Below, in pieces: positions 1 to 64,000 of a DNA stretch of 64,000 nt. Every line of letters begins with the position of its first letter. Positions within the stretch are counted from its first letter, which is position 1. The position numbers and the translations under genes are program-made. The stretch is taken from the NCBI GenBank assembly GCA_018882935.1, contig VERA01000001.1, forward strand, positions 7,505 through 71,504. The letters run 5' to 3'. The notes beneath the pieces are model-generated. The model saw only the letters and a program-made list of their open reading frames with translations. It did no database searches and had not been told where the DNA came from. This DNA comes from Burkholderiaceae bacterium. GTDB lineage: Bacteria > Pseudomonadota > Gammaproteobacteria > Burkholderiales > Burkholderiaceae_D.

Positions 1-973
1 GCTCGTGCATCGAGGCCTCGCGGGTGTTCGGCACCAGCTTGACCCAATCATTATCGCTGGCGATGATGTCATTGACTTCATCCAGCGGCACATCTTTCTT
101 GAGCTTGATCGTCAGCGCCTGCGAGTGACAACGCATCGCACCGATACGAACACACAAGCCGTCAATCGCAATCGCACCCGGGGCACTTGCACCAAACGCC
201 GCACCACGACCGAGTATCTTGTTGGCCTCAGCGCCCGCCTTCCACTCTTCACGTGACTGACCGTTACCCAGATCTTTATCAATCCAGGGAATCAAATTAC
301 CACCCAGCGGCACACCAAAGTGCTGGGTCTCATCGGCGCCAAGGGCATGCTGCTTGGCCAGCACTTTGCGATCAATTTCAAGAATAGCCGAGGCCGGGTC
401 ATCGAGCAGTGCTTTAACCTCGGCGTTGATACTACCGAACTGTGTGAGTAGCTCGCGCATATGCTGCGCTCCACCACCGGATGCCGCTTGATAGGTCATG
501 GAAGTCATCCAGTCGACCAGATCATGCTTGAACAAACCACCGAGACCCATCAACATGCACGACACTGTGCAGTTACCGCCGATATAGTTTTTCACGCCTT
601 TGGAAAGGCCATCTTTGATCACGCCCAGATTAATCGGGTCGAGCACGATGATGGCGTCGTCTTTCATGCGCAGCGTAGAAGCAGCATCAATCCAATAGCC
701 GTTCCAACCGGCAGCGCGCAGCTTGGGGAAAATCTCGGTGGTGTAGTCGCCGCCTTGGCAGGTGAGGATGATGTCGCACTTCTTCAGTGCTTCGATATCG
801 TTCGCGTCTTTCAGCGCGGTCTCATTCTTTGCTAGCGCTGGCGCTTTACCGCCCGCATTCGATGTCGAGAAGAATACCGGCTCAATGTGCGCGAAATCAT
901 TTTCTTCCTGCATGCGCTGCATCAGCACCGAGCCCACCATACCGCGCCAACCGACCAAACCCACGAGTTTCAT
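1..973 (-). CDS. asd: Aspartate-semialdehyde dehydrogenase (3' end runs off the window; absent from the ORF track)
   Basis: Manual translation from ATG at 973 gives [27 protein letters not shown], the typical proteobacterial Asd N-terminus; lies downstream of leuB. Confidence 0.95.
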
Positions 974-1000
974 TGATGTTTCCTTATTCGCTTACATTTT

Positions 1001-1109
1001 CTGGATCCCGGCATACGCCGGGATGACGATTCGATGGCCAACAAAGTTTAAAAAGGCTCATTTAGCGCTGACCGTTAGTGGGGTCATTCCGGCGCAGGCC
1101 GGAATCCAG
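1001..1109. repeat. Inverted doublet of 27-bp REP-like palindromes (CGTC-tagged type) between leuB and asd
   Basis: 1001-1027 CTGGATCCCGGCATACGCCGGGATGAC and 1083-1109 GTCATTCCGGCGCAGGCCGGAATCCAG; each is an 8-bp stem with a 4-nt loop; homologous pair at 6705-6842. Confidence 0.85.
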
Positions 1110-1121
1110 ACCAATCCGCAT

Positions 1122-2192
1122 TTATGCCAATGCCTTCACCACCGCATCGCCCATCTCGGCGGTACCGACTTTAGTGGTGCCCGCTTCGTAGATATCGGGC
1201 GTGCGTAATCCTTGCGCCAGTACTTTCTTCACGGCGCTCTCGATACGGTCCGCCTCTGCCGGCAAATTTAGCGAGAAACGCAGCATCATCGCAGCCGACA
1301 AAATCGTTGCCAGTGGGTTGGCGATCCCCTTCCCTGCAATATCCGGTGCCGAGCCATGCGAGGGTTCGTATAGACCTTTGTTGTTTGCGTCCAGCGATGC
1401 TGATGGCAGCATGCCTATCGAGCCGGTCAGCATCGCAGCGGCATCCGACAAGATATCGCCGAACATATTGCCAGTGACGATCACATCGAATTTTTTCGGC
1501 GCACGTACCAGCTGCATCGCGGCGTTATCAACATACATATGATCCAGCTCGACGTCGGGATACTCTTTATGTACGTCGGTCATGATGTCCTTCCAGAACT
1601 GGAAGGTTTCAAGCACATTTGCTTTGTCGACAGAGGTGAGCCGCTTGCTGCGCTTCTGCGCGGCCTGAAACGCGACATGCGCAATACGACGGATTTCAGG
1701 CTCCGAGTAACGCATGGTGTCGAAGCCTTCGCGCGCGCCCTTGAACGGGCCGTCTGGCGCCTCACGTACACCACGCGGCTGGCCGAAGTAAATATCGCCG
1801 TTCAACTCACGCACAATCAAAATATCAAGACCAGAAACAATCTCCGGCTTAAGTGAAGAGGCGCCCACTAATTCCGGATACAAAATCGCAGGACGAAAAT
1901 TCGCAAATAGCGTGAGGTGTTTGCGCAGACCTAAAATCGCCTGCTCGGGGCGCAGCGGCCGGTCTAGCGTGTCGTACTTCCAGTCACCCACCGCACCAAA
2001 TAAAATCGCATCGGCTTCTTTCGCCAGCTTCAGCGTGCCTTCCGGTAGCGGGTGTCCGTGCGCCTCATAGCCTGCACCACCGACTGGCGCGCTTTCCATC
2101 TCGAATTTTTGGTCGAGCGCGTTGAGGACTTTCAAGGCCTGATCGACGATCTCGGTACCGATGCCGTCACCCGGCAGAATGGCGATTTTCAT
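1122..2192 (-). CDS. leuB: 3-isopropylmalate dehydrogenase
   Basis: [12 protein letters not shown] start, NMFGDILSD and [18 protein letters not shown] motifs; leu operon context. Confidence 0.98.
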
Positions 2193-2207
2193 GGGATGTA
2201 AAAAATA

Positions 2208-2858
2208 TTAGGTAATCGTGTTGGTCAGCCACGGAAAAGTCGCCAAGTGGCGCTCTTCGTAGCCGCGAATTTTGTCTGCATGCTGCAGGGTGAGCCCGAT
2301 ATCATCCAGGCCATTGATCAGGCAATGCTTGCGGAAGGCATCAATGTCAAAGTGATGTACCGCATCGCCATTGACTGTACTGACGGTTTGCGCAGGCAAA
2401 TCAATCCGCAACTGATAACCCGGGAAAGCTTTTACCTGGTTGAATAACTGATCTACCACTTGCTCCGATAGCACGATCGGCAGCAAGCCGTTTTTGTAGC
2501 AATTATTAAAAAAGATGTCAGCGAAGCTAGGCGCAATAATCGCCCGAAAACCATACTGCTCCAGCGCCCACGGCGCATGCTCACGCGAAGAACCGCAGCC
2601 GAAATTTTTACGGGTCAGAAGAACGGATGCGCCCTGATAGCGCGGCTGGTTGAGCACGAAGTCTGGGTTCAGCGGTCGCTTGCTGTTATCAACACCGGGC
2701 TGACCCACATCGAGATAGCGCCACTCATCGAAAAGATTCGGGCCAAAACCGGTACGCTTGATTGATTTCAGAAACTGCTTGGGAATAATCGCATCAGTAT
2801 CGACGTTAGCACGATCGAGCGGTGCGACGAGTCCTTCAAGTACGGTAAATGGCGTCAT
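2208..2858 (-). CDS. leuD: 3-isopropylmalate dehydratase small subunit
   Basis: [23 protein letters not shown] and [15 protein letters not shown] motifs; start reassigned to the ATG at 2858 (MTPFTV). Confidence 0.97.
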
Positions 2859-2883
2859 GATGTTTGAATAGATTGAGAACGAC

Positions 2884-3006
2884 TTATTTTTTACTGGCGC
2901 CCTGGACTTTTTCGCCAAGCTTCTCGACATCTTTGCCAAGGCCGTTGATCGTATTGCAGCCAGCGAGTAAAGCAATCGCCATTATCAGCACTACCAATTT
3001 TTTCAT
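2884..3006 (-). CDS. Entericidin A/B family small lipoprotein (40 aa; below the ORF-track cutoff)
   Basis: Manual translation [40 protein letters not shown]; LAGC lipobox and entericidin-like CNTxxGxGKD motif; between leuC and leuD. Confidence 0.9.
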
Positions 3007-3054
3007 GGTGCGTTTCTCCGGGATCAAAGATATCCACCCAAGTGCTCACGCTAA

Positions 3055-4455
3055 TTACAGCGCGCGCACATCCACAAAATGACCAGCGACGCCAGCGGCG
3101 GCGGCCATCGCCGGGCTAACCAAATGGGTACGGCCACCGGCACCCTGCCGGCCTTCGAAATTACGGTTCGAGGTAGACGCGCAACGCTCACCCGGCTCTA
3201 GCCGATCAGCGTTCATCGCCAAACACATTGAGCAACCAGGCTCGCGCCACTCGAAGCCTGCTTCTTTAAAAATCTTGTCCAGCCCTTCACGCTCCGCCTG
3301 CTCTTTCACCAAACCCGAGCCCGGAACCACCATGGCTAACTTCACATTGGAAGCGCGAAATTTTCCACGAACGACTGAGGCCGCTGCGCGCAAGTCTTCG
3401 ATACGAGAGTTGGTGCAAGAGCCGATGAATACCTTATCGATGCGAATGTCAGTGATGGCAGTATTCGGCTTGAGGTTCATGTAAACCAACGCCTTTTCCA
3501 TCGCATCGCGCTTGACTGGATCTTTCTCTTTGTCGGGATCAGGCACACGAGCATCTACCGGCACCACCATCTCGGGCGAGGTACCCCAAGTTACTTGTGG
3601 AATGATGTCAGCAGCGTCGATGAGCACCACAGCATCAAACTTGGCATCTGCATCGGAATGCAGCGTGCGCCAGTACGCAACGGCCTGGTCCCAGTGCGGG
3701 CCCACGGGTGAATAAGGACGCCCTTTAACGTAGTTGATGGTGGTGTCATCCACCGCTACCATGCCTGCCCGCGCGCCGGCTTCGATTGCCATATTGCAGA
3801 CAGTCATGCGGCCTTCCATCGACAGCGCGCGAATCGCCGAGCCGGCAAACTCGATGGCATAACCAGTGCCGCCGGCAGTACCAATTTTGCCAATCACCGC
3901 CAGCACAATATCTTTAGCGGTGACACCGGCGCCAAGTTTGCCTTCCACTTGCACCAGCATGGCTTTTGATTTTTTGGCGAGCAGTGTCTGCGTTGCCAGC
4001 ACATGCTCGACTTCCGAGGTACCGATCCCATGCGCCAGCGCACCGAAGGCACCATGGGTCGAGGTATGCGAGTCACCGCACACCACTGTCATGCCGGGCA
4101 GGGTCGCGCCCTGTTCAGGCCCGATCACGTGCACGATGCCTTGGCGTTTGTCCTGCATATTGAAGTACGTCAGACCGTGTACCCGGGCGTTTTCATCGAG
4201 GGTTTCAACCTGCAAACGCGAAATCGGATCTTCGATGCCACCGGCGCGATGGGTCGTCGGCACATTGTGATCGGCCACCACCAAATTCGCCGCATTACGC
4301 CAAGGCTTGCGGTTCGCGAGCTTCAGACCCTCGAATGCTTGCGGGCTGGTGACCTCGTGCAGCAAGTGCCGGTCGATGTAGAGAATAGTGGTGCCGTCGT
4401 CCGACGTGTGCACCACGTGGGACTCCCAGAGTTTGTCGTACAGGGTTTTGGCCAT
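3055..4455 (-). CDS. leuC: 3-isopropylmalate dehydratase large subunit
   Basis: [10 protein letters not shown] start, [20 protein letters not shown] and [10 protein letters not shown] Fe-S motifs. Confidence 0.98.
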
Positions 4456-4683
4456 CGCAATATCGCGCGGAGCCGCGCGCTGAAACAAACAGAGAAGCCC
4501 GCGATTATGCCATAGCAGCCGCTCAGCTCAGCCCCGCCACAGGGGCGATACGGCTACTCGGCGCGCCCCGCGCTCAGAAGCAAAAGGGTTGAGCTGCTCG
4601 TAGGGCGTGAGGCCGTGGGCGGCTCAACCATGCACTTGGAGCACACCGAGGTGGACTGCCGAAGCAGGCCCTGGTGTTGTCGG

Positions 4684-5499
4684 CTAGCGCTTGGACTGCT
4701 GATACAGCGGCAAAACTTTTTCGCTGTAGGTGGCCAGATCTTCCATACGCTCGCCGCGCGGCGGGTGTGTTGACATGAACTTGGGCGGCTCTTTGCCACC
4801 GACCTCGCCCATTTTTTTCCACAGGCTGACCGCAGCGCGCGGGTCATACCCCGCACGCGCTGCCAGCTCGACGCCCATCCGATCAGCCTCAATTTCATGG
4901 GTGCGCGAGTTGGGCAGGCCAAGCAAGCCTTGGTAGGCATATTCCATACCTCGCTGCCCCAAAGACCCCACCCCAACTACCGCCGCTACAACGCTGATGC
5001 CGACGCTGGCCACTGCCTGCTGGGATGCGCGTTCGCGCGAGTGTTCACGCAACGCATGCGATACCTCGTGCCCCATCACTGCGGCCAACTCATCGTCGGT
5101 GAGGCGAAGTTTTTCAATCAGGCCGGTGTAGACCGCAATTTTCCCGCCCGGCATACACCATGCATTCACCTCGGGTGCGGTAATGACATTCACTTCCCAT
5201 TTCCAGTTCAGCGCATCTGGCCGAAACACGGTGGATTGAGTAATCAGTCGGTCGGCAATCGCTTTGACGCGCGCGAACTGCGTCGGATCAGCGTTTAACT
5301 TACCTTTTTTATCAGCCTCCGCCATGATCTGCGCATACTGCTTGTTTGCAGCCGAACTCATGGTGGCACTTGAAATCGCCATACGCTGCTCGCGGTTGAC
5401 CCCTACCGTGCCCGCTTGCGTCGTGTTTTCTGTCTTGCAGCCGGTCAGCAATAGACCGCTCAGGCATAGCGCGATCACACCGCACCATCGAATATTCAT
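4684..5499 (-). CDS. M48 family zinc metallopeptidase, probable lipoprotein
   Basis: NAWCMPGGKI, HEVSH (HExxH), EIEADRMG and FMSTHP motifs; LLTGC lipobox; ATG at 5499 overlaps the stop of the upstream MFS gene. Confidence 0.9.
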   Translation of the reverse strand: MNIRWCGVIALCLSGLLLTGCKTENTTQAGTVGVNREQRMAISSATMSSAANKQYAQIMAEADKKGKLNADPTQFARVKAIADRLITQSTVFRPDALNWKWEVNVITAPEVNAWCMPGGKIAVYTGLIEKLRLTDDELAAVMGHEVSHALREHSRERASQQAVASVGISVVAAVVGVGSLGQRGMEYAYQGLLGLPNSRTHEIEADRMGVELAARAGYDPRAAVSLWKKMGEVGGKEPPKFMSTHPPRGERMEDLATYSEKVLPLYQQSKR

Positions 5500-6686
5500 G
5501 CTTGACCCCTTCCATAAATCGATGCTGGCATTGGCCGCTGCCAGTAAAAACTCAACCATGCAGCGACCCAGCCTATGGCGCACAGACCCGATGCCAAGGT
5601 GTAGACCGATGCAGCGCCAAATTTATCCCAGCACGCAGACAACAGCAATCCACCCAAACTACCGCCCAAGCCGTAAGACACACTGATGTAGAGCGCCTGC
5701 CCGCGCGCCTGTAAAGGCCCGGCAAACCAGCGCTGCAGTACAGCCACCGAGGCTGAATGATGCACGCCGAAAGTCGCGGCGTGAAGTAACTGGGCAAATA
5801 ACAACAGCAGCAATGAGTCTGCAGCAAAGCCGATCAGTGCAAATCGTACAACGCCTACCGCCAAACTCAGCAGCATCAGCGCGCGCAAACTATAGCGACG
5901 AAAAATCGGTGCCTGCCAATAAAAGAAAAGAATCTCGGCAATCACACCGAGCGACCACATCATACCGATCACAGTCTTGCTGTAACCGATTTGCGCCAGG
6001 TACAAAGAGAAGTAAACATAGAGCGCAGCATGTGCAGCCACCATCAGGAAGGTGGAAGCAAAGAAGGCGAGTACTTCACGTTGTTTTAGCAGCGCCCTAA
6101 CCGAAGGCATAGCGTGGGGATGTACCTGCTGCACTTCTTCACGCATACCAGCGGCGGCCACTACCACAAGCAATAAAAGCAGCAGGGCAATGGTCGGCAT
6201 AAGCGTGATACCGAATACATCGAGTAACTGGCCCGATACCATCACGGCAAAGATAAATCCTACCGAGCCCCATAATCGTAAACGACCATAGTGCGTTAAA
6301 TCACCGTGCATCGCCGAGAGCATTTGCGCTTCGGACAGCGGACCTTGTGCGCTGGTGAATAAATTCAGCACGATCAGCAGCACAAAAAAATACGCAAAGG
6401 ATTCGCCCCAGAACATGCCGGTAAAGATAGCGGCCGCCGCTACCGAGGTCATGCGCAGTACCAAGACGCGTCGCCTTGTGTGATCGGCCACCCATCCCCA
6501 CAGATTAGGCCCAAAAATACGCATCACCTGCATCATCGACATCAATATGCCGATCTGCGTCGCGGAGATGTTCTTGTCTGCAAAGTACAAGCTGGCGTAG
6601 GGCGAGAACACCCCGACATAGCCGTAGTAGGCGAAGAAGAACAGCGCGAAATTGAACGACTGCGGGGGTTTGGATCCGGGGGTCAC
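5496..6686 (-). CDS. MFS transporter (MFS_1-like/HcaT-like)
   Basis: About 12 hydrophobic helices; WGWVAD and YGRLRLWGSVGF motifs. Confidence 0.85.
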   Translation of the reverse strand: MTPGSKPPQSFNFALFFFAYYGYVGVFSPYASLYFADKNISATQIGILMSMMQVMRIFGPNLWGWVADHTRRRVLVLRMTSVAAAAIFTGMFWGESFAYFFVLLIVLNLFTSAQGPLSEAQMLSAMHGDLTHYGRLRLWGSVGFIFAVMVSGQLLDVFGITLMPTIALLLLLLVVVAAAGMREEVQQVHPHAMPSVRALLKQREVLAFFASTFLMVAAHAALYVYFSLYLAQIGYSKTVIGMMWSLGVIAEILFFYWQAPIFRRYSLRALMLLSLAVGVVRFALIGFAADSLLLLLFAQLLHAATFGVHHSASVAVLQRWFAGPLQARGQALYISVSYGLGGSLGGLLLSACWDKFGAASVYTLASGLCAIGWVAAWLSFYWQRPMPASIYGRGQA

Positions 6687-6704
6687 TGAGTTTGTGGAAA
6701 TTAT

Positions 6705-6842
6705 CTGGACCCCGGCCTGCGCCGGGGTGACGATATTAAGTGCGTTGGGTTATTGCTGTTTAACCCGACCTAGGTCTGGGTGAAAAAATTGCGTCTACCT
6801 CTGCTTTACTGGTGGGTCATCCCGGCGCAGGCCGGGATCCGG
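6705..6842. repeat. Second inverted doublet of 27-bp REP-like palindromes between aroC and the MFS gene
   Basis: 6705-6731 CTGGACCCCGGCCTGCGCCGGGGTGAC and 6816-6842 GTCATCCCGGCGCAGGCCGGGATCCGG. Confidence 0.85.
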
Positions 6843-6854
6843 GACACTCACCGT

Positions 6855-7934
6855 TCAAGCACGATGGGCTCGAGTATCTCCACACTGCGCCCGATGCCGC
6901 AACGCGTGATCCATCAGTACCAACGCCAGCATGGCCTCGGCAATAGGAGTGGCGCGAATACCAACGCAGGGATCATGTCGGCCGAAAGTTTCAACTGTCA
7001 CCGGATTACCATCACGATCAATAGAGCGACGCGGCGTACGAATACTCGAGGTTGGTTTGATGGCGATGGATACCGTGATGTCCTGACCCGACGAAATACC
7101 GCCCAGCACACCACCGGCATTATTCGTCAGAAAACCCTCCGGCGTGATCTCATCACCATGCTCAGTACCCTTTTGCGCTACCGAGCGAAAACCTGCACCA
7201 ATCTCTACACCCTTGACTGCATTGATACCCATCATCGCGTAAGCGATATCTGCATCGAGCTTGTCAAACAACGGCTCGCCCAAACCAACTGGCACCTTGT
7301 GCGCAACCACATCAATACGCGCACCGCATGAATCGCCCGCTTTGCGGAGCTGATCCATGTAAGTCTCGAGTTGCGGCACGATCTCGGCGTTGGCGGCAAA
7401 GAAAGGATTGTGCTCGACATGCTCCCACGACTGAAACGGAATCGGCATCTCACCAAGCTGGCTCATGCAGCCATGAATCTCGGTGCCGTAATGATGCTTA
7501 AGCCATTTCTTGGCGACTGCTGCCGCACCCACCACTGGCGCGGTCAGACGCGCAGAAGATCGGCCACCACCGCGCGGATCGCGGATACCGTACTTATGGA
7601 AATAGGTGTAATCGGCGTGCCCGGGTCGAAAACGATCAACGATGTTGCCGTAGTCTTGACTGCGCTGATCCTGGTTACGAATCATGAGCGCAATCGGTGT
7701 ACCGGTAGTGAGCCCCTCGTATACGCCGGATAAAATTTCTACCGCATCAGGCTCGTTACGTTGCGTGACATGGCGCGAGGTACCCGGCCGACGACGATCA
7801 AGGTCGGGCTGTATGTCGGACGCATCCAGTGGCATGCCGGGCGGGCAGCCATCAATCACGCAACCGATCGCGGGGCCGTGAGATTCGCCGAATGTGGTGA
7901 CTGTAAACAGCGTGCCGAAAGTATTACCGGACAT
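6855..7934 (-). CDS. aroC: Chorismate synthase
   Basis: [22 protein letters not shown] and GRHDPCVG signatures. Confidence 0.98.
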
Positions 7935-7965
7935 GGAGTCGCGCGCCGCAATTGAAATAAAGCCG

Positions 7966-9312
7966 TCATTCTACCAGCCGCTGTCGGCCGAAACGCTCGC
8001 TGAGCCAGCGACGCGCCTCGCGCAGATATTCTGGCTGCATCACACATAGCAACACCAAAAGCGCGAGGTTGGCCACGGCCGTGAACAGAAAAATTCCCGG
8101 CACTGAGACGCCGGCCGACAACAACACCATGGCGATCAATGCCGCCACCACCATGAACAGCGCATTCAGAATATTCATGCCGCCGATGGTGCGTGACAAA
8201 TGGCTAGGCTCGGAGCGTGTCTGTATTAGTGCAAACAGCGGCACCACATAAATGCCACCAAAGGCGCCCAGCAGAAAACAATCGAGTAGCACGCGAAACT
8301 GCTCGCCAAACAGCAATGAGGCTGCCGTTACCTGAGCCGGCATAGTTACCGTGCTGGCAAAATACAAATCAATACCAAACACACTGAGCCCAAGCGCACC
8401 GATCGGCACCAGCCCAAGGTGAATGCGCCGCCCTGACAAGCGCTCACACATTAACGAGCCTGCCCCGATACCAATAGAGAACGCCGTGAGTAATATCGCG
8501 AACACCTGCGGCACTCCATGCAAGATATCGCGTGCATACACCGGAAACTGCGCCAAGATCATCGCACCAAAAAACCAGAACCAGGAATTGGCCAGCATGG
8601 CAACAAATACATCACGATTAGCGGCTGAAAAACGCAAGTTGCGTACGCTCTCTACGAAGAGATTACGACTTATCAGCAGATCTGGCGCTGCAGGTGGCGA
8701 AGACGGCACCATCAGAGTAAGCAACAACCCAATGAAGGCAACACTAATCGTACCTACGACAATAATGGTTACTCCGGTCGCGCCAAGTGCCATCGCCGCC
8801 GCACCGATGAGCTGTCCGGTAAGAATACCGACGAAGGTACCCATCTGCACCAAGCCGTTACCACCGATCAGCTCTTGCTGAGAGAGATGCTGCGGAAGGT
8901 AAGAATGCTTGACCGGCCCAAAGATGGTGGAGTGCAAACCCATACCAACTACCGCCGCTACAAGCAACCACAGGTGATGCATTGCCCAGCCGAATGCGGC
9001 GATCACCATAATAGCGATCTCCATCAGCTTCACCGCGCGCATGAGAAATGCTTTATCGGTCTTGTCAGCGATCTGACCCGCAGTGGCTGATGCCAATACA
9101 AATGGCAAAATAAACAAGCCGGCGATCAGGTTATTCAATAAACCGACATTCAGGTCAGTCCAGGACGCAGCATCGAAAGTAATCGCAGTGACTAGCGCGG
9201 TCTTGAACAGATTGTCGTTGAAAGCCCCTAGAAATTGCGCGCCAAAAAAAGGCGCAAATCGGCGCTGTAGTAGTAGTGCGAATTGAGAGGGCTGTGCCGC
9301 AGGATGTGTCAC
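7966..9312 (-). CDS. MFS transporter, LplT/Aas-associated lysophospholipid-transporter-like
   Basis: [31 protein letters not shown] and [12 protein letters not shown] motifs; GTG start. Confidence 0.8.
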
Positions 9313-9758
9313 TCCTCAGTCTCCGCCGGCCAGTCTCGGATATACGCCTTGAGCAGCTTGTTCTCGAAGGACTGTGCATCAAGCACCGCCTTGGCAATAT
9401 CGTAAAACGACATCACGCCCAGCAGCTCACCACTGACGTCGACTACCGGTACGTAGCGCGAGTGGCGCTCCAGCATTCGGCGACGTATGTCGTTGAGATC
9501 AGTCTCAGGTGAAATCACATCGATATCAGTCGCCATATGCTGCCCAACGGTACCCTCACGAACACTACCGCTCTTAACATCAATCGCATTCATTACCTCG
9601 CGGAAGCTGAGCATTCCACACACATGGCTATCACGTAGCACAACCAGCGAACCGATATCATTCGCGGTCATGAGATGGATGGCATCTCGCAAAGAAGTTT
9701 CGGGAGTAGCGGTGAAAAGACCATCGCCCTTGACCTTCAGTATGTCTGCAACTTTCAT
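9309..9758 (-). CDS. CBS-domain pair protein
   Basis: Two CBS repeats (IGSLVV; RYVPVVD...GVMSFYD). Confidence 0.85.
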   Translation of the reverse strand: MKVADILKVKGDGLFTATPETSLRDAIHLMTANDIGSLVVLRDSHVCGMLSFREVMNAIDVKSGSVREGTVGQHMATDIDVISPETDLNDIRRRMLERHSRYVPVVDVSGELLGVMSFYDIAKAVLDAQSFENKLLKAYIRDWPAETEE

Positions 9759-9917
9759 GACATTACCCGTGAGTTTTGTTGACGACTACAGCGTGCCATG
9801 TGCAATGTAGCCGACTCATCCTGAAAAAGCCAGACCTGGTCAGGCCGCGTCCACTCTGTGAGCACGCACTGCGGCCTATAATGCTTCCCATAATTCGTTC
9901 TTCTGGAGACCGCCCGC

Positions 9918-11228
9918 ATGAGCGATCCACGTTACCCCGGCTTCGACACCCTCTCGCTCCACGCTGGCAGCGCACCCGATCCGGCGACAGGCGCGCGCGC
10001 TACGCCGATTTATCTGTCAACCTCGTTCGTGTTTCGTGATTCCGATCATGCTGCCTCGCTATTCAATATGGAGCGCTCGGGTCATGTTTACTCGCGCATA
10101 TCGAACCCGACCAATGCGGTGCTGGAGGAGCGTATCGCAGCACTCGAAGGCGGTGTCGCCGGACTAGCGGTCGCCAGCGGTCAGGCGGCCTTACATTTGG
10201 GTTTAGCGACGATTGCCGGTGCGGGTTCGCATGTACTGGCGTCGCGTGCGCTATACGGAGGCTCGCAAAACCTGCTTGGTTACACCATGCGGCGGTTTGG
10301 GATAGAGACGACCTTTATTGATCCGCGCGATCTGGATGCCTGGCGCAATAACATTCGTCCGAATACCAAGGTTTTGTTTGCAGAGACACTCGGCAATCCC
10401 GGTCTGGACGTACTCGATATTGATAGCGTTGCGGCTATAGCGCATGAGCATCATCTACCCTTGATGGTGGATTCCACCTTCACCACGCCGTATTTATTGA
10501 AGCCCCTCGACCACGGCGCTGATCTGATCTTCCACTCAGCTACCAAGTTTTTATGTGGGCATGGCACAGCAGTGGGTGGATTGTTAATTGATGGTGGCAC
10601 CTTTGATTGGCAGCGTGCCTACGAAGCCACCGGACGCTTCGCTGAATTATGCGAACCGTATGAGGGCTTTCATGGCATGGTGTTTTCGGAAGAATCGACG
10701 GTCGCCGCGTTCGCCTTGCGTGCGCGACGCGAAGGTCTGCGCGACTTTGGCGCAGTGATGAGCCCACACAATGCATTCACAATTTTGCAGGGCATCGAGA
10801 CGCTCTCGCTGCGCATGGAGAAGCATGTCGCCAATGCGCGTAAGGTGGTCGAGTTCCTGGTATCCCACCCGGCGATTGAATCCGTTGCTTATCCAGAGCT
10901 ACCTGATCACCCTGATCACGCGCTTGCCGCACGATTGCTGCCGCGTGGTTGTGGTGCTGTGTTTTCATTCGCACTCAAAAGTAACCGCGCCGCAGGCCAA
11001 CGCTTTGTCGAGTCGCTGCAGGTGTTCTCGCATCTCGCTAACGTAGGTGATGCAAAATCATTAGTGATTCATCCCGCCTCAACCACCCATTTCCGGGTAC
11101 CGACTGAGCAGCTGGCTGCTTCTGGTATCACTGAGGGCACCATGCGGCTATCCGTTGGGCTTGAGGATGCTGACGATCTGATCGATGACCTGAAACGCGG
11201 CCTGAAGGCTGCGCAGAAGGGAGCCTGA
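9918..11228 (+). CDS. metY: O-acetylhomoserine aminocarboxypropyltransferase (PLP enzyme, MetY/CysD family)
   Basis: YSRISNPT, HSATKFLCGHG (PLP lysine), HLANVGDAKSLVIHPASTTH. Confidence 0.85.
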   Translation: MSDPRYPGFDTLSLHAGSAPDPATGARATPIYLSTSFVFRDSDHAASLFNMERSGHVYSRISNPTNAVLEERIAALEGGVAGLAVASGQAALHLGLATIAGAGSHVLASRALYGGSQNLLGYTMRRFGIETTFIDPRDLDAWRNNIRPNTKVLFAETLGNPGLDVLDIDSVAAIAHEHHLPLMVDSTFTTPYLLKPLDHGADLIFHSATKFLCGHGTAVGGLLIDGGTFDWQRAYEATGRFAELCEPYEGFHGMVFSEESTVAAFALRARREGLRDFGAVMSPHNAFTILQGIETLSLRMEKHVANARKVVEFLVSHPAIESVAYPELPDHPDHALAARLLPRGCGAVFSFALKSNRAAGQRFVESLQVFSHLANVGDAKSLVIHPASTTHFRVPTEQLAASGITEGTMRLSVGLEDADDLIDDLKRGLKAAQKGA

Positions 11229-11229
11229 G

Positions 11230-12045
11230 ATGGAACTCACCGTCAATAATCAACCTGCCTACGCCTATACCGGTGGTAAAACATTTGATCGTTCACGTCC
11301 TACAGCGGTATTCATTCATGGCGCACAGAATGATCACTCGGTCTGGATTTTACAAACCCGCTACTTCGCACATCACGGATTTTCAGTGCTGGCAGTTGAT
11401 TTGCCAGGGCATGGTCGCAGCGGAGGTGACGCGCTGACTTCCGTAGAGGCAATGGCAGATTGGTTGAACCAGGTACTTGATGCAGCCAGCGTCCAACAAG
11501 CAGTTCTGATCGGCCACAGCATGGGCTCGCTGATCGCGCTGGAGGCTGCTGCAAGATCCCCCGAGCGTATCAAAGGCCTGGCGTTGGTCGGTACTGCTTA
11601 CCCCATGCGCGTATCGCCGGCGCTGCTTGAGACGTCGCGCGAGCGTGAGCCGGTCGCGATCGATATGGTGAATATCTGGTCGCACTCGACGATTGCACAG
11701 AAACCCTCTGCACCCGGCCCGGGTTTTTACGTGCATGGCGGTAGCCGGCGGCTGATGCAGCGCATCTCTGAGATCAATCCTGCCAAGGTTTTCCATACCG
11801 ACTTCGCGGCCTGTAATGACTACAGTCATGGCGAGCAAGCTGCAGCAGCGCTGCACTGCCCTGCATTATTTCTGCTCGGCCGCAAAGACATCATGACGCC
11901 TGCCAAAGCAGCCACGTCGCTCTCCTCTGCCTTTAAACAATCGAAAACCGTGACCTTGGAGGCCTGCGGCCATGCGCTGATGGCGGAGCAACCCGATCAG
12001 GTACTGGATGAGTTGTTCGCTTTTTCGTGCGGTGTAGTGAAGTAA
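11230..12045 (+). CDS. Alpha/beta-fold hydrolase
   Basis: FIHGA, DLPGHGRS, GHSMG nucleophile elbow, C-terminal GH; starts 1 nt after the metY stop. Confidence 0.88.
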   Translation: MELTVNNQPAYAYTGGKTFDRSRPTAVFIHGAQNDHSVWILQTRYFAHHGFSVLAVDLPGHGRSGGDALTSVEAMADWLNQVLDAASVQQAVLIGHSMGSLIALEAAARSPERIKGLALVGTAYPMRVSPALLETSREREPVAIDMVNIWSHSTIAQKPSAPGPGFYVHGGSRRLMQRISEINPAKVFHTDFAACNDYSHGEQAAAALHCPALFLLGRKDIMTPAKAATSLSSAFKQSKTVTLEACGHALMAEQPDQVLDELFAFSCGVVK

Positions 12046-13292
12046 TCTGAAAGCGGCGTTGATAAATCGCGGCTAAGCAACTTGGCTACCTGCTGCGATA
12101 ACGCGGAATCCGGCGACGGGCTGAACGCAAACACGCTGAATACCTCGGCTAGCGTTAACTTATCGGGGTTGGCAAGCAAGACCCATTTGTCCTGTTTGGC
12201 TTGTGCGCGTCTACGAAAAGAAATCGTACCCAAGCGCTGCGGGCGAACCCTGCCCACCCAGCCCATTTCCAGCATGCGCTGCAGCAGGTGCTCGATCTCA
12301 TCAAAGCCTAACTGAGTACGTTCACGCATAAGCCACGCGTCTACTGCTGCGTGATCTGCTCGCGCATCGTGTAATACTTTCAGCAGCGCTGCGGCGTCAA
12401 CAAAATCATCTCCCGGGCCGGGGCGATGCCACCAACGCTCATAACGTATCGCCGGTAACGCGGCTGCAACTACCGCGCCGAGTAGCGTGATAAGCCAAAA
12501 CAGGTAGATCCAGATCAGGAAAACCGGAAACGCTGCCAACGCGCCGTAGATGGCGCGATAGCCCCCACCCATCGATATTGACAACGAAAACAGACGGCGC
12601 GCAATCTCGAATGCGATGCCCGCTACCAGCCCACCGATAAGTGCCTCGCGCCAATCGACGAAACGATTCGGCACCGTCAAATAAAGTAAAGCGAATGCAC
12701 AGGTAGAGAGCAGAAGCGACAGCAGCAGCGTGACACTGGAGTTCAGCAGTGACGGCTGACGGAGGGTGCCGCCGAACATAGGCAAAAACTCGGAAGCTTC
12801 CGAAGCGGCAGTTAACGAAGCGCCCAGCAGCAGTGGCCCGATTGTCATGACGGCCCAGTACACCACCAGACTTTGCAGTACCGGACGGGACTCACGCACG
12901 CGCCAGATACGGTTGAGGGTGCGATCTACCATGCTGAACATCAGAATCGCGGTCACCATCAGGAACACCGCACCCACTGCCGACAAGCGACTGGCTTTGG
13001 CAGAGAACTGTGTCAGGTAATCGAGTATGGTGTTGGCTATCCCCTTCGGCATCACCGACTGCACGAAATAGGTTTCGAGTGAATCGCGAAAGCTTGTGAA
13101 TAGCGGGAAGGTGGTAAAGATCGCAAACGCAATGGTCAGTACTGGTACCAGTGCCAACACCGTGGTGTAGGTCAGGCTGCCCGCCACCTCGAATAGATGC
13201 TCTTCACGCAGCCGAATACCAACGAAACGTGCCAGATCACGTACCTGTGAGCCGGTCCAACGACCAGAGGGATGCGGGGAGCGTGGTGTCAT
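11997..13292 (-). CDS. YihY/BrkB family inner-membrane protein with a C-terminal winged-helix-like extension
   Basis: AGSLTYTTVLALVP, YxAIYGALAAFPVFLIWIYLFW motifs; start uncertain (13292 or 13328). Confidence 0.85.
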   Translation of the reverse strand: MTPRSPHPSGRWTGSQVRDLARFVGIRLREEHLFEVAGSLTYTTVLALVPVLTIAFAIFTTFPLFTSFRDSLETYFVQSVMPKGIANTILDYLTQFSAKASRLSAVGAVFLMVTAILMFSMVDRTLNRIWRVRESRPVLQSLVVYWAVMTIGPLLLGASLTAASEASEFLPMFGGTLRQPSLLNSSVTLLLSLLLSTCAFALLYLTVPNRFVDWREALIGGLVAGIAFEIARRLFSLSISMGGGYRAIYGALAAFPVFLIWIYLFWLITLLGAVVAAALPAIRYERWWHRPGPGDDFVDAAALLKVLHDARADHAAVDAWLMRERTQLGFDEIEHLLQRMLEMGWVGRVRPQRLGTISFRRRAQAKQDKWVLLANPDKLTLAEVFSVFAFSPSPDSALSQQVAKLLSRDLSTPLSDYFTTPHEKANNSSST

Positions 13293-13349
13293 GATGGAGA
13301 TCGCGCCAAGGGCAGGCGCTGTATGCAATGAAGCGCGCGCCTATAATAG

Positions 13350-13964
<615 letters not shown>

Positions 13965-13967
13965 AGC

Positions 13968-14375
13968 ATGGAAGTCACGCCGTTTCAACATCGACTGCAC
14001 CAGCTCGCCAGCGCAAGCCTGGTATTACTGATCGTATTGTGCGTACTGTGGGAACTGGTGCTTGCGCCACTGCGACCGGGTGGCTCGTGGATGGTGATCA
14101 AAGCACTGCCGCTGCTCGCACCCCTGCCCGGTACGCTACGTCGCAATGTCTACACCATGCAATGGGCGTCGATGATGGTGCTGATGTATTTCACCGAAGG
14201 CGTGGTTCGTGCATGGAGTGAGCAAGGCCTTTCGCAATTACTCGCAGGTGCAGAAATTGTATTCTCGACGCTGTATTTTTTTGCAGCGATTTTTTTCCTG
14301 CGGCCTTACAAGCGTGAGGCAAAGCGACTTGCGCAAGAGGCCTTGCAACGCGCCGCCGAGCCCCATGAGCGATGA
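13968..14375 (+). CDS. DUF2069-like membrane protein
   Basis: KALPLLAPLPG and YTMQWASM..LMYFTEGVVRA motifs; typical position after wrbA. Confidence 0.8.
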   Translation: MEVTPFQHRLHQLASASLVLLIVLCVLWELVLAPLRPGGSWMVIKALPLLAPLPGTLRRNVYTMQWASMMVLMYFTEGVVRAWSEQGLSQLLAGAEIVFSTLYFFAAIFFLRPYKREAKRLAQEALQRAAEPHER

Positions 14376-15771
14376 GTTTCTAAGCCAGTGCGCGCAACGC
14401 ATCGGTGCCCGGCATGTGCTGACCGGTGACGACATGGCGGGTTATCTCACCGACTGGCGCCGCCGGTTCACCGGACGCGCGCGAGCAGTTCTTCGACCAG
14501 GGTCAACCAAGGAAGTAGCGATGCTGGTGCAGCTTTGCGTTGCGCATCGCGTGCCGATTGTGCCGCAAGGTGGTAATACCGGCTTGGTGCTGGGTAGCGT
14601 GCCTGACGATAGCGGCCACGCGGTGGTGCTATCGCTGTCTCGGCTACACCGAGTGCGGGAAGTAGACGCAATTAACAACACACTCACCGCCGAGGCCGGC
14701 TGCACCCTGCATCAGGTGCAGCAAGCTGCTGAGGCGCATGGCCGGTTGTTTCCTTTATCGCTTGCCTCCGAGGGTAGCTGCAGTATTGGCGGTAATCTCG
14801 CCACCAACGCAGGTGGTACTGCGGTACTCCGATACGGCAATGCGCGCGAGCTGACGCTGGGTCTGGAAGTCGTCACTGCACAGGGTGATGTCTGGCACGG
14901 TCTGCGCGGTCTGCGTAAAGACAATACCGGCTACGACCTGCGTGATTTATTTATCGGCTCCGAAGGGTCGCTTGGCATCATTACTGCCGCGGTACTGAAG
15001 CTATTCGCGCTACCAGCCGCCCGCGCGACTGCGTTGTTTGCACTGGCATCAGTCAGCGACGCGCTTAACCTGCTGAGCTTGGCGCGAACGCGCTGCGACG
15101 CCAACCTGACAGGCTTCGAGTTGATGTCTGACTTTTGCCTGCAGCTGGTCGAGCGCCACTTCAGCACGCAACGACTACCCTTTGCGCAGCGCTACCCGCA
15201 GTATGTGTTGATGGAGCTATCCACTACCGAGCCTGAAGCTCATGCGATTGCACAGCTGGAGGCGGTAGCATCGCGGGCCATCGAGACATCGATTGCGCAT
15301 GATGTCATCATGGCGACCTCGCTCTCGCAATCGAAAGCGCTGTGGGGACTACGCGAACATATCTCCGAGGCACAAGCCTCTGAGGGCAAAAACATCAAGC
15401 ATGATGTTGCTCTACCCATCTCAGCGATTCAAAATTTCATTGTTGATGCCGATGCCGAGCTTCAACATGCTTTCCCGGGTTGCAGAATGGTGACATTTGG
15501 TCATCTGGGCGATGGCAATCTTCATTACAATGTGTCGGCGCCAGCCGGCCAGGATGATGAATCATTTTTGACTCAGCAGGAAGCGATCAACAGAATCGTA
15601 CATGATCGTGTTCATCACTACGGCGGCTCGATCTCTGCCGAGCATGGTATTGGCGCACTCAAGCGACAAGAAATTTTGCGCTACAAAACCGAGACTGAGA
15701 TGGCAATGATGATCGCCATCAAGCGGGCACTAGACCCGCTCAATTTGATGAATCCCGGGAAAGTCGTTTAA
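14365..15771 (+). CDS. FAD-binding oxidoreductase (D-2-hydroxyacid dehydrogenase/GlcD-like)
   Basis: PQGGNTGL, GGNLATNAGG, GHLGDGNLH and SISAEHGIG motifs; start reassigned to 14365 (MSDEFL). Confidence 0.9.
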   Translation: MSDEFLSQCAQRIGARHVLTGDDMAGYLTDWRRRFTGRARAVLRPGSTKEVAMLVQLCVAHRVPIVPQGGNTGLVLGSVPDDSGHAVVLSLSRLHRVREVDAINNTLTAEAGCTLHQVQQAAEAHGRLFPLSLASEGSCSIGGNLATNAGGTAVLRYGNARELTLGLEVVTAQGDVWHGLRGLRKDNTGYDLRDLFIGSEGSLGIITAAVLKLFALPAARATALFALASVSDALNLLSLARTRCDANLTGFELMSDFCLQLVERHFSTQRLPFAQRYPQYVLMELSTTEPEAHAIAQLEAVASRAIETSIAHDVIMATSLSQSKALWGLREHISEAQASEGKNIKHDVALPISAIQNFIVDADAELQHAFPGCRMVTFGHLGDGNLHYNVSAPAGQDDESFLTQQEAINRIVHDRVHHYGGSISAEHGIGALKRQEILRYKTETEMAMMIAIKRALDPLNLMNPGKVV

Positions 15772-15808
15772 GTTGCATTCCCGGGCAGTTACTGTCTCGG
15801 GGAATGCC

Positions 15809-16219
15809 ATGAAATTTTTTCTGACGGGGTTGTTACTGCTGCAGCCGCTTGCGGCCTACGCAGTGTATCGGTGTGAGTTCAACGGAACAATCAGCTACTC
15901 AGATCTGCCTTGTGCCGGGAGTCAATTAGACTTGTCACATGAGCCATCAACACCGCATAGCGACGATCATCAGACTAAAAACGAGCGCAGCGAAGTAAGC
16001 CGCTTGCAAAAACTGCGAGAACAACGTGAGCGGCAAGATCAGCAGATTCGTGACCTCGCCGCACGTGGTGCTGCTGCGCGTGAGCGTAAATGCCGATCAT
16101 TGGCGCTGCAGGTTAAGTGGCGCGAAGAAGATGTACGCGAGGTAACGCTAGACAAAGCGCATAAAGCGAAAATTCGACTTCGGCGCGCAACCGAAAAGTT
16201 TGATAGCGAGTGCCGATAA
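15809..16219 (+). CDS. Secreted DUF4124-like protein with a C-terminal coiled coil
   Basis: Signal peptide followed by VYRCEFNGTISYSDLPC. Confidence 0.75.
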   Translation: MKFFLTGLLLLQPLAAYAVYRCEFNGTISYSDLPCAGSQLDLSHEPSTPHSDDHQTKNERSEVSRLQKLREQRERQDQQIRDLAARGAAARERKCRSLALQVKWREEDVREVTLDKAHKAKIRLRRATEKFDSECR

Positions 16220-16310
16220 TCAGGTTGGGGCAATTAGGTCCTGCATCTGCCCGATAGGGATTTTCCGCCGAGCGACTTGAGCAACAGTGGCATAGGCTGC
16301 GAGGTGCGTT

Positions 16311-16661
16311 TTATGTCTCAGGCTGCGCTGACTGATTTTCCAACGCCTCACGTAGCTGCTGCTCTAGCCGGGCATGAATGGCTGGCCCATATTGCTGATA
16401 CAACGATGCGAATAATTCATCAAGCAGCAGCGTATTGGCAATGTAAACCTTGGTATTGTCGATAGACTTGACGAATACCAGCTCGATACCCGCGAGCGCC
16501 TCCAGCTGCTTGAATACGGCTGAAGCGCCGAGCTCTGTGCGTTGCGCAATATCCTGTACCGATAGGCCGTTTTTATCCGCTTCAAGCAACACCTGAATAA
16601 TCTGTACACGTTCCTCGATGGACATGGCACCCAGAAAGCGGGCGATGTGTTTAATGTCCAT
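16311..16661 (-). CDS. ArsR/SmtB-like winged-helix regulator (no Cys)
   Basis: ERVQIIQVL, GLSVQDIA, SAVFKQLEAL..IELV pattern. Confidence 0.7.
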   Translation of the reverse strand: MDIKHIARFLGAMSIEERVQIIQVLLEADKNGLSVQDIAQRTELGASAVFKQLEALAGIELVFVKSIDNTKVYIANTLLLDELFASLYQQYGPAIHARLEQQLREALENQSAQPET

Positions 16662-16772
16662 CGTAGTTGCATTTGATCGATTCATGGCGCCAGGTAAACG
16701 AGCTTATCAGGTGGATACAGGGTCAAAACACAGCATCAAAGTACAGCGCCAATACAAGATCAAATTACACGG

Positions 16773-17174
16773 TCAAATTGACTTGAGCCGCTGCGCGATG
16801 CGCGCTGCCTCCTCGGCCTGCTCATCAAGCAGGTGCGCTGTTTGATGCGCAACCGCAGCCATATCGCTGATACGCTTCTTGACTGCCTCCGATGAGTGCC
16901 AAAGCTGCGACTCGTCGACATGAAAATCCAACTCAGGCTCTGCTTTGGCCGCTACAACTGGCGTGGACGGTGCGGGCGAGGCAGCCGGCTGCGCAGCGCT
17001 TTCGACTTGCGCAGCGGGCAGCGTTGCGGCGGGCGCAGGCTCGGGCACCACGGCGCTCGGCACTGGTTGCGCTTGGGTTTGTGGTTTACGACGAGGGCGC
17101 GGCGCGCCCTCACTCTCTCCCATTTGAGGACCGTGATCCCCACGAAAAATATTGGCTTCTTCTGACATGAGCAA
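16773..17174 (-). CDS. Hypothetical protein: Pro/Ala-rich disordered region plus C-terminal helical/coiled-coil segment
   Basis: 133-aa ORF filling the gap between two genes, same strand as its neighbours; no family recognised. Confidence 0.6.
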   Translation of the reverse strand: MLMSEEANIFRGDHGPQMGESEGAPRPRRKPQTQAQPVPSAVVPEPAPAATLPAAQVESAAQPAASPAPSTPVVAAKAEPELDFHVDESQLWHSSEAVKKRISDMAAVAHQTAHLLDEQAEEAARIAQRLKSI

Positions 17175-17331
17175 ACTCCCATCGGCGGGGTCGCCGTAAA
17201 CAAGTCTGCCCTATTCTAACTGGCGTAACTGCATACGCGCCAGAAAGCTGTTCGGAACCTGCCCCGTAAGGTCAGCGCTACCCGCGCCGGCTCAAGCCGA
17301 TCCCGCACCACGCGCAGGCGGGTATTTCGGC

Positions 17332-18135
17332 CTATCGCTTCAACGAAGGCAGGCGCCGTAACAGCTTCAGGCCATCGGGGTCGACAATTTCAATGTACTT
17401 TTGGTCGACGCGAATATACCCGCCACGAGCGAAGCCAGACAGCGTACGGCTGACGGTTTCCAGCGTGAGGCCCAGGTAACTGCCAATGTCTTCTCGGGTC
17501 ATACGTAAATGAAATGACTTATCCGAGAAGCCCATGGCGCGGAATTTTTGCGAGATCGACAGCAGGAATTTTGCGACGCGCGCCTCGGCAGGAAGCGTAC
17601 CCATCATATAGCCAACCTTTTGACCACTGATCAAAGCCTGGCTCATCAGCTCTACCAATCGACGCCGGAAACCGTGGGCCTTGCCTCCGGTACCACTGAA
17701 GAACTCCAGGGGCACCACAATCAATTCGATATCCGACAAGGCGACCAAGGTGTTCTTGAACGTCTTGGATTCGATACCATCAAAACCGATCAGATCACCC
17801 TTCATCGGAAAATCGAGAATTTTCTCGTTTCCGTATTTATCAATCCATGAGGTCTTGAGAAATCCTGCGTACACAATAAAAATCGCATCGCAACGGTCAC
17901 CACCGGTGTACACGCGCGAGCCGGTTCTTGATTTGATATGTTGGAATCGGTATGCATCAGTGCCAAGCGAATCATCGGCCTCGATACGGAGTATCTGGTA
18001 AACCTGCTCGACGTTTGACCACAGCCGCGGAAAGTTATCAGCCATTCTTGAGTAACGACCAATATCGGCCACACTGCGGTGTTCAACTGCTTCGTCAGAC
18101 GACTTTTGTAGTGTTTGCATAGCGCTCCCCTTCAT
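17332..18135 (-). CDS. Crp/Fnr family regulator, FixK-like (lacks the FNR Cys cluster)
   Basis: cNMP-like domain (GDLIGFDGI) and HTH MTREDIGSYLGLTLETVSR; only one Cys; start may be 18120. Confidence 0.88.
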   Translation of the reverse strand: MKGSAMQTLQKSSDEAVEHRSVADIGRYSRMADNFPRLWSNVEQVYQILRIEADDSLGTDAYRFQHIKSRTGSRVYTGGDRCDAIFIVYAGFLKTSWIDKYGNEKILDFPMKGDLIGFDGIESKTFKNTLVALSDIELIVVPLEFFSGTGGKAHGFRRRLVELMSQALISGQKVGYMMGTLPAEARVAKFLLSISQKFRAMGFSDKSFHLRMTREDIGSYLGLTLETVSRTLSGFARGGYIRVDQKYIEIVDPDGLKLLRRLPSLKR

Positions 18136-18345
18136 CTGAATTACCGCATGTCAGCGGAAAGATGGAGGCGATACTAGAGCAAATCTTTTCGATAATTTCC
18201 GTGAACACGCGCGCAAGTGCGGCTGCTCAAAGCACGTAAACGAGCATCAACTTGGCCTGACTTAACATGCCAGATCGATGAGGTCGATCGAACTACAGAG
18301 CTGATCATGCGCAGGAATACAGAATGATTACGCACAGTCATATCA

Positions 18346-19164
18346 TCAAGCAGCAACTGCAAGAATCATGTCGGATGGATCAATATAACAATCGACACGT
18401 GACAACGTAGCCAGCTGCAATGAATCGATGACCGAGTTATCAACGGTAACGACTAGAGGTAGTCCTTCATCCGTAGTAATGCAAAGCTCGGCTCTGCGTT
18501 CACCGCGTGTGAGTGTGTCGATCTGTCCTCGTAAGCGATTCAAGTCGCGACCTGTCGCTGCGGTTGGCGATGAAAGTTCTACCGCAGATGCCTTGATCAA
18601 GGCGAATACCTTAGCCCCGATGTTGAGCTGAAGCTCACGACAACTCTCGTGTGTGATTGATGCGATCAGCCTGAGCTTGTCGTTAACCAGCAGACCAATA
18701 TCGTCGTTCACCGGGCCTTGCAGCATCGAGACAATGACAGCGCCAAATTGATTACGAGCGCTGGTTTTCATTGCAATATCGGTTAGCCGCGCATAGTCAG
18801 CCTCAAGATCATTGGCTAAACGATTCAATCGATGAACAAACCGCGCATGCTCGGCGCTGATCAAATCAAAATTTTTGAGCAGCTGCTTACCACGCTCGGT
18901 CAGCTGCGTGCGGCCACCGCCTTTGCCGCCAGCGTGCCGCTCGAGCAGTCGATCGCCAGTGAGTTGCGTCATTTGATCGATCGTGTCCCATGCACCTTTG
19001 TAGCTGTAGCCGGCGATTTTTGCCGCCTTGGTCAGATTTTCGGTAAGTCCGATCTGCCTCAGCAGCTCTATGCGCTTTCGGTTGGCGAGCAGCGTGTCGC
19101 CGTGGCGCAGCGTCAGCTCGGCGTCTAGCGCCAGCGGTAATGAAACTTCGCGATACGTTGTCAT
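18346..19164 (-). CDS. modE: Molybdate-responsive regulator (wHTH plus two TOBE/Mop domains)
   Basis: GYSYKGAWDTI, GGKGGGRTQLTERG, TSARNQF, ITHES and ALIKAS motifs. Confidence 0.93.
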   Translation of the reverse strand: MTTYREVSLPLALDAELTLRHGDTLLANRKRIELLRQIGLTENLTKAAKIAGYSYKGAWDTIDQMTQLTGDRLLERHAGGKGGGRTQLTERGKQLLKNFDLISAEHARFVHRLNRLANDLEADYARLTDIAMKTSARNQFGAVIVSMLQGPVNDDIGLLVNDKLRLIASITHESCRELQLNIGAKVFALIKASAVELSSPTAATGRDLNRLRGQIDTLTRGERRAELCITTDEGLPLVVTVDNSVIDSLQLATLSRVDCYIDPSDMILAVAA

Positions 19165-19369
19165 TTACAAAATAATGCAGCTATTAAGTGAGCATTTTCT
19201 AATCTACCCGAGTTGACAAGCAAGATAAACCTCAATAAACTTTGATCAAGATTTACTCAAGTATATTTAGATAGTAATTCCCCTTGTTAGTGGGCGATTT
19301 ATCCGCGATATAGGCGCGTCCATCAAAATTTACCTATATACATTTTCAAGGCCAAAAAAACTCAATGAT

Positions 19370-20767
19370 ATGAAGAATTCGCTGAACCACATCGCGCTGG
19401 CGCTTGGCCTGTTTGCCAGTACTCAGCTGGCGGCACATGCCGGCGACGACGTCAAAATCCTGCTCGAGTTGTTGCTCGAAAAAGGCGTCATCACGCAAGA
19501 CGAGTTTGATCAGAAACTGAAGCTGGCGCGCGAGAAGGAAGAGATTCGCGCCTTCAACGAGGCGCAGGATATTCGTCGAGCGAATCGTGAGATCGACAAG
19601 CGCGCCGAGGACGAGCGCAAATTCAAAACCCAAATCTATGGGCAGCTTTCGGCTGGCTACTACCAAGCGTCGAACATGAGCTCGGCTAACCTGGATGCTT
19701 CGGGCATGAGCGACCAGCCCAAGGGAAATAACCGCGCCGGACTGAAAGTGTCGCGCGAACTGAACGCCGACAACACCGTGATGGTGACGCTGGAGTCAAA
19801 TTTCTCAGCGCGTACCGGCGCAATTGGGCGCGACGCCGCCGGTTACGGAACCGCAAATAACAATACACCCGGCGCCACGCTGCTGGATCGCGAGGCAAAT
19901 GTTCGTTGGATATCGAAAGAGTACGGCACGTTCATCCTCGGGCGCGGGCCCACGCTGCAAAACGATCTATCGGGTGCATTCGACGCACGACAGAACTGGA
20001 ATTTCGGTGGCCTCAAGCCGATCGGTCGCTACATCGGCTCGCATAGCGCGAATGGCGTAAACCGCGCCGATAAATTATTTCGCTATATCTCTCCGAATTG
20101 GAACGGATTTAATCTTGATACCGGCGTCTCATTTGGCGGCGTACCCGGTAATGATGAACGAGGCACGAATTACTACCTAGGCGGTCGCTACAAAAACGGA
20201 AACTTCGAGCTAGGCTACAACCATGCGGAGGTCCGGCTAGGGGGTAGCAGTCCCGCGAATACACCGACCAGTCAGCAAGCGGTAAACAACCGCGTCGATT
20301 TCCTTGCTGCGAAATACAGCATGGAGCAGCTAACGCTGAATACCGGTTTTATCATGACCCGTAATCCTTCTACGGCGTCAGGTGGCAGCTTTAATACCTT
20401 CGTCACCAACGGGCGAGTCAATGCCAATACATGGTTCGCAGGCGCGGTCTACCGGTTTACACCAACGATCAGTTGGAACCTCGGCTACTACGCAGTTGAT
20501 GACCGTACTGTGCAGACCAGCATCAATAAAAATAATGACGTGCAAATGCTGGCCACAGGCCTGACTTATACACCGTACAAAGATTGGGATTTTTTCATTG
20601 ACTATGCCACCGCCCGACGACAGGCGGGCGCGACAGGCGCGTTCACGATCTACGACAAATGGGGCCCTGATACGGGAACACCCTGCGCGAGTAGTACAGG
20701 CACAGGTTGCTCGGAGAGCAAATCAAGTCAGACAGGCGTTTCGGTTGGTGCTCAGTACAAGTTCTAG
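19370..20767 (+). CDS. Outer-membrane porin (Gram-negative porin type) with an N-terminal helical extension
   Basis: Signal peptide, IYGQL, VTLESNF, REANV, FILGR, NRAD...YISP, C-terminal GAQYKF barrel signal. Confidence 0.8.
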   Translation: MKNSLNHIALALGLFASTQLAAHAGDDVKILLELLLEKGVITQDEFDQKLKLAREKEEIRAFNEAQDIRRANREIDKRAEDERKFKTQIYGQLSAGYYQASNMSSANLDASGMSDQPKGNNRAGLKVSRELNADNTVMVTLESNFSARTGAIGRDAAGYGTANNNTPGATLLDREANVRWISKEYGTFILGRGPTLQNDLSGAFDARQNWNFGGLKPIGRYIGSHSANGVNRADKLFRYISPNWNGFNLDTGVSFGGVPGNDERGTNYYLGGRYKNGNFELGYNHAEVRLGGSSPANTPTSQQAVNNRVDFLAAKYSMEQLTLNTGFIMTRNPSTASGGSFNTFVTNGRVNANTWFAGAVYRFTPTISWNLGYYAVDDRTVQTSINKNNDVQMLATGLTYTPYKDWDFFIDYATARRQAGATGAFTIYDKWGPDTGTPCASSTGTGCSESKSSQTGVSVGAQYKF

Positions 20768-20800
20768 CGCAACCTGCTACTGGCATCCAAATTAATCGCT

Positions 20801-21613
20801 ATGAAATTTACAGGTATGAGGTCAACTGACATGACATTTACTGACACCACATCATCCGGCAAAAGATTCGGCATCATGCTGTCGATTGCACTCTGTCTAT
20901 TGACCCTGACGAGCGCTTGGGCTGCCGAGGTAAAAGTCGCCGTCGCCGGTAATTTTGCGCAACCGATGAAAGATATCGCTACCGAATTCGAAAAAGATAC
21001 CGGGCACAAACTTAATTTGTCGCAGGGCGCTACCGGCAAGTTTTACGCGCAAATTAGTAATGGTGCCCCATTCGATGTACTGCTCTCAGCTGATGATGAA
21101 ACGCCCGCCAAGCTGATTAAAGAAGGGAAAGCCGTATCAGGCAGCCAATTCACCTATGCGATCGGGCGGTTGGTGCTGTGGTCACCGGACGATAAGTTGG
21201 TGGATCAAGGCGGTGCTGTGCTGAAGAGCGACAAGTTCAAGTTCTTGTCGATCGCCAATGCGAAGGTTGCACCGTACGGACGTGCTGCAGTCCAGACGAT
21301 GCAGAAATTAGGTGTACTGAGCAGCATTGAGCCGCGCGTCGTTCAGGGTGAGAGCATCACGCAAACACATCAATTTGTCTCAACCGGTAATGCGCAGCTT
21401 GGCTTTGTTGCCTTGTCGCAGGTGTGGGATGGTAGCAAGATCAAGTCCGGTTCTGCCTGGATTGTGCCGGAATCGATGCATGAACAACTCAAGCAAGATA
21501 TCGTACTACTCAACCCGGGTAAGGAATCGCCGGCCGCCTCAGCTCTGATCGATTATATAAAGTCAGAAAAATCAAAAAAAATTATCGAGCGCTACGGCTA
21601 CAGACTTCCTTGA
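20801..21613 (+). CDS. modA: Molybdate ABC transporter substrate-binding protein
   Basis: VAVAGNF, GATGKFYAQISNGAPFDVLLSAD, APYGRAA, VSTGNAQLGFVALS; start may be 20830. Confidence 0.93.
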   Translation: MKFTGMRSTDMTFTDTTSSGKRFGIMLSIALCLLTLTSAWAAEVKVAVAGNFAQPMKDIATEFEKDTGHKLNLSQGATGKFYAQISNGAPFDVLLSADDETPAKLIKEGKAVSGSQFTYAIGRLVLWSPDDKLVDQGGAVLKSDKFKFLSIANAKVAPYGRAAVQTMQKLGVLSSIEPRVVQGESITQTHQFVSTGNAQLGFVALSQVWDGSKIKSGSAWIVPESMHEQLKQDIVLLNPGKESPAASALIDYIKSEKSKKIIERYGYRLP

Positions 21614-21643
21614 AAACTTTTTACCAATCGAGCACGATTAGTC

Positions 21644-23149
21644 CTAAGCGCTTTGTCGGGCTGGCTGCATCATGTCACCTCGATCAACAGGTAGACGAAC
21701 CTCGAAACTGGTACCAACACCCGGGCGACTATCAAAATGAATATCGCCAAGATGCGCGTTCACAACCGTTTTTGAGAGCCACAAGCCGACGCCCATTCCT
21801 TCGGTTTTGCTGGTCTTGAATAATTCAAAAATCGATTGCTGCATGTCCTCGCTGATGCCGGGGCCGTTGTCGATAACCTTGAGTATGACTTCGCCTTCAT
21901 CACAGCTGCTGCTCACCTCAACTCGACCTGGCTTAACTGATGCCTCTGATGCGGCTTCGACAGCATTATTCATGACATTCAGTACAACCTGCTGTAGCTG
22001 GGTCTGATCGCCAACTACGGGGCAAGGGTCGCCGAATTGATATGCCAACTGCACCTGCTTGGATGCGGCATATGGCATGATCAAAGCTGCACAGTCGCGC
22101 ACCAGATCATTGATATCCAACCTGACCATGGCACCGCTTCTATCTTCGAATAGCTTGCGTAGCTTGACGATAATGTCAGCAGCACGACGATTATCTTGAT
22201 TCACCTGCAGTACGAGCTGCTTGATCTGATCGTCTGTCTCAGGCGTTGATTCTTTCTCGAGCAGCAGTCGTTCGACCAACTGTGTATTCAAGCGTATCGA
22301 GCACAGTGGCTGATTCAGCTCATGCGCCAAACTCGCCACCAGCGCACCCATAGATGCTGATTTATTCGACAAGGTCAGCTGGCGGATAATCTCTTCGCGC
22401 TCATGCAGAAGATGCTGTAATTCTTGCTGGTGCTGTCCTAGTAAGGCTTGACGTGTCTCGGCTGCTGATAGCTCACGTTCAGTCTGTAGACGGTCAGCCT
22501 CGCGGCGCTCGAGAAAGATGCGTAAAAAGCCAATATTTGTGAGCGGTATACAAATCATCTGGCCGAGTACCATCAATACTTGATCGGGCGTGTTGGCATA
22601 AATATCCATCGACTGCGGATCAACTGCAATACCGATCGCGCGTACCGCCTGCGTCGAACAAAATCCGATGCCTGCGGCCATCAACAGATCGGCGCCCAAG
22701 CTCTGCTTGTTACCTTTCAACCAATAACCGAGCAGAAAGTAGTCGATCAGGATGAATGCATAAAATCCGAAGTAATACACCCGTAGGTAATACTCGGATA
22801 CGCCAGCATGGTAGGCGCTGATGAAGGTACTTAAAAAAATGATGGTAGTGAGCGCATAAAACCATTTCGCTTGGGCAGACACCTTGCCAAAGAACATGCG
22901 TAATGCAATGCAGCGACCTGCGTTCCCAACCACCATCGGAATCTGTCCGATGTAGATGAATGCCCACTCGCTAACCACGCCCCGCATTGACAGCGGAATT
23001 ACCGCAATCCCGCTGAGTACTCCGGAAAGACACCAAAGTCTGACTTGTGAATCACGTTGCTCCGACAACGCAAACCAGATTACTGCGTGCATGACCAGAT
23101 AGACCATGCAGATCATGAGTATGACGGTTTGTGGATGAAAATACGGCAT
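21644..23149 (-). CDS. Sensor histidine kinase with a ~7-TM N-terminal domain
   Basis: H-box LAHELNQPL, N-box LNVMNNA, DNGPGI and GMGVGL; hydrophobic N-terminal ~215 aa; no PAS domain seen. Confidence 0.92.
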   Translation of the reverse strand: MPYFHPQTVILMICMVYLVMHAVIWFALSEQRDSQVRLWCLSGVLSGIAVIPLSMRGVVSEWAFIYIGQIPMVVGNAGRCIALRMFFGKVSAQAKWFYALTTIIFLSTFISAYHAGVSEYYLRVYYFGFYAFILIDYFLLGYWLKGNKQSLGADLLMAAGIGFCSTQAVRAIGIAVDPQSMDIYANTPDQVLMVLGQMICIPLTNIGFLRIFLERREADRLQTERELSAAETRQALLGQHQQELQHLLHEREEIIRQLTLSNKSASMGALVASLAHELNQPLCSIRLNTQLVERLLLEKESTPETDDQIKQLVLQVNQDNRRAADIIVKLRKLFEDRSGAMVRLDINDLVRDCAALIMPYAASKQVQLAYQFGDPCPVVGDQTQLQQVVLNVMNNAVEAASEASVKPGRVEVSSSCDEGEVILKVIDNGPGISEDMQQSIFELFKTSKTEGMGVGLWLSKTVVNAHLGDIHFDSRPGVGTSFEVRLPVDRGDMMQPARQSA

Positions 23150-23203
23150 GATGGATAGACCGTGATTGACGGCTATTGAGGCAGCCCTGCGTGAGTCACT
23201 AGC

Positions 23204-24265
23204 CTATTGCGTGCTCGTTTCCTGCGGCTTTTCTGAATCTGGCGGAATAATCGATTGTGTCGTAAAAAGTTGTATCGACACGGCACCAGTGGGCACTTTT
23301 ACCTTGAGACCCTGCAAATAAATTTGCAGCTTGGGGAGTTGTGCGGAATGAATTGTGTATGGGGGCTTGCCCGATAGGCTGGTCGTTGCGCCAGCTTTTA
23401 ATTTCAGCGGTTTGGCCGCACCCGTCGCGTCGACTACGCACAGTGTTGACTCGGTGTAGCTGCCTAAATACAAGCGTGTATAGGTCGCTCTGACTTGCGT
23501 GGGCGCCCAACGCGCCACATCCCCACCCGCGCTAACCGCACAAGGGTCTGGCCCCTCGTCGGGGTTTGTAGATGCAGCCGTAGCTGTAGCCGACGGTGCA
23601 TCTTCCGCTGCGCTTGATGGTGCTGATGTAGCAGGACTTGGTGGTACCGCAGCAGCCGTTACCGACGCGGGGGCAGCAGTTTCCGCTGTTGGCGATGCAG
23701 TTTCAGTAGCCACTGGCTCAACGGTAGTCTCAACGACTGGCTCGGCTACTGGTTTTGGTGTAGGGGTCAGACCGCGCAAGATGGAGAAGCTAAGCACGAG
23801 CGCGACGACGATCACCGCAAGCAGCGGAAGACGCCGGGATTCAAAGTTTGATCGGTTAGCCGGCTGAGACATTATCCCTTTACCAGTCTCGACCGGTAAT
23901 GTCGCTGGAGCTGTCGCCGTCGCCATTATCGGGCTCGCAACGGTATCAGTGAGGGTATTAGAGGCAGTCGACGGACGCGGTGCTTGCGGCACCAACTCGG
24001 ACAGGTCTATGCCAAATACATCGGCGTATTTGCGCGTTGCCAGTAACTTGTGACGAGCCCCGTAAAACGCACGCAGGCCGCCATTTTCGATTTGCTCGAT
24101 CTGCTCACGCGACAAGGTTGCCATTCGCGCTGCATCGGACACGGCCAGCCCGCGCTCAATACGCTCTTGCTTCAGGCGTGTGCCATCGATGACGACCTCA
24201 TCCGTGTCATTCAAGCTGACATCGACCGGACGCTGACGCCCACCGGATTCGAAGGGGCTACTCAC
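23204..24265 (-). CDS. RodZ-like protein (cytoplasmic HTH, single TM helix, Ala/Pro/Thr linker, periplasmic DUF4115-like domain)
   Basis: GTRLKQERIERGL...QIEQIENG...RKYADVFGID HTH; TM LPLLAVIVVALVLSFSIL; beta-rich C-terminus (LKAGATTSLSGKPPYTI). Confidence 0.75.
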   Translation of the reverse strand: MSSPFESGGRQRPVDVSLNDTDEVVIDGTRLKQERIERGLAVSDAARMATLSREQIEQIENGGLRAFYGARHKLLATRKYADVFGIDLSELVPQAPRPSTASNTLTDTVASPIMATATAPATLPVETGKGIMSQPANRSNFESRRLPLLAVIVVALVLSFSILRGLTPTPKPVAEPVVETTVEPVATETASPTAETAAPASVTAAAVPPSPATSAPSSAAEDAPSATATAASTNPDEGPDPCAVSAGGDVARWAPTQVRATYTRLYLGSYTESTLCVVDATGAAKPLKLKAGATTSLSGKPPYTIHSAQLPKLQIYLQGLKVKVPTGAVSIQLFTTQSIIPPDSEKPQETSTQ

Positions 24266-24618
24266 ACAAAAAATCGCTCGAGAGAGCTGACGCTAATCCC
24301 GTAGCCGCGCGCCAACCGAATCATGGTGCGAAAGCCTGGTTCACCGTAGGTGCCGCTTTCGATTTTCGAGATAGTGGGCAACGAGACACCGGAGGCGGGA
24401 TCACCGTTTAGCATGCTGGCAGTGACGACATCCGTCTTGGTCATGTGACGCGCCAGCCGTACCGCCAACAGATACTCGTGACATGCTCGGAATTGCGAGG
24501 GATCGATCCCCGCCAACCATTTGCGCGAAATCTCAGCGATGGCTTCAGAACGTCCGTTCAAATTTGGCGGAGCGATCTCAGGCGCTGACTCACTGAGCGC
24601 AATCGAATTCGGGGTCAT
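24262..24618 (-). CDS. XRE-family HTH protein
   Basis: VSLPTISKIESG...PGFRTMIRLARGYGIS; GGAG RBS before the ATG at 24618; GTGA overlap with the next gene. Confidence 0.8.
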   Translation of the reverse strand: MTPNSIALSESAPEIAPPNLNGRSEAIAEISRKWLAGIDPSQFRACHEYLLAVRLARHMTKTDVVTASMLNGDPASGVSLPTISKIESGTYGEPGFRTMIRLARGYGISVSSLERFFV

Positions 24619-24748
24619 GCGGGATACTCCATCATTATCTAATCTAGGTGAAGGGCGACGAGCATAGGTGTTAACGCCGCCGCGCGGTGAAAGATAGCTT
24701 CGCCAACGAAACTTCACCATAGCCCCTAAGGGTAACCCATGGCAGTGC

Positions 24749-25438
24749 TTAGGGGATAGCGTCCAGTATACGTATTAATTCGATAACATTTGCCGCGCCG
24801 AGCTTGCGCATCATATGCATGCGATGAAGCTTGACCGTACGCTCGGCAATTCCCAGCTGATTGGCTATCTGCTGATTCATGTAGCCTTGTGATACCAAGC
24901 GTGCAATTTGCGCCTCTCGCGCCGATAGCGACGCAAACCGCGCCTCACTATCGGTTGAGGACAAGGATTTACGAATATCCGCCAAATGTCGCTGCAAGCC
25001 CTTGTCAACAGCATCGAGTAACTGACCATCATCGAAAGGCTTGATCAAAAAATCAAGTGCCCCGGCTTTCATTGCCTGCACTGCCTCACCAGCGCTGCTG
25101 CCGCCGCTCATAAAAACAATAGGTACAGAATTAGCGCGCTGTTGTAGTTCACGTTGCAGATCAAGGCCGGATACGCAAGGCATCTTCACATCCAATAATA
25201 AACAGCGAGGACCGGGAAACATCGGATCAGCTCGCTGTTCAAATTCAATGAAATCGTCGGCCGAAGCGAACTCGGCAACCGCAAAACCCTGATGCAGCAA
25301 GATAGCTCGGATAGCGCTGCGCACCGACGGGTCATCATCGATAACCGAAATATGGCCACGCGCATGACGCATGGCCTCTTGCTCGTCTTGTACAGTGATA
25401 ATGGCGCGAGCAGAACGGCGCATAGTGGACCTGCCCAC
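24749..25438 (-). CDS. FixJ/NarL-type response regulator (receiver plus LuxR HTH)
   Basis: ISVIDDD, LLLDVKMP (phospho-Asp), DFLIKPF, LSAREAQIA...IANQLGIAERTVKLHR; true start probably 25423 or 25372. Confidence 0.92.
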   Translation of the reverse strand: MGRSTMRRSARAIITVQDEQEAMRHARGHISVIDDDPSVRSAIRAILLHQGFAVAEFASADDFIEFEQRADPMFPGPRCLLLDVKMPCVSGLDLQRELQQRANSVPIVFMSGGSSAGEAVQAMKAGALDFLIKPFDDGQLLDAVDKGLQRHLADIRKSLSSTDSEARFASLSAREAQIARLVSQGYMNQQIANQLGIAERTVKLHRMHMMRKLGAANVIELIRILDAIP

Positions 25439-25447
25439 TACACCTAA

Positions 25448-25744
25448 TTAATCCGCATGACCGGCTTCTGGTTTCAGAAGAAAACGAGGGATAGGAGGCG
25501 GCGCGACCAGCTCGGGATCTAACCGTCGTGAGGCCAGGGATATCGCATCAGGCTCGATCAGCAACCCAAGCTTGCGCGCGTATAGCTTGATCATCCGACT
25601 CATCTCGGACGCCGATGCAAACTGCTCAGCACCCGCTTCAATCGCCAGCACCTGACGCACGCTCATACCCGTGGTAGCAGCCACATCCTCGACAGATAGC
25701 GCCATCTGCTTGCGCTGCATTGCCAGCTTCTCACCAATCTCCAT
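25448..25744 (-). CDS. Small stand-alone RodZ-type HTH protein
   Basis: IGEKLAMQRKQMALSVEDVA...QVLAIEAG...IKLYARKLGL; no TM helix; GGAG RBS. Confidence 0.75.
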   Translation of the reverse strand: MEIGEKLAMQRKQMALSVEDVAATTGMSVRQVLAIEAGAEQFASASEMSRMIKLYARKLGLLIEPDAISLASRRLDPELVAPPPIPRFLLKPEAGHAD

Positions 25745-25952
25745 AGCCGCTCCGGTCGGAGGTTTTATTATTATTGCAACAATCAACAATCAATCCCCTC
25801 TACGAGATTGTATTCAGATTATTGCAGGCGAGAAAGCATTTGTAGACTACCCTCAGGGGCATCCTGAGCAAAATTACGACTGCTGCGCGAGTTTGCGTTT
25901 GTGGTTAACCGACCTTGCAATTTAAGTCATTACCCTCAGCAGCCAGGGTCTG

Positions 25953-25991
25953 TTGACACCCGTAGAGGCGGTATATATCATGAGACATATC
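25953..25991 (+). promoter_or_regulatory. Sigma70 promoter of vapBC with an overlapping operator-like inverted repeat
   Basis: TTGACA (25953-25958), 17 nt, TATCAT (25976-25981); overlapped by the imperfect repeat GTATATATCATGAGACATATC. Confidence 0.7.
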
Positions 25992-26011
25992 ATCCATTCC
26001 GGAGAGGCGCC

Positions 26012-26263
26012 ATGGCCCAAACTGCCAAGATATTCACCACCGGCCGTAGCCAAGCGGTTCGTCTGCCACTGGAGTTTCGATTTGACGTCGCCGAAGTCTA
26101 TATTCGCCACGACCCCGTAACGGGAGATGTCGTGCTATCCCGCAAGCCAACCGATTGGCAAGGTTTAATCGACGTTGTGAAACTCAACGCCGAGGAAGAT
26201 TTGCTCATTGAGCGCCGCCAAACCAACACGCGTCGCGACCCCTTTGAGAACGACCAAAAATGA
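26012..26263 (+). CDS. vapB: VapB antitoxin (AbrB/MazE/SpoVT type)
   Basis: [24 protein letters not shown]; ATGA overlap with the PIN toxin gene. Confidence 0.92.
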
Positions 26264-26664
26264 GCCAGCACTACCTGCTCGATACCAACATTATCAGCCA
26301 CATCATGCAGGGCCGCGATAATGATTTATTGAATCGGCTAACCAACGTCGCTGTTGGTCAGGTGGCCATGTCCAGCGTGACCTTGGCCGAACTGGAATAC
26401 GGATTACACCGTAGAGGTCAACCAACTCGTCTAAGAAATGCGCTCACCCAAGTTCTATTGCGAATGGATGTGCTACCTTGGGATGAACAAGCGGCCGTCT
26501 GTTATGGTGAGCTATGCAACAACCTTGAATCAAAAGGCATTAATTTAAGTGATTTTGACATGATGATTGCGGCTCATGCAGCGTCAGTTAAATCAACGCT
26601 AGTCAGTCGTGACAAAGCTTTTTCTCAAATACCTACCGACCGCTTGAATCTAGAAATTTGGTAG
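26260..26664 (+). CDS. vapC: VapC PIN-domain ribonuclease toxin
   Basis: [28 protein letters not shown] and LVSRD acidic PIN residues. Confidence 0.93.
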
Positions 26665-26684
26665 CGTAGGCAAAACCAAAGGAT

Positions 26685-26761
26685 TGGCCTGCCCAGCACG
26701 ATTCGAACGTGCGACCTACGGCTTAGAAGGCCGTTGCTCTATCCAGCTGAGCTATGGGCAG
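26685..26761 (-). tRNA. tRNA-Arg (anticodon TCT)
   Basis: Reverse complement CTGCCCATAGCTCAGCTGGATAGAGCAACGGCCTTCTAAGCCGTAGGTCGCACGTTCGAATCGTGCTGGGCAGGCCA; 77 nt with encoded CCA. Confidence 0.97.
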
Positions 26762-26778
26762 AAGCGAGAGTGGAAGAT

Positions 26779-26811
26779 AAAAAAGCGGGTTGTCGATGAC
26801 AACCCGCTTTT
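26779..26811 (-). terminator. Intrinsic terminator-like hairpin between tRNA-Pro and tRNA-Arg
   Basis: AAAAGCGGGTTGTC-GAT-GACAACCCGCTTTT perfect stem, U-tract on the minus strand. Confidence 0.75.
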
Positions 26812-26817
26812 ATTTAC

Positions 26818-26894
26818 TGGTCGGAGTACAAGGATTCGAACCTTGGACCCCCTGCTCCCAAAGCAGGTGCGCTACCGGGCTGCGCCACACTCCG
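26818..26894 (-). tRNA. tRNA-Pro (anticodon TGG)
   Basis: Reverse complement CGGAGTGTGGCGCAGCCCGGTAGCGCACCTGCTTTGGGAGCAGGGGGTCCAAGGTTCGAATCCTTGTACTCCGACCA. Confidence 0.97.
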
Positions 26895-26951
26895 AGTACC
26901 GCAATTATAGCCGATACCCCCATGTTACGGGATAGGTTATTGCCAGTTCGA

Positions 26952-28289
26952 TCATGCGGCAACCGCATCGACCAGGCGCTCGGCCAGCGAACGCGCCAAG
27001 GCCGCGTCGCGCGCCTCGACCATCACCCGCAGCAGCGGCTCGGTGCCGGAGGGCCGGATCAGTACCCGCCCATCGGAGCCCAGCGCAGATTCTGCTGCCT
27101 GCTTTGCGGCGATCATCGCTGGGCTGGATTGCCAGTCAAAACCGCGTTGTATACGAACATTCAGCAAGGTCTGCGGCCAAAGACGCATATCTGCAATACC
27201 GTCGGCCAAGCTGCAGTCTGTGCGCCGCAGCGCAGACAAAACCTGCAGCGCCGAAATGATACCGTCACCCGTGGTGTGTTTATCCAAGAACAGCAGATGG
27301 CCGGAGCCTTCACCACCGACTTGCCAGCCACGATCAAGCAAGGTCTCGAGGACATAACGGTCGCCGACCTTGGCACGGGCGAAACCAATACCCATCGCGC
27401 TAAACGCCGACTCGACCGCCATGTTGGTCATTAAGGTGCCGACCGCGCCATCAATACCGCCGTTTTGATGACGATCGCGCACCATCAAATACAAGAGCTC
27501 ATCGCCGTTGTAGATACGGCCACTGGCATCGACCATCAGCAGCCGGTCAGCATCACCATCCAATGCAATGCCAACATCGGCACCATGCTCAGCAACCGCG
27601 CGAGCGAGTGCCTCTGGCTGGGTTGCACCAAAACCGTCGTTGATATTCAGCCCATTGGGTTGGTTACCAATGGCGACGACTTCCGCACCCAGCTCATGAA
27701 ACACATCAGGCGCGATGTGATACGCGGCGCCGTGGGCGCAATCGACGACCAACTTGACCCCGCGCAGATCAAGCTCGTTCGGAAAAGTACTTTTACAGAA
27801 TTCGATATAACGACCGCGCGCATCATCTAAGCGACGCGCCTTGCCAAGTTTTTCTGAGCTGACACACGTCAAGGGCGCTTCCAACGCATCCTCGATTGCA
27901 TGCTCAACTGCATCGGGTAGCTTGTTACCGGATGCCGAGAAAAATTTAATGCCGTTATCGTGATACGGGTTGTGGGATGCGGAGATCACGACACCGGCAG
28001 ACAAACGCAGCGCGCGGGTGAGATAGGCAATCGCCGGCGTTGGCATCGGGCCGGCCAACATGACGTCCACACCCGCCGCTGAAAATCCGGCTTCTAATGC
28101 CGCCTCGAGCATGTAACCGGACAGACGAGTGTCTTTGCCGATCAGTACCGTCGGCCGTGAACTGCCCGCTGCCTCGTGCGCCAATACTTTGCCAGCGGCA
28201 TAGCCGAGCCGCATCATGAAATCCGGCGTGATCGGCGGCTGCCCCACATGACCGCGGATACCATCCGTACCGAAATAGTGTCTGCTCAT
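26952..28289 (-). CDS. glmM: Phosphoglucosamine mutase
   Basis: [31 protein letters not shown]. Confidence 0.98.
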
Positions 28290-28298
28290 CGTTTTGTA

Positions 28299-29171
28299 CT
28301 AAGCGTTGTCAATCAATGCGCCGAGGCGCGCGGCCTGCCACACCTTGAGCGCGTCAACCGTTTCCGGCACATCGTGCACACGAATAATACGCGCACCGCG
28401 CTCGGCTGCGATTACAGCCGCCGCAATACTTCCAGCGAGCCGCTGCTGTACCGGTTTACCCGTAATCAAACCGATTGTGCTCTTACGCGACAAGCCAGCC
28501 AACAATGGCAATGCAACTGTTTGCTGCAAGGTCGACTGCTGCTGCAGCAAGGTCAGGTTGTGCTCAAGCGTTTTACCAAACCCGTAGCCAGGGTCGATAC
28601 AAAGTCTGGCTCTGACGATACCCATCGCCAACGCAGCCTGCACACGTTCCAGCAAAAAATCGCGCACCTCGGCCAGTACATCGTTGTAATGTGGCGCCAG
28701 CTGCATACTCTGCGGGTCACCCAGCATATGCATGATACAAAGCGCGCATTGACTATCGCTGACTGCCGCCAAGCTATCAGGATCACGAAAGCCACTGATG
28801 TCATTAATCATATCGGCACCCTCAGCCAATACGGCACGCATCACCGCAGCATGACGAGTGTCGACCGACAAGGGTTTACCGCAATCGCGCAGCGCCTGCA
28901 GCACCGGGACAACGCGTTCTAGTTCTTGTTCGATAGGTAATGGCGGTGCGCCCGGACGGGTTGATTCACCGCCGATATCGATAATATCTGCGCCGTCGGC
29001 AATCATCTGCCGCGCATGCGTGATCGCACGATCATGCGCATCGAACAGGCCGCCATCCGAGAAAGAGTCCGGCGTGACATTCAGCACACCCATGACTAAC
29101 GGACGGTCATGCTGACCAAGGCTCAGGCGAAAACGCCCGCACTGCAGTTCAGAAGAGAGTGTGTGGCTCAT
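28299..29171 (-). CDS. folP: Dihydropteroate synthase
   Basis: MGVLNVTPDSFSDGG, DIGGESTRPG, DPGYGFGK, GLSRKS, IRVHDV; start reassigned to 29171. Confidence 0.97.
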   Translation of the reverse strand: MSHTLSSELQCGRFRLSLGQHDRPLVMGVLNVTPDSFSDGGLFDAHDRAITHARQMIADGADIIDIGGESTRPGAPPLPIEQELERVVPVLQALRDCGKPLSVDTRHAAVMRAVLAEGADMINDISGFRDPDSLAAVSDSQCALCIMHMLGDPQSMQLAPHYNDVLAEVRDFLLERVQAALAMGIVRARLCIDPGYGFGKTLEHNLTLLQQQSTLQQTVALPLLAGLSRKSTIGLITGKPVQQRLAGSIAAAVIAAERGARIIRVHDVPETVDALKVWQAARLGALIDNA

Positions 29172-29243
29172 GCGTGGTGTCAGCCCACAAACAAACGGGG
29201 TGAGGATTACTCCCCACCCCGCCGGTTGCAATGTGTTGATGAG

Positions 29244-31124
29244 TTAAGCGGGCGCGGCTGCTGGCTCGACACCGCCATCCGATGGTCCGTCACTCGGACG
29301 CGAACTCGGCGGGAGTTTCGGTGGACGAGGCTCGCGCCCGGCCATGATGTCGCTCACCTGATCCGCGTCAATGGTTTCCCACTCAAGCAGCGCTTTGGCC
29401 ATGGCTTCGACCTTGTCGCGGTTACTCTCAAGCAGATGACGAGAAAGCTCATACTGCTGATCAAGAATTTTACGAATCTCTGCGTCGACTTTTTGCTGGG
29501 TCGCTTCGGAGACAGTCTTGGAAGACATTCGGCCAAAGTAAGAATCTTGATCAGAATCTTCGTACACCATGGTGCCGAGCTCTTCCGACATACCAAAGCG
29601 TGTCACCATCGCGCGCGCCATCTTGGTAGCACGATCAAAGTCATTGGACGCACCTGTCGACATCTGGTTCATGAAAATCTCTTCGGCGATACGGCCACCG
29701 AACAAGATAGCAATGTCTTCCAGCATCTTGTCTTTGTACATATTGACGCGGTCATGCTCGGGCAGCTGCCAAGTCAGCCCCAGCGCCATACCGCGCGGCA
29801 TGATGGTGACTTTGTGCACCGGATCCGCCTTGGGTAAGAGCTTGGCGACCACTGCGTGACCAGACTCATGGAACGCGGTGTTCCGACGCTCTTCTTCGCG
29901 CATCACGGCGGACTTGCGCTCAGGGCCCATGACGATCTTATCCTTGGCGTCTTCGAAATCCTGCATCTCAACCAAGCGCTTGTTGCGACGGGCAGCAAAC
30001 AATGCGGCCTCGTTCACCAAGTTTGCCAAGTCGGCACCCGAGAAACCCGGGGATCCACGTGCCAGTACATCTGCGCGCACATCCGGTGCAATAGGTACTT
30101 TGCGCATGTGCACGTTGAGGATTTGCTCGCGGCCGCGAATATCGGGCAGACCGACATGAACCTGACGATCGAAACGGCCCGGACGCAGCAGCGCCTTGTC
30201 GAGCACATCGGAGCGGTTGGTAGCAGCGATCACAATCACGCCGGCGTTGGCCTCGAAGCCATCCATCTCAACCAATAACTGGTTCAGCGTCTGCTCGCGT
30301 TCATCATTGCCGCCGCCCATACCGGCGCCGCGATGACGACCAACCGCATCGATCTCATCGATGAAGATAATGCAGGGCGAGTGCTTCTTCGCATTCTCGA
30401 ACATGTCGCGCACGCGAGATGCACCAACACCAACGAACATCTCGACAAAGTCGGAACCGGAAATCGTAAAGAACGGCACCTTGGCTTCGCCGGCAATCGC
30501 ACGTGCCAGCAATGTTTTACCGGTACCCGGCGGGCCCACCATCAGCACACCACGCGGAATACGGCCGCCCAACTTTTGAAACTTGGTCGGGTCGCGCAAA
30601 AAGTCTACCAGCTCACCGACTTCTTCTTTGGCTTCATCGCAACCCGCTACGTCAGCGAAAGTCACTGCGTTTTGGCTCTCATCCAGCATGCGTGCTTTTG
30701 ACTTGCCGAACGAGAAAGCGCCACCTTTGCCACCACCCTGCATCTGGCGCATGAAGAAAATCCAGACACCAATCAACAGCAACATCGGGAACCACGAGAT
30801 GAACACCTGCGAAAGGAATGACGGCGGCTCGGGTTGCTTGACGTCGAACTTGACGCCGTTATTGACCAGATCACCAATCAAACCACGATCGAGATTAGTT
30901 GTAGTCGCTTTGATTTTCTTGCCATCATTGGTGATGGCAATAATGGTGCGATCTTCGATGGTGGCTTCACGAATGCGCTGCGCCTTCACCTCATCGAGAA
31001 AATCGGAGTAGGCAATCGGCGTAGCGCCACCGGAAATACCGCGCTCATCGAACTGCTTGAAGACAGTAAACAGCACCAGGGCAATCACGACCCAGATGGC
31101 GGCTTTGGAAAACATATTGTTCAC
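29244..31124 (-). CDS. ftsH: ATP-dependent zinc metalloprotease FtsH
   Basis: [14 protein letters not shown], second region of homology [13 protein letters not shown]. Confidence 0.99.
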
Positions 31125-31234
31125 GCGGGGGGCTCCTGGAAAGCGGCCGACTTGCTCGGCTTGACTCGAACGGTGATTCTACTCTCAAGATTGAGGCCTT
31201 GCCACAGGCCAAATGGGGCTAAGCCCCTGATTTT

Positions 31235-31912
31235 TCAAGGCGCTTCGGCCTCGCCCTGCAACCCGCTTCGGGGTTCATGCCGTAATCCGCGGCCCAGCAG
31301 GAATATCTCGGATGACTTGTCCCGGCTGGCCTTGGGCTTCTTGGGGCTGACAACGCGAAAGACTTGCCGAAACCGATCAAGAATTTGATTGTAGCCAGTG
31401 CCATTGAAGCATTTGACGAGCAGGCAGCCTGAAGGTTTCAGGTGCTGCCCAGCGAATTCAATAGCCAGTTCGACAATATCCTCGACCCGTGCCGCATCGG
31501 CGGCTGCAATGCCCGACAGGTTTGGGGCCATGTCCGACAGCACTAGATCGACTTTTTGGCCGCCAAGCAACTCTGCCAGCTGATCGGCCACCGCCTGCTC
31601 ACGGAAGTCGCCCAGAAGGAAATCGACATCCGCAATCGGCTCCATCGGCAGCAGATCAAGGCCAATGATTTTGCCGTGAATGCCACCACCCGCCTTACCC
31701 GCTAATTTACGGCGAGCATATTGGGCCCAGCTACCCGGTGTACAACCCAAGTCGACAATCATCTGGCCGGGCCTGATCAGCTTCTCGGCTTCATCAATCT
31801 CTTTCAGCTTGTAAGCAGCGCGAGCGCGATAACCCTCTTTCTGCGCGAGCTTTACATACGGATCATTGATGTGATCGTGCAGCCACTGCTTATTGATACT
31901 TTTCCTGACCAT
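31235..31912 (-). CDS. rlmE: 23S rRNA U2552 2'-O-methyltransferase (RlmE/FtsJ)
   Basis: [47 protein letters not shown]. Confidence 0.97.
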
Positions 31913-32015
31913 TAACTCACACTCACGATCTACACTTGGCTACTGCGGAATTTTGTCGAAACGCTGTGTCAACTCCAGACCAGCATAGAATAGATCTATT
32001 TAAGGGTATCTCACT

Positions 32016-32477
32016 ATGAATCTCACCCCTGCCGAACGCAGCGCGCTGCGCTCTCAAGCGCACGGCCTTAGCCCGGTCGTCATGATCGGCGAATCCGGTC
32101 TGACACCTGCGGTCGTCAAAGAAGCCGATACCGCACTCAAAGCCCACGGGCTGATCAAGGTGCGTGTGTTCGGTGATGACCGTGAGGCACGGGTGTCCTA
32201 CTACGAAACGCTGTGCGAGCAACTCGGCGCGGCGCCGGTACAGCACATCGGCAAACTGCTCGTACTCTACCGCCCTAAAGTCGATAAACCCAAAGCCGCC
32301 AGCACAGCACGCGGCAAAGGCCTGCGCGAAGTCACCATCGTCACAACGCATGTCACCAAACGACCCACGGTCAAGAAGGTGGTGCTTAAAGGGAACGAGC
32401 GCCTGACCGCCGGTGGCAATGTTCGCAAGGCTAAAACGCGGCAGAAGAGTCTCAAGAAAAACGCGCTGGGACGGTAA
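32016..32477 (+). CDS. yhbY: YhbY/CRM-domain ribosome assembly RNA-binding protein
   Basis: LRSQAHGLSPVVMIG, HGLIKV, VQHIGKLLVLYR; basic C-terminal tail. Confidence 0.93.
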   Translation: MNLTPAERSALRSQAHGLSPVVMIGESGLTPAVVKEADTALKAHGLIKVRVFGDDREARVSYYETLCEQLGAAPVQHIGKLLVLYRPKVDKPKAASTARGKGLREVTIVTTHVTKRPTVKKVVLKGNERLTAGGNVRKAKTRQKSLKKNALGR

Positions 32478-32537
32478 ATCACAATGGCAGAACTGGATCG
32501 CTGCGTAGGCCGGGATTTAGCGATCCTGACCGAACGC

Positions 32538-32996
32538 TCAACGAATTTTCAATACCAGCGCAACCGCCATAACACTTTGCAGCAAATAAAACAGGCTGGC
32601 CACGCCGTGCAGCATGCCAAAGCGTGAGCGGCCGGCATCATCCATCACCCCACCGTTCAATGCTGCAGCCTCCCGCAGCTCTGCCATGAAGGGTTGCAAA
32701 CCAAAATAGCCCAGCAACACGCACGCGAGCATTAGTAGTACGGCAATTAAGCAAAAGCGGCGGTGCTCAAAGTGGCGATCCCAAACGAGTAAGCCCAGCA
32801 GTAACAATCCAGATACGATCGAGACCCACGCCTCGATACGAAAAAGATTTGCCGCAATACTGCCCGCCAGCGCCCGCTCCGGCAGCGTCGCAAACAAGGT
32901 GGGCGCAACCAGATAACCAACGGTCCACATACTGCCGACCCAGAAGGTCACGATAAGCGCGCGCAGCTGGGTATTGATCGAGGCGGATACTTGCAT
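32538..32996 (-). CDS. DUF4149-like membrane protein
   Basis: TFWVGSMWTVGYLVAPTLF, AGSIAANLF, FGMLHGVAS; typical position after greA. Confidence 0.8.
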   Translation of the reverse strand: MQVSASINTQLRALIVTFWVGSMWTVGYLVAPTLFATLPERALAGSIAANLFRIEAWVSIVSGLLLLGLLVWDRHFEHRRFCLIAVLLMLACVLLGYFGLQPFMAELREAAALNGGVMDDAGRSRFGMLHGVASLFYLLQSVMAVALVLKIR

Positions 32997-33472
32997 CAGA
33001 TGTACTGTACCTCGAGAATTTCATATTCGCGTGTGCCGCCGGGTGTCTGCACCTCAACAGTGTCGCCTGCATATTTGCCGATCAAGGCACGCGCAATCGG
33101 TGAGCTGATCGATACTTTTTTGAATTTGATATCCGCCTCGTCATCACCCACAATTTTATAGGTCACCTTATCGCTGGATTCCAAATCCTCCAGCGTTACT
33201 GTCGCCGCAAATACGACGCGACCATCACCATCAATCAAGGTGGGATCGATGATTTGAGCCGCTGAAAGCTTGCCTTCTAATTCAGCGATACGGCCCTCAA
33301 TGAAGCTCTGCCTTTCTTTGGCGGCGTCATACTCGGCGTTTTCAGATAAGTCGCCCTGCGCACGCGCTTCGGAAATTGCGCTGATGACTGCGGGCCGCTC
33401 TTTGGTTTTAAGACGATGTAGCTCGTCTCTCAACATTTCTGCGCCTTCCTTGGTGAGGGGAATGGTATTCAT
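32996..33472 (-). CDS. greA: Transcription elongation factor GreA
   Basis: [32 protein letters not shown]. Confidence 0.98.
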
Positions 33473-33508
33473 GGTGATTTATCGAAGATTAAAAATTTTC
33501 TCGCTAAC

Positions 33509-33544
33509 AAAAAAGAACAGAGGCTGCGGGTGGCGCAGCCTCTG
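33509..33544 (-). terminator. Intrinsic terminator in the greA leader
   Basis: CAGAGGCTGCG-CCACC-CGCAGCCTCTG-TTCTTTTTT (11-bp stem). Confidence 0.8.
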
Positions 33545-33558
33545 AACGGATTTCGGCA

Positions 33559-33587
33559 ATTATATGACGTGTTTGCGCCGCATGTAA
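33559..33587 (-). promoter_or_regulatory. Sigma70 promoter upstream of the greA leader terminator
   Basis: TTACAT (33587-33582), 17 nt, TATAAT (33564-33559). Confidence 0.7.
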
Positions 33588-33696
33588 CGCGCTTGTTAAC
33601 TAGCTGGCCGGAGCACGCCTTGCGATGTCATCTCTGACCAGCCTATAGTCCAAACTGAAACAGCGGTTTGGCAACCACGCAAACATCCCCGGGGTG

Positions 33697-36600
33697 TCAG
33701 CCGGCCAGCGATGCATGCATCCCCTGTAGATCGTACACATGTAGCTCATTGAGGTGTGCCATCCCGGCCACAGCGGCTTCCGCGCCGGCAATCGTGGTGT
33801 AAGTGGTGACCCTCGCGCCTAACGCCGATGTACGGATGGTGCGCGAGTCGTTGATCGCATTACGCTTTTCCTCGACCGTATTAATCACCAACGCGATCTC
33901 GTTGTTCTTGATCATGTCGACAATATGCGGCCGACCCTCAGCCACCTTATTGACGGTCTGCACCGCAATACCTGCTGCGGCAATAGCGGCGGCAGTGCCC
34001 TTGGTCGCAACGATCGTGAAGCCGATCTCCACCAGCGAACGTGCGATGTGTACCGCGCGCGGCTTATCGCTGTTCTTTACAGACAGGAATACCTTGCCGG
34101 CGGTAGGCAAGCGAACACCAGCACCCAGCTGCGACTTGACGAAAGCCTCGCCGAAGGTTTTACCGACACCCATCACTTCACCGGTCGATTTCATCTCGGG
34201 ACCAAGAATCGTATCGACACCCGGGAATTTGACGAAGGGGAAGACGGCTTCTTTCACACTGAAGTAATCTGGCGTAACTTCATCGGTGATACCCTGCGCA
34301 GCAAGTGATTTACCGACCATGCAGCGCGCTGCAATCTTTGCCAATTGCAAACCAGTTGCTTTCGATACGTAGGGTACGGTGCGTGATGCACGCGGATTCA
34401 CCTCCAGTACGTACACGATATCTTGCAACTTACCGTCGATCTCTTGCTGCTGAATCGCGAACTGCACATTCATGAGACCCACCACGCCAAGGCCGCGGGC
34501 CATCAGCGCGGTCTGGCGCTTGAGCTCATCAATCGTCTCGGACGATAACGAATAGGGAGGCAAGGAGCATGCCGAATCACCCGAATGCACACCGGCTTGT
34601 TCAATATGCTCCATCACACCGCCGATGAAGGTGCGCTCACCATCCGACAAACAATCCACGTCGACTTCAATCGCATCGTTCAAGAAACGATCCAGGAGTA
34701 CCGGTGAATCATTAGAAACTTTGACCGCTTCGCGCATGTAGCGCTCAAGATCACGCTTCTCATGCACGATCTCCATGGCACGGCCACCCAACACATAGGA
34801 AGGTCGGACAACTAACGGGTAGCCGATCTCCTGTGCCAATGCCAGCGCTTCATCCTCATTGCGCGCAGTGCGGTTCGGCGGCTGCCTCAGCCCCAGCTCA
34901 TGCAGTAATTTCTGGAAGCGCTCGCGGTCTTCAGCAGCGTCAATCATATCGGGCGAGGTACCTATGATGGGCACGCCGTTCGCTTCGAGATCCAGCGCAA
35001 GCTTGAGTGGCGTCTGACCACCGTACTGCACGATCACACCCACGGGCCGCTCTTTGTCGACGATTTCGAGCACATCTTCCAGCGTCAGCGGCTCGAAGTA
35101 CAAACGGTCGGAAGTATCGTAATCGGTTGATACGGTCTCTGGATTGCAGTTGACCATGATGGTTTCATAACCATCTTCGCGCATCGCGAACGCTGCATGC
35201 ACGCAGCAGTAATCAAACTCGATACCCTGACCGATGCGGTTCGGACCACCGCCGAGCACCATGATTTTCTGACGGTTGGTTGGGTTGGATTCACACTCTT
35301 CTTCATACGTCGAGTACATGTACGCGGTGCCGGTGGCAAACTCGCCCGCACACGTATCCACACGCTTGTAGACCGGGCGCACGCCGTTCATGCGACGCAG
35401 CTTACGCACGTCGCGGTCTTCGATTTTCAGCAGCTTGGCGATACGGCGATCCGAGAAACCTTTACGCTTCAACGCCAGCAAGGTGTCTTTATCGAGCACT
35501 TTGACGGTTTGCGTCTCAAGCCACAGTTCGATATCAACAATCTCTTTAATCTGCGCGAGAAACCACGGATCGATCCTGGTGAGTTGCTGCACTTCTTCCA
35601 AGCTAAAACCCTGCGCAAACGCATCGCCCACGTACCAGATCCGCTCCGGCCCTGGCTCGCCGAGTTCTTCTTCGAGTACCTCGCGGTCTTTGGTTTTTTC
35701 ATTCATGCCGTCGACGCCGACTTCCAGTCCGCGCAAGGCTTTTTGAAACGACTCTTGGAAGGTACGACCAATCGCCATCACCTCACCCACCGATTTCATC
35801 TGCGTGGTGAGGTGGCTATCCGCCTGCGGAAACTTCTCGAAGGCGAAGCGCGGCACTTTGGTGACGACATAATCAATCGATGGCTCGAATGAGGCTGGCG
35901 TAACGCCACCGGTAATCTCGTTACGTAACTCGTCCAGCGTAAAGCCTACCGCCAGCTTGGCAGCAACCTTCGCAATCGGGAAACCTGTTGCCTTGGATGC
36001 GAGTGCCGAGGAGCGCGAGACACGCGGGTTCATCTCAATGACGATCATGCGACCGTCTTGCGGGTTGACGGCGAACTGCACGTTCGAGCCCCCGGTATCC
36101 ACACCAATCTCACGCAGTACCGCCAAAGAGGCGTTACGCATGATCTGGTATTCCTTGTCGGTCAGGGTCTGCGCTGGTGCCACGGTAATCGAGTCGCCGG
36201 TATGCACACCCATCGGGTCGAGGTTTTCAATCGAGCAGACGATGATGCAGTTGTCGTTCTTGTCGCGCACAACCTCCATCTCGAATTCTTTCCAACCGAG
36301 CAGTGACTCTTCAATCAGCAACTCATTCGTCGGCGATGCTTCCAGACCGCGCTTGCAGATGGTTTCAAATTCTTCGGCGTTATAAGCAATACCACCACCG
36401 GTGCCGCCCATGGTGAATGAGGGGCGAATAATTGTCGGGAAGCCGACTTCTTTCTGTACTGCCCACGCCGCGTCCATCGAGTGCGCAATGCCAGAGCGTG
36501 CTGAGCCCAGACCGATCTTCGTCATCGCCTCTTTGAATTTCTGACGGTCTTCTGCTTTATCGATGGCCTCTGGCGTCGCACCAATCAGCTCAACGTTGTA

Positions 36601-36930
36601 TTTGTCGAGCACGCCATGACGCCACAGATCAAGTGCGCAATTGAGAGCGGTTTGGCCACCCATGGTCGGCAAGATCGCGTCGGGCTTTTCTTTATCGATG
36701 ATCCGCTCGACGACCTGCCAGGTAATCGGCTCGATGTAGGTGACGTCGGCCATCTCAGGATCGGTCATGATGGTCGCAGGATTGCTATTGACCAGAATGA
36801 CTCGGTACCCTTCTTCACGCAGTGCCTTGCAGGCCTGTGCGCCGGAATAATCGAACTCGCAGGCCTGACCAATGATGATAGGACCAGCACCGATAATCAA
36901 AATGCTCTGGATATCGCTACGCTTAGGCAT
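33697..36930 (-). CDS. carB: Carbamoyl-phosphate synthase large subunit
   Basis: [30 protein letters not shown]; two ATP-grasp halves and an MGS domain. Confidence 0.99.
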
Positions 36931-38077
36931 GCTGATGTTTCTCCATCATGGCGACAAAGCGATCGAATAGCGGAGCAATGTCATGCGGCCCAGGCGAAGC
37001 CTCTGGGTGTCCCTGAAAACAGAATGCGGGTTGATCGGTACGCTCGAAACCCTGTAGAGAACCATCGAACAAGGAAACATGCGTCACCCGACAGTGATCG
37101 GGCAGCGTTGTCGCATCGACCGCAAAGCCATGGTTCTGCGATGTGATCATCACCTGCTTGGTGTCCAGATCTTGTACCGGATGATTCGCACCATGGTGAC
37201 CAAACTTCATTTTCACGGTTTTCGCACCCGAGGCTAGCGCCATGATCTGATGACCGAGGCAAATACCGAAGGTCGGAATGCCCCGCTCGATGATTTCACG
37301 CGCTGCGTTAATCGCGTAGTCGCAAGGCTGCGGATCGCCGGGGCCATTCGATAGAAAAACACCGTCAGGTGCGAGTGCGATCGCTTCTGCCGCGCTCGAT
37401 TGCGCCGGAAGCACAGTCACTCGGCAGCCACGCGCAGCGAGCATGCGCAGAATGTTGTACTTCACTCCATAGTCGAATGCGACTACATGAAACCTCGGAT
37501 TAGTCAGCGCGCCGTAGCCATGACCAAGCGACCATTCAGTACGGGTCCATTCGTAACGCGTCTTGGTCGACACCACTTTTGCCAAGTCCATACCCGTGAG
37601 GCCGGGGAATGCGCGCGCATGCTCGAGTGCATGAGATTCTTTGAGGCTTGCACCCGCGATAATCGCGCCGTTTTGCGCACCTTTCTCACGCAGGATCCGC
37701 GTCAGCTGGCGCGTATCAATGCCCGCTATGGCAACGATGCCTTCTGCCTTCAGATAATCCGGCAGCGATTGCGTGGCACGAAAACTAGATACTTGCAGCG
37801 GTAAGTCGCGAATTATCAGACCCGCTGCCTGGACTTTGTCTGATTCGACATCTTCAGGGTTGACGCCGGTATTGCCGATGTGGGGATAGGTCAGCGTAAC
37901 AATCTGGCGGGAGTAGCTCGGATCAGTCAGGATTTCCTGATAACCGGTCATTGCCGTATTGAATACAACCTCGCCACTGGTATGGCCATCAGCGCCAATG
38001 GAAAAACCCTTGAAAATTGTGCCATCCGCGAGCGCGAGAATGGCCGGCGTGCGGTTGGCCGTAAAGAATGGCGGCAA
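36923..38077 (-). CDS. carA: Carbamoyl-phosphate synthase small subunit
   Basis: [32 protein letters not shown]. Confidence 0.99.
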
Positions 38078-38216
38078 AGATAACTCCTATGGTTACCGCC
38101 GCACGGGCTGCCTGCATTTACGCTACGCGCCTGATTCAGGCATGACGAATCCGCAAAATGCGCGACAAAAGAGGGTGAATGTGTGCCGTAGGCGGGGTCT
38201 GCGGTTAAACCCTCGA

Positions 38217-38245
38217 ATTATAGCGTGACGGCAACCCGCTGCCAA
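38217..38245 (-). promoter_or_regulatory. Sigma70 promoter of carAB
   Basis: TTGGCA (38245-38240), 17 nt, TATAAT (38222-38217). Confidence 0.7.
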
Positions 38246-38262
38246 CTGCGCGCCCCGGCAAC

Positions 38263-38670
38263 TCAAATACCCAGCGCGGCGATGCCCGCCTTGGCGATTT
38301 GCGCATCCTCATTGGACTTAACGCCCGACACGCCTACCGCGCCGACGCACTCACCGCCAACGATAATTGGCACGCCACCCTCGAGCAAGCCATGGATTCC
38401 CGGAGCAGAAAGAAAAGAGTAACGACCATTATTGATAACGTCCTCATACACCTTGGTCTCGCGCTGACCCAGCGCAGCTGTATGCGCCTTGGCCGGACCT
38501 ATCATGGCTGACGTTGCTGGGGCACCATCAAGCCGCTGCAGCCACAGCAAATGGCCGCCGTCATCGACGATTGCAATCGACACCGCCCACTTATGCGCCA
38601 TAGCCTCGGCCTCTGCCGCCGCCGCAATTTTTTTGACGTCGTCGAGTGTTAGCGCTGGTTTGGTTCGCAT
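38263..38670 (-). CDS. GlcG/HbpS heme-binding family protein
   Basis: VSIAIVDDGGHL, AKAHTA, GGVPII...GAVGVSG. Confidence 0.88.
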   Translation of the reverse strand: MRTKPALTLDDVKKIAAAAEAEAMAHKWAVSIAIVDDGGHLLWLQRLDGAPATSAMIGPAKAHTAALGQRETKVYEDVINNGRYSFLSAPGIHGLLEGGVPIIVGGECVGAVGVSGVKSNEDAQIAKAGIAALGI

Positions 38671-38910
38671 GCTGCACTTCCTTTCCTTCGTAAAAAGTGG
38701 TGGATTGTACGATAAGACTTACCTGCAAAATGTAAGCAGCGCGTTAGCACATTTTCATGCAGAGCCATTAACCGATTGGGTCGTTTTTTATTCGACAATG
38801 CACTAAGCGCGCGTGAAACTTTGACAAGTTGGGGGTGAATCGCGTAAATTTGTGCAGGTTTTGAAAAAGCTTGGCGCATTTTTTTGCAACTTGCGACTAT
38901 CGCTAACTGA

Positions 38911-39444
38911 ATGAGCTCACTCAGAACAATCACACTGTCCGCATTCCTTTCACTGGCACTCGCTGCACCCAGCGCACCAGCCGCTGAGCAGGATGCCACT
39001 GATTCCACCGGCGTTTTACAGCGTATCAGCAGCTTCACCGACCGCGCGGCCAGCCTCGCGATCGAAGCCATGTCGCTGGTCGGTATTCACTACCGCCGTG
39101 GTGGTAATTCGCCCGAGCATGGTTTGGATTGCAGCGGCTTGGTACGCTACGTTTTCAAGCAAACCAATAATATTGATCTGCCGCGCACATCGGTTGAGAT
39201 GAGTCGCGTCGGCGAACAAATCGACAAAAAAGACTTACAGCCCGGCGATCTGGTGTTTTTCAATACGCTGCGCCGTACGTTTTCTCATGTCGGCATCTAC
39301 CTCGGCGACAATAAATTTATTCACGCACCAACGCCGGGTAGCGCGGTGCGGGTCGAGAGCATGGATTTAAGCTATTGGAAAGCACGTTTCAATGGCGCCC
39401 GCCGTGTGCTCGATACTGAAAACAACGAACCTGGCCGTCGCTAG
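38911..39444 (+). CDS. NlpC/P60 (C40) peptidoglycan endopeptidase
   Basis: Signal peptide, GLDCSG, PGDLVFF, SHVGIYLG, FIHAP. Confidence 0.93.
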   Translation: MSSLRTITLSAFLSLALAAPSAPAAEQDATDSTGVLQRISSFTDRAASLAIEAMSLVGIHYRRGGNSPEHGLDCSGLVRYVFKQTNNIDLPRTSVEMSRVGEQIDKKDLQPGDLVFFNTLRRTFSHVGIYLGDNKFIHAPTPGSAVRVESMDLSYWKARFNGARRVLDTENNEPGRR

Positions 39445-39449
39445 CCTTT

Positions 39450-40499
39450 TTACTGCGCTTGCTGCTTGAGCTGAAGTCGTTTGCGCAACTCCGGTATGGC
39501 TGCAATTGCTGCGCGCTCTCCGGCCGTAATCGCCTTACCCCGGCTCTGAAAATCACTCCCCTTCATGCTCGCAAGCTCGGGGCGAATCACGATATCCGCT
39601 TGCTGTAATTCGTACTGATTCAAGCTCTGCCCCATGATGGCGAAAGTTTGTAGCAGTATTTCAAATGCACCCGAGGCCGGCTGTACCTCGGGTTGCGCAG
39701 AGATATTCACCGCAATCACAAAATCCGCGCCCATCTTTCTGGCAAAACTCGCCGGCACTGGCGATACCAACCCGCCATCAACATAATCAATCGTGCCGAT
39801 GCGCACCGGCTTGAACACGCCGGGTACTGATGATGATGCGCGCACCGCAGCGCCGGTATTACCGCGCCTGAATAAAATTGGTCGGCCACTCCTCAAATCG
39901 GTCGCAACTGCGCCAAACGGCATTTTAAGTTTTTCTATGGGTTGTCCTTGAACAGCACGGTTAACATAGTTTTGCAAACCTTCACCCTTGAGCACTCCGG
40001 TCGGGCCCGAAAAGAAAGGCACAGACCAATCAGAAATCGCGCCCTCGTCCATATCAATTGCCATTTTTTGCAAGGCATATCCGTTATTGCCGGCTGCGTA
40101 CAAAGCACCCACCAAGCTGCCCGCGCTGGTACCCACCACCAGATCAGGCGTTATGCCGTTCGCTTCGAGCGCCTTGATCACGCCGATATGAGCAAAGCCT
40201 CGGGCCGCCCCGCCGCCTAACGCCAACCCGACTTTGATTTTGCGCGGCATGGGTAATGGCGCCGCGGGCGCCGGGGCAGGCGTAACGGCTACGGGTGGTA
40301 CTGCGGAAGTGGTTGGCTCCTCTGCCGTTGGCGGCGTGGCAGGATCATCTTGGCCGCTAGCGTCAACCGTGGGTGAAGCTTGCGACGCCGGAGCGCTCTG
40401 GCTAACTGTCGATGACTGCCTTGCCGGACTCGATGTTGGCACCGATTGGCAAGCCGCAAGAATGAGCACCAACAGTGGCAGGGTAAAAAACACGCGCAT
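39450..40499 (-). CDS. Patatin-like phospholipase, probable lipoprotein
   Basis: LGGGAARG, GTSAG, DGG catalytic motifs; LAAC lipobox after the ATG at 40499. Confidence 0.9.
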   Translation of the reverse strand: MRVFFTLPLLVLILAACQSVPTSSPARQSSTVSQSAPASQASPTVDASGQDDPATPPTAEEPTTSAVPPVAVTPAPAPAAPLPMPRKIKVGLALGGGAARGFAHIGVIKALEANGITPDLVVGTSAGSLVGALYAAGNNGYALQKMAIDMDEGAISDWSVPFFSGPTGVLKGEGLQNYVNRAVQGQPIEKLKMPFGAVATDLRSGRPILFRRGNTGAAVRASSSVPGVFKPVRIGTIDYVDGGLVSPVPASFARKMGADFVIAVNISAQPEVQPASGAFEILLQTFAIMGQSLNQYELQQADIVIRPELASMKGSDFQSRGKAITAGERAAIAAIPELRKRLQLKQQAQ

Positions 40500-40580
40500 A
40501 GATAACCTCTCGGATTGACCCGACATTCTATCGAATCGACTATGCCGTTTGGTGCTTGACTTGTTTTTCACCTCGCTTCC

Positions 40581-40608
40581 AAAAGAAAACGCCCCCGCAG
40601 GGGCGTTT
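40581..40608 (-). terminator. Intrinsic terminator after the porin gene
   Basis: GAAACGCCCC-TGCG-GGGGCGTTTTCTTTT on the minus strand. Confidence 0.75.
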
Positions 40609-40632
40609 CGCAAAACAAACTGAAGTACCAGA

Positions 40633-42342
40633 TTAGAAATTGAACTGAGAGCGGATCATGAACGCATGTGACTCGTCAGCGCGCTTGGCAGGTCCCGCGG
40701 GTGTGCCAATATCAACCGGCAAAAATGAATAACCAAACTTAGTTTGTGCGTAGTTAAACATGATACGAGCGTTAGGATTCAAAATCCAATTCAGACCAAG
40801 CGTTATGGTATTGCCCTTCGGACTACCTTCAATTTGGTACTCTGCATTTCCAGTACGCGGATAGTTTGTCGAACCACCACTGCTACTCAAGTTATCACCA
40901 AAGCTGGAGGCATCATACTGAGAGTAGCGAAGGCCTAACTGCCATGCACCAGTGCCGCTTCTGTCAGCAAAATTGAAATTCGAATTGGGACGGATACCGC
41001 CGACAACACCCGAGCGATATGTTGGCGCCCACGCCTCACCTGTGAGGTTATACAAAAACTCGACGTAATATACCTTGGTGTCGCCTTTACTCCGCGTCGA
41101 GTAGCGCGCACCACTGCTCGTGACGGCCTGGCTGGTTGCTGTGTAGTCAGCAACTGTGTATTCCCCTTGGAGTTTAGCAGCACCTTTGGCAAACGCAAAC
41201 TCCAAGCCAGTCAATTGACGACTCACGGTGGCCGCATCAGCAGCACCAAGACTGTAGCCGCCGTATGCGCACTGCACGGTGGCAGCGCTGCCTGCTGCTG
41301 CCGTTGGGCTGACAAACGAGCTGGTGTTAGTGCAAGGTGGGGTACCAAGTATCCGGTTACGATATACATTACGGAGGCCACCAAACTCGTCGTTGAACGC
41401 GACGAAAGCGCCGCGGGTTGTACGGTCACTACCATCTTGGCTAGAGGTCGCCGGTACGACATCAAAGCGACCGGTAGTACCTGCCACGCCGACATGTAGA
41501 AGAACGTCATCACCAGCGCCCTGAATCATCTTGGCTAGGTTATAGGTCAACCGTAGTGCACCCTCGCGGCCCAAACTACCATCGCTCTGCAATGGATCAA
41601 AGCCAGCTTGGTACGCTGAGAGCGAGTAAGTGAAGCTTGACGGCTGTTCACCATGGAACATAACACCTGCTTGCTTACCGGGTGCGATCTGATCTTGGTA
41701 CGAGCGCTCCATGAAGCCTATATTGTTAGAGCTCATCAATGTCTCTTGACCAAACGGCTGCTTGAAGCGGCCGACACGTACCTGCGCCTCTGGGCTAAAA
41801 CGGTAGTTGGCCCATGCAGTGTCCAGCAAGTTTGCGCTGGAACCGACTAAATTCGTAACAACCTCATAGTTGATATCTTTGTTGAACACGCCAGATGCGC
41901 CAATACGAGCACGGCGAACAGTGAACCTGTCGGACATCGAGCCAGAATCACGATCCGAGTACTGCCCGTGGTCATCGTTGATCATGCGCGCATCAAAATG
42001 CAAGCGTCCCGTGATATTCAACTCGCTATTGCCGTCCTTGGACTTGAAACCGAAACCATTTTCTTTGACAGCACCATCATTCTGGCGCTTTTGAATATCC
42101 TTTATCGCCTTCGAAACATCCTGGTCGATTCGGCTGTCTTTGAACGCCTTGTTCTCATCCGCCTCTTTATTCGCCTCCATGAACTCATCATAGTCTTTTT
42201 GCGAGATAACGCCTTTCTTGAGCATCAGGTCAAGCATGGCTTTGTTATCGTTGGCCGAAGCCGGTAGCGCTAGCGAGGCACAAACTGCAGCCACTGCGAT
42301 AGCAATTCGCTTGGCTGTGAGCGGGGTGGTAGTCTTCTTCAT
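40633..42342 (-). CDS. OprO/OprP-family phosphate-selective porin
   Basis: GRLHFDAR, VRRARIG, LLDTAW, VGRFKQPFGQE, SSNNIGFMERS, GLNWILN...FNY, C-terminal QFNF. Confidence 0.88.
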   Translation of the reverse strand: MKKTTTPLTAKRIAIAVAAVCASLALPASANDNKAMLDLMLKKGVISQKDYDEFMEANKEADENKAFKDSRIDQDVSKAIKDIQKRQNDGAVKENGFGFKSKDGNSELNITGRLHFDARMINDDHGQYSDRDSGSMSDRFTVRRARIGASGVFNKDINYEVVTNLVGSSANLLDTAWANYRFSPEAQVRVGRFKQPFGQETLMSSNNIGFMERSYQDQIAPGKQAGVMFHGEQPSSFTYSLSAYQAGFDPLQSDGSLGREGALRLTYNLAKMIQGAGDDVLLHVGVAGTTGRFDVVPATSSQDGSDRTTRGAFVAFNDEFGGLRNVYRNRILGTPPCTNTSSFVSPTAAAGSAATVQCAYGGYSLGAADAATVSRQLTGLEFAFAKGAAKLQGEYTVADYTATSQAVTSSGARYSTRSKGDTKVYYVEFLYNLTGEAWAPTYRSGVVGGIRPNSNFNFADRSGTGAWQLGLRYSQYDASSFGDNLSSSGGSTNYPRTGNAEYQIEGSPKGNTITLGLNWILNPNARIMFNYAQTKFGYSFLPVDIGTPAGPAKRADESHAFMIRSQFNF

Positions 42343-42513
42343 GTAAATCTCCGGTTGATAATCCAGCGCATGTCGGGCACGCGAATACGCACCAGGCCTG
42401 CATTTCTTGAATTCCAGCCGCGATTGTGTGAAGGTTTTTTTTCAAGTTGATGACATTGGTAGAACTCTTGCCTGATAATTCTGATCGTAGCAATTAAGTG
42501 ACGTCGCCTGATT

Positions 42514-42542
42514 TTGTCATTGAGGTGTCATATCGGGCTCAC
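42514..42542 (+). promoter_or_regulatory. Pho box (PhoB site) upstream of ppx, in the region shared with the divergent porin
   Basis: TTGTCAT-TGAG-GTGTCAT-ATCG-GGCTCAC, 11-bp periodic match to CTGTCAT-N4 repeats. Confidence 0.75.
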
Positions 42543-42583
42543 ATTATTAGAAGTTTTTATCCCGCAGACGGAGACACCCACGA

Positions 42584-44038
42584 ATGCTTGCCGCCGTTGA
42601 TCTCGGCTCGAATAGTTTCAGATTACATATCGGGACATTTGACGGCGATCGCATCCGCATCATTAACAGCGCACGTGAACCTGTACGGCTCGGCGCCGGG
42701 CTCGATAGCAGGCGAAACCTTAGCCAAGCGTCCATTCATGGCGCTGTCGCTTGCCTGACGCGCTTTGCCCAGATTCTCCAATCTACGCCGCTGTCGGCAG
42801 TACGCGTGGTCGCGACCAATACGGTACGCGTGGCCCGCAACGCATCGAGCTTTTTACCACTGTTCGAGAAAGCAATCGGTTATCCGATTGAAATCATCTC
42901 GGGTGAGGAAGAGGGTCGCCTGATTTACATGGGCGTGGCCTCCACGCTTAACCTACCACTTGAGCGCCGCCTGGTGATTGATATTGGTGGAGGATCGACC
43001 GAGCTAATCCTCGGCCAAGGCGCAGAGGTCGAGCAGGTTGAATCATTTTCAATCGGCACAGTGCCCACGGCGATGCGGTTCTTTGATGGTGAACGTATCA
43101 GCGTATCGGCCTTCGATGAAGCCGTGCTGCACGCACGCAGTGTGTTTGAAGATCGTACTGCGCCTTTTCACCCACGACTATGGGAAGTCGGCTACGGCTC
43201 GTCCGGCACGCTACGCACACTCGCCGATCTCATCGAAAAAAATAGCCTGGCGGATGGGCAGTTGTCAGTGAAGGCACTCTACGCGCTACGCGACCGATTA
43301 CTTTCTGCAGGGCGAGTCAGCAAGCTTGACCTGATCGGTGTGCGCCCGGAACGCGCCAGCGTGGTTCTGGGTGGGCTATCGGTGCTGCTAGGCTTGTCGC
43401 AAGAGCTCGGCCTGAAGTCGCTACTGGCAGTTGAGGCCGGCTTGCGTATGGGTGTCTTGTGGGATCTCTACCTGCGCCAGCGTAAACGGGACCGCAGACA
43501 AGAATCAGTCAAGCGATTCATGAAACGCTTCGGGGTGGATGAAGGTCGCGCAGCGCGCGCTGCCGCTAGCGCAAAGGCGCTGTATGCTCAAGCAGCGCCG
43601 GATGGGGCGCTGGAACGGATGCTGGGTTGGGCCGGCAAGCTGCACGAGGTCGGTATGTCGGTGTCGCACACCGGATTCCACAAACATGGCGCTTACCTGG
43701 CGCTGAACGCTGACCTGCCCGGCTTTACCTCGCACGAGCAGCACTTGCTGTCGGTACTGTTGCTCGCGCAAAAAGGTAACTTGCGTAAGGTACAAGACGC
43801 ACTCACTGACCTTGATGTCATCCGCGCGATTGTCTCTCTACGCTTGGGCGTACTGTTCATGCATGCACGCATTGACCCTGCATTGGCACCGGTCAGGCTG
43901 TCTGTCCGATCTCGCATAGAGCTGACGCTGGGTCAGACAATCAGCTTGCATCACCCGACCTTAGCGCATTGGCTTTCGAAAGAAATTGCGGCGTGGGCCG
44001 AAGTCGAGTGGCAGTTTGTGATTCGCAGCTCGGGCTGA
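42584..44038 (+). CDS. ppx: Exopolyphosphatase Ppx/GppA
   Basis: AAVDLGSNSFRL, ISGEEEGRL, DIGGGSTE, LHEVG (HD-like region). Confidence 0.93.
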   Translation: MLAAVDLGSNSFRLHIGTFDGDRIRIINSAREPVRLGAGLDSRRNLSQASIHGAVACLTRFAQILQSTPLSAVRVVATNTVRVARNASSFLPLFEKAIGYPIEIISGEEEGRLIYMGVASTLNLPLERRLVIDIGGGSTELILGQGAEVEQVESFSIGTVPTAMRFFDGERISVSAFDEAVLHARSVFEDRTAPFHPRLWEVGYGSSGTLRTLADLIEKNSLADGQLSVKALYALRDRLLSAGRVSKLDLIGVRPERASVVLGGLSVLLGLSQELGLKSLLAVEAGLRMGVLWDLYLRQRKRDRRQESVKRFMKRFGVDEGRAARAAASAKALYAQAAPDGALERMLGWAGKLHEVGMSVSHTGFHKHGAYLALNADLPGFTSHEQHLLSVLLLAQKGNLRKVQDALTDLDVIRAIVSLRLGVLFMHARIDPALAPVRLSVRSRIELTLGQTISLHHPTLAHWLSKEIAAWAEVEWQFVIRSSG

Positions 44039-44042
44039 GCAC

Positions 44043-45584
44043 TCAATCTTCGAGCGTACCGGCGATGCCCAGCTCTTGAATCTTGCGGGTAATCGTATTT
44101 CGTCCGATACCAAGCCGAATTGCCGCATCATTTTTTCTGCCGTGCGTATGCTTGAGTGCGGTCTTTATAAGCGCTGCTTCGAATTGCCGGCCCAGGGCGT
44201 CCATCACCTCGGGCTTGCCCGATGAAAGCATCTGCGACGCCTCTGCTTCCAGCATGGCCAACCATGAGTGCCGGTCTGTGCTTACACTGCCGCTGGCGTG
44301 AGCGCCATTGGCCGGACGTTCAGGCGCCAACGTGACAGGTGCGTGATAGTCGCCATTGAGCATAGCGGGCGCCAATGGCTCCTGTGGCAAAGGTAATACC
44401 GTTGAGGGTGCAGGCAATGGCGCTGCGCCAGCGCTTTGGATCAACTCTGCTGGCAAGTCTTTGACTTCAACGGTTTGGCCCGGTGCCATCACCGTGATCC
44501 AGTTACACAGGTTTTCCAGTTGTCGCACATTACCGGGTAAATCCAGCGCAGATAAAAACTGCATGGCCTGATCCGACAAGCGCTTGGCCTCAACACCTAA
44601 TTCTTTTGCGCTGCTGGTGAGGAAGTGACGTGCCAATAACGGAATATCTTCGCGGCGCTCTCTCAGTGAGGGTAATCGTAGACGAATAACATTGAGGCGG
44701 TGATACAGATCTTCGCGAAATAAACCATCACGCACGCGCTGCTCAAGGTTTTGATGGGTAGCCGCAATCACGCGCACATTCGCCTTCAGCGACTGATGCC
44801 CACCGACGCGATAAAAATGACCATCAGACAGTACCCTCAACAAGCGCGTCTGCAGATCGAATGGCATATCGCCGATTTCATCGAGAAACAGCGTGCCGCC
44901 CTCGGCTTGTTCAAAACGACCGCGACGGGTCGCCTGCGCGCCGGTGAACGCACCTCGCTCATGACCGAACAATTCAGACTCGAGCAAATCCTTCGGAATT
45001 GCAGCGGTATTGAGCGCGATAAAAGGCTGAGCAGCGCGTGGGCTGTGCTTGTGCAAGGCGCGCGCAACAAGTTCTTTGCCGGTACCTGACTCGCCGGTGA
45101 TCAGTACGGTGACATTCGACTGCGACAATCGCCCGATTGCACGAAACACATCCTGCATCGCCGCCGCTGAACCGAGTATCTCGGGGGTGTCGCTAATGGT
45201 GAGCTCGGTCTCTTCGTCGCGCAAGCTTTCTTCGAGCGCCCGGCGGATCAACTCAACCGCTTTATCCAGATCAAAGGGTTTGGCCAGATACTCGAACGCG
45301 CCGCCTTGAAACGCAGCCACCGCAGAATCCAGATCAGAGAAAGCCGTCATCACGATCACCGGCAGACCAGGGTGCCGCTGTTTGACCATGTGCAGCAACT
45401 CGAGCCCGGATTCTCCCGGCATCCGGATATCTGACACCAGTACCTGTGGCACGCCGAGCTGTAGCGCATCGACCACCTCGCGCACATTGGAGAAGCTGCG
45501 CGTGTTCAAGCCCTCGCGCGCCAAGGCTTTCTCAAGCACCCAGCGTATCGATTCATCATCGTCAACAATCCAGATTGGTTTCAT
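44043..45584 (-). CDS. ntrC: Nitrogen regulation response regulator NtrC/GlnG
   Basis: Receiver [20 protein letters not shown]-terminal Fis-type [13 protein letters not shown]. Confidence 0.98.
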
Positions 45585-45617
45585 GCGCTCTCTATCGACC
45601 CAGCGATCTCATACCCT

Positions 45618-45634
45618 AGCACCAAAATGGTGCC
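45618..45634. promoter_or_regulatory. NtrC-type binding site in the ntrB-ntrC intergenic region
   Basis: AGCACCAAAATGGTGCC versus consensus TGCACCA-N3-TGGTGCA. Confidence 0.7.
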
Positions 45635-45685
45635 AGCCGCTTGTCCCGCCTGCGCCGCGCCGGTGCGCAGGATGGGCTCAGCGCA

Positions 45686-46759
45686 TCAAGGCAAGGCTAT
45701 CAGGATACGAAAATCTGTATATCCGGGTCGGCTTTCGCATTCGATAACGCCAGAATGCTGCTGGATGAAGGTTTGGGCCAGTGTCAGCCCCAGTCCGCTC
45801 CCGCCCTCTCTGCCAGAGATCAGCGGATAAAACATTCTTTCCTTCAGATCCGCCGGTATGCCCGGACCGTTGTCGATGATATGCAAGTCCAGTGCCAGCC
45901 GATAACGCACCTTGGCAATGGTGACCGAGCGTGCAATACGCGTACGAAATATCAATTCCGCATCGCGATTGTCGATGCGCTCAGCGAGTGCTTGTGCCGC
46001 GTTGTGGGCGATGTTCAGTACTGCTTGGATCAGTTGCTCTTTATCGCCGCGAAACTCCGGTAAAGAAAGATCATAGTCGCGCTTGATGGATAAGCCATGC
46101 GGAAACTCAGCCACAATCAGGCTACGCACCCGCTCGAATACTTCGTGAATGTTGACGTCACCGACAATCTGCGGCCTTCGGTGCGGAGCCAATAATCGAT
46201 CGACCAGCGTCTGCAAGCGATCAGACTCTTTGATGATGACCTGGGTGTACTCGCGCAAATCTTTCAGCCCTTGTCCGGGCAATTCCAGCTCCAGTAGCTG
46301 CGCTGCGCCGCGAATACCACCGAGCGGATTCTTTATTTCGTGGGCGAGATTACGAATCAACTCTTTGTTGGCTTGGGTCTGACCAAGCTGGCGCTCCTCG
46401 CGATCAAGTTTCAGCTGCTGCACGTTCTCGTGTAGCTCAATCAGCACCGGGTGATCAGGGTCATCCAGCGGCGTGACGATCACATTCACCTGCAGCGTTG
46501 CCCGCCCTGCGCGCTCGAGGTTCAAATCCTCACGCTTCTGATCAAACTGGCGCTGCAGCGCTTGCCGAAAGATTTGCTCCAGTCGCGATCCATTAACAAA
46601 CAGCTCAGTCAGTCGCTGCTGCTGAATCACTTTGAATGAACTGTCCAGCAGGCTTTCAGCGGCAACATTGGCATAGGAAATTCTGCCCTCGGCATCCAGT
46701 ATCAGAACAGCCGAGGCGAGAAGGTCCAGCCCGCCAAGCGAGGTAGCAAGAATATTCAC
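45686..46759 (-). CDS. ntrB: Nitrogen regulation sensor kinase NtrB/GlnL
   Basis: N-terminal PAS, LAHEIKNPLGGIRGAAQLL, DNGPGI, GGSGLGL; GTG start. Confidence 0.97.
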   Translation of the reverse strand: MNILATSLGGLDLLASAVLILDAEGRISYANVAAESLLDSSFKVIQQQRLTELFVNGSRLEQIFRQALQRQFDQKREDLNLERAGRATLQVNVIVTPLDDPDHPVLIELHENVQQLKLDREERQLGQTQANKELIRNLAHEIKNPLGGIRGAAQLLELELPGQGLKDLREYTQVIIKESDRLQTLVDRLLAPHRRPQIVGDVNIHEVFERVRSLIVAEFPHGLSIKRDYDLSLPEFRGDKEQLIQAVLNIAHNAAQALAERIDNRDAELIFRTRIARSVTIAKVRYRLALDLHIIDNGPGIPADLKERMFYPLISGREGGSGLGLTLAQTFIQQHSGVIECESRPGYTDFRILIALP

Positions 46760-46773
46760 GAATACCGAAAAGC

Positions 46774-46794
46774 AAAAAAGGCCGCAAGGCGGCC
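46774..46794 (-). terminator. Intrinsic terminator immediately upstream of ntrB
   Basis: GGCCGC-CTT-GCGGCC followed by TTTTTT on the minus strand. Confidence 0.65.
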
Positions 46795-46820
46795 CGGGTT
46801 AACGTTCAGGGGCGTCAGCG

Positions 46821-47279
46821 CTATTTTAATTGACCGATCTCGCGCTTCAGCGCTTCGATATTCTTTTCGGTGCGGGCTATCTCGTCTTTCATGGCCGCCA
46901 CCCGCTCTTGATACTTGGCGTAATTACGCTCACTACCGAGACGCTCCGGCTCACCGTTTTGATACTCTTTCTTCAGCTCGGCCAGCTTGTTCTCTTCCGT
47001 GCGAATCTCGTCGGTGAGAATCTGCAAGCGGTCGAGGTCGCGCCGCTTCTGGGTCTGGCTATCCACCTTGGGAAAAGAAGGGTCAGCCTTAGCCTGAGTC
47101 ACCGACGATGGCGCCGGAATTGACGATAGAGAATCGGTATCCAGCTTGCGGCAACCGCGCATGTCGCCCGTGTTGCGGTACTCGCGCACCCCATTGGCTT
47201 GAGTACACACATACACCCCTTGCGCAGCAGAATCGGCTAGAGGCAGCAACAAGCTGAGCATGACAAATAAAAATCTCAT
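46821..47279 (-). CDS. Secreted DUF4124-like protein with coiled-coil C-terminus
   Basis: Signal peptide, VYVCTQANGVREYRN...GC, FPKVD..TQKRRD..R.QIL. Confidence 0.8.
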   Translation of the reverse strand: MRFLFVMLSLLLPLADSAAQGVYVCTQANGVREYRNTGDMRGCRKLDTDSLSSIPAPSSVTQAKADPSFPKVDSQTQKRRDLDRLQILTDEIRTEENKLAELKKEYQNGEPERLGSERNYAKYQERVAAMKDEIARTEKNIEALKREIGQLK

Positions 47280-47398
47280 GGTGGTGTAGCGCTAACGAGT
47301 CGAGGCGATAAGGAAGAGGAACAATCTTGCGCAATGCGACGTCGACCTTATACCAGAATCTGACGCTAAGCGATTATCAACTATGCAACAGTAGCCGC

Positions 47399-47424
47399 AA
47401 AAAAAGGGCGACTGCCGCCGCCCT
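47399..47424 (-). terminator. glnA intrinsic terminator
   Basis: AGGGCGGC-GGCA-GTCGCCCT-TTTTTT on the minus strand. Confidence 0.8.
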
Positions 47425-47446
47425 CTTCTCACTACCTGCAAAAAAA

Positions 47447-48862
47447 TTACAGTGAGTAGTACATGTCGAACTCAATCGGGTGCGTGGTCATGCGGAACCG
47501 CGTAACTTCCTGCATCTTCAGCTCGATGTAGGCATCGATCATGGTGTCGGTGAACACACCGCCGCGGGTGAGGAATTCACGATCATGGTCGAGGCACTCG
47601 AGCGCCTGGTCGAGCGACGAGCATACGGTTGGGATCTTTGCGTCTTCCTCAGGTGGCAAGTGGTACAGATCTTTCGATGCAGCCTCACCTGGGTGAATCT
47701 TGTTCTGCACACCATCCAGACCCGCCATCAACAGCGCAGCAAAGCACAGGTAAGGGTTGGCAGAAGGATCCGGGAAACGGGTTTCGATACGACGGCCTTT
47801 CGGGTTCGCTACGTGCGGGATACGAATCGATGCCGAACGGTTACGCGACGAATACGCCAGCTTGACTGGTGCTTCGAAGCCAGGCACCAGACGCTTGTAC
47901 GAGTTAGTGCCCGGGTTGGTGATCGCATTCAAAGCGCGCGCATGCTTGATGATGCCACCAATGTAGTACAACGCGAACTCAGACAAGCCCGCATAGCCAT
48001 CGCCGGAGAACAGGTTCTTGCCGTCTTTCCAGACCGACTGGTGCACGTGCATACCCGAGCCGTTATCGCCAACGATAGGCTTCGGCATGAAGGTTGCGGT
48101 CTTGCCGTAGGTGTGCGCGACATTCCAGATCACGTATTTCTGCAGCTGGGTCCAGTCAGCGCGCTGCACCAACGTAGAGAACTTGGTACCGATCTCGTTC
48201 TGCCCCGCACCTGCTACTTCGTGGTGATGCACTTCGACAGGAATACCAAGCGATTCAAGCACCAAACACATCTCGGAACGCATATCCTGGAAGCTGTCGA
48301 CCGGTGGAACCGGGAAGTAGCCGCCTTTGACGGTTGGGCGGTGGCCGGTATTACCCGACTCAAACTTCTGCGCGGTGGACCAAGAAGCCTCTTCTGAATC
48401 AATTTTGACGAAGCTGCCGGACATATCCGAGTTCCAGCGCACGCTGTCGAAAATAAAGAATTCCGGCTCCGGGCCAAAGTAAGCAGCATCGCCCAGACCA
48501 GACGCTTTCAGGTAAGCCTCGGCGCGCTTGGCGATCGAGCGCGGATCGCGGTCGTAGCCCTTGCCATCGCTGGGCTCGATCACGTCACACTGCATGAACA
48601 GCGTGGTCTCTTCCATGAACGGGTCGAGATTGGCCGTGCTCGGATCCGGCATCAGCAACATGTCAGAGGCTTCGATACCCTTCCAGCCTGCGATCGACGA
48701 GCCGTCGAAGGCGTGACCCGACTCGAACTTGTCCATATCGAAATGGGAAACTGGAACAGACACATGCTGCTCTTTGCCACGCGTGTCCGTAAAACGAAAG
48801 TCGACGAATTTGACCTCGTTATCTTTCACCATTTTCAATACATCTGCGGCCGTCTTAGACAT
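47447..48862 (-). CDS. glnA: Glutamine synthetase type I
   Basis: [25 protein letters not shown], adenylylation-site region DLYHLP; start reassigned to 48862 (MSKTAADV). Confidence 0.99.
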
Positions 48863-48991
48863 AAAACTCTCCCGGAAAGTTGCGGAATTGAAATTACTTG
48901 CTCGATATGGGGGTTTGCCTGTTGCCGACTCGGCGCCGGCGTTTAGCCGGTCAGGGGGCGGGCTTGCAACGGGAACACGGGGCGGGATGGT

Positions 48992-49007
48992 AGCAGATTC
49001 CATGCCA
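48992..49007 (-). promoter_or_regulatory. Sigma54 promoter of glnA
   Basis: TGGCATGGAATCTGCT with GG and GC separated by exactly 10 nt (-24/-12). Confidence 0.85.
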
Positions 49008-49145
49008 CTGGCTTACTTTGCCGCGTGCATTCGGCCGCATCCACCCCACGCAAAAACTGTGAGCCAGAACAAGGCGTTGACGATCGTCACTGCGTGCCGC
49101 CGCGCAATCAGCACCATGGCACTTGTTGGTGCGATTATGATTTAG

Positions 49146-49191
49146 CGCATTATTTTGGTGCAATTAGATAAGATTGCACTATGTTGGTGCA
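49146..49191. promoter_or_regulatory. Tandem NtrC enhancer sites upstream of the glnA sigma54 promoter
   Basis: CGCATTATTTTGGTGCA (49146-49162) and TGCACTATGTTGGTGCA (49175-49191). Confidence 0.85.
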
Positions 49192-49219
49192 GTTTTTGGG
49201 GCAGTGACCAAGCCCGCGC

Positions 49220-49762
49220 TTATTCTTCGTCGTCGTGAACAGGCTCTTTGAGCCCAAGCGCGCGCCCATCTTCATACAGGAAGCACTTGGCAATACTGAA
49301 CCACGCATCGGTCGGTATTACCCGTTCTGCGAGTTCGACTAATTCTTCTTCGCGCAGCAGTCGCCGGTAAAACGAGGCGCAACACTGCTCCAGCGTAACG
49401 CAGATATCGTCCACGACCGTGGCACCGCTGCGCATCCATTGCTGTAATTTCTCGCGTACGGAACACAATAGATCGAGACTGGCCTTGCTCAACTGCTCCA
49501 GCTCATCAATCAAGGCATCGGCCTCGCGGGTTAGCCGACGCAATGCCGGGATCACGACAACCTCGACCTTGCGACGGTGACAGTACTGCTCGAACTGTGT
49601 CAGACGATTGAGCAGTGCCTCCAAGTCGACACCGCCCGCTGTTTTGAGATGGCGTATGCCGTACAAGATATGCCGCTGTATCGAGGAAAATGTCCAGCGT
49701 GCTCGTCGCTGCTCTATCTTCAGCGCTATGATGGAATAAGTCGCGGTTAGCATGATGTCCAC
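49220..49762 (-). CDS. Hypothetical all-helical protein, degenerate hemerythrin-like
   Basis: YCHRRKVE..VIPALR and REEELV motifs resemble hemerythrin-fold helices; start may be 49753. Confidence 0.6.
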   Translation of the reverse strand: MDIMLTATYSIIALKIEQRRARWTFSSIQRHILYGIRHLKTAGGVDLEALLNRLTQFEQYCHRRKVEVVVIPALRRLTREADALIDELEQLSKASLDLLCSVREKLQQWMRSGATVVDDICVTLEQCCASFYRRLLREEELVELAERVIPTDAWFSIAKCFLYEDGRALGLKEPVHDDEE

Positions 49763-49873
49763 TGAAAAAAATCAGTGTAGTCATTCGCCGCGCGTCACCG
49801 GTTGCGAGGTCTCAAAGACTGCAAACTTCAGGAGCGGGTTTACCGGTCTTGCAAGCAATGTATCTGTTCAGGG

Positions 49874-51535
49874 TCAAGTGATGCGTACTGCATGCTCGCG
49901 TGTAGCATGAAAAGTAACCGCGGGCCAGCGCTCTTGCACCAATTTCAGGTTCACAGCAGAGCTGGCAAGATAGGCCAGATTACCTGCCGCATCATGCGCG
50001 AGATGCGCGCCTGCAGAGGAACGCTCGAAGTCGGCTAATATTTTTTTATCTTCGCATGACACCCAGCGTGCTGTGTTGATGCTGGTTCCCTCAAATACGG
50101 CATCAACACCGTACTCATTCATCAGGCGACTCGCCACCACCTCAAACTGCAGCATACCAACAGCGCCAAGCACCAAGTCAGCGCCGCTAACGGGTTTGAA
50201 CACTTGCACCGCACCTTCTTCACCAAGCTGCTGCAAGCCTTTTTGTAGCTGCTTTATTTTGAGTGGGTTACGAATGCGAACGGTACGGAAAAAATCTGGC
50301 GCAAAGTAGGGAATGCCGGTGAATTGCAGCGCCTCACCTTCGGAAAAACTATCACCAATTTGCATATTGCCGTGATTCGGCAGACCAATAATATCTCCTG
50401 CGTAGGCCTCTTCGACTTGCTCACGCGAGGACGCCATGAACGTCACCACCGATGACATCTTCAGCTCGCGATTAAGCCGAAGATGCTTGATCTTCATGCC
50501 ACGCTCAAACCGGCCGGAGCACACTCGCAAGAAAGCAATTCGGTCGCGATGAGCCGGATCCATATTGGCTTGTATCTTGAATACGAAGCCGGAGAAAGCG
50601 GTCTCATCCGGCTTCACCATTCGTGCTGTCGCATCACGCTCACCCGGGGCGCGTGCCCAATCGAGTAGCGCATCCAGAATTTCACGAACACCAAAATTAT
50701 TGATCGCAGAACCAAAAAAAACCGGCGTCTGCTTACCAGCCAAGAAAGATTCAAGATGAAACGGATGCGAGGCACCATGCACCAGCTCAACCTCTGCCTT
50801 TAGCTGACCCATCTCTTGCGGGAACATCTCCTGCAGTCGCGGGTTATCTATGCCCTTGATCACCTCAAAGGTCTGATCAGCACGTTCACTACCGGGTACA
50901 AACAACAAGATCTCATCGCGCAGCAGGTGATACACGCCACGAAACGCCTTACCCATACCAATCGGCCAGGTGACTGGCGCACATTGAATACCCAGTACCG
51001 ACTCCACCTCATCCAATAACTCCAGGGGATCGCGTGTCTCACGATCCATTTTGTTCATGAACGTGATGATCGGTGTGTCGCGCATGCGGCAAACATTCAG
51101 CAACTTGATGGTTTGCGCCTCTACACCTTTGGCGGCATCAATCACCATCAAGGCCGAGTCAACCGCGGTCAATACGCGGTAAGTATCTTCCGAAAAGTCC
51201 TGGTGGCCCGGGGTATCGAGCAGGTTAACGACATGGTCACGGTAATCAAACTGCATGACCGAACTGGCGACCGAGATGCCGCGCTGTTTTTCAATTTCCA
51301 TCCAGTCTGAGGTTGCATGGCGGCCGCTTTTACGCGCCTTCACCGTACCGGCCAACTGAATTGCACCAGAGAACAGCAGCAGTTTCTCGGTGAGCGTGGT
51401 CTTGCCCGCGTCCGGGTGAGAAATGATTGCAAAGGTGCGGCGGCGCGCGACTTCGCGCGCAATATGTTCACGCGATGTCGCGTGCGCACGCGCCAGATCA
51501 TCGGTTTCGGAAAAATCAGTGGCGTGGGTCATCAC
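49874..51535 (-). CDS. prfC: Peptide chain release factor 3
   Basis: [37 protein letters not shown]. Confidence 0.98.
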
Positions 51536-51636
51536 AGGCAGTCAAAAAAAGCGTCAGAGTCTAGCGGCTTCGGCCGGTCAAGTCCAACCGGCGGCATCAT
51601 ACCGGACAGGTTTTATACCATTGTGCCATTGTTAGG

Positions 51637-52743
51637 TTGGGATTCAGATTGAGCAAACCAAATCGTCCGGAAATCTACCATCCGCGATTTTACGATCGGC
51701 ACATTCCGTCATTTGCTGAAGCAGCACTAGATCAGCGTTACGGCAGTTTATTCTCATCCATTCCACAGCTCGGGCTCTACAGTTTGCAGGATATCAGCAC
51801 CTATGTAGAGTGGAAGGAAAGCATCATTCAAGAGCTGTTTTTATATCGGCGTGATAAAAATCACATTACCGTCATCAATCAGGGGATGCAGGTCGATGGC
51901 GCTGCCGTGCAGCGGTTTGCTGATGCGATATTTCAGCACGAACCGGGTACAAACAGGCTTTGCTTTCATTCGGTAGATCTTATCAAGCATCACCAACTGC
52001 AAAAAAAGATTTTCCTACCGATTTCAGAAGATAGTGTGATTGATCTACCTCATACAGAGTCTGACTATCTTGCCACCCTTGGCCGATCGCTGCGTCAATC
52101 CATGCAGTCTCGACTCAAACGCACACAAGGCTTGAAGCATAAGACCTTCCCGGGAAGCGCGGTAGACGCTCAGCTACTTGAACGTATTATCGCGTTCAAC
52201 CATGCACGCATGCTGGCGAAGCAACGCTACTCTGCGATCGATGAAGCTGAGACGAAGCGACTACTGACACTTGCGCACGCGCGTGGCGTGGTGGGAACAA
52301 TAGAAATCAACGACAAACTCTGCGCAGGTAGTCTGGTGTGTCGCTTTGGTGACGACATTTTCTCGCTGCTGAATGCACATGACCCCAGCATGAACAAATT
52401 AGGGCTTGGCAAGCTATCGCGCCACCTGATGATTCTTGAGGCGATTCGTTCGGGCGCGCGCCGCTTTCATTTGTTGGGTGGGTATTTCAATAGCAAACGA
52501 CCGTTCGGCGCGCGCCGCATACCGCTGTGTACCTTGCTTGTGTATCGAGGTCGGCTCGGGATGGTAAAGGACGCAGCCTCGCTATTGCAGCTACTGCTGC
52601 AGTCGCTTGATTATCGGCTCAGAACATTCATCGAAGATCATAAATCTGAAGCCACCAACAGACTGCAGCGCAGTTTATCGATCAGTAAGGTATCCGTACT
52701 TCCGCGCCACCAGCGCAGCGTGAGGGGCTTGTGGCGTGAATGA
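51637..52743 (+). CDS. GNAT-family acetyltransferase (CelD/BcsL-like)
   Basis: YLATLGRSLRQSM, LGLGKL..HLMILEAIRSG..RFHLLGG..SKR; start codon uncertain; 3' end overlaps usp. Confidence 0.65.
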   Translation: MGFRLSKPNRPEIYHPRFYDRHIPSFAEAALDQRYGSLFSSIPQLGLYSLQDISTYVEWKESIIQELFLYRRDKNHITVINQGMQVDGAAVQRFADAIFQHEPGTNRLCFHSVDLIKHHQLQKKIFLPISEDSVIDLPHTESDYLATLGRSLRQSMQSRLKRTQGLKHKTFPGSAVDAQLLERIIAFNHARMLAKQRYSAIDEAETKRLLTLAHARGVVGTIEINDKLCAGSLVCRFGDDIFSLLNAHDPSMNKLGLGKLSRHLMILEAIRSGARRFHLLGGYFNSKRPFGARRIPLCTLLVYRGRLGMVKDAASLLQLLLQSLDYRLRTFIEDHKSEATNRLQRSLSISKVSVLPRHQRSVRGLWRE

Positions 52744-53087
52744 CCAACGATCACGAGCTGAATACCAAGCTCATTCGCCATTTGCTCGATCACATTCACC
52801 GGCTCGCCGACTTCCAGGTGCGGAATAACAGTAAGTCCGCTATTGCTCAATAGCGCGGCGCCAGCGTCCAGCTCTTTGGCCATCTTCTCGCGCTCAGCAA
52901 CCAGCCCTTCCTCGACACTCATGACCGCCGCAGCCGCAAACTCACCCACCAGCAGGTAAGGCGGCGGGCTCACCACGGCGAGCAGGTGCACTGCCGCCGT
53001 TGCCGGCAGGGAGAGCCGGCTACATTCGCGCAGTGCCGCCTGGCTCTCGACGCTTCCGTTGTAGGCAACAAGGATATTTTGGTACAT
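52638..53087 (-). CDS. Universal stress protein (UspA family)
   Basis: MYQNILVAYNGS, GEPVNVI, LVIVGHS, GSTDTLLI. Confidence 0.9.
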   Translation of the reverse strand: MYQNILVAYNGSVESQAALRECSRLSLPATAAVHLLAVVSPPPYLLVGEFAAAAVMSVEEGLVAEREKMAKELDAGAALLSNSGLTVIPHLEVGEPVNVIEQMANELGIQLVIVGHSRHKPLTLRWWRGSTDTLLIDKLRCSLLVASDL

Positions 53088-53170
53088 GGGCACCTCCCAG
53101 CGACTCGCTTCTGATAGCGAGCTTGGAGTATACGGCGCAGCGCCACCCGCCGCGCTTGGCGGCGACCAAC

Positions 53171-53237
53171 AAAAAAAACCCGGCAGGTTGCCCTGCCGGG
53201 TTTAAATCCATCCTTGTTGGAAGGCTGGAGGAGACGA
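53171..53237 (-). ncRNA. Small RNA resembling the betaproteobacterial anti-Shine-Dalgarno (toxic sRNA) double-hairpin family
   Basis: GUCUCCUCCAGCCUUCCAACAAGGAUGGAUUUAAACCCGGCAGG-GCAA-CCUGCCGGGUUUUUUUU; extended -10 TGATATAGT directly upstream; 5' end estimated. Confidence 0.75.
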
Positions 53238-53388
53238 GCCAGACTATATCAACCCGATTCCGCCGCGTCCGCTTTCGAATTGTGATGCCAGATATAAATT
53301 TTATGAATGAATGAAAGTTTTTTATTTTTCCAGACAAATAATTGTCTTTTTATGCATAAAAATCCGTTCGAACGCTTCATACCCGGGC

Positions 53389-53425
53389 AAAAAATTAAAC
53401 CCGCCACACTTGCATGTGGCGGGTT
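53389..53425 (-). terminator. Intrinsic terminator, the first strong one seen downstream of boxA
   Basis: AACCCGCCACA-TGCAAG-TGTGGCGGGTT (11-bp perfect stem) followed by TAATTTTTT. Confidence 0.75.
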
Positions 53426-53675
53426 CGGGTCTCCTCTCGCTCTTCCGGCGACAGATTTTTTTGGTGAAGCGGGCGCATCATGCCGACGAATTGAGGCGAT
53501 GTCATCATGCATCGCACCAACCCGCCAAGCCATTGATTCAAAAAGATTTTTTTATCACAAACAAATAACCTGCGGGTCAGTTTTTTGGGGACCAAGCACT
53601 CTCGGGTCGAGGCGCCCATGAACATGGTCTTACCCGACTCGCCGACACCCAATACGCCCACAGCCAGGCCTGGCG

Positions 53676-54911
53676 CTAGTAGGTTTCAACATGGAAACGC
53701 CCTTCAACCAGCATCTTCTGATGCAGGTCTGCCCACACCATTCCGGCACCCTCACAAATCGTTCTCAACGCATCCATCACACCCGCCTCCATGCCTTTCA
53801 CACCGCAGATATAAATGTAGGTATCTGCATTCAGTAGTTCGGCAACCGCAAGTGATGATGCGCGCAACTGATCTTGCACATAGGTTTTGGGTTCGTTATC
53901 AGCACGCGAGAATGCAAGATGAATGTCAATGAAGCTCTGCGGCAGTTTGCGTAGCGGTCCGAAGTACGGCAACTCACCCGGCTTTCGCGCGCCAAAGAAC
54001 AGCATCAGCTTGCCTTCAACCGGTGTGCCTTGCGCCATCAAGCGCCGCCGATACTCGGTCATGGCGCGCATCGGTGCTGCGCCTGTGCCAGTGCAGATCA
54101 TGATGATGTTAGAACCCGAATGGTTCGGCATCAGATAATGCGCGCCGAATGGTCCGGTGACTTGAACGGTGTCACCCTTTTGCAGATCGCACAAATAGTT
54201 AGACGCAACCCCGCGCACAGATTTGCCGTCGTGATCAAGCACGACACGCTTGACGGTCAACGAGAGGTTGTTATAGCCCGGTCGCTCACCATTGCGCGGG
54301 CTGGCCACAGAATAAAGTCGCAGGTAATGCGGCCGACCCGCATCATCCGTGCCCGGAGGAATAATGCCAATACTCTGCCCTTCCAATACCGGGAAATGCG
54401 CCTGACCAAAATCCAGCACGATATGACGTACATCGCTCTCTGCATCGGTATCCGTCAGGCGGTAGTTACCAGCAACGGTCGCTAGCAGAGGCTGTTTGAT
54501 GTCATACAGATGAAGGCTAGGCTCTGCCGCCGACCATGGTGCGCTAGATGAGGTAATCGATAGCGCAGCATTGTGCTGTGGCGGCGGCTCGATGGTGTCA
54601 GCAGCTACACCGTCGCCCGCAGTGAGTGGCTGCTGCTCGGGCAGCTCATCCCAACTGAACTGCTCAAGCACGCTGTAGGCCGCCGATTTCGACACCGTGC
54701 GCCAGTTATCAATCGACCCGGTAGGACACGGCGGCAGACACGCATTGCAACCATTACAGATGTTCGGGTCGACTACATAGTTACGATCATCATGCGAGAT
54801 CGCATCAATCGGGCAGGTGTCCTCACAGGTGTTGCAACGTATACAAACCTCAGGATCAATCAGGTGCTGACGTATCAGCGCCTCGGCGTCAGTAGAGCCC
54901 ATAGCTGTCAA
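53676..54911 (-). CDS. boxA: Benzoyl-CoA 2,3-epoxidase reductase subunit
   Basis: Two 4Fe-4S motifs ([24 protein letters not shown]), FNR domain [23 protein letters not shown]; start 54911 (TTG) or 54902 (ATG). Confidence 0.95.
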
Positions 54912-54914
54912 TCA

Positions 54915-56342
54915 TTAGTTGAAGCGCACGTACTCAAAGTCGATAGGCTGACGATTGATGCCGATAGGCGGTGGTGCGATCCAGTTCGCCATCTTGCCCG
55001 GCTCAACCACGCGGCCCATCAACGACGCTACATAAGCGCGGTCTTCCTCGGTGGGCAGCCACTGACGCACATGTGCCTGCCACTCGGCCTCGGAGATCAC
55101 TTGCCCTTGTGGAGACACGCGTAAACCGGCGAAGCTACCAATGTGGCGATTGAAGGCCTTGTGCGGCGCTTGCAGCCGGAACGGCAGGCCCGCTTTCTCG
55201 ATCACTTTATTCCAGCGACCGATACCCGCGATGGAGTCCTTAATGTAATCATCACGCAGCACCTCATTGAGCGCATTCAGCATGGGTACTTCGCGCTCCA
55301 CCAATTTATCGCCCTGTACTTCCAGAATCTTGTAATGATCGCCCTTGAGTTGATGATCATCCGTACGCTTGGTCTCTTCATAGCGGCCTTTCAAACCGGT
55401 CGCGTAAAAAGTCGCTGCGTTGGAAGACTGATCAGCGCCAAACAAGTCAATCGTCACGCTAAAGTGGAAGTTAAGGTAGCGCTGCAGAGTCGGCAGATCA
55501 ATCACACCGAGCTGTCGCAGTTGCTCCGGGTCTTCTGTGCTGTGCTGCTTCATGACCTCGCAGGTGCGCTGAATCGTACGCGAGACACCCGACTCACCGA
55601 CAAACATGTGATGCGCCTCTTCAGTGAGCATGAAACGGCAGGTACGCGAGAGCGGATCAAAACCGGACTCGGCAAGCGCGCACAATTGGAATTTACCATC
55701 ACGATCGGTGAAGTAAGTAAACATGTAGAACGCCAGCCAATCGGGCGTCTCTTCATTAAAGGCCTGCAGAATACGCGGGTTATCTTGCGAGCCGGAGTTG
55801 CGATGCAGTAGTGCCTCGGCTTCCTCACGACCATCACGACCAAAATACTTGTGCAGCAAGTAAACCATCGCCCACAAATGGCGACCCTCTTCCACATTAA
55901 TCTGGAACAGATTACGCAGATCGTATTGTGATGGGCAGGTCAAGCCTAAATGACGCTGCTGCTCGACGGATGCCGGTTCGGTATCACCTTGCGTCACAAT
56001 AATCCGGCGCAGATTAGCGCGATGCTCACCTGGCACTTCTTGCCATGCGGCTTCGCCTTTGTGCTCACCAAAATTCACCTTGCGGTCTGCTTCAGCTGCA
56101 TTCAAGAAAATGCCCCAACGATAATCGGGCATCTTCACATGACCAAACTGTGCCCAACCTTCCGGCGTGGTGTTGATCGCTGTACGCAGATAGACATCGA
56201 AATTCTGCGAGCCATCGGGGCCCATCTCATTCCACCACTGCAGGTAGTTTGGCTGCCAATGCTCGAGCGCGCGCTGCAAAGCACGGTCTTCCGAGAGGTT
56301 GACGTTATTCGGTATTTTTTCGCTGTAATCGATGGCGCTCAC
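54915..56342 (-). CDS. boxB: Benzoyl-CoA 2,3-epoxidase di-iron subunit
   Basis: DYSEKIPNNV, QGDTEPASVEQ, EEGRH and EEAHH iron ligands; GTG start at 56342 with an AGGAG RBS. Confidence 0.96.
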   Translation of the reverse strand: MSAIDYSEKIPNNVNLSEDRALQRALEHWQPNYLQWWNEMGPDGSQNFDVYLRTAINTTPEGWAQFGHVKMPDYRWGIFLNAAEADRKVNFGEHKGEAAWQEVPGEHRANLRRIIVTQGDTEPASVEQQRHLGLTCPSQYDLRNLFQINVEEGRHLWAMVYLLHKYFGRDGREEAEALLHRNSGSQDNPRILQAFNEETPDWLAFYMFTYFTDRDGKFQLCALAESGFDPLSRTCRFMLTEEAHHMFVGESGVSRTIQRTCEVMKQHSTEDPEQLRQLGVIDLPTLQRYLNFHFSVTIDLFGADQSSNAATFYATGLKGRYEETKRTDDHQLKGDHYKILEVQGDKLVEREVPMLNALNEVLRDDYIKDSIAGIGRWNKVIEKAGLPFRLQAPHKAFNRHIGSFAGLRVSPQGQVISEAEWQAHVRQWLPTEEDRAYVASLMGRVVEPGKMANWIAPPPIGINRQPIDFEYVRFN

Positions 56343-56404
56343 GCTATCTCCTGTGGGAATGACTCGATCCAATAAGGGTTATTATTTTTTAAACGTTTTA
56401 TTAC

Positions 56405-58063
56405 CTACACACGCTCGAATTCGAATTTCGCCTTGCTGCCGGTTCCGTACACTTTCAAGGCACCCGACTCTCCGACCGCATTCGGACGATTGAAGATCCA
56501 GTTCTGCCAAGCAGACAAACGACCAAACACCCGCGTGAACATATTCTCTTGACCGTTGAAGCGAAGATTCGCCTCCATACCAGTGAGTGCATCCGGCGAC
56601 ATACTGGCGCGCTCTTCAAGCGCAAGGCGAATCTCATCGGCCCAGTCGATATCGTCCGGGTTTGCCGTGATTAAGCCCAGTTCCATTGCTTTATCCGCAT
56701 CCAATGCTTGTCCAAGCAATGCCTTCAATTCGTTGAGCTTGGCTGCATCATCATAGAAGCGACGTGCCAGACGTCCCTGCCCGGTGATCATGGGCAGCAC
56801 ACCAAAATTCATCGCAGACAAGGTGATGACCGGCGCATCTTGTGGCGCGTCGGGCAAACTGAGCATGTAGCTGCGATCAGCCGCAAACGCCAGCTCGGCC
56901 AGCGTGCCGGCGAAGCAGGAATCCTGATCAATCAGTGCGAACAGACTGCGAGACGAGACATCAATCCGCGCTAAGGTACGACGCATCAAGCCGAGTGTTT
57001 CGCGCACCAGCCAATGCGAGGCATGTTGCTGCATGCTGGCATCGCACGCCAGTACATGCTCGCGGTGACCCGCAGTTTTAAGTATCCAGATACCCAGCTC
57101 GATTTCATTGGTACGTAGATGCAGGATCGCATCATCCAACTCGCGTGCCATTTGTAGTGGCCACCAGTGCACACCGGCCGCTTCGATTCCCGCAATATCA
57201 TCAGGCTGAGGTGTTGCAGGCGAGTGTACGGTGATGGTCGCACTGCGCGCATCGCGGTCCAGCAACACGTCGACATAGCGGTAGCGCACACCTCGCTCGG
57301 TGAATTCGCGTTGCAGCGGCGTTAGCTGCACACCCGTCGCTTGCGCTGCTCGATCACTCTGCGCTGCCAATACCTCGGCGCGCTCGCGGACCGCTTGCGC
57401 AAATTGCGCTGGCTTGGCGATCTCATCGACCAGTCGCCACTCTTTGGCACGCTGGCCGCGAATACCTTCGGAGGTCGTGCAAAAAATATCGGCGTGATCA
57501 TGCCGTACCTTGCGCTTGTCGGTCAGTCGCGTTAATCCACCGGTGCCAGGCAGCACGCCGAGCAACGGTACCTCAGGCAAACTCACTGAGGATGATCTAT
57601 CGTCGACCAAAAGAATTTCGTCGCAGGCAGCCGCTAGTTCATACCCACCACCGGCACAAGCACCGTTCACCGCGGCGAGGAATTTCAGACCGGAATAGCG
57701 ACTGGAATCTTCCAGACCATTGCGTGTCTCGTTGGTGAACTTGCAGAAGTTGACTTTCCAGGCGTGGCTGGATTTACCCAGCATAAAAATATTGGCGCCC
57801 GAGCAGAAGGTTCTATCCAAACCGCTACCAAGCACCACCACGCGTACCTTCGGATGCTCGAAACGGATTCGCTGTATGGCGTCATGCAGCTCAATATCGA
57901 CGCCGAGATCATAGGAATTCAACTTGAGCTTGTAGCCGTCACGCAGCCCACCGTCTTCGTTCACCGCCATGGTCAGGGTAGCGACCACACCATCCACGGC
58001 CAACGACCAGTGCCGGTAGCGCTCAGGGGTGGTTTGGTAGTCAACGACGAAGGATTCGCTCAT
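56405..58063 (-). CDS. boxC: 2,3-epoxybenzoyl-CoA dihydrolase (crotonase fold)
   Basis: LKLNSYDLGVDIELHDA, CSGANI, CAGGGYELA, LPEVPLLGVLPGTGG. Confidence 0.95.
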   Translation of the reverse strand: MSESFVVDYQTTPERYRHWSLAVDGVVATLTMAVNEDGGLRDGYKLKLNSYDLGVDIELHDAIQRIRFEHPKVRVVVLGSGLDRTFCSGANIFMLGKSSHAWKVNFCKFTNETRNGLEDSSRYSGLKFLAAVNGACAGGGYELAAACDEILLVDDRSSSVSLPEVPLLGVLPGTGGLTRLTDKRKVRHDHADIFCTTSEGIRGQRAKEWRLVDEIAKPAQFAQAVRERAEVLAAQSDRAAQATGVQLTPLQREFTERGVRYRYVDVLLDRDARSATITVHSPATPQPDDIAGIEAAGVHWWPLQMARELDDAILHLRTNEIELGIWILKTAGHREHVLACDASMQQHASHWLVRETLGLMRRTLARIDVSSRSLFALIDQDSCFAGTLAELAFAADRSYMLSLPDAPQDAPVITLSAMNFGVLPMITGQGRLARRFYDDAAKLNELKALLGQALDADKAMELGLITANPDDIDWADEIRLALEERASMSPDALTGMEANLRFNGQENMFTRVFGRLSAWQNWIFNRPNAVGESGALKVYGTGSKAKFEFERV

Positions 58064-58074
58064 GGGTCTCCCGA

Positions 58075-58135
58075 TGCAATATCATGCCTTCAAACAGCGA
58101 ACAGGAACTATATTGCGTGTCACGTGGTAAGTCAA
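58075..58135 (-). promoter_or_regulatory. Sigma70 promoter of boxC with candidate BoxR operator half-sites
   Basis: TTGACT (58135-58130), 17 nt, TATAGT (58112-58107); GCAATAT/ATATTGC inverted motifs at 58076 and 58110 overlap and follow the -10. Confidence 0.65.
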
Positions 58136-58254
58136 TGCTCGCTAAGTCAATGCTCTCCAGGTCAAATGCTCGGCAAGCACATTCTTGCGCAAATCAAGCG
58201 TGGGGCCAGTGAATGCCGAAGCGCTCGCCTATTGCCATTTCGGCAGCTTGCTGG

Positions 58255-59154
58255 TCAGTTGGCGATCTGTTCGCGCAATTGTGTAAGCGCCCGCTCTGGC
58301 GGCATAGCGCTGGTATCAAGCGTGAGGTCGGCTTTTGAGTAGAACTGGGCCCGGCTTTCCAGGATACGCTTCAGGTCATCCATCGCTTCCCTGTTGCCCG
58401 CCATGGGTCTGCGGTCACCTTGGGCAAGTACCCGGCTCATATGCTCTTCCGGAGTCGCCTTCAGCCTCACGGTGTAGCAATGGGTCAGCAGCAAATTGAA
58501 GGTTGCGGGTTCGGAGACGATGCCGCCGGGCGTTGCAATCACCACGCGCGAGTGAGCGCGGATAACTTCTTCAAGCGCGCGCTGCTCGTAACGGCGGTAG
58601 GCGGTCTGGCCGTACAGCGCATGAATCTCCGCAATACCGCAGCCCGCCAGCGCCTCGATCTGGCCGGACAGCTCGATGAACGGCACGCCCTGCTCAGTGG
58701 CGAGCGCCCGACCGAGGCTGGATTTTCCGGCGCCACGCAGCCCGATCAGGGCAATACGCTGACGGCGGGTTGACTCGCTGGTCGGCTGCTCAAATAACAT
58801 CGCCAGCGCAGCGCGTGCCTTGGCCAGCTCTTCATCACTGCGGCCACGCAAGGTCTCGCGGATCATCAACCAATCCGGCGAGGAGGCAGCCTCATCGCCC
58901 GTCATCTCGGCCAACGAGCAATTGAGTACCACGCACAGCTGACGCAGAAACTGAATCGAGGCATTGCCGACCCCGGTCTCGACATTCGCCACGTGGCGCT
59001 CAGAGACATCGGCCAGCTTAGCCAGCGCTTTGCGCGTCAAGCCACGGCGGGCACGCAGCAGGCGAACACGCTCACCGAGAGCGCTGAGAAACGGATCTTT
59101 ATCTTGCCCCTCGGGGTGAGCAGTGCTTGAAGGTACTGGCTGGGTCGGTGGCAT
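58255..59154 (-). CDS. boxR: BoxR/BzdR-type regulator (XRE HTH plus shikimate-kinase-like benzoyl-CoA sensor)
   Basis: LGERVRLLRARRGLTRKALA...SERHVANVETG; IALIGLRGAGKSSLG; start reassigned to 59154. Confidence 0.92.
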   Translation of the reverse strand: MPPTQPVPSSTAHPEGQDKDPFLSALGERVRLLRARRGLTRKALAKLADVSERHVANVETGVGNASIQFLRQLCVVLNCSLAEMTGDEAASSPDWLMIRETLRGRSDEELAKARAALAMLFEQPTSESTRRQRIALIGLRGAGKSSLGRALATEQGVPFIELSGQIEALAGCGIAEIHALYGQTAYRRYEQRALEEVIRAHSRVVIATPGGIVSEPATFNLLLTHCYTVRLKATPEEHMSRVLAQGDRRPMAGNREAMDDLKRILESRAQFYSKADLTLDTSAMPPERALTQLREQIAN

Positions 59155-59182
59155 AGCTTCGGGTTGGTGCTTTCTTGACGCA

Positions 59183-59228
59183 AGCAAGATAGTGCATTTA
59201 CACTCAGTTTTGCATGCATTATAAGTTC
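59183..59228 (+). promoter_or_regulatory. Sigma70 promoter of the benzoate-CoA ligase gene with TGCA-type operator motifs
   Basis: TTTACA (59197-59202), 17 nt, TATAAG (59220-59225); AGCA-N6-TGCA at 59183-59196 and TGCATTATAAGTTC at 59215-59228. Confidence 0.6.
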
Positions 59229-59292
59229 GCAAAATAAAAATAACCAAGGCGCTTGGCCGACGCCCAAGCCAAGACCCGCACAGGAGACAACC

Positions 59293-60849
59293 ATGAAGAA
59301 CGCTGCATCGGGACTACCGCAGCGCTTCAACTTCGCTCAGCATCTGCTCGCGCTGAATACAGCACGCGGCAGCAAAGTTGCCTACCGAGATGACCACAGC
59401 GCGCTGAGCTATGCCGAGCTGGATCATCGCGTGCGCTGCTTCGCCGCCGGCCTGCTGGCCGAGGGTCTGCAGCCTGAGCAGCGGGTATTACTGGTCATGC
59501 TCGATACCATCGATCTGCCTGTCGCGTTTCTGGGGGCGCTGTATGCGGGTGTGGTACCGGTGCCGGTGAATACCCTGCTCACAGCGGAAAACTACCGCTA
59601 CATGCTTGAGCATAGCGATGCCAAAATGATCGTGGTATCCGACGCCCTGAGAAGCACTGTTGATCAAGCGATATCGACCTGCAGTCGCCCATTGAAGGTG
59701 GTTGTCTCCGGCGCGGCCAGCAATGATCGGGATATCGCATTTACCAATGTGTTGGCACACACGCCGTTGACGCAGGCCGCAGATACACACGCGGATCAGT
59801 TCGCGTTTTGGCTGTACTCCAGCGGCTCAACCGGACAACCCAAAGGCACGGTGCACAGCCACGCGAATTTATATTGGACTGCGGCGTTGTATGGCAAGCC
59901 GGTGCTGGGCCTGACCGAAGACGATGTCGTGTTCTCCGCAGCCAAGCTGTTTTTTGCGTACGGCCTTGGTAACGCATTGACCTTTCCGCTATCGGTGGGT
60001 GCCACAGTTGTACTGATGGCAGAGCGACCCACACCGGCTGCGGTTTTCGAGCGACTGATCAAGCAAAAGCCAACGGTTTTTTACGGTGTTCCCACGCTGT
60101 ATGTGGCCATGCTTGCTGCCGATAATTTGCCGACACGCGATCAACTCCGTTTGCGCTTGTGTGTTTCTGCGGGCGAGGCTTTACCGCGTGAGGTCGGTGA
60201 AAAATTGAGCGCCTATGTCGGCTGCGACATTCTCGATGGCCTTGGTTCAACCGAGATGCTGCACATCTTTCTGTCTAACCGCGCCGGTGCCGTACGCTAT
60301 GGAACCACCGGCACACCGATTCCTGGCTACGAGGTCGAGTTACGCGATGAACGGGGGCAGCCAGTCGCTGTGGGTGATATCGGCGACCTCTACATCAAAG
60401 GCCCGAGCGCAGCACTCCTGTACTGGAATAGTCGCGACAAAAGCGCCGCCACCTTTCAAGGTGAGTGGGTAAAAAGTGGCGATAAATACACGGTGGATGC
60501 GGACGGCTATTACAGCTACGCAGGACGTAGCGATGACATGTTGAAGGTCAGCGGTCAGTATGTCTCGCCGATTGAGGTGGAGTCTGCGTTGATGGCGCAT
60601 GATCAGGTGCTCGAATGCGCCGTCGTAGGACAAACGGATGTTGATGGCCTGACCAAGACCGTCGCGTATGTCGTACTGCATGAGCCTGCTACCGCAGACG
60701 ATGCGTTGGTAGCCACCTTGAAAGCGTTTGTCAAAAACCGGCTGGCACCCTTTAAATATCCACGTGAGATCGTGTTTATCCGCGAATTACCAAAAACAGC
60801 CACCGGAAAGATTCAGCGTTTCAAATTACGCGAGCAGAATGTCGGCTAA
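59293..60849 (+). CDS. bclA: Benzoate-CoA ligase
   Basis: FWLYSSGSTGQPKG, AKLFFAYGLGN, ILDGLGSTEMLHIF, PKTATGKIQR; box cluster context. Confidence 0.92.
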   Translation: MKNAASGLPQRFNFAQHLLALNTARGSKVAYRDDHSALSYAELDHRVRCFAAGLLAEGLQPEQRVLLVMLDTIDLPVAFLGALYAGVVPVPVNTLLTAENYRYMLEHSDAKMIVVSDALRSTVDQAISTCSRPLKVVVSGAASNDRDIAFTNVLAHTPLTQAADTHADQFAFWLYSSGSTGQPKGTVHSHANLYWTAALYGKPVLGLTEDDVVFSAAKLFFAYGLGNALTFPLSVGATVVLMAERPTPAAVFERLIKQKPTVFYGVPTLYVAMLAADNLPTRDQLRLRLCVSAGEALPREVGEKLSAYVGCDILDGLGSTEMLHIFLSNRAGAVRYGTTGTPIPGYEVELRDERGQPVAVGDIGDLYIKGPSAALLYWNSRDKSAATFQGEWVKSGDKYTVDADGYYSYAGRSDDMLKVSGQYVSPIEVESALMAHDQVLECAVVGQTDVDGLTKTVAYVVLHEPATADDALVATLKAFVKNRLAPFKYPREIVFIRELPKTATGKIQRFKLREQNVG

Positions 60850-61690
60850 GCTCACGATCGACTGGCACGATCGAGAGATCGCTATCGAGTATCGCTGGAT
60901 CGATGTGCCCGTTGCGGTCAATGCGGACCGTACGTTAAATGCAGAAGGTAGGGCCAATACAGATAACGCAACTGACACGGCCGCCGAACAACCAGTGATG
61001 GTTTTTCTGCATGAGGGATTGGGATCGGTCTCGCTATGGAAAGACTTCCCCGATCAGCTGTGCGCCCACATCGGTATGCGTGGCTTGGTGTACTCGCGGC
61101 CGGGCTACGGCAAATCAACACCGCGTCGGACAGATGAGCAGTGGGACCCCGACTTCATGCATCTGCAGGCGTACGAAGTACTGCCCACGCTTTTGCGAGA
61201 ACTGAACGTACAACGAACCTGGTTATTTGGGCACAGCGATGGCGGCTCCATCGCCTTGCTGTACGCAGCACAATTTCCGACGGCGCTTAGCGGTGCGATC
61301 GTCGTTGCGCCGCATTTGTTCGTCGAGGATATTAGCGTTGAGAGCATAGAGCGTGCACGCCACGCTTACAGGCATCAGGGACTACGCGAACGCCTTGCAC
61401 GTCACCATGACGATGTTGATTCTGCTTTCTTTGGCTGGAATGATGCCTGGCTATCACTTGCGTTCAGGGCATGGAATATCGAGTCGATCGTGCCGGATAT
61501 CTCATGCCCCTTGCTCGCTGTACAGGGTGAGCAGGATGAGTATGGCAGTCTGCGCCAAATTCGCCGCATCCAGCAATTACAGCCTGCCAGTGAAATCATT
61601 GCGCTGGCCGCGTGTGGCCATTCACCCCACCGTGATCAACCGCAGGCTCTGATGACCGCAGTAGGCGACTTCATTCGGCGTCACCGCTAA
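60839..61690 (+). CDS. Alpha/beta hydrolase of the type found in box clusters (possible lactonase/thioesterase)
   Basis: FLHEGLGS, GHSDGG, QGEQDEYG, GHSPH; start 60839 overlaps the bclA 3' end. Confidence 0.85.
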   Translation: MSAKLTIDWHDREIAIEYRWIDVPVAVNADRTLNAEGRANTDNATDTAAEQPVMVFLHEGLGSVSLWKDFPDQLCAHIGMRGLVYSRPGYGKSTPRRTDEQWDPDFMHLQAYEVLPTLLRELNVQRTWLFGHSDGGSIALLYAAQFPTALSGAIVVAPHLFVEDISVESIERARHAYRHQGLRERLARHHDDVDSAFFGWNDAWLSLAFRAWNIESIVPDISCPLLAVQGEQDEYGSLRQIRRIQQLQPASEIIALAACGHSPHRDQPQALMTAVGDFIRRHR

Positions 61691-61751
61691 ACCATCATCG
61701 CGGCCTGGATGATTCTCGTACAATGCGCGAATCGCACGCATCTGATCAACC

Positions 61752-62210
61752 ATGCAAATCGAATCTTTGAACAAGCGCTTGGTACTGCAGCTGGGCTATG
61801 CCGGTCTGCTACCTTTTTTGCTGATGATGCTTGGGGTGTGGAGCGCCGATCCTGGCTGGATTAGCGACTTCGTCAAAGGCCAGCTCGCCTACGCGATGGT
61901 GATTCTGTCATTTCTGGGTGGCGTTCACTGGGGGGTAGCGCTGTTGTCGAGTACCCTACCGGAATCAAGCGTTCGAAAAGCCCTGATGTGGGGCGTCACA
62001 CCATCGTTGATCGCATGGTGCGCCACGCTCTTCAGTGGTTTTGGTTTTGCGGTGATGATGGCCGGGTTTATCGCAGCGCTGCAAGTAGACAAGCAGCTCT
62101 ACCCGGCGTACGGACTGCCTGATTGGATGCTGCCGCTTCGCAAACAGCTGACCACCGTGGTGGTGGTCAGTTTGCTATTGACTGTAATCGGTGCGAATTT
62201 GCGCGGCTAG
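61752..62210 (+). CDS. DUF3429-like membrane protein
   Basis: LGYAGLLPF, YAMVILSFLGGVHWG, PSLIAW. Confidence 0.82.
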   Translation: MQIESLNKRLVLQLGYAGLLPFLLMMLGVWSADPGWISDFVKGQLAYAMVILSFLGGVHWGVALLSSTLPESSVRKALMWGVTPSLIAWCATLFSGFGFAVMMAGFIAALQVDKQLYPAYGLPDWMLPLRKQLTTVVVVSLLLTVIGANLRG

Positions 62211-62229
62211 CTGACAGCGCTACACGCAA

Positions 62230-62535
62230 TCAGAAATCGTCGTCGTCCGACTTTCTGGGTTTACCGTCAACGTCACTGATACGCATACGCTTGCGGCGGT
62301 CACCCATCAGTTCACGCAATTCGCGGATGCTAAGGTCGGTCACCTCGTGCATACGGATCAGCAGCGATGCCCCAACAGGCAAGGTGCGGTGGCGAATTTT
62401 ACTGATCACTGGAGGCCGGACTTCGAGCGCACGCGATAAAGCTGCGTCATTCTTCAAACCGAGCTTCTGGATCAACGCATCGAGCAAACGATTCGGGTCG
62501 TAGCCTTCTTGCGATACCAGAGGATGCTTGTCCAT
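62230..62535 (-). CDS. Small conserved HTH-like DNA-binding protein of unknown function
   Basis: YDPNRLLDAL..KLGLKNDAALSRALEVRPPVISKIRH..LPVGASLLIRMHE; start 62535 or 62598. Confidence 0.7.
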   Translation of the reverse strand: MDKHPLVSQEGYDPNRLLDALIQKLGLKNDAALSRALEVRPPVISKIRHRTLPVGASLLIRMHEVTDLSIRELRELMGDRRKRMRISDVDGKPRKSDDDDF

Positions 62536-62862
62536 TACGTCTCTCCCCCCTAGGAATTTTTTTGGGTCAGCGGTCTGAGGGTTGATTTCTCGAACCATTG
62601 CCCCAGGGCAATTACTGTAATGCTAATTTATATGTCATCGCAACAACATTTTCAAGGGGTTCAAGAAAATTTGCCCGTAATACAAGATCTTTTTTTTAAG
62701 ACATTTGCCCCATCGACAACAAATAACTTCCAGGTCATTAAAAAACCATTAAAAAACAATGGGTTAAGCTCTAAGCTGAGGCGTCTGCATACGCGCGACC
62801 GAAAACTGGGCGCAGACGCAACGCCGCACGCCGGTCAGTTAAATACTTAGTACAAGTGCAAT

Positions 62863-63882
62863 TTATTTACAGGCAGCGCGCGCCTCTTCCAGTAAACGCT
62901 TGCCATCAAACCCGCGCGCGTTCATGTCTTTCACCCATTCATCGTCGATCTGATTAGTCGCAGTCACCCAACGCTTTAACTCGGCATCGGGCAACACATA
63001 AATCACGTTCTTGCGCTGCTCGGCACTCTTGCGGCCCGGTGCTGCATCTTCGGCAAACAACTTACCCACCCAGGCAGATGCATCAGCACCGCTGTTGTTA
63101 TCGATGACTTTTTTCAAATCGGGGGACAAGCTATCGTATTTCGCTTGGTTCATGGCAAATACAAACACGGCATTCAGCATCTGCGGCGAACCCATCGGAG
63201 ACTCGGTGTGAAATTTGGTGATTTCTTCAAACTTCATTGATGGCACGACCTCCCATGGAATCAGTGCGCCATCGATCACGCCCTTCGATAAGGCTTCAGC
63301 AGCTTGCGGCAATGGCATTGGTACTGGCGTAGCGCCTAATGCGGCGATCATCTTGGTACCGAGCCGTGTCGGCGCACGCACCTTCATGCCTTTCAGATCT
63401 TCCAAAGTCTTGACCGGCTTCTTGGTGGTATTCAAGAGTGCGCCATCATGCACATGAAACAGCAGCGGCTTGACACCTTTGAACTCGGCAGTCGCGTTCT
63501 TCATGGCGTAATGCCACAGCCCTCGACTGGCACGCTCAGAATCATTGATCATGAACGGCAACTCAAATACCTCTGATACCGGAAAGCGCCCTGCTTGATA
63601 TCCAGGTACTGTCCAAATAATATCGGCGACACCATCCTTGGCCTGATCAAACAGTTGCTGCGGCGTCCCGCCAAGTTGCATCGACGGATAAATTTGGCAT
63701 TTCAATTTGCCACCTGATTCCTTGGCAATTTTTTCGCACCAAGGAACGATAAAGCGCGCGTGCGTCGTCGACGCCGGTGGCAGAAAATGATGCACCTTGA
63801 GCGTCACTGTCTGAGCCGAAACGCTGATAGCGGACATGGCCGTCATCAACACAATAAGCGAGCGAACGCAGCGAACTAGCAT
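62863..63882 (-). CDS. dctP: TRAP transporter substrate-binding protein (DctP family)
   Basis: Signal peptide, LKVHHFLPP, IYPSMQLGG, EDLKGMKVRAP (conserved Arg), FVFAMN. Confidence 0.9.
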   Translation of the reverse strand: MLVRCVRSLIVLMTAMSAISVSAQTVTLKVHHFLPPASTTHARFIVPWCEKIAKESGGKLKCQIYPSMQLGGTPQQLFDQAKDGVADIIWTVPGYQAGRFPVSEVFELPFMINDSERASRGLWHYAMKNATAEFKGVKPLLFHVHDGALLNTTKKPVKTLEDLKGMKVRAPTRLGTKMIAALGATPVPMPLPQAAEALSKGVIDGALIPWEVVPSMKFEEITKFHTESPMGSPQMLNAVFVFAMNQAKYDSLSPDLKKVIDNNSGADASAWVGKLFAEDAAPGRKSAEQRKNVIYVLPDAELKRWVTATNQIDDEWVKDMNARGFDGKRLLEEARAACK

Positions 63883-63907
63883 GGAGGCCTCCTGTGGGGG
63901 TGTATTT

Positions 63908-64000
63908 TTAGTTGCCGAAAGTATGCACGAGATAAAGCGACAGCACCGGGAAAAATACCAGCAGCAGAATGCGCAGTAGATCCGAGGCCAGGAAGGGAAG
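63908..64000 (-). CDS. dctM: C-terminus of a TRAP large permease (5' part outside the window)
   Basis: Manual translation LPFLASDLLRILLLVFFPVLSLYLVHTFGN*, typical of DctM termini. Confidence 0.75.
   Translation of the reverse strand, partial: LPFLASDLLRILLLVFFPVLSLYLVHTFGN

Follow-up and report, generated by a model that had tools for sequence, protein, structure and literature searches.

Five minus-strand genes at positions 21644-25744 form an operon in an uncultured freshwater lineage of Burkholderiales (a betaproteobacterium), in the order sHTH (small soluble helix-turn-helix protein), RR (response regulator), XRE118 (XRE-family protein), RodZL (bitopic RodZ-superfamily protein) and HK (histidine kinase). 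Each of the five is a genuine gene, evolves under purifying selection and is transcribed, and the set has been kept together. By its sequence features, the long membrane protein RodZL belongs to a distinct family inside the RodZ superfamily, one without the MreB-contact signature. We tentatively prefer to read the cassette not as a cell-shape locus but as an autoregulated signalling circuit, with membrane-anchored RodZL acting as a modulator of the XRE regulator. No description of this module was found in the literature searched, in line with an earlier note on this DNA that had proposed an undescribed system. From that overall reading, co-conservation, co-transcription and the RodZ-like architecture also stand, but the link to shape and MreB and the five genes as the unit do not.

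The cassette, its conservation and its expression

The earlier note had placed five genes on the minus strand here, and the open reading frames agree with it, coordinates included. Within the window (the whole stretch of DNA analysed, 64,000 nucleotides), the features are as follows.

25848..25861, unstranded: palindrome site 1, reading TGCCCCTGAGGGTA along the cassette strand, a candidate operator or activator site
25818..25846, minus: predicted promoter upstream of the sHTH gene, sigma-70-like TCTACA-17-AATAAT with a TG extension
25448-25744, minus: sHTH, soluble HTH_25-type protein of 98 aa whose Pro-rich C-terminal tail (RRLDPE..PPPIPRFLLK) is conserved
24749-25438, minus: RR, NarL/FixJ-family response regulator, REC plus GerE/LuxR HTH
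24721..24734, unstranded: palindrome site 2, between the RR and XRE genes, reading TTACCCTTAGGGGCTAT along the cassette strand
24262-24618, minus: XRE118, 118-aa XRE-family HTH protein (maximal open reading frame 24262-24720)
23204-24265, minus: RodZL, 353-aa bitopic RodZ-superfamily protein
21644-23149, minus: HK, 501-aa sensor histidine kinase with ~7 membrane-embedded segments

The XRE gene most likely starts at the ATG at 24618, giving 118 aa, because all relatives are called at 117-121 aa, and the RR gene may start at the ATG at 25423 (224 aa). The stop codon of the XRE gene overlaps the RodZL start in a GTGA (24265-24262), a coupling already noticed earlier that recurs in every locus of the window's clade and in L019. 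It is not universal, since the two genes stand 26-394 nt apart, with no overlap, in distant lineages.

Thirteen distinct freshwater assemblies of relatives (14 loci) carry all five genes in identical order. Because this order is kept despite saturated synonymous sites, with dN/dS of 0.04-0.19 where computable, the cassette goes beyond chance. The co-conservation put forward earlier holds for these assemblies, but the five genes are not the unit of the more distant lineages: there the RR-XRE118 pair is the invariant core, found in 24 of 24 related loci, and RodZL is a frequent accessory, present in most lineages and absent from one (L021/L022, a syntenic sister lineage in which XRE118 stands without it). 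Wherever RodZL occurs among these 24 loci, XRE118 lies directly upstream of it. Adjacency of HK and sHTH is confined to the window's lineage and its nearest sister; sHTH occurs only at loci holding both RodZL and HK and is missing wherever either is. Loci L014-L018 have no HK homolog within 8 kb, and in L023 the genes called beside the RR-XRE-RodZL trio include no kinase.

Co-transcription of the cassette genes is supported by river metatranscriptome contigs that cross the junctions between RodZL and XRE (23170-24371) and from XRE through RR to sHTH (24434-25675), these being Logan contigs, which are without strand information and could derive in part from DNA. Their depth is mostly ~6-24 over RodZL, XRE, RR and sHTH versus ~0-4 over HK and its flank, the kinase lying several-fold below RodZL. 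Depth falls upstream of ~25800, and one contig ends at 25792. The promoter ahead of sHTH was found by a consensus scan, and its sequence is kept across relatives.

A RodZ relative with a signature of its own

RodZ (YfgA in E. coli, YmfM in B. subtilis and S. aureus) is an MreB-binding scaffold of the elongasome, and RodZL shares its plan. It is likewise bitopic, N-in/C-out. An XRE/HTH_25-like N-terminal HTH (residues 28-92) is followed by one transmembrane helix (~146-166), a low-complexity periplasmic linker rich in Pro, Thr and Ala, and a C-terminal beta domain (~250-335) with recognisable RodZ_C core motifs (DAxGK, GxxPY and QG); in the AF2 model the HTH has a pLDDT of ~95 and the C-terminal domain one of ~93. 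The HTH aligns to that of E. coli RodZ with an hhalign probability of 98.6% (38% identity for the L017 protein), and the C-terminal profile aligns weakly to the E. coli RodZ_C core over residues 264-313. As a matter of architecture and of remote homology in both domains, then, the long protein is RodZ-like, as described earlier. Automatic annotation at JGI calls some family members RodZ.

The family thresholds set the two apart. RodZL scores 24.0 on Pfam HTH_25 (cut-off 24.6), 13.3 on RodZ_C (cut-off 23.9; E. coli RodZ reaches 85.5) and 15.8 on the NCBIfam RodZ equivalog (cut-off 208), missing all three. The two proteins had been called RodZ-type, a term that fits sHTH, which passes HTH_25 at 33.7 bits, but not the long protein by its Pfam scores. 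Residues F60 and Y64 of E. coli RodZ bind MreB (PMC4047632; PMC13584716). They align with H72 and A76 of RodZL, which are invariant in a family that has a near-invariant FY motif of its own (F67, Y68) and the periplasmic Cys pair noted earlier (C242/C276, invariant in 63-68 family members). With the contact aromatics so replaced, the proposed link to MreB and cell shape is not borne out. The gene does lie outside the rlmN-rodZ-ispG-hisS locus, as had been remarked, with ispG, hisS or rlmN as a neighbour in 0 of the 24 related loci. Unlike that of RodZ, the RodZL gene always stands beside an RR and an XRE gene, and it is dispensable in L021/L022.

A Foldseek search with the RodZL N-terminal domain gives DNA-binding XRE proteins as best matches, among them SinR bound to DNA (3zkc, TM 0.74); by fold, its HTH is as close to XRE proteins in their DNA-bound form (SinR, C.BclI, 434) as to the RodZ N-domain 3fym. 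The small soluble protein sHTH shows 73-99% identity across the clade and 60% to its L019 counterpart (dN/dS 0.08). It aligns to the RodZL-family HTH (hhalign 84%, E 7e-6), and BLASTP against E. coli RodZ yields nothing at E<=100. Its positions matching F60/Y64 are E47/M51 in the profile alignment and M and Y in MAFFT. The idea that it serves as an MreB decoy finds no support here; that it competes with RodZL is possible.

The regulators and their candidate sites

The kinase and response regulator resemble the NarL/FixJ-family systems (FixLJ, NarXL, TtrSR) in their core domains. HK combines HisKA (30.8 bits), with the H-box SLAHELNQPL, and HATPase_c (90.3 bits), both over their Pfam cut-offs, and is 78-91% identical within the clade, 70% in L019 and 61% in L021. 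RR carries Response_reg (88.7 bits) and GerE (70.5 bits), its translation showing an acidic pocket DDD and the phospho-acceptor motif LLLDVKMP. In NCBIfam, the regulator is best matched by FixJ, TtrR and NarL, and the kinase core by AtoS and FixL. Unlike in those systems, however, no equivalog cut-off is reached (FixJ 159.7 bits against 255), three extra HTH proteins are interleaved in the cassette, and the sensor is neither PAS nor periplasmic: by hydropathy, residues 1-214 of HK form seven hydrophobic segments with very short loops, and they find no match in a Pfam search. XRE118 (HTH_3 31.7 bits, cut-off 23) is, on sequence identity, the most conserved component of the module, at 81-92% in the clade and 66-79% in distant loci versus 29-35% for full-length RodZL in the latter, with a dN/dS of 0.036. 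Its family is small, with 144 matches, and among the matches listed all share at least 61% identity.

Both regulatory regions of the cassette hold a 14-bp palindrome of the consensus T[GA]CCC-N4-GGG[CT]A, accounting for 2 of the 5 matches in the 64-kb window. The predicted promoter's -35 element directly adjoins site 1, whose centre is ~43.5 nt upstream of the inferred transcription start. The clade loci examined conserve this site, L005 with one mismatch, and L019 has it too; similar sites precede the RR gene in L015, L016 and L018. Site 2 lies 15 nt past the RR stop codon, upstream of the XRE gene. All clade loci that were aligned or scanned carry its motif TT[GA]CCC-N4-GG[GT]nCTAT, L005 and L011 with one mismatch each, and so do L014-L019, L021 and L023, including lineages of 43-65% GC. 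Palindromes at the operon promoter and after the RR gene suggest that the operon is autoregulated. NarL-type heptamers read TACYYMT. The CCC/GGG half-sites are reminiscent of them, which makes phosphorylated RR the most likely binder, although an XRE dimer would fit 14 bp equally well.

A tentative circuit and its alternatives

In the circuit we favour, the 7-TM kinase would sense a membrane-associated cue and phosphorylate RR. A dimeric regulator, most likely phosphorylated RR, would then bind the palindromes, activate the operon promoter and control expression of XRE118 and RodZL. XRE118 would be the downstream DNA-binding regulator and RodZL its membrane-anchored modulator, whose disulfide-bonded, RodZ_C-like periplasmic domain would read envelope or redox state. 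The cytoplasmic HTH of RodZL might serve as a protein-binding module, as the RodZ HTH does for MreB, holding or releasing XRE118 in the style of an anti-sigma factor or partner switch, and sHTH, where present, may compete for the same partner, given its resemblance to the RodZL HTH. Such an arrangement recalls anti-sigma factors and SinI/SinR antagonism, in which a regulator gene is followed by a coupled gene for a candidate titrating membrane or small protein, and a small soluble paralogous domain such as sHTH is available as a candidate competitor. The cassette differs in that it involves no sigma factor and nothing in it is related in sequence to RseA, MucA or SinI; the interaction itself is hypothetical.

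Alternatively, and rather unlikely in our view, RodZL could be a membrane-tethered transcription factor, a one-component regulator like ToxR or CadC whose HTH binds the palindromes directly and whose Cys-pair domain senses redox or envelope state, with XRE118 and sHTH as separate or antagonistic regulators. ToxR and CadC are bitopic with a periplasmic Cys pair, as is RodZL, whose own pair could form a regulatory disulfide by analogy; the Foldseek matches and the length of the palindromes, which suits an XRE dimer, point the same way. The likeness to ToxR, CadC and the membrane-bound XRE-type sensor BcrR, in which a DNA-binding-type cytoplasmic domain is tethered to the membrane, is one of function only: ToxR and CadC have OmpR-type winged helices and unrelated periplasmic domains, and BcrR has four transmembrane segments and no periplasmic domain. 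L021 and L022, both without RodZL, keep site 2, and RodZL therefore cannot be the sole binder of that site. In addition, RodZL never occurs without XRE118, and its family descends from a scaffold with a protein-binding rather than a DNA-binding HTH.

It is improbable that RodZL is instead an accessory co-sensor of the kinase acting through TM-TM contacts, comparable to the LiaF and BceAB-type partners of intramembrane-sensing kinases. RodZL would supply a periplasmic domain because HK, with its very short loops, has none, and its gene lies directly upstream of the kinase gene in the window's clade and L019. Yet L021/L022 keep the kinase although they have no RodZL, six distinct loci (L014-L018, L023) keep RodZL with no kinase gene beside it, and the RNA depth of the two genes differs several-fold.

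There is similarly little chance that an ordinary two-component system and unrelated XRE-family regulators are neighbours by inheritance only, syntenic in a narrow lineage and with no joint function. The full-cassette loci are all close relatives (GlmM 83-94% identical) with common flanking synteny, so shared ancestry explains part of the co-conservation, and the HK and sHTH adjacency is specific to the lineage. Against this, the RR-XRE-RodZL trio is found again in three distinct chromosomal settings and over a range of 43-65% GC, the cassette stays intact while flanking cargo and mod genes vary, RNA contigs span the junctions, and a single palindrome type occupies both regulatory regions.

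Least of all is RodZL likely to be a working morphogenetic RodZ, the only or a second, conditional one, that binds MreB while the two-component system tunes shape: domain order, topology, HTH homology, RodZ_C core motifs and the name given to some members would suit it, but the missed RodZ_C and equivalog cut-offs, the family-invariant H72/A76, the foreign gene neighbourhood and the absence of the gene from L021/L022 all speak against it.

Because RodZL is without the MreB-binding residues of RodZ, the cassette appears to be a signalling module, so far uncharacterised, and not a shape locus; in it, a RodZ-superfamily protein may act on an XRE regulator from the membrane.

Genes of the cassette and their transcription

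The cassette consists of five open reading frames (ORFs) arranged head-to-tail on the minus strand (21644-25744), in the order sHTH, RR, XRE, RodZL and HK:

25744-25448, minus strand: sHTH, a small HTH_25 protein, 98 aa; Pfam HTH_25, 33.7 bits (cut-off 24.6)
25438-24749, minus strand: RR, a NarL/FixJ-type response regulator, 229 aa; Response_reg, 88.7 (cut-off 30.2), and GerE, 70.5 (cut-off 23.5)
24720-24262, minus strand: XRE, maximal ORF, 152 aa; HTH_3, 31.7 bits (cut-off 23)
24265-23204, minus strand: RodZL, a RodZ-like protein, 353 aa; its GTG start overlaps the XRE stop as GTGA
23149-21644, minus strand: HK, a histidine kinase, 501 aa; HisKA, 30.8 (cut-off 26.9), and HATPase_c, 90.3 (cut-off 26.4)

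The earlier note had described these genes correctly. Since the XRE protein is called at 117-121 aa in every relative, its true start is most likely the ATG at 24618, which gives a product of 118 aa (XRE118). Residues 1-214 of HK, which have no Pfam match, hold seven hydrophobic segments with very short loops between them, and the translation contains the H-box SLAHELNQPL. That of RR contains the DDD and LLLDVKMP motifs of the acidic pocket and phospho-acceptor Asp. The best NCBIfam match of RR is FixJ (NF006900) at 159.7 bits, under the cut-off of 255, and the protein would class as FixJ-like, yet not FixJ. The two-component part is an ordinary pair of the NarL/FixJ type, with no score reaching an equivalog threshold, and that HK and RR are cognate is suggested by their adjacency in the window clade, its sister locus L019 and the related locus L021 only. 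When compared with PDB sequences, neither XRE118 (nearest, the XRE-family protein 2ofy, E 0.12), nor RodZL, nor sHTH (best, the chlamydial RodZ homolog CT009, E 0.039) has a significant match. The C-terminal third of sHTH (25448-25540) encodes a conserved Pro-rich tail, RRLDPE[VL]VxPPPIPRFLLKxEA, which lies outside the HTH fold and could be a docking peptide.

The locus is present in river metatranscriptomes, with contigs spanning RodZL-XRE (23170-24371) and XRE-RR-sHTH (24434-25675). Contig depth is mostly ~6-24 over sHTH, RR, XRE and RodZL versus ~0-4 over HK and modA, the contigs being strandless and possibly including some DNA carry-over. Depth falls upstream of ~25800, which fits a promoter-like site, TCTACA-17-AATAAT, at 25846-25818. 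Depth also falls several-fold from RodZL to HK (~6-11 to ~0-4) across the 54-nt spacer at 23150-23203, in which no terminator is predicted; partial termination, processing or differential stability could be the cause. In one metatranscriptome run, a contig skips 22653-23156.

Distribution, conservation and genomic setting

RodZL has its closest homologs exclusively in metagenome-assembled genomes (MAGs) from freshwater or rivers, labelled Burkholderiaceae, Oxalobacteraceae or Betaproteobacteria, and in a scan of one genome per GTDB species the protein was found in only eight, all of them such MAGs. All sequencing runs that contain the sequence are metagenomes; the organism is known from metagenomes only, and no cultured host of the cassette was found. 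A plasmid-borne origin was considered and set aside, as XRE118 has no tblastn match in PLSDB. All five genes occur in the same order in 13 distinct related assemblies (L001-L012 and L019, of which L001 and L002 are near-identical), and each of these keeps the 4-nt overlap between XRE and RodZL. Synonymous sites are saturated in comparisons of the window with L001 and with L019 (dS at least 1.4). For the genes with a dS estimate in these two comparisons (all except HK in both, and except sHTH as well against L019), dN/dS is 0.04-0.19. Related loci fall into four arrangements:

L001-L012 and L019 (window clade and nearest sister): on the glmM/tRNA side, as in the window; sHTH, RR, XRE, RodZL and HK
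L021/L022: window-like synteny, GlmM 83% identical; RR, XRE and HK, with no RodZL and no sHTH
L014-L018 (43-65% GC): between dksA and an ABC-transporter/acyl-CoA-ligase cluster; RR, XRE and RodZL
L023/L024: between an unknown gene and the same transporter cluster; RR, XRE and RodZL

A further locus, L020, has the L019 arrangement in part and breaks off within the RR gene. The kinase-less loci also have no sHTH homolog. By tblastn, L014-L018 have no HK homolog within 8 kb, and no kinase is called beside the trio in L023/L024. Small ORFs upstream of RR in these relatives were examined as divergent sHTH genes and rejected, having neither an HTH nor similarity to sHTH. The distant kinase-less loci encode RodZL proteins ~29-35% identical to that of the window over their length, with XRE118 at 66-79% and RR at 49-55%. 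The XRE118 family is small (144 clusters), with at least 61% identity among the matches listed.

The one part kept in all lineages is the RR-XRE118 core. RodZL often accompanies it, and wherever RodZL is seen, XRE118 lies immediately upstream. Adjacency of HK is lineage-specific, and sHTH occurs only where RodZL and HK are both present. Co-conservation of the five genes, without which the earlier note would fall, stands for the 13 related assemblies, where order is also kept, but not for the wider set of loci, which share only RR-XRE.

The RodZL ortholog of L019 (10357-11607 of that locus) is 416 aa long, with a longer and more divergent linker. It is 42% identical to the window protein in the best BLAST segment and 53% globally, and is under Pfam thresholds for everything but marginal HTH matches. 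This divergence shows rapid evolution of the periplasmic part. Downstream of the RodZL gene, every kinase-less relative has an LIV-type ABC transporter and an AMP-binding ligase, and in L014-L018 and L023 the RodZL gene is separated from the Peripla_BP_6 ABC transporter gene by 240-460 nt. The promoter region of this transporter cluster carries its own conserved element, ATGCAACATCGATAnCGGTTGAC, unlike the cassette palindrome described below, which is not present upstream of the transporter operon in these relatives. The cluster may be a target or simply a neighbour.

On one side the cassette is flanked by modE, a porin gene and modA, and on the other by vapBC, tRNA-Arg, tRNA-Pro, glmM, folP and ftsH. 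In the window, a VapBC toxin-antitoxin pair lies between the cassette and the two tRNA genes:

~26011-26263, strand not given: vapB, within the region 25901-26894, which also takes in the two tRNA genes
26260-26664, strand not given: vapC, the PIN-domain toxin of the VapBC pair
26685-26761, strand not given: tRNA-Arg, beside VapBC
26818-26894, strand not given: tRNA-Pro, beside tRNA-Arg

What fills this slot differs among relatives, with a Phd/ParE pair in L003, a 389-aa HemolysinCabind protein in L001 and L002, or other VapC variants, which marks it as a small variable hotspot beside the tRNAs. While the DNA between glmM and the cassette varies in this way (VapBC, Phd/ParE or HemolysinCabind), the cassette is intact throughout. 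Most relatives have the modE-porin-modA block (18346-21613) beside the HK gene; L003, L011, L012 and L021 lack it, and there the HK gene directly abuts a Crp/FNR-type regulator gene. Since the mod block comes and goes, the cassette is not tied to molybdate uptake.

The palindrome T[GA]CCC-N4-GGG[CT]A occurs twice in the cassette:

25848-25861: site 1, abutting the -35 hexamer of the predicted operon promoter, its centre ~43.5 nt upstream of the inferred start
24721-24734: site 2, 15 nt past the RR stop codon and ahead of XRE118

Class II activator sites typically lie near -43. Across the clade loci examined, and in L019 as well, both sites are kept, apart from single mismatches in one or two loci. 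In the form TTGCCC-N4-GGGnCTAT, site 2 is recognizable in every lineage, including L014-L018, L021 and L023, and the RR genes of L015, L016 and L018 are preceded by palindromes like site 1. The 12-nt palindrome core has five copies in the 64-kb window, two of which are sites 1 and 2. The CCC-N4-GGG core is also present at 59106, in the divergent promoter region of what appear, by ORF order and size, to be box-type benzoyl-CoA oxidation genes with a regulator and a benzoate-CoA-ligase-like gene (~53676-60849). The half-sites resemble NarL-type TACYYMT heptamers, and the palindromes could be bound by RR or by XRE118. The RR-XRE spacer (24619-24748) also contains a GC-rich inverted repeat, GGCGGC...GCCGCC, in which a few changes among relatives look compensatory; an RNA structure there found little support (RNAalifold covariation term -0.65, only 2 compensatory pairs).

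Relationship of RodZL to RodZ

RodZ is known as a scaffold for morphogenesis that binds MreB, and its helix-turn-helix domain contacts protein and not DNA. The reference criteria for the family are Pfam HTH_25 (24.6 bits) together with RodZ_C/DUF4115 (23.9 bits), and the NCBIfam equivalog PRK10856 (208 bits). RodZL shares the bitopic topology of RodZ: a cytoplasmic HTH, one hydrophobic transmembrane segment (148-166), and, after a linker rich in Pro, Thr and Ala, a periplasmic C-terminal domain. Its HTH, at residues 28-92, scores 25.5 bits for HTH_19 and 24.0 bits for HTH_25, narrowly short of the cut-off of 24.6, and its RodZ_C score of 13.3 bits (E 0.08) is under 23.9. Against the RodZ equivalog it reaches 15.8 bits, short of 208. 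As a control, E. coli RodZ scores 85.5 bits for RodZ_C and 53.3 bits for HTH_25. Among 68 aligned members of the RodZL family, HTH_25 is detected at E<=0.01 in 50 and RodZ_C in only 15 (best 1.6e-5). When 1.84 billion cluster representatives were searched with a profile, 744 relatives passed E<=1e-3; of these, 167 passed E<=1e-10 and 31 passed E<=1e-30. Most are 290-390 aa long and match over the full length. Invariant in the family are C242, C276, D279, G299, P302, Q318 and G319, and F67-Y68 is near-invariant within FY-x3-HK-xx-A-x-[RK]K. No curated NCBIfam or PADLOC model matched the family, and a role in anti-phage defence was rejected, PADLOC giving generic HTH matches only.

Remote homology to RodZ is detectable in both domains. 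In an hhalign profile-sequence comparison with E. coli RodZ, the HTH domains align ungapped (probability 98.6%; residue n of the window protein corresponds to E. coli n-12), and residues 16-82 of E. coli RodZ match the RodZL protein of L017 at 38% identity. The C-terminal profile aligns weakly to the E. coli RodZ_C core at 264-313 (8.5 bits, E 1.2e-4 in a single comparison), with the motifs DAxGK, GxxPY and QG in common. An AF2 model built from a 63-sequence alignment, used in place of an earlier one from 24 close homologs that was too poor (pLDDT 48.5), predicts a five-helix HTH (pLDDT ~95), a helix at 145-165 and an all-beta C-terminal domain (~93). In Foldseek searches, the HTH matches SinR, C.BclI, 434 repressor, HipB and 3fym, the N-terminal domain of S. 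aureus YmfM/RodZ, equally; the C-terminal domain has no convincing match. With its shared architecture and remote homology in both domains, RodZL is a divergent member of the RodZ superfamily, and it lies outside the RodZ family in the Pfam and NCBIfam sense.

The earlier note had called for a comparison of the aromatic residues that contact MreB in true RodZ, and RodZL lacks them. F60 and Y64, in HTH helix 4 of E. coli RodZ, are described as critical for MreB binding in PMC4047632, which cites van den Ent et al. 2010, and an F60A mutant is used in PMC13584716. The ungapped hhalign alignment puts H72 and A76 in their place, and neither residue varies among 63 family members. RodZL does not look like an MreB partner. 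The equivalents in sHTH are E47/M51 by hhalign and M/Y by MAFFT, so that at most one aromatic is retained. The small protein resembles the HTH of the RodZL family (hhalign 84%, E 7e-6) and gives no BLASTP alignment with E. coli RodZ at E<=100. As the note had also supposed, RodZL lies outside the rlmN-rodZ-ispG-hisS context: E. coli RlmN, IspG and HisS queries have no tblastn match, and no rodZ/ispG/hisS/rlmN locus is found, in the window or the 23 related loci (424 kb in total). The neighbours of the RodZL gene in the loci inspected are always RR and XRE.

A possible signalling mechanism and its significance

A mechanism can be proposed for this conserved and transcribed operon. The 7-TM kinase would phosphorylate RR, and phosphorylated RR would bind the palindromes and autoregulate the operon, with XRE118 as the output regulator. 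RodZL, anchored in the membrane, would modulate XRE118: its RodZ_C-like domain, which is periplasmic and probably disulfide-bonded, would serve as the sensor and its HTH as a protein-binding module, by analogy with RodZ and MreB. The soluble sHTH would act as a competitor. As a whole, this scheme is tentative and falls somewhat short of an even chance of being right. A broader proposal is possible but doubtful, namely that such "FY/Cys-pair" RodZ-like proteins form an unrecognised branch of the RodZ superfamily, in which a scaffold of the cytoskeleton has been turned over to transcriptional signalling. These would be bitopic envelope or redox sensors whose HTH captures XRE118 and not MreB. They would work alongside a NarL/FixJ-type regulator, and some lineages would add a soluble HTH-only copy as competitor.

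Several other readings deserve consideration. RodZL could be a membrane-tethered DNA binder resembling ToxR, given the predicted-fold similarity of its HTH to DNA-binding XRE domains; site 2 is nevertheless conserved in L021/L022, which have no RodZL, arguing against RodZL as the sole binder and leaving this reading unlikely. In the full cassette, HK directly follows RodZL, as might be expected of a co-sensor of the kinase, but the two genes occur independently of one another, which weakens this idea and makes it improbable. It is also rather improbable that the shared gene order reflects synteny alone, without joint function, as the trio of RR, XRE and RodZL recurs in three chromosomal contexts. 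That RodZL is a true morphogenetic RodZ, whose architecture it shares and whose F60 and Y64 it lacks, is very hard to credit. Returning to the modulator scheme, the cassette would then be a two-component/XRE regulatory module that appears to have taken up a repurposed RodZ-type membrane protein.

There is evidence for a distinct, conserved RodZ-like family, whose gene follows RR and a highly conserved XRE gene in every inspected neighbourhood. No paper was found in the literature that describes the FY/Cys-pair family or its association with a response regulator and a dedicated XRE protein, in line with the suggestion of the earlier note that the module is undescribed. The practical value is limited today, with no cultured host found and an ordinary two-component part. 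The full cassette is narrowly distributed, and its function is predicted from genomic context. If the scheme is true, it would be of interest to specialists as a case in which signal transduction, outside morphogenesis, has made use of the RodZ architecture, and it would add to the known membrane-anchored proteins that modulate transcription factors in Gram-negative bacteria. The module is found in abundant uncultured Burkholderiales of rivers and lakes, where it is expressed in situ, and so probably controls a response of ecological relevance.

What the first reader, a model, noticed from the sequence alone, without database searches (positions are those of the whole stretch)
53219..53446. 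Built-in decoy: the box-operon 3' end is complementary to the neighbouring sRNA seed (candidate sRNA-sponge pair)
Seen: just 5' of the terminator at 53389-53425, the minus strand reads GGAAGAGCGAGAGGAGAC (53446-53429). It can pair with the sRNA 5' end GUCUCCUCCAGCCUUCC (53235-53219) as 8 bp, a 2x2 internal loop, 2 bp, a 1-nt bulge and 5 bp, i.e. 15 of 17 nt. I saw no other strong terminator between the boxA stop (53676) and this hairpin, so it may end a ~285-nt 3' UTR. Established: 3'-UTR-derived sponge RNAs titrate Hfq sRNAs in enterobacteria. Inference: benzoate-induced boxCBA transcription would release a sponge that neutralises the adjacent anti-SD sRNA, a self-contained post-transcriptional switch. 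Alternative: the segment is an inverted paralog of the sRNA expressed from the plus strand.
Basis: partly seen in the sequence, partly recalled or inferred. Interest (0 to 1): 0.82.

Follow-up and report, generated by a model that had tools for sequence, protein, structure and literature searches.

The report
Conserved anti-sRNA gene beside toxic sRNA
The stretch complementary to the neighbouring small RNA is real, but it belongs to a previously undescribed, conserved small-RNA gene with its own promoter and terminator that always sits just upstream of that small RNA and probably neutralises it, not to a decoy specific to the benzoate (box) operon.

Summary
Minus-strand 53446-53429 pairs with the 5' end of the sRNA at 53236-53170, which is a member of Rfam RF02278 (Betaproteobacteria toxic sRNA; relatives are S17 and NcS27). 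The pairing extends to 24 bp in three helices (-33.2 kcal/mol, z = -6.2 against shuffles). It is the best non-self site in the window.

The anti-seed lies in an ~82-nt unit I call AsR (53470-53389, minus strand). AsR has a conserved ATGACN-17 nt-CANNNT promoter and a covarying intrinsic terminator. It lies 170-240 nt upstream of the sRNA in all 45 related loci that have enough sequence. Its core is 88% conserved, against 27% for the spacer.

Four loci have AsR-sRNA-usp but no box genes. In two of these the upstream gene is divergent, so AsR is not a box 3' UTR feature. In this window no terminator separates boxA from AsR, so box read-through could add AsR-containing RNA.

AsR is most likely a dedicated anti-sRNA (sponge). 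It could act in trans, or in cis within a read-through precursor. Transcription, strand and antagonism are inferred, because the available RNA data are unstranded contigs. No Rfam family or paper describes AsR.

The parts
53500..53505 (-). AsR promoter, -35-like hexamer ATGACA. It is preceded by a conserved TGCrnnGCAwG block and an A-tract.
   Evidence: It is the only sigma-70-like hit in 52500-54200. ATGACN, exactly 17 nt, CANNNT is found in 42 of 46 modules; the rest are one-base, spacing or insertion variants.
53477..53482 (-). AsR promoter, -10-like hexamer CATGAT. The predicted transcription start is about 53470.
   Evidence: The distance from the -10 to the A-run is constant at 10-15 nt across modules. 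The start itself is inferred, not measured.
53389..53470 (-). AsR: predicted ~82-nt small RNA. In order: an A-rich 5' end, a small hairpin, a purine-rich anti-seed, and an intrinsic terminator.
   Evidence: The core is 88% identical on average across 44 distinct modules, against 27% for the spacer. My covariance model gives a single hit in the window at 103 bits. There is no Rfam family even at E <= 10.
53450..53458 (-). AsR AAAUCUGUC: helix 1 partner of sRNA GAUGGAUUU (53212-53204).
   Evidence: The 9 pairs are 100% paired in 31 sequences, and the G/A variation opposite U keeps the pair.
53429..53446 (-). It forms helices 2 and 3 with sRNA nt 1-17.
   Evidence: The variants GAGGAGAC, GGGGAGAC and GAGGGGAC all keep 8 bp with GUCUCCUC through G-U pairs. 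The terminal pair of helix 2 shows G-C, G-U and A-U.
53389..53426 (-). AsR (and box operon) intrinsic terminator: a 13-bp GC-rich hairpin (53426-53397) followed by UUUAAUUUUUU.
   Evidence: RNAalifold finds 5 pairs with compensatory double changes, plus G-U pairs that would be A-C on the other strand. The minus strand folds better.
53297..53388 (-). Variable spacer between AsR and the sRNA promoter region.
   Evidence: Length 34-138 nt and 27% mean pairwise identity. There is no conserved plus-strand promoter here.
53243..53296 (-). sRNA promoter region: a conserved block TATATCTGGCATCACAAnnGAAAGCrGAC (53296-53267) and an extended -10, TGaTATAGT (53251-53243), 7 nt before the G at 53235.
   Evidence: 74% mean identity over the 62 nt upstream. 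The promoter role is inferred.
53170..53236 (-). sRNA of family RF02278 (toxic / double-hairpin sRNA; relatives S17S and NcS27). The CU-rich anti-SD seed is 53235-53219, hairpin 1 follows, and the terminator is 53203-53176 plus U8.
   Evidence: (51.1 bits, gathering score 50). Nt 1-33 are 92% conserved. Literature: PMC5688073 and PMC11722255.
53471..53675 (-). boxA stop to AsR start: there is no terminator here, so box transcripts can read into AsR in this genome.
   Evidence: Unstranded metatranscriptome contigs span 53389-53729 and 53375-53699, but contig ends coincide with polymorphic sites, so they are not RNA ends.
52638..53093 (-). usp (universal stress protein) gene, the invariant downstream neighbour of the AsR-sRNA pair.
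   Evidence: usp follows the sRNA in every locus that has downstream sequence.

Best explanation
The anti-seed belongs to a separate, conserved small-RNA gene, here called AsR (about 53470-53389, minus strand). AsR has its own sigma-70-type promoter and its own intrinsic terminator. It lies about 150 nt upstream of the RF02278 sRNA gene, on the same strand.

AsR nt 12-41 can pair with sRNA nt 1-32 in three helices (9+7+8 bp). These cover the single-stranded 5' GUCUCCUCC and the second CU-rich site. Both are the parts that relatives of this sRNA use to bind ribosome-binding sites.

I propose that AsR is a dedicated anti-sRNA (sponge). By pairing with the sRNA it blocks the seeds, and possibly triggers co-degradation. 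This would set a threshold for the sRNA's repression of target mRNAs. In this genome box operon read-through can add AsR-containing 3' ends, but that is an accident of neighbourhood and not the conserved design.

Shown: the sequence, the complementarity, the conservation, the promoter and terminator motifs, and the synteny. Inferred: transcription and its strand, pairing in vivo, and the direction of the effect.
For: - Complementarity far above chance, and the best non-self site in the window.
- AsR is present 170-240 nt upstream of every genuine copy of this sRNA that has enough upstream sequence: 25 genome loci and 20 metagenome loci.
- AsR core is 88% and sRNA nt 1-33 is 92% conserved, while the spacer is 27%.
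- ATGACN-17-CANNNT lies at a fixed distance in 42 of 46 modules. It is the only promoter-like hit in the region.
- The terminator has 5 compensatory pairs and minus-strand G-U pairs, and the minus strand folds better.
- All one-sided changes in helices 1 and 3 keep pairing. One helix 2 pair shows G-C, G-U and A-U. 99.2% of cells are paired, against 37-59% when partners are slid.
- AsR occurs without box genes, and next to a divergent gene.
- Relatives of the sRNA act through these CU-rich sites and slow growth when overexpressed (PMC5688073 and PMC11722255).
Against: - There is no stranded or end-mapped RNA evidence. The metatranscriptome data are unstranded Logan contigs at depth 2-17. Their ends fall at polymorphic sites, and DNA carry-over cannot be excluded.
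- Both partners are nearly invariant, so true covariation rests on one pair and a handful of wobble-preserving changes. In helix 2, 6 cells are unpaired.
- The margin over the next genomic site is modest (-33.2 against -29.6).
- The spacer appears in RNA-derived contigs. That fits read-through, and so a cis role, as well as it fits a trans role.
- All modules come from one freshwater Burkholderiales lineage. I could not test Bordetella, Burkholderia or Herbaspirillum loci.
Confidence: 0.55

Rival explanations
1. Cis-masking leader. The AsR promoter drives a ~300-nt primary transcript that reads through the imperfect AsR terminator to the sRNA terminator. Within it AsR folds back on the sRNA seed, giving an inactive precursor that must be processed. 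This would resemble S17L being cut to S17S by RNase E in Bordetella pertussis.
For: - The 301-nt RNA folds with exactly the three AsR:sRNA helices in cis (MFE -114.1, z -6.55).
- The U-tract after the AsR hairpin is interrupted (UUUAAUUUUUU, and similar in relatives).
- RNA-derived contigs cover the spacer in most of the metatranscriptome runs laid.
- S17 is made as a 190-nt precursor (PMC11722255).
Against: - A conserved extended -10 (TGnTATAGT) lies 7-8 nt before the sRNA 5' end, which argues for an independent start.
- The spacer is unconserved and varies from 34 to 138 nt.
- The AsR hairpin is a strong 13-bp GC stem with a T-run.
- The contigs are unstranded and may include DNA.
Confidence: 0.2
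2. The functional source of the anti-seed is the benzoate-induced boxCBA mRNA 3' UTR, which releases a sponge that switches off the sRNA.
For: - There is no terminator between boxA and the hairpin.
- Contigs from RNA libraries span the boxA 3' end to the hairpin.
- In 13 of 17 judgeable metagenome loci, box genes lie upstream on the same strand.
- The boxC start region is complementary to both sRNA sites. Relatives of the sRNA regulate aromatic catabolism.
Against: - AsR has its own conserved promoter.
- Four loci lack box genes, and two of them have a divergent upstream gene.
- The box cluster is an indel beside a conserved backbone.
- usp linkage is complete, while box linkage is not.
Confidence: 0.12
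3. AsR is an ordinary trans-acting sRNA with its own CU-rich mRNA targets. Its complementarity to the neighbouring sRNA would be a relic of origin by inverted duplication, with no regulatory meaning.
For: - AsR reads like a diverged reverse complement of sRNA nt 1-32.
- It has the hallmarks of an Hfq-type sRNA: a terminator with a U-tail and an A-rich 5' end.
Against: - A relic would decay. Instead every change in helices 1 and 3 preserves pairing.
- The two genes are never found apart.
Confidence: 0.08
4. The element is a truncated paralog of the sRNA, transcribed from the plus strand as GUCUCCUCUCGCUCUUCCGGCGACAGAUUUUUUU.
For: The plus strand has a weak hairpin plus T-run at 53437-53462 and the same 5' octamer as the sRNA.
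Against: - A plus-strand start at 53429 would need a promoter inside the covarying hairpin or the unconserved spacer.
- The conserved promoter-like block would then lie downstream of the RNA.
- The plus-strand stem is only 4 bp.
- G-U pairs in the big hairpin become A-C on the plus strand, and the consensus fold is weaker.
Confidence: 0.03
5. Chance, or generic SD versus anti-SD complementarity with no specific relationship.
For: Any purine-rich SD-like stretch pairs with a CCUCC-containing seed, and other sites in the window reach -29.6 kcal/mol.
Against: - The pairing includes non-SD parts (AAAUCUGUC with GAUGGAUUU, and GGAAG with CUUCC).
- 0 of 2000 shuffles reach the observed energy.
- Co-occurrence and conservation are strict.
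Confidence: 0.02

Closest known systems
Rfam RF02278 Betaproteobacteria toxic sRNA: Burkholderia cenocepacia double-hairpin sRNAs ncS03/05/27/62 and Bordetella pertussis S17S (this is the partner sRNA, not AsR)
   Same: The CM score is above the gathering score. It has a 5' GUCUCCUCC anti-SD seed, a first hairpin with a second CU-rich site, and a terminator with a U-tail.
   Different: Here the sRNA appears to have its own extended -10 promoter right at its 5' end, whereas S17S and short NcS27 are processed from longer RNAs. It is also always preceded by AsR, which those papers do not describe.
mRNA- or spacer-derived sponges: SroC for GcvB (PMC4474525), and 3'ETS-leuZ for RyhB/RybB (the latter from my own knowledge)
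   Same: An RNA whose exposed stretch mimics targets and pairs with the seed of an Hfq-type sRNA to titrate it.
   Different: Those are by-products of another transcript, released by processing, and are encoded far from the sRNA gene. AsR has its own promoter, lies next to its target's gene and is co-inherited with it. Its complementarity is longer (24 bp in 3 helices) and covers both seeds.
Stand-alone anti-sRNAs AgvB and AsxR of EHEC prophages (my own knowledge, not checked here)
   Same: Independently transcribed small RNAs whose job is to pair with and antagonise a core-genome sRNA.
   Different: Those are horizontally acquired and unlinked to the target gene. AsR is chromosomal and in tandem with its target. 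No copy was found in viral contigs.
3' UTR sRNAs with an internal promoter that share the mRNA terminator (DapZ and MicL type; my own knowledge)
   Same: In this window the AsR promoter lies downstream of the boxA stop, and AsR shares its terminator with the box operon.
   Different: In other loci the same gene stands alone or follows a divergent gene, so the 3' UTR position is not a defining property.
Adjacent, imperfectly complementary RNA antidotes: type I toxin-antitoxin pairs such as tisB/IstR-1 and shoB/OhsC, and the RNA-RNA pair SdsR/RyeA (my own knowledge)
   Same: A growth-inhibiting RNA and a neighbouring small RNA with about 20 nt of partial complementarity that would neutralise it, inherited as a module.
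   Different: The neutralised RNA here is a non-coding regulator, not a toxin mRNA. The genes are in tandem, not divergent or overlapping. Toxicity of this copy is untested.
S17L, the 190-nt precursor of S17S in Bordetella pertussis (PMC11722255)
   Same: A longer upstream RNA segment, with an RBS-like purine stretch, precedes the mature sRNA on the same strand.
   Different: S17L has a 123-nt leader and no reported internal terminator. I could not obtain its sequence to test for an AsR-like anti-seed.

Membership tests
Rfam RF02278 (toxic / double-hairpin sRNA): applies to 53236-53170 | Covariance-model score at or above the curated gathering score | tested here: met
   51.1 bits against 50, full-length match 1-64.
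Rfam RF02278 (toxic / double-hairpin sRNA): applies to 53236-53170 | Unpaired CU-rich anti-SD 5' end, then two hairpins, the second being a terminator with a U-tail | tested here: met
   The MFE fold leaves the 5' GUCUCC free and gives hairpin 1 plus a 12-bp terminator and U8.
Rfam RF02278 (toxic / double-hairpin sRNA): applies to 53236-53170 | Inhibits growth when overexpressed, and represses targets at their RBS | not testable with these tools
   Known only for relatives (PMC5688073 and PMC11722255).
Sponge RNA / anti-sRNA: applies to AsR 53470-53389 | Complementarity to the sRNA seed beyond chance | tested here: met
   -33.2 kcal/mol, z = -6.2, 0 of 2000 shuffles, and the top non-self site in 128 kb.
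Sponge RNA / anti-sRNA: applies to AsR 53470-53389 | Complementarity conserved or covarying across relatives | tested here: met
   45 of 45 related modules keep it. 99.2% of cells are paired, six one-sided changes keep the pair, and one pair shows G-C, G-U and A-U. The covariation is thin because both partners are nearly invariant.
Sponge RNA / anti-sRNA: applies to AsR 53470-53389 | Transcribed on the strand that is complementary to the sRNA | tested here: inconclusive
   The conserved promoter and terminator are on the minus strand. RNA-library contigs cover it but are unstranded and low in depth.
Sponge RNA / anti-sRNA: applies to AsR 53470-53389 | Physically binds the sRNA and relieves repression of its targets | not testable with these tools
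   Needs EMSA, RIL-seq or CLASH, and reporter assays.
   It has its own conserved promoter. It is present without box genes and downstream of a divergent gene. Read-through from boxA remains possible in this window.
RNA-RNA toxin-antitoxin-like module | The toxic RNA and the neutralising RNA are adjacent and co-inherited | tested here: met
   Co-occurrence is strict and the genes are never found apart.
RNA-RNA toxin-antitoxin-like module | The toxic partner arrests growth and the antidote rescues it | not testable with these tools
   Needs co-expression experiments.
Any described RNA family (for AsR itself) | Match to an Rfam 15 model | tested here: not met
   Nothing above 16 bits on 53389-53476 even at E <= 10. 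Literature searches found no sponge for this sRNA family.

The most novel reading that the evidence does not exclude
AsR and the RF02278 sRNA form a co-inherited, two-gene RNA-only module that works like a toxin-antidote or threshold device. The growth-slowing anti-SD sRNA is always shipped with a dedicated anti-sRNA. That anti-sRNA masks both seeds in trans and, through a leaky terminator, also in cis within a self-inhibited precursor. The leader of Bordetella S17L, and the leaders of other family members, could be degenerate versions of the same antidote.
Probability: 0.3. Interest if true: 0.75.

Novelty: new member of a known kind. Interest (0 to 1): 0.6.

Why it matters
RF02278 sRNAs (S17, NcS27 and the tsRNAs) are among the most conserved regulators of Betaproteobacteria. 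They repress transporters, catabolic genes and a sigma-54 activator through anti-SD seeds, and nothing is known about how their activity is restrained.

A dedicated partner gene that is strictly co-inherited would be such a restraint. It would also be a rare case of a sponge that is a stand-alone gene linked to its target's gene, and not a by-product of another transcript.

It yields an RNA family that can be searched for. It also gives a simple test: rescue of sRNA-mediated repression or toxicity by AsR, with compensatory mutations. Finally, it suggests re-reading the leaders of S17L and NcS27 for the same function.

Tried and rejected
- **Rfam for AsR:** no family, even with permissive thresholds.
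- **Plasmid collection:** no match in distant mode with the whole module.
- **Viral contigs:** no AsR and no sRNA.
- **Reaching cultured relatives through usp homologues:** the best 120 hits are all environmental or MAG proteins at 71% identity or more, so this gave no route to Herbaspirillum, Burkholderia or Bordetella loci.
- **Metatranscriptomes for RNA ends or strand:** only unstranded Logan contigs were available. The contig ends I first took for RNA ends (53145, 53238, 53257, 53389) coincide with polymorphic sites, so they are assembly breaks. Runs X2, X11, X43 and X44 look like DNA.
- **Small ORF after GAGGAGAC:** rejected. An ATG follows in some loci, but not in the window or in group 2, and no frame is conserved.
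- **CsrA/RsmA-type GGA decoy:** rejected. The loop GGA is lost (AGA, UGA) in several lineages.
- **Plus-strand paralog:** rejected on the promoter, terminator and wobble evidence.
- **Sigma-54 promoter in the sRNA upstream block (TGGCAT...):** rejected by eye, because the -12 element and the spacing do not fit.
- **The top plus-strand hybrid site at 58481:** it lies inside the boxR-like ORF, so it is not a ribosome-binding site.
- **Kimelman et al. 2012:** not held in the library.

Full report
**1. Observation.** The sequences are exactly as described. The minus strand reads GGAAGAGCGAGAGGAGAC at 53446-53429 and GTCTCCTCCAGCCTTCC at 53235-53219.

The neighbouring genes were identified with curated models:
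- boxA, 53676-54911, minus strand.
- boxB, 54915-56372, minus strand.
- boxC, 56405-58063, minus strand.
- A universal stress protein gene, usp, 52638-53093, minus strand.
- prfC, 49874-51535, minus strand.

The small RNA at 53236-53170 (minus) reaches the gathering score of Rfam RF02278, the Betaproteobacteria toxic small RNA (51.1 bits against 50). The pattern scan finds only two terminator-like sites on the minus strand in 52500-54200. One is the hairpin at 53426-53397 and the other is the sRNA's own terminator. So nothing terminator-like lies between the boxA stop and the first hairpin.

**2. With the first 20 nt of the sRNA as probe, this site is the best hybrid in the whole window on both strands, apart from the sRNA's own antisense (-26.8 against -24.7 kcal/mol).

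With 36 nt of the sRNA the pairing extends to a third helix: AsR AAAUCUGUC (53458-53450) with sRNA GAUGGAUUU (53212-53204). That gives 24 bp in three helices at -33.2 kcal/mol. Two thousand dinucleotide shuffles of the partner give -13.4 +/- 3.2 (z = -6.2), and none reaches the observed value. The next best genomic site is -29.6. Energy alone is therefore good but not overwhelming. The comparative evidence carries more weight.

**3. Comparative evidence.**
- A scan of one genome per species for BoxA relatives returned 80 loci.
  - In 25 of them, all freshwater Oxalobacteraceae or Burkholderiaceae MAGs and isolates with BoxA 72-87% identical, the sRNA follows the box genes.
  - In all 25 the anti-seed block lies 170-240 nt upstream of the sRNA.
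  - Loci without the sRNA lack the block too.
- An independent scan of metagenome contigs with a 16-mer of the sRNA gave 120 stretches, 21 of which are genuine sRNA copies.
  - All 20 with enough upstream sequence carry the block.
  - The remaining copy has only 148 nt of upstream sequence.
- Across 44 distinct modules, mean pairwise identity by segment is as follows:

| Segment | Mean pairwise identity |
|---|---|
| Anti-seed core | 0.88 |
| sRNA nt 1-33 | 0.92 |
| Each of the two terminators | 0.71 |
| Spacer between the two units (34-138 nt long) | 0.27 |

**4. What the block is.** Upstream of it, at a constant distance, every lineage has ATGACN, 17 nt, CANNNT. In the window these are ATGACA at 53505-53500 and CATGAT at 53482-53477. 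The exact pattern is found in 42 of 46 modules. The other four have a one-base variant, an 18-nt spacing or an insertion. It is also the only sigma-70-like hit of the pattern scan in this region.

Downstream, the GC-rich hairpin shows five pairs with compensatory double changes. It also has G-U pairs that would be A-C mismatches on the other strand, and it is followed by a T-run. The consensus fold and 20 of 26 single folds are better on the minus strand.

A small hairpin that presents GGAAG in its loop is kept by different means in the divergent loci L030-L032 and L191. There UCGC/GCGA becomes UCUC/GAGA or UCUCG/CGAGA, with compensating insertions.

So the element has the anatomy of an autonomous ~82-nt small-RNA gene, which I call AsR (about 53470-53389, minus strand). 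A covariance model built from 26 copies finds one copy in the window at 103 bits and nothing else above 22 bits. Rfam has no matching family even at E <= 10.

**5. Is it a box operon feature?** No.
- Some loci have a 3-hydroxyacyl-CoA dehydrogenase gene between boxA and AsR.
- Four metagenome loci (L092, L137, L149, L166) have AsR-sRNA-usp with no box gene in 2.5-10 kb upstream.
  - In L137 and L166 the upstream gene is on the opposite strand, yet the same promoter motif is present.
- The window's dctP (62863-63882) is 76% identical to the dctP that lies next to AsR in the box-less L092.
  - So the ~9 kb box cluster behaves as an indel beside a conserved dctP ... AsR-sRNA-usp-prfC backbone. 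The cluster comprises a boxR-like regulator, boxCBA, a benzoate-CoA ligase and a hydrolase.
- usp follows the sRNA in every locus with downstream sequence, whereas box genes precede AsR in 13 of 17 judgeable metagenome loci.

In this window box transcripts can still run into AsR, because there is no intervening terminator.

**6. Conservation of the pairing.** I aligned 31 distinct AsR-plus-sRNA concatenations and counted the 24 proposed intermolecular pairs.
- 99.2% of cells form standard pairs, against 37-59% when the partners are slid by 1-3 columns.
- Helices 1 and 3 are 100% paired. Every change in them preserves the pair (A to G opposite U, C to U opposite G, and one A to G in the sRNA opposite U).
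- The three anti-seed variants GAGGAGAC, GGGGAGAC and GAGGGGAC all keep 8 bp with the invariant GUCUCCUC.
- The terminal pair of helix 2 shows G-C (19), G-U (5), A-U (3) and 3 mismatches.
- The shuffle control reached the observed percentage paired in 11 of 500 shuffles and the covariation score in 10 of 500. By the tool's own description these are not probabilities.

Because both partners are nearly invariant, the covariation evidence is thin. The argument rests mainly on joint conservation and on the direction of the few changes.

**7. RNA evidence.** Runs that hold this sequence are lake and river metatranscriptomes, kept only as unstranded Logan contigs. Contigs from these libraries cover boxA, AsR, the spacer, the sRNA and usp at depths of 2-17.

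I first read several contig ends (53145, 53238, 53257, 53389) as RNA ends. They coincide with polymorphic positions seen in the same or other runs (53146, 53238, 53256, 53383/53387). They are therefore assembly breaks.

The data show that the region is present in RNA-derived libraries, including the spacer. That is compatible with read-through of the AsR terminator, but DNA carry-over cannot be excluded. Strand and RNA ends remain untested.

**8. Mechanism.** Relatives of the sRNA have been studied in two organisms.
- Burkholderia cenocepacia ncS03/05/27/62 use their CU-rich unpaired regions to bind ribosome-binding sites. NcS27 slows growth when overexpressed, and expressing the reverse complement of its CU-rich 5' end has the opposite effect (PMC5688073).
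- Bordetella pertussis S17S is Hfq-bound and is cut by RNase E from a 190-nt precursor. It represses a sigma-54 activator through its single-stranded sites (PMC11722255).

AsR covers precisely those sites. The most economical reading is that AsR is a dedicated anti-sRNA that sequesters the sRNA.

A variant I cannot exclude is a cis mechanism. The 301-nt RNA from the AsR start to the sRNA terminator folds with the same three helices (MFE -114.1 kcal/mol, z = -6.55), and the U-tract after the AsR hairpin is interrupted.

Against a purely cis role, a conserved extended -10 (TGnTATAGT, 53251-53243) sits 7 nt before the sRNA 5' end, and the spacer is unconserved.

**9. Comparison with what is known.** No paper found here describes a sponge for this sRNA family.

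AsR works like the known sponges and anti-sRNAs (SroC for GcvB; AgvB/AsxR). It differs in three ways:
- It is a stand-alone gene.
- It is in tandem with, and strictly co-inherited with, its target's gene.
- It has long three-helix complementarity.

In layout it recalls adjacent RNA antidotes of type I toxin-antitoxin systems, and in this window it recalls 3' UTR sRNAs with an internal promoter. I file it as a new member of the anti-sRNA kind. Its RNA family appears undescribed.

**10. Limits.** All modules come from one freshwater Burkholderiales lineage. I could not obtain Bordetella, Burkholderia or Herbaspirillum loci with the scans left, so generality is unknown. Transcription, strand, pairing in vivo and the sign of the effect are all inferences.

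Noticed in passing
window 53676-62800 compared with L092, L137, L149, L166: The whole box cluster (boxR-like regulator, boxCBA, benzoate-CoA ligase, hydrolase) sits between dctP (62863-63882) and AsR. Related loci have the orthologous dctP (76% identical) close to AsR with no box genes. The cluster therefore behaves as a ~9 kb insertion or deletion.
   Followed up: partly
window 58064-58108 (minus), boxC translation start region: UUGAAGGC...CGGGAGACCCAUG is complementary to both CU-rich sites of the sRNA (-18.2 kcal/mol, rank 7 of 97 ORF starts in the window). GGGAGAC is kept in three related loci, while GAAGGC is kept only in close relatives. boxC may be a target of the sRNA.
   Followed up: partly
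window 53145, 53238, 53257, 53389: Ends of metatranscriptome contigs recur at these positions in several runs, but each lies next to a polymorphic site (53146 C>G, 53238 G>A, 53256 G>A, 53383/53387). They are assembly breaks and not RNA ends.
   Followed up: yes
window 53267-53296 and 53495-53515 (minus): A CATCA(C/T) motif occurs in the conserved block upstream of the sRNA (TGGCATCAC, and twice in group 2 loci). It also occurs in inverted orientation over the AsR -35 region (GCATGATGAC). This may be a shared regulator site. TGCA-type repeats there could also be BoxR/BzdR-like operators (a recollection, not tested).
   Followed up: no
L023 about 5820-5885: A ~45-nt hairpin-forming insertion separates the AsR promoter from the AsR body in this one locus.
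   Followed up: no
window 53087-53110 (minus), usp start region: The usp ribosome-binding site GCUGGGAGGUGCCCAUG lies about 70 nt after the sRNA terminator and is SD-rich. Some RNA-library contigs run from usp into the sRNA body, so the sRNA terminator may be read through into usp.
   Followed up: no
window 26688-26761 and 26821-26894 (minus): Two tRNA genes. They are the only other Rfam hits in the window at the gathering threshold.
   Followed up: no
window 51637-52743 (plus): A 368-aa ORF with no NCBIfam match that overlaps the 3' end of usp on the opposite strand. It may be spurious.
   Followed up: no
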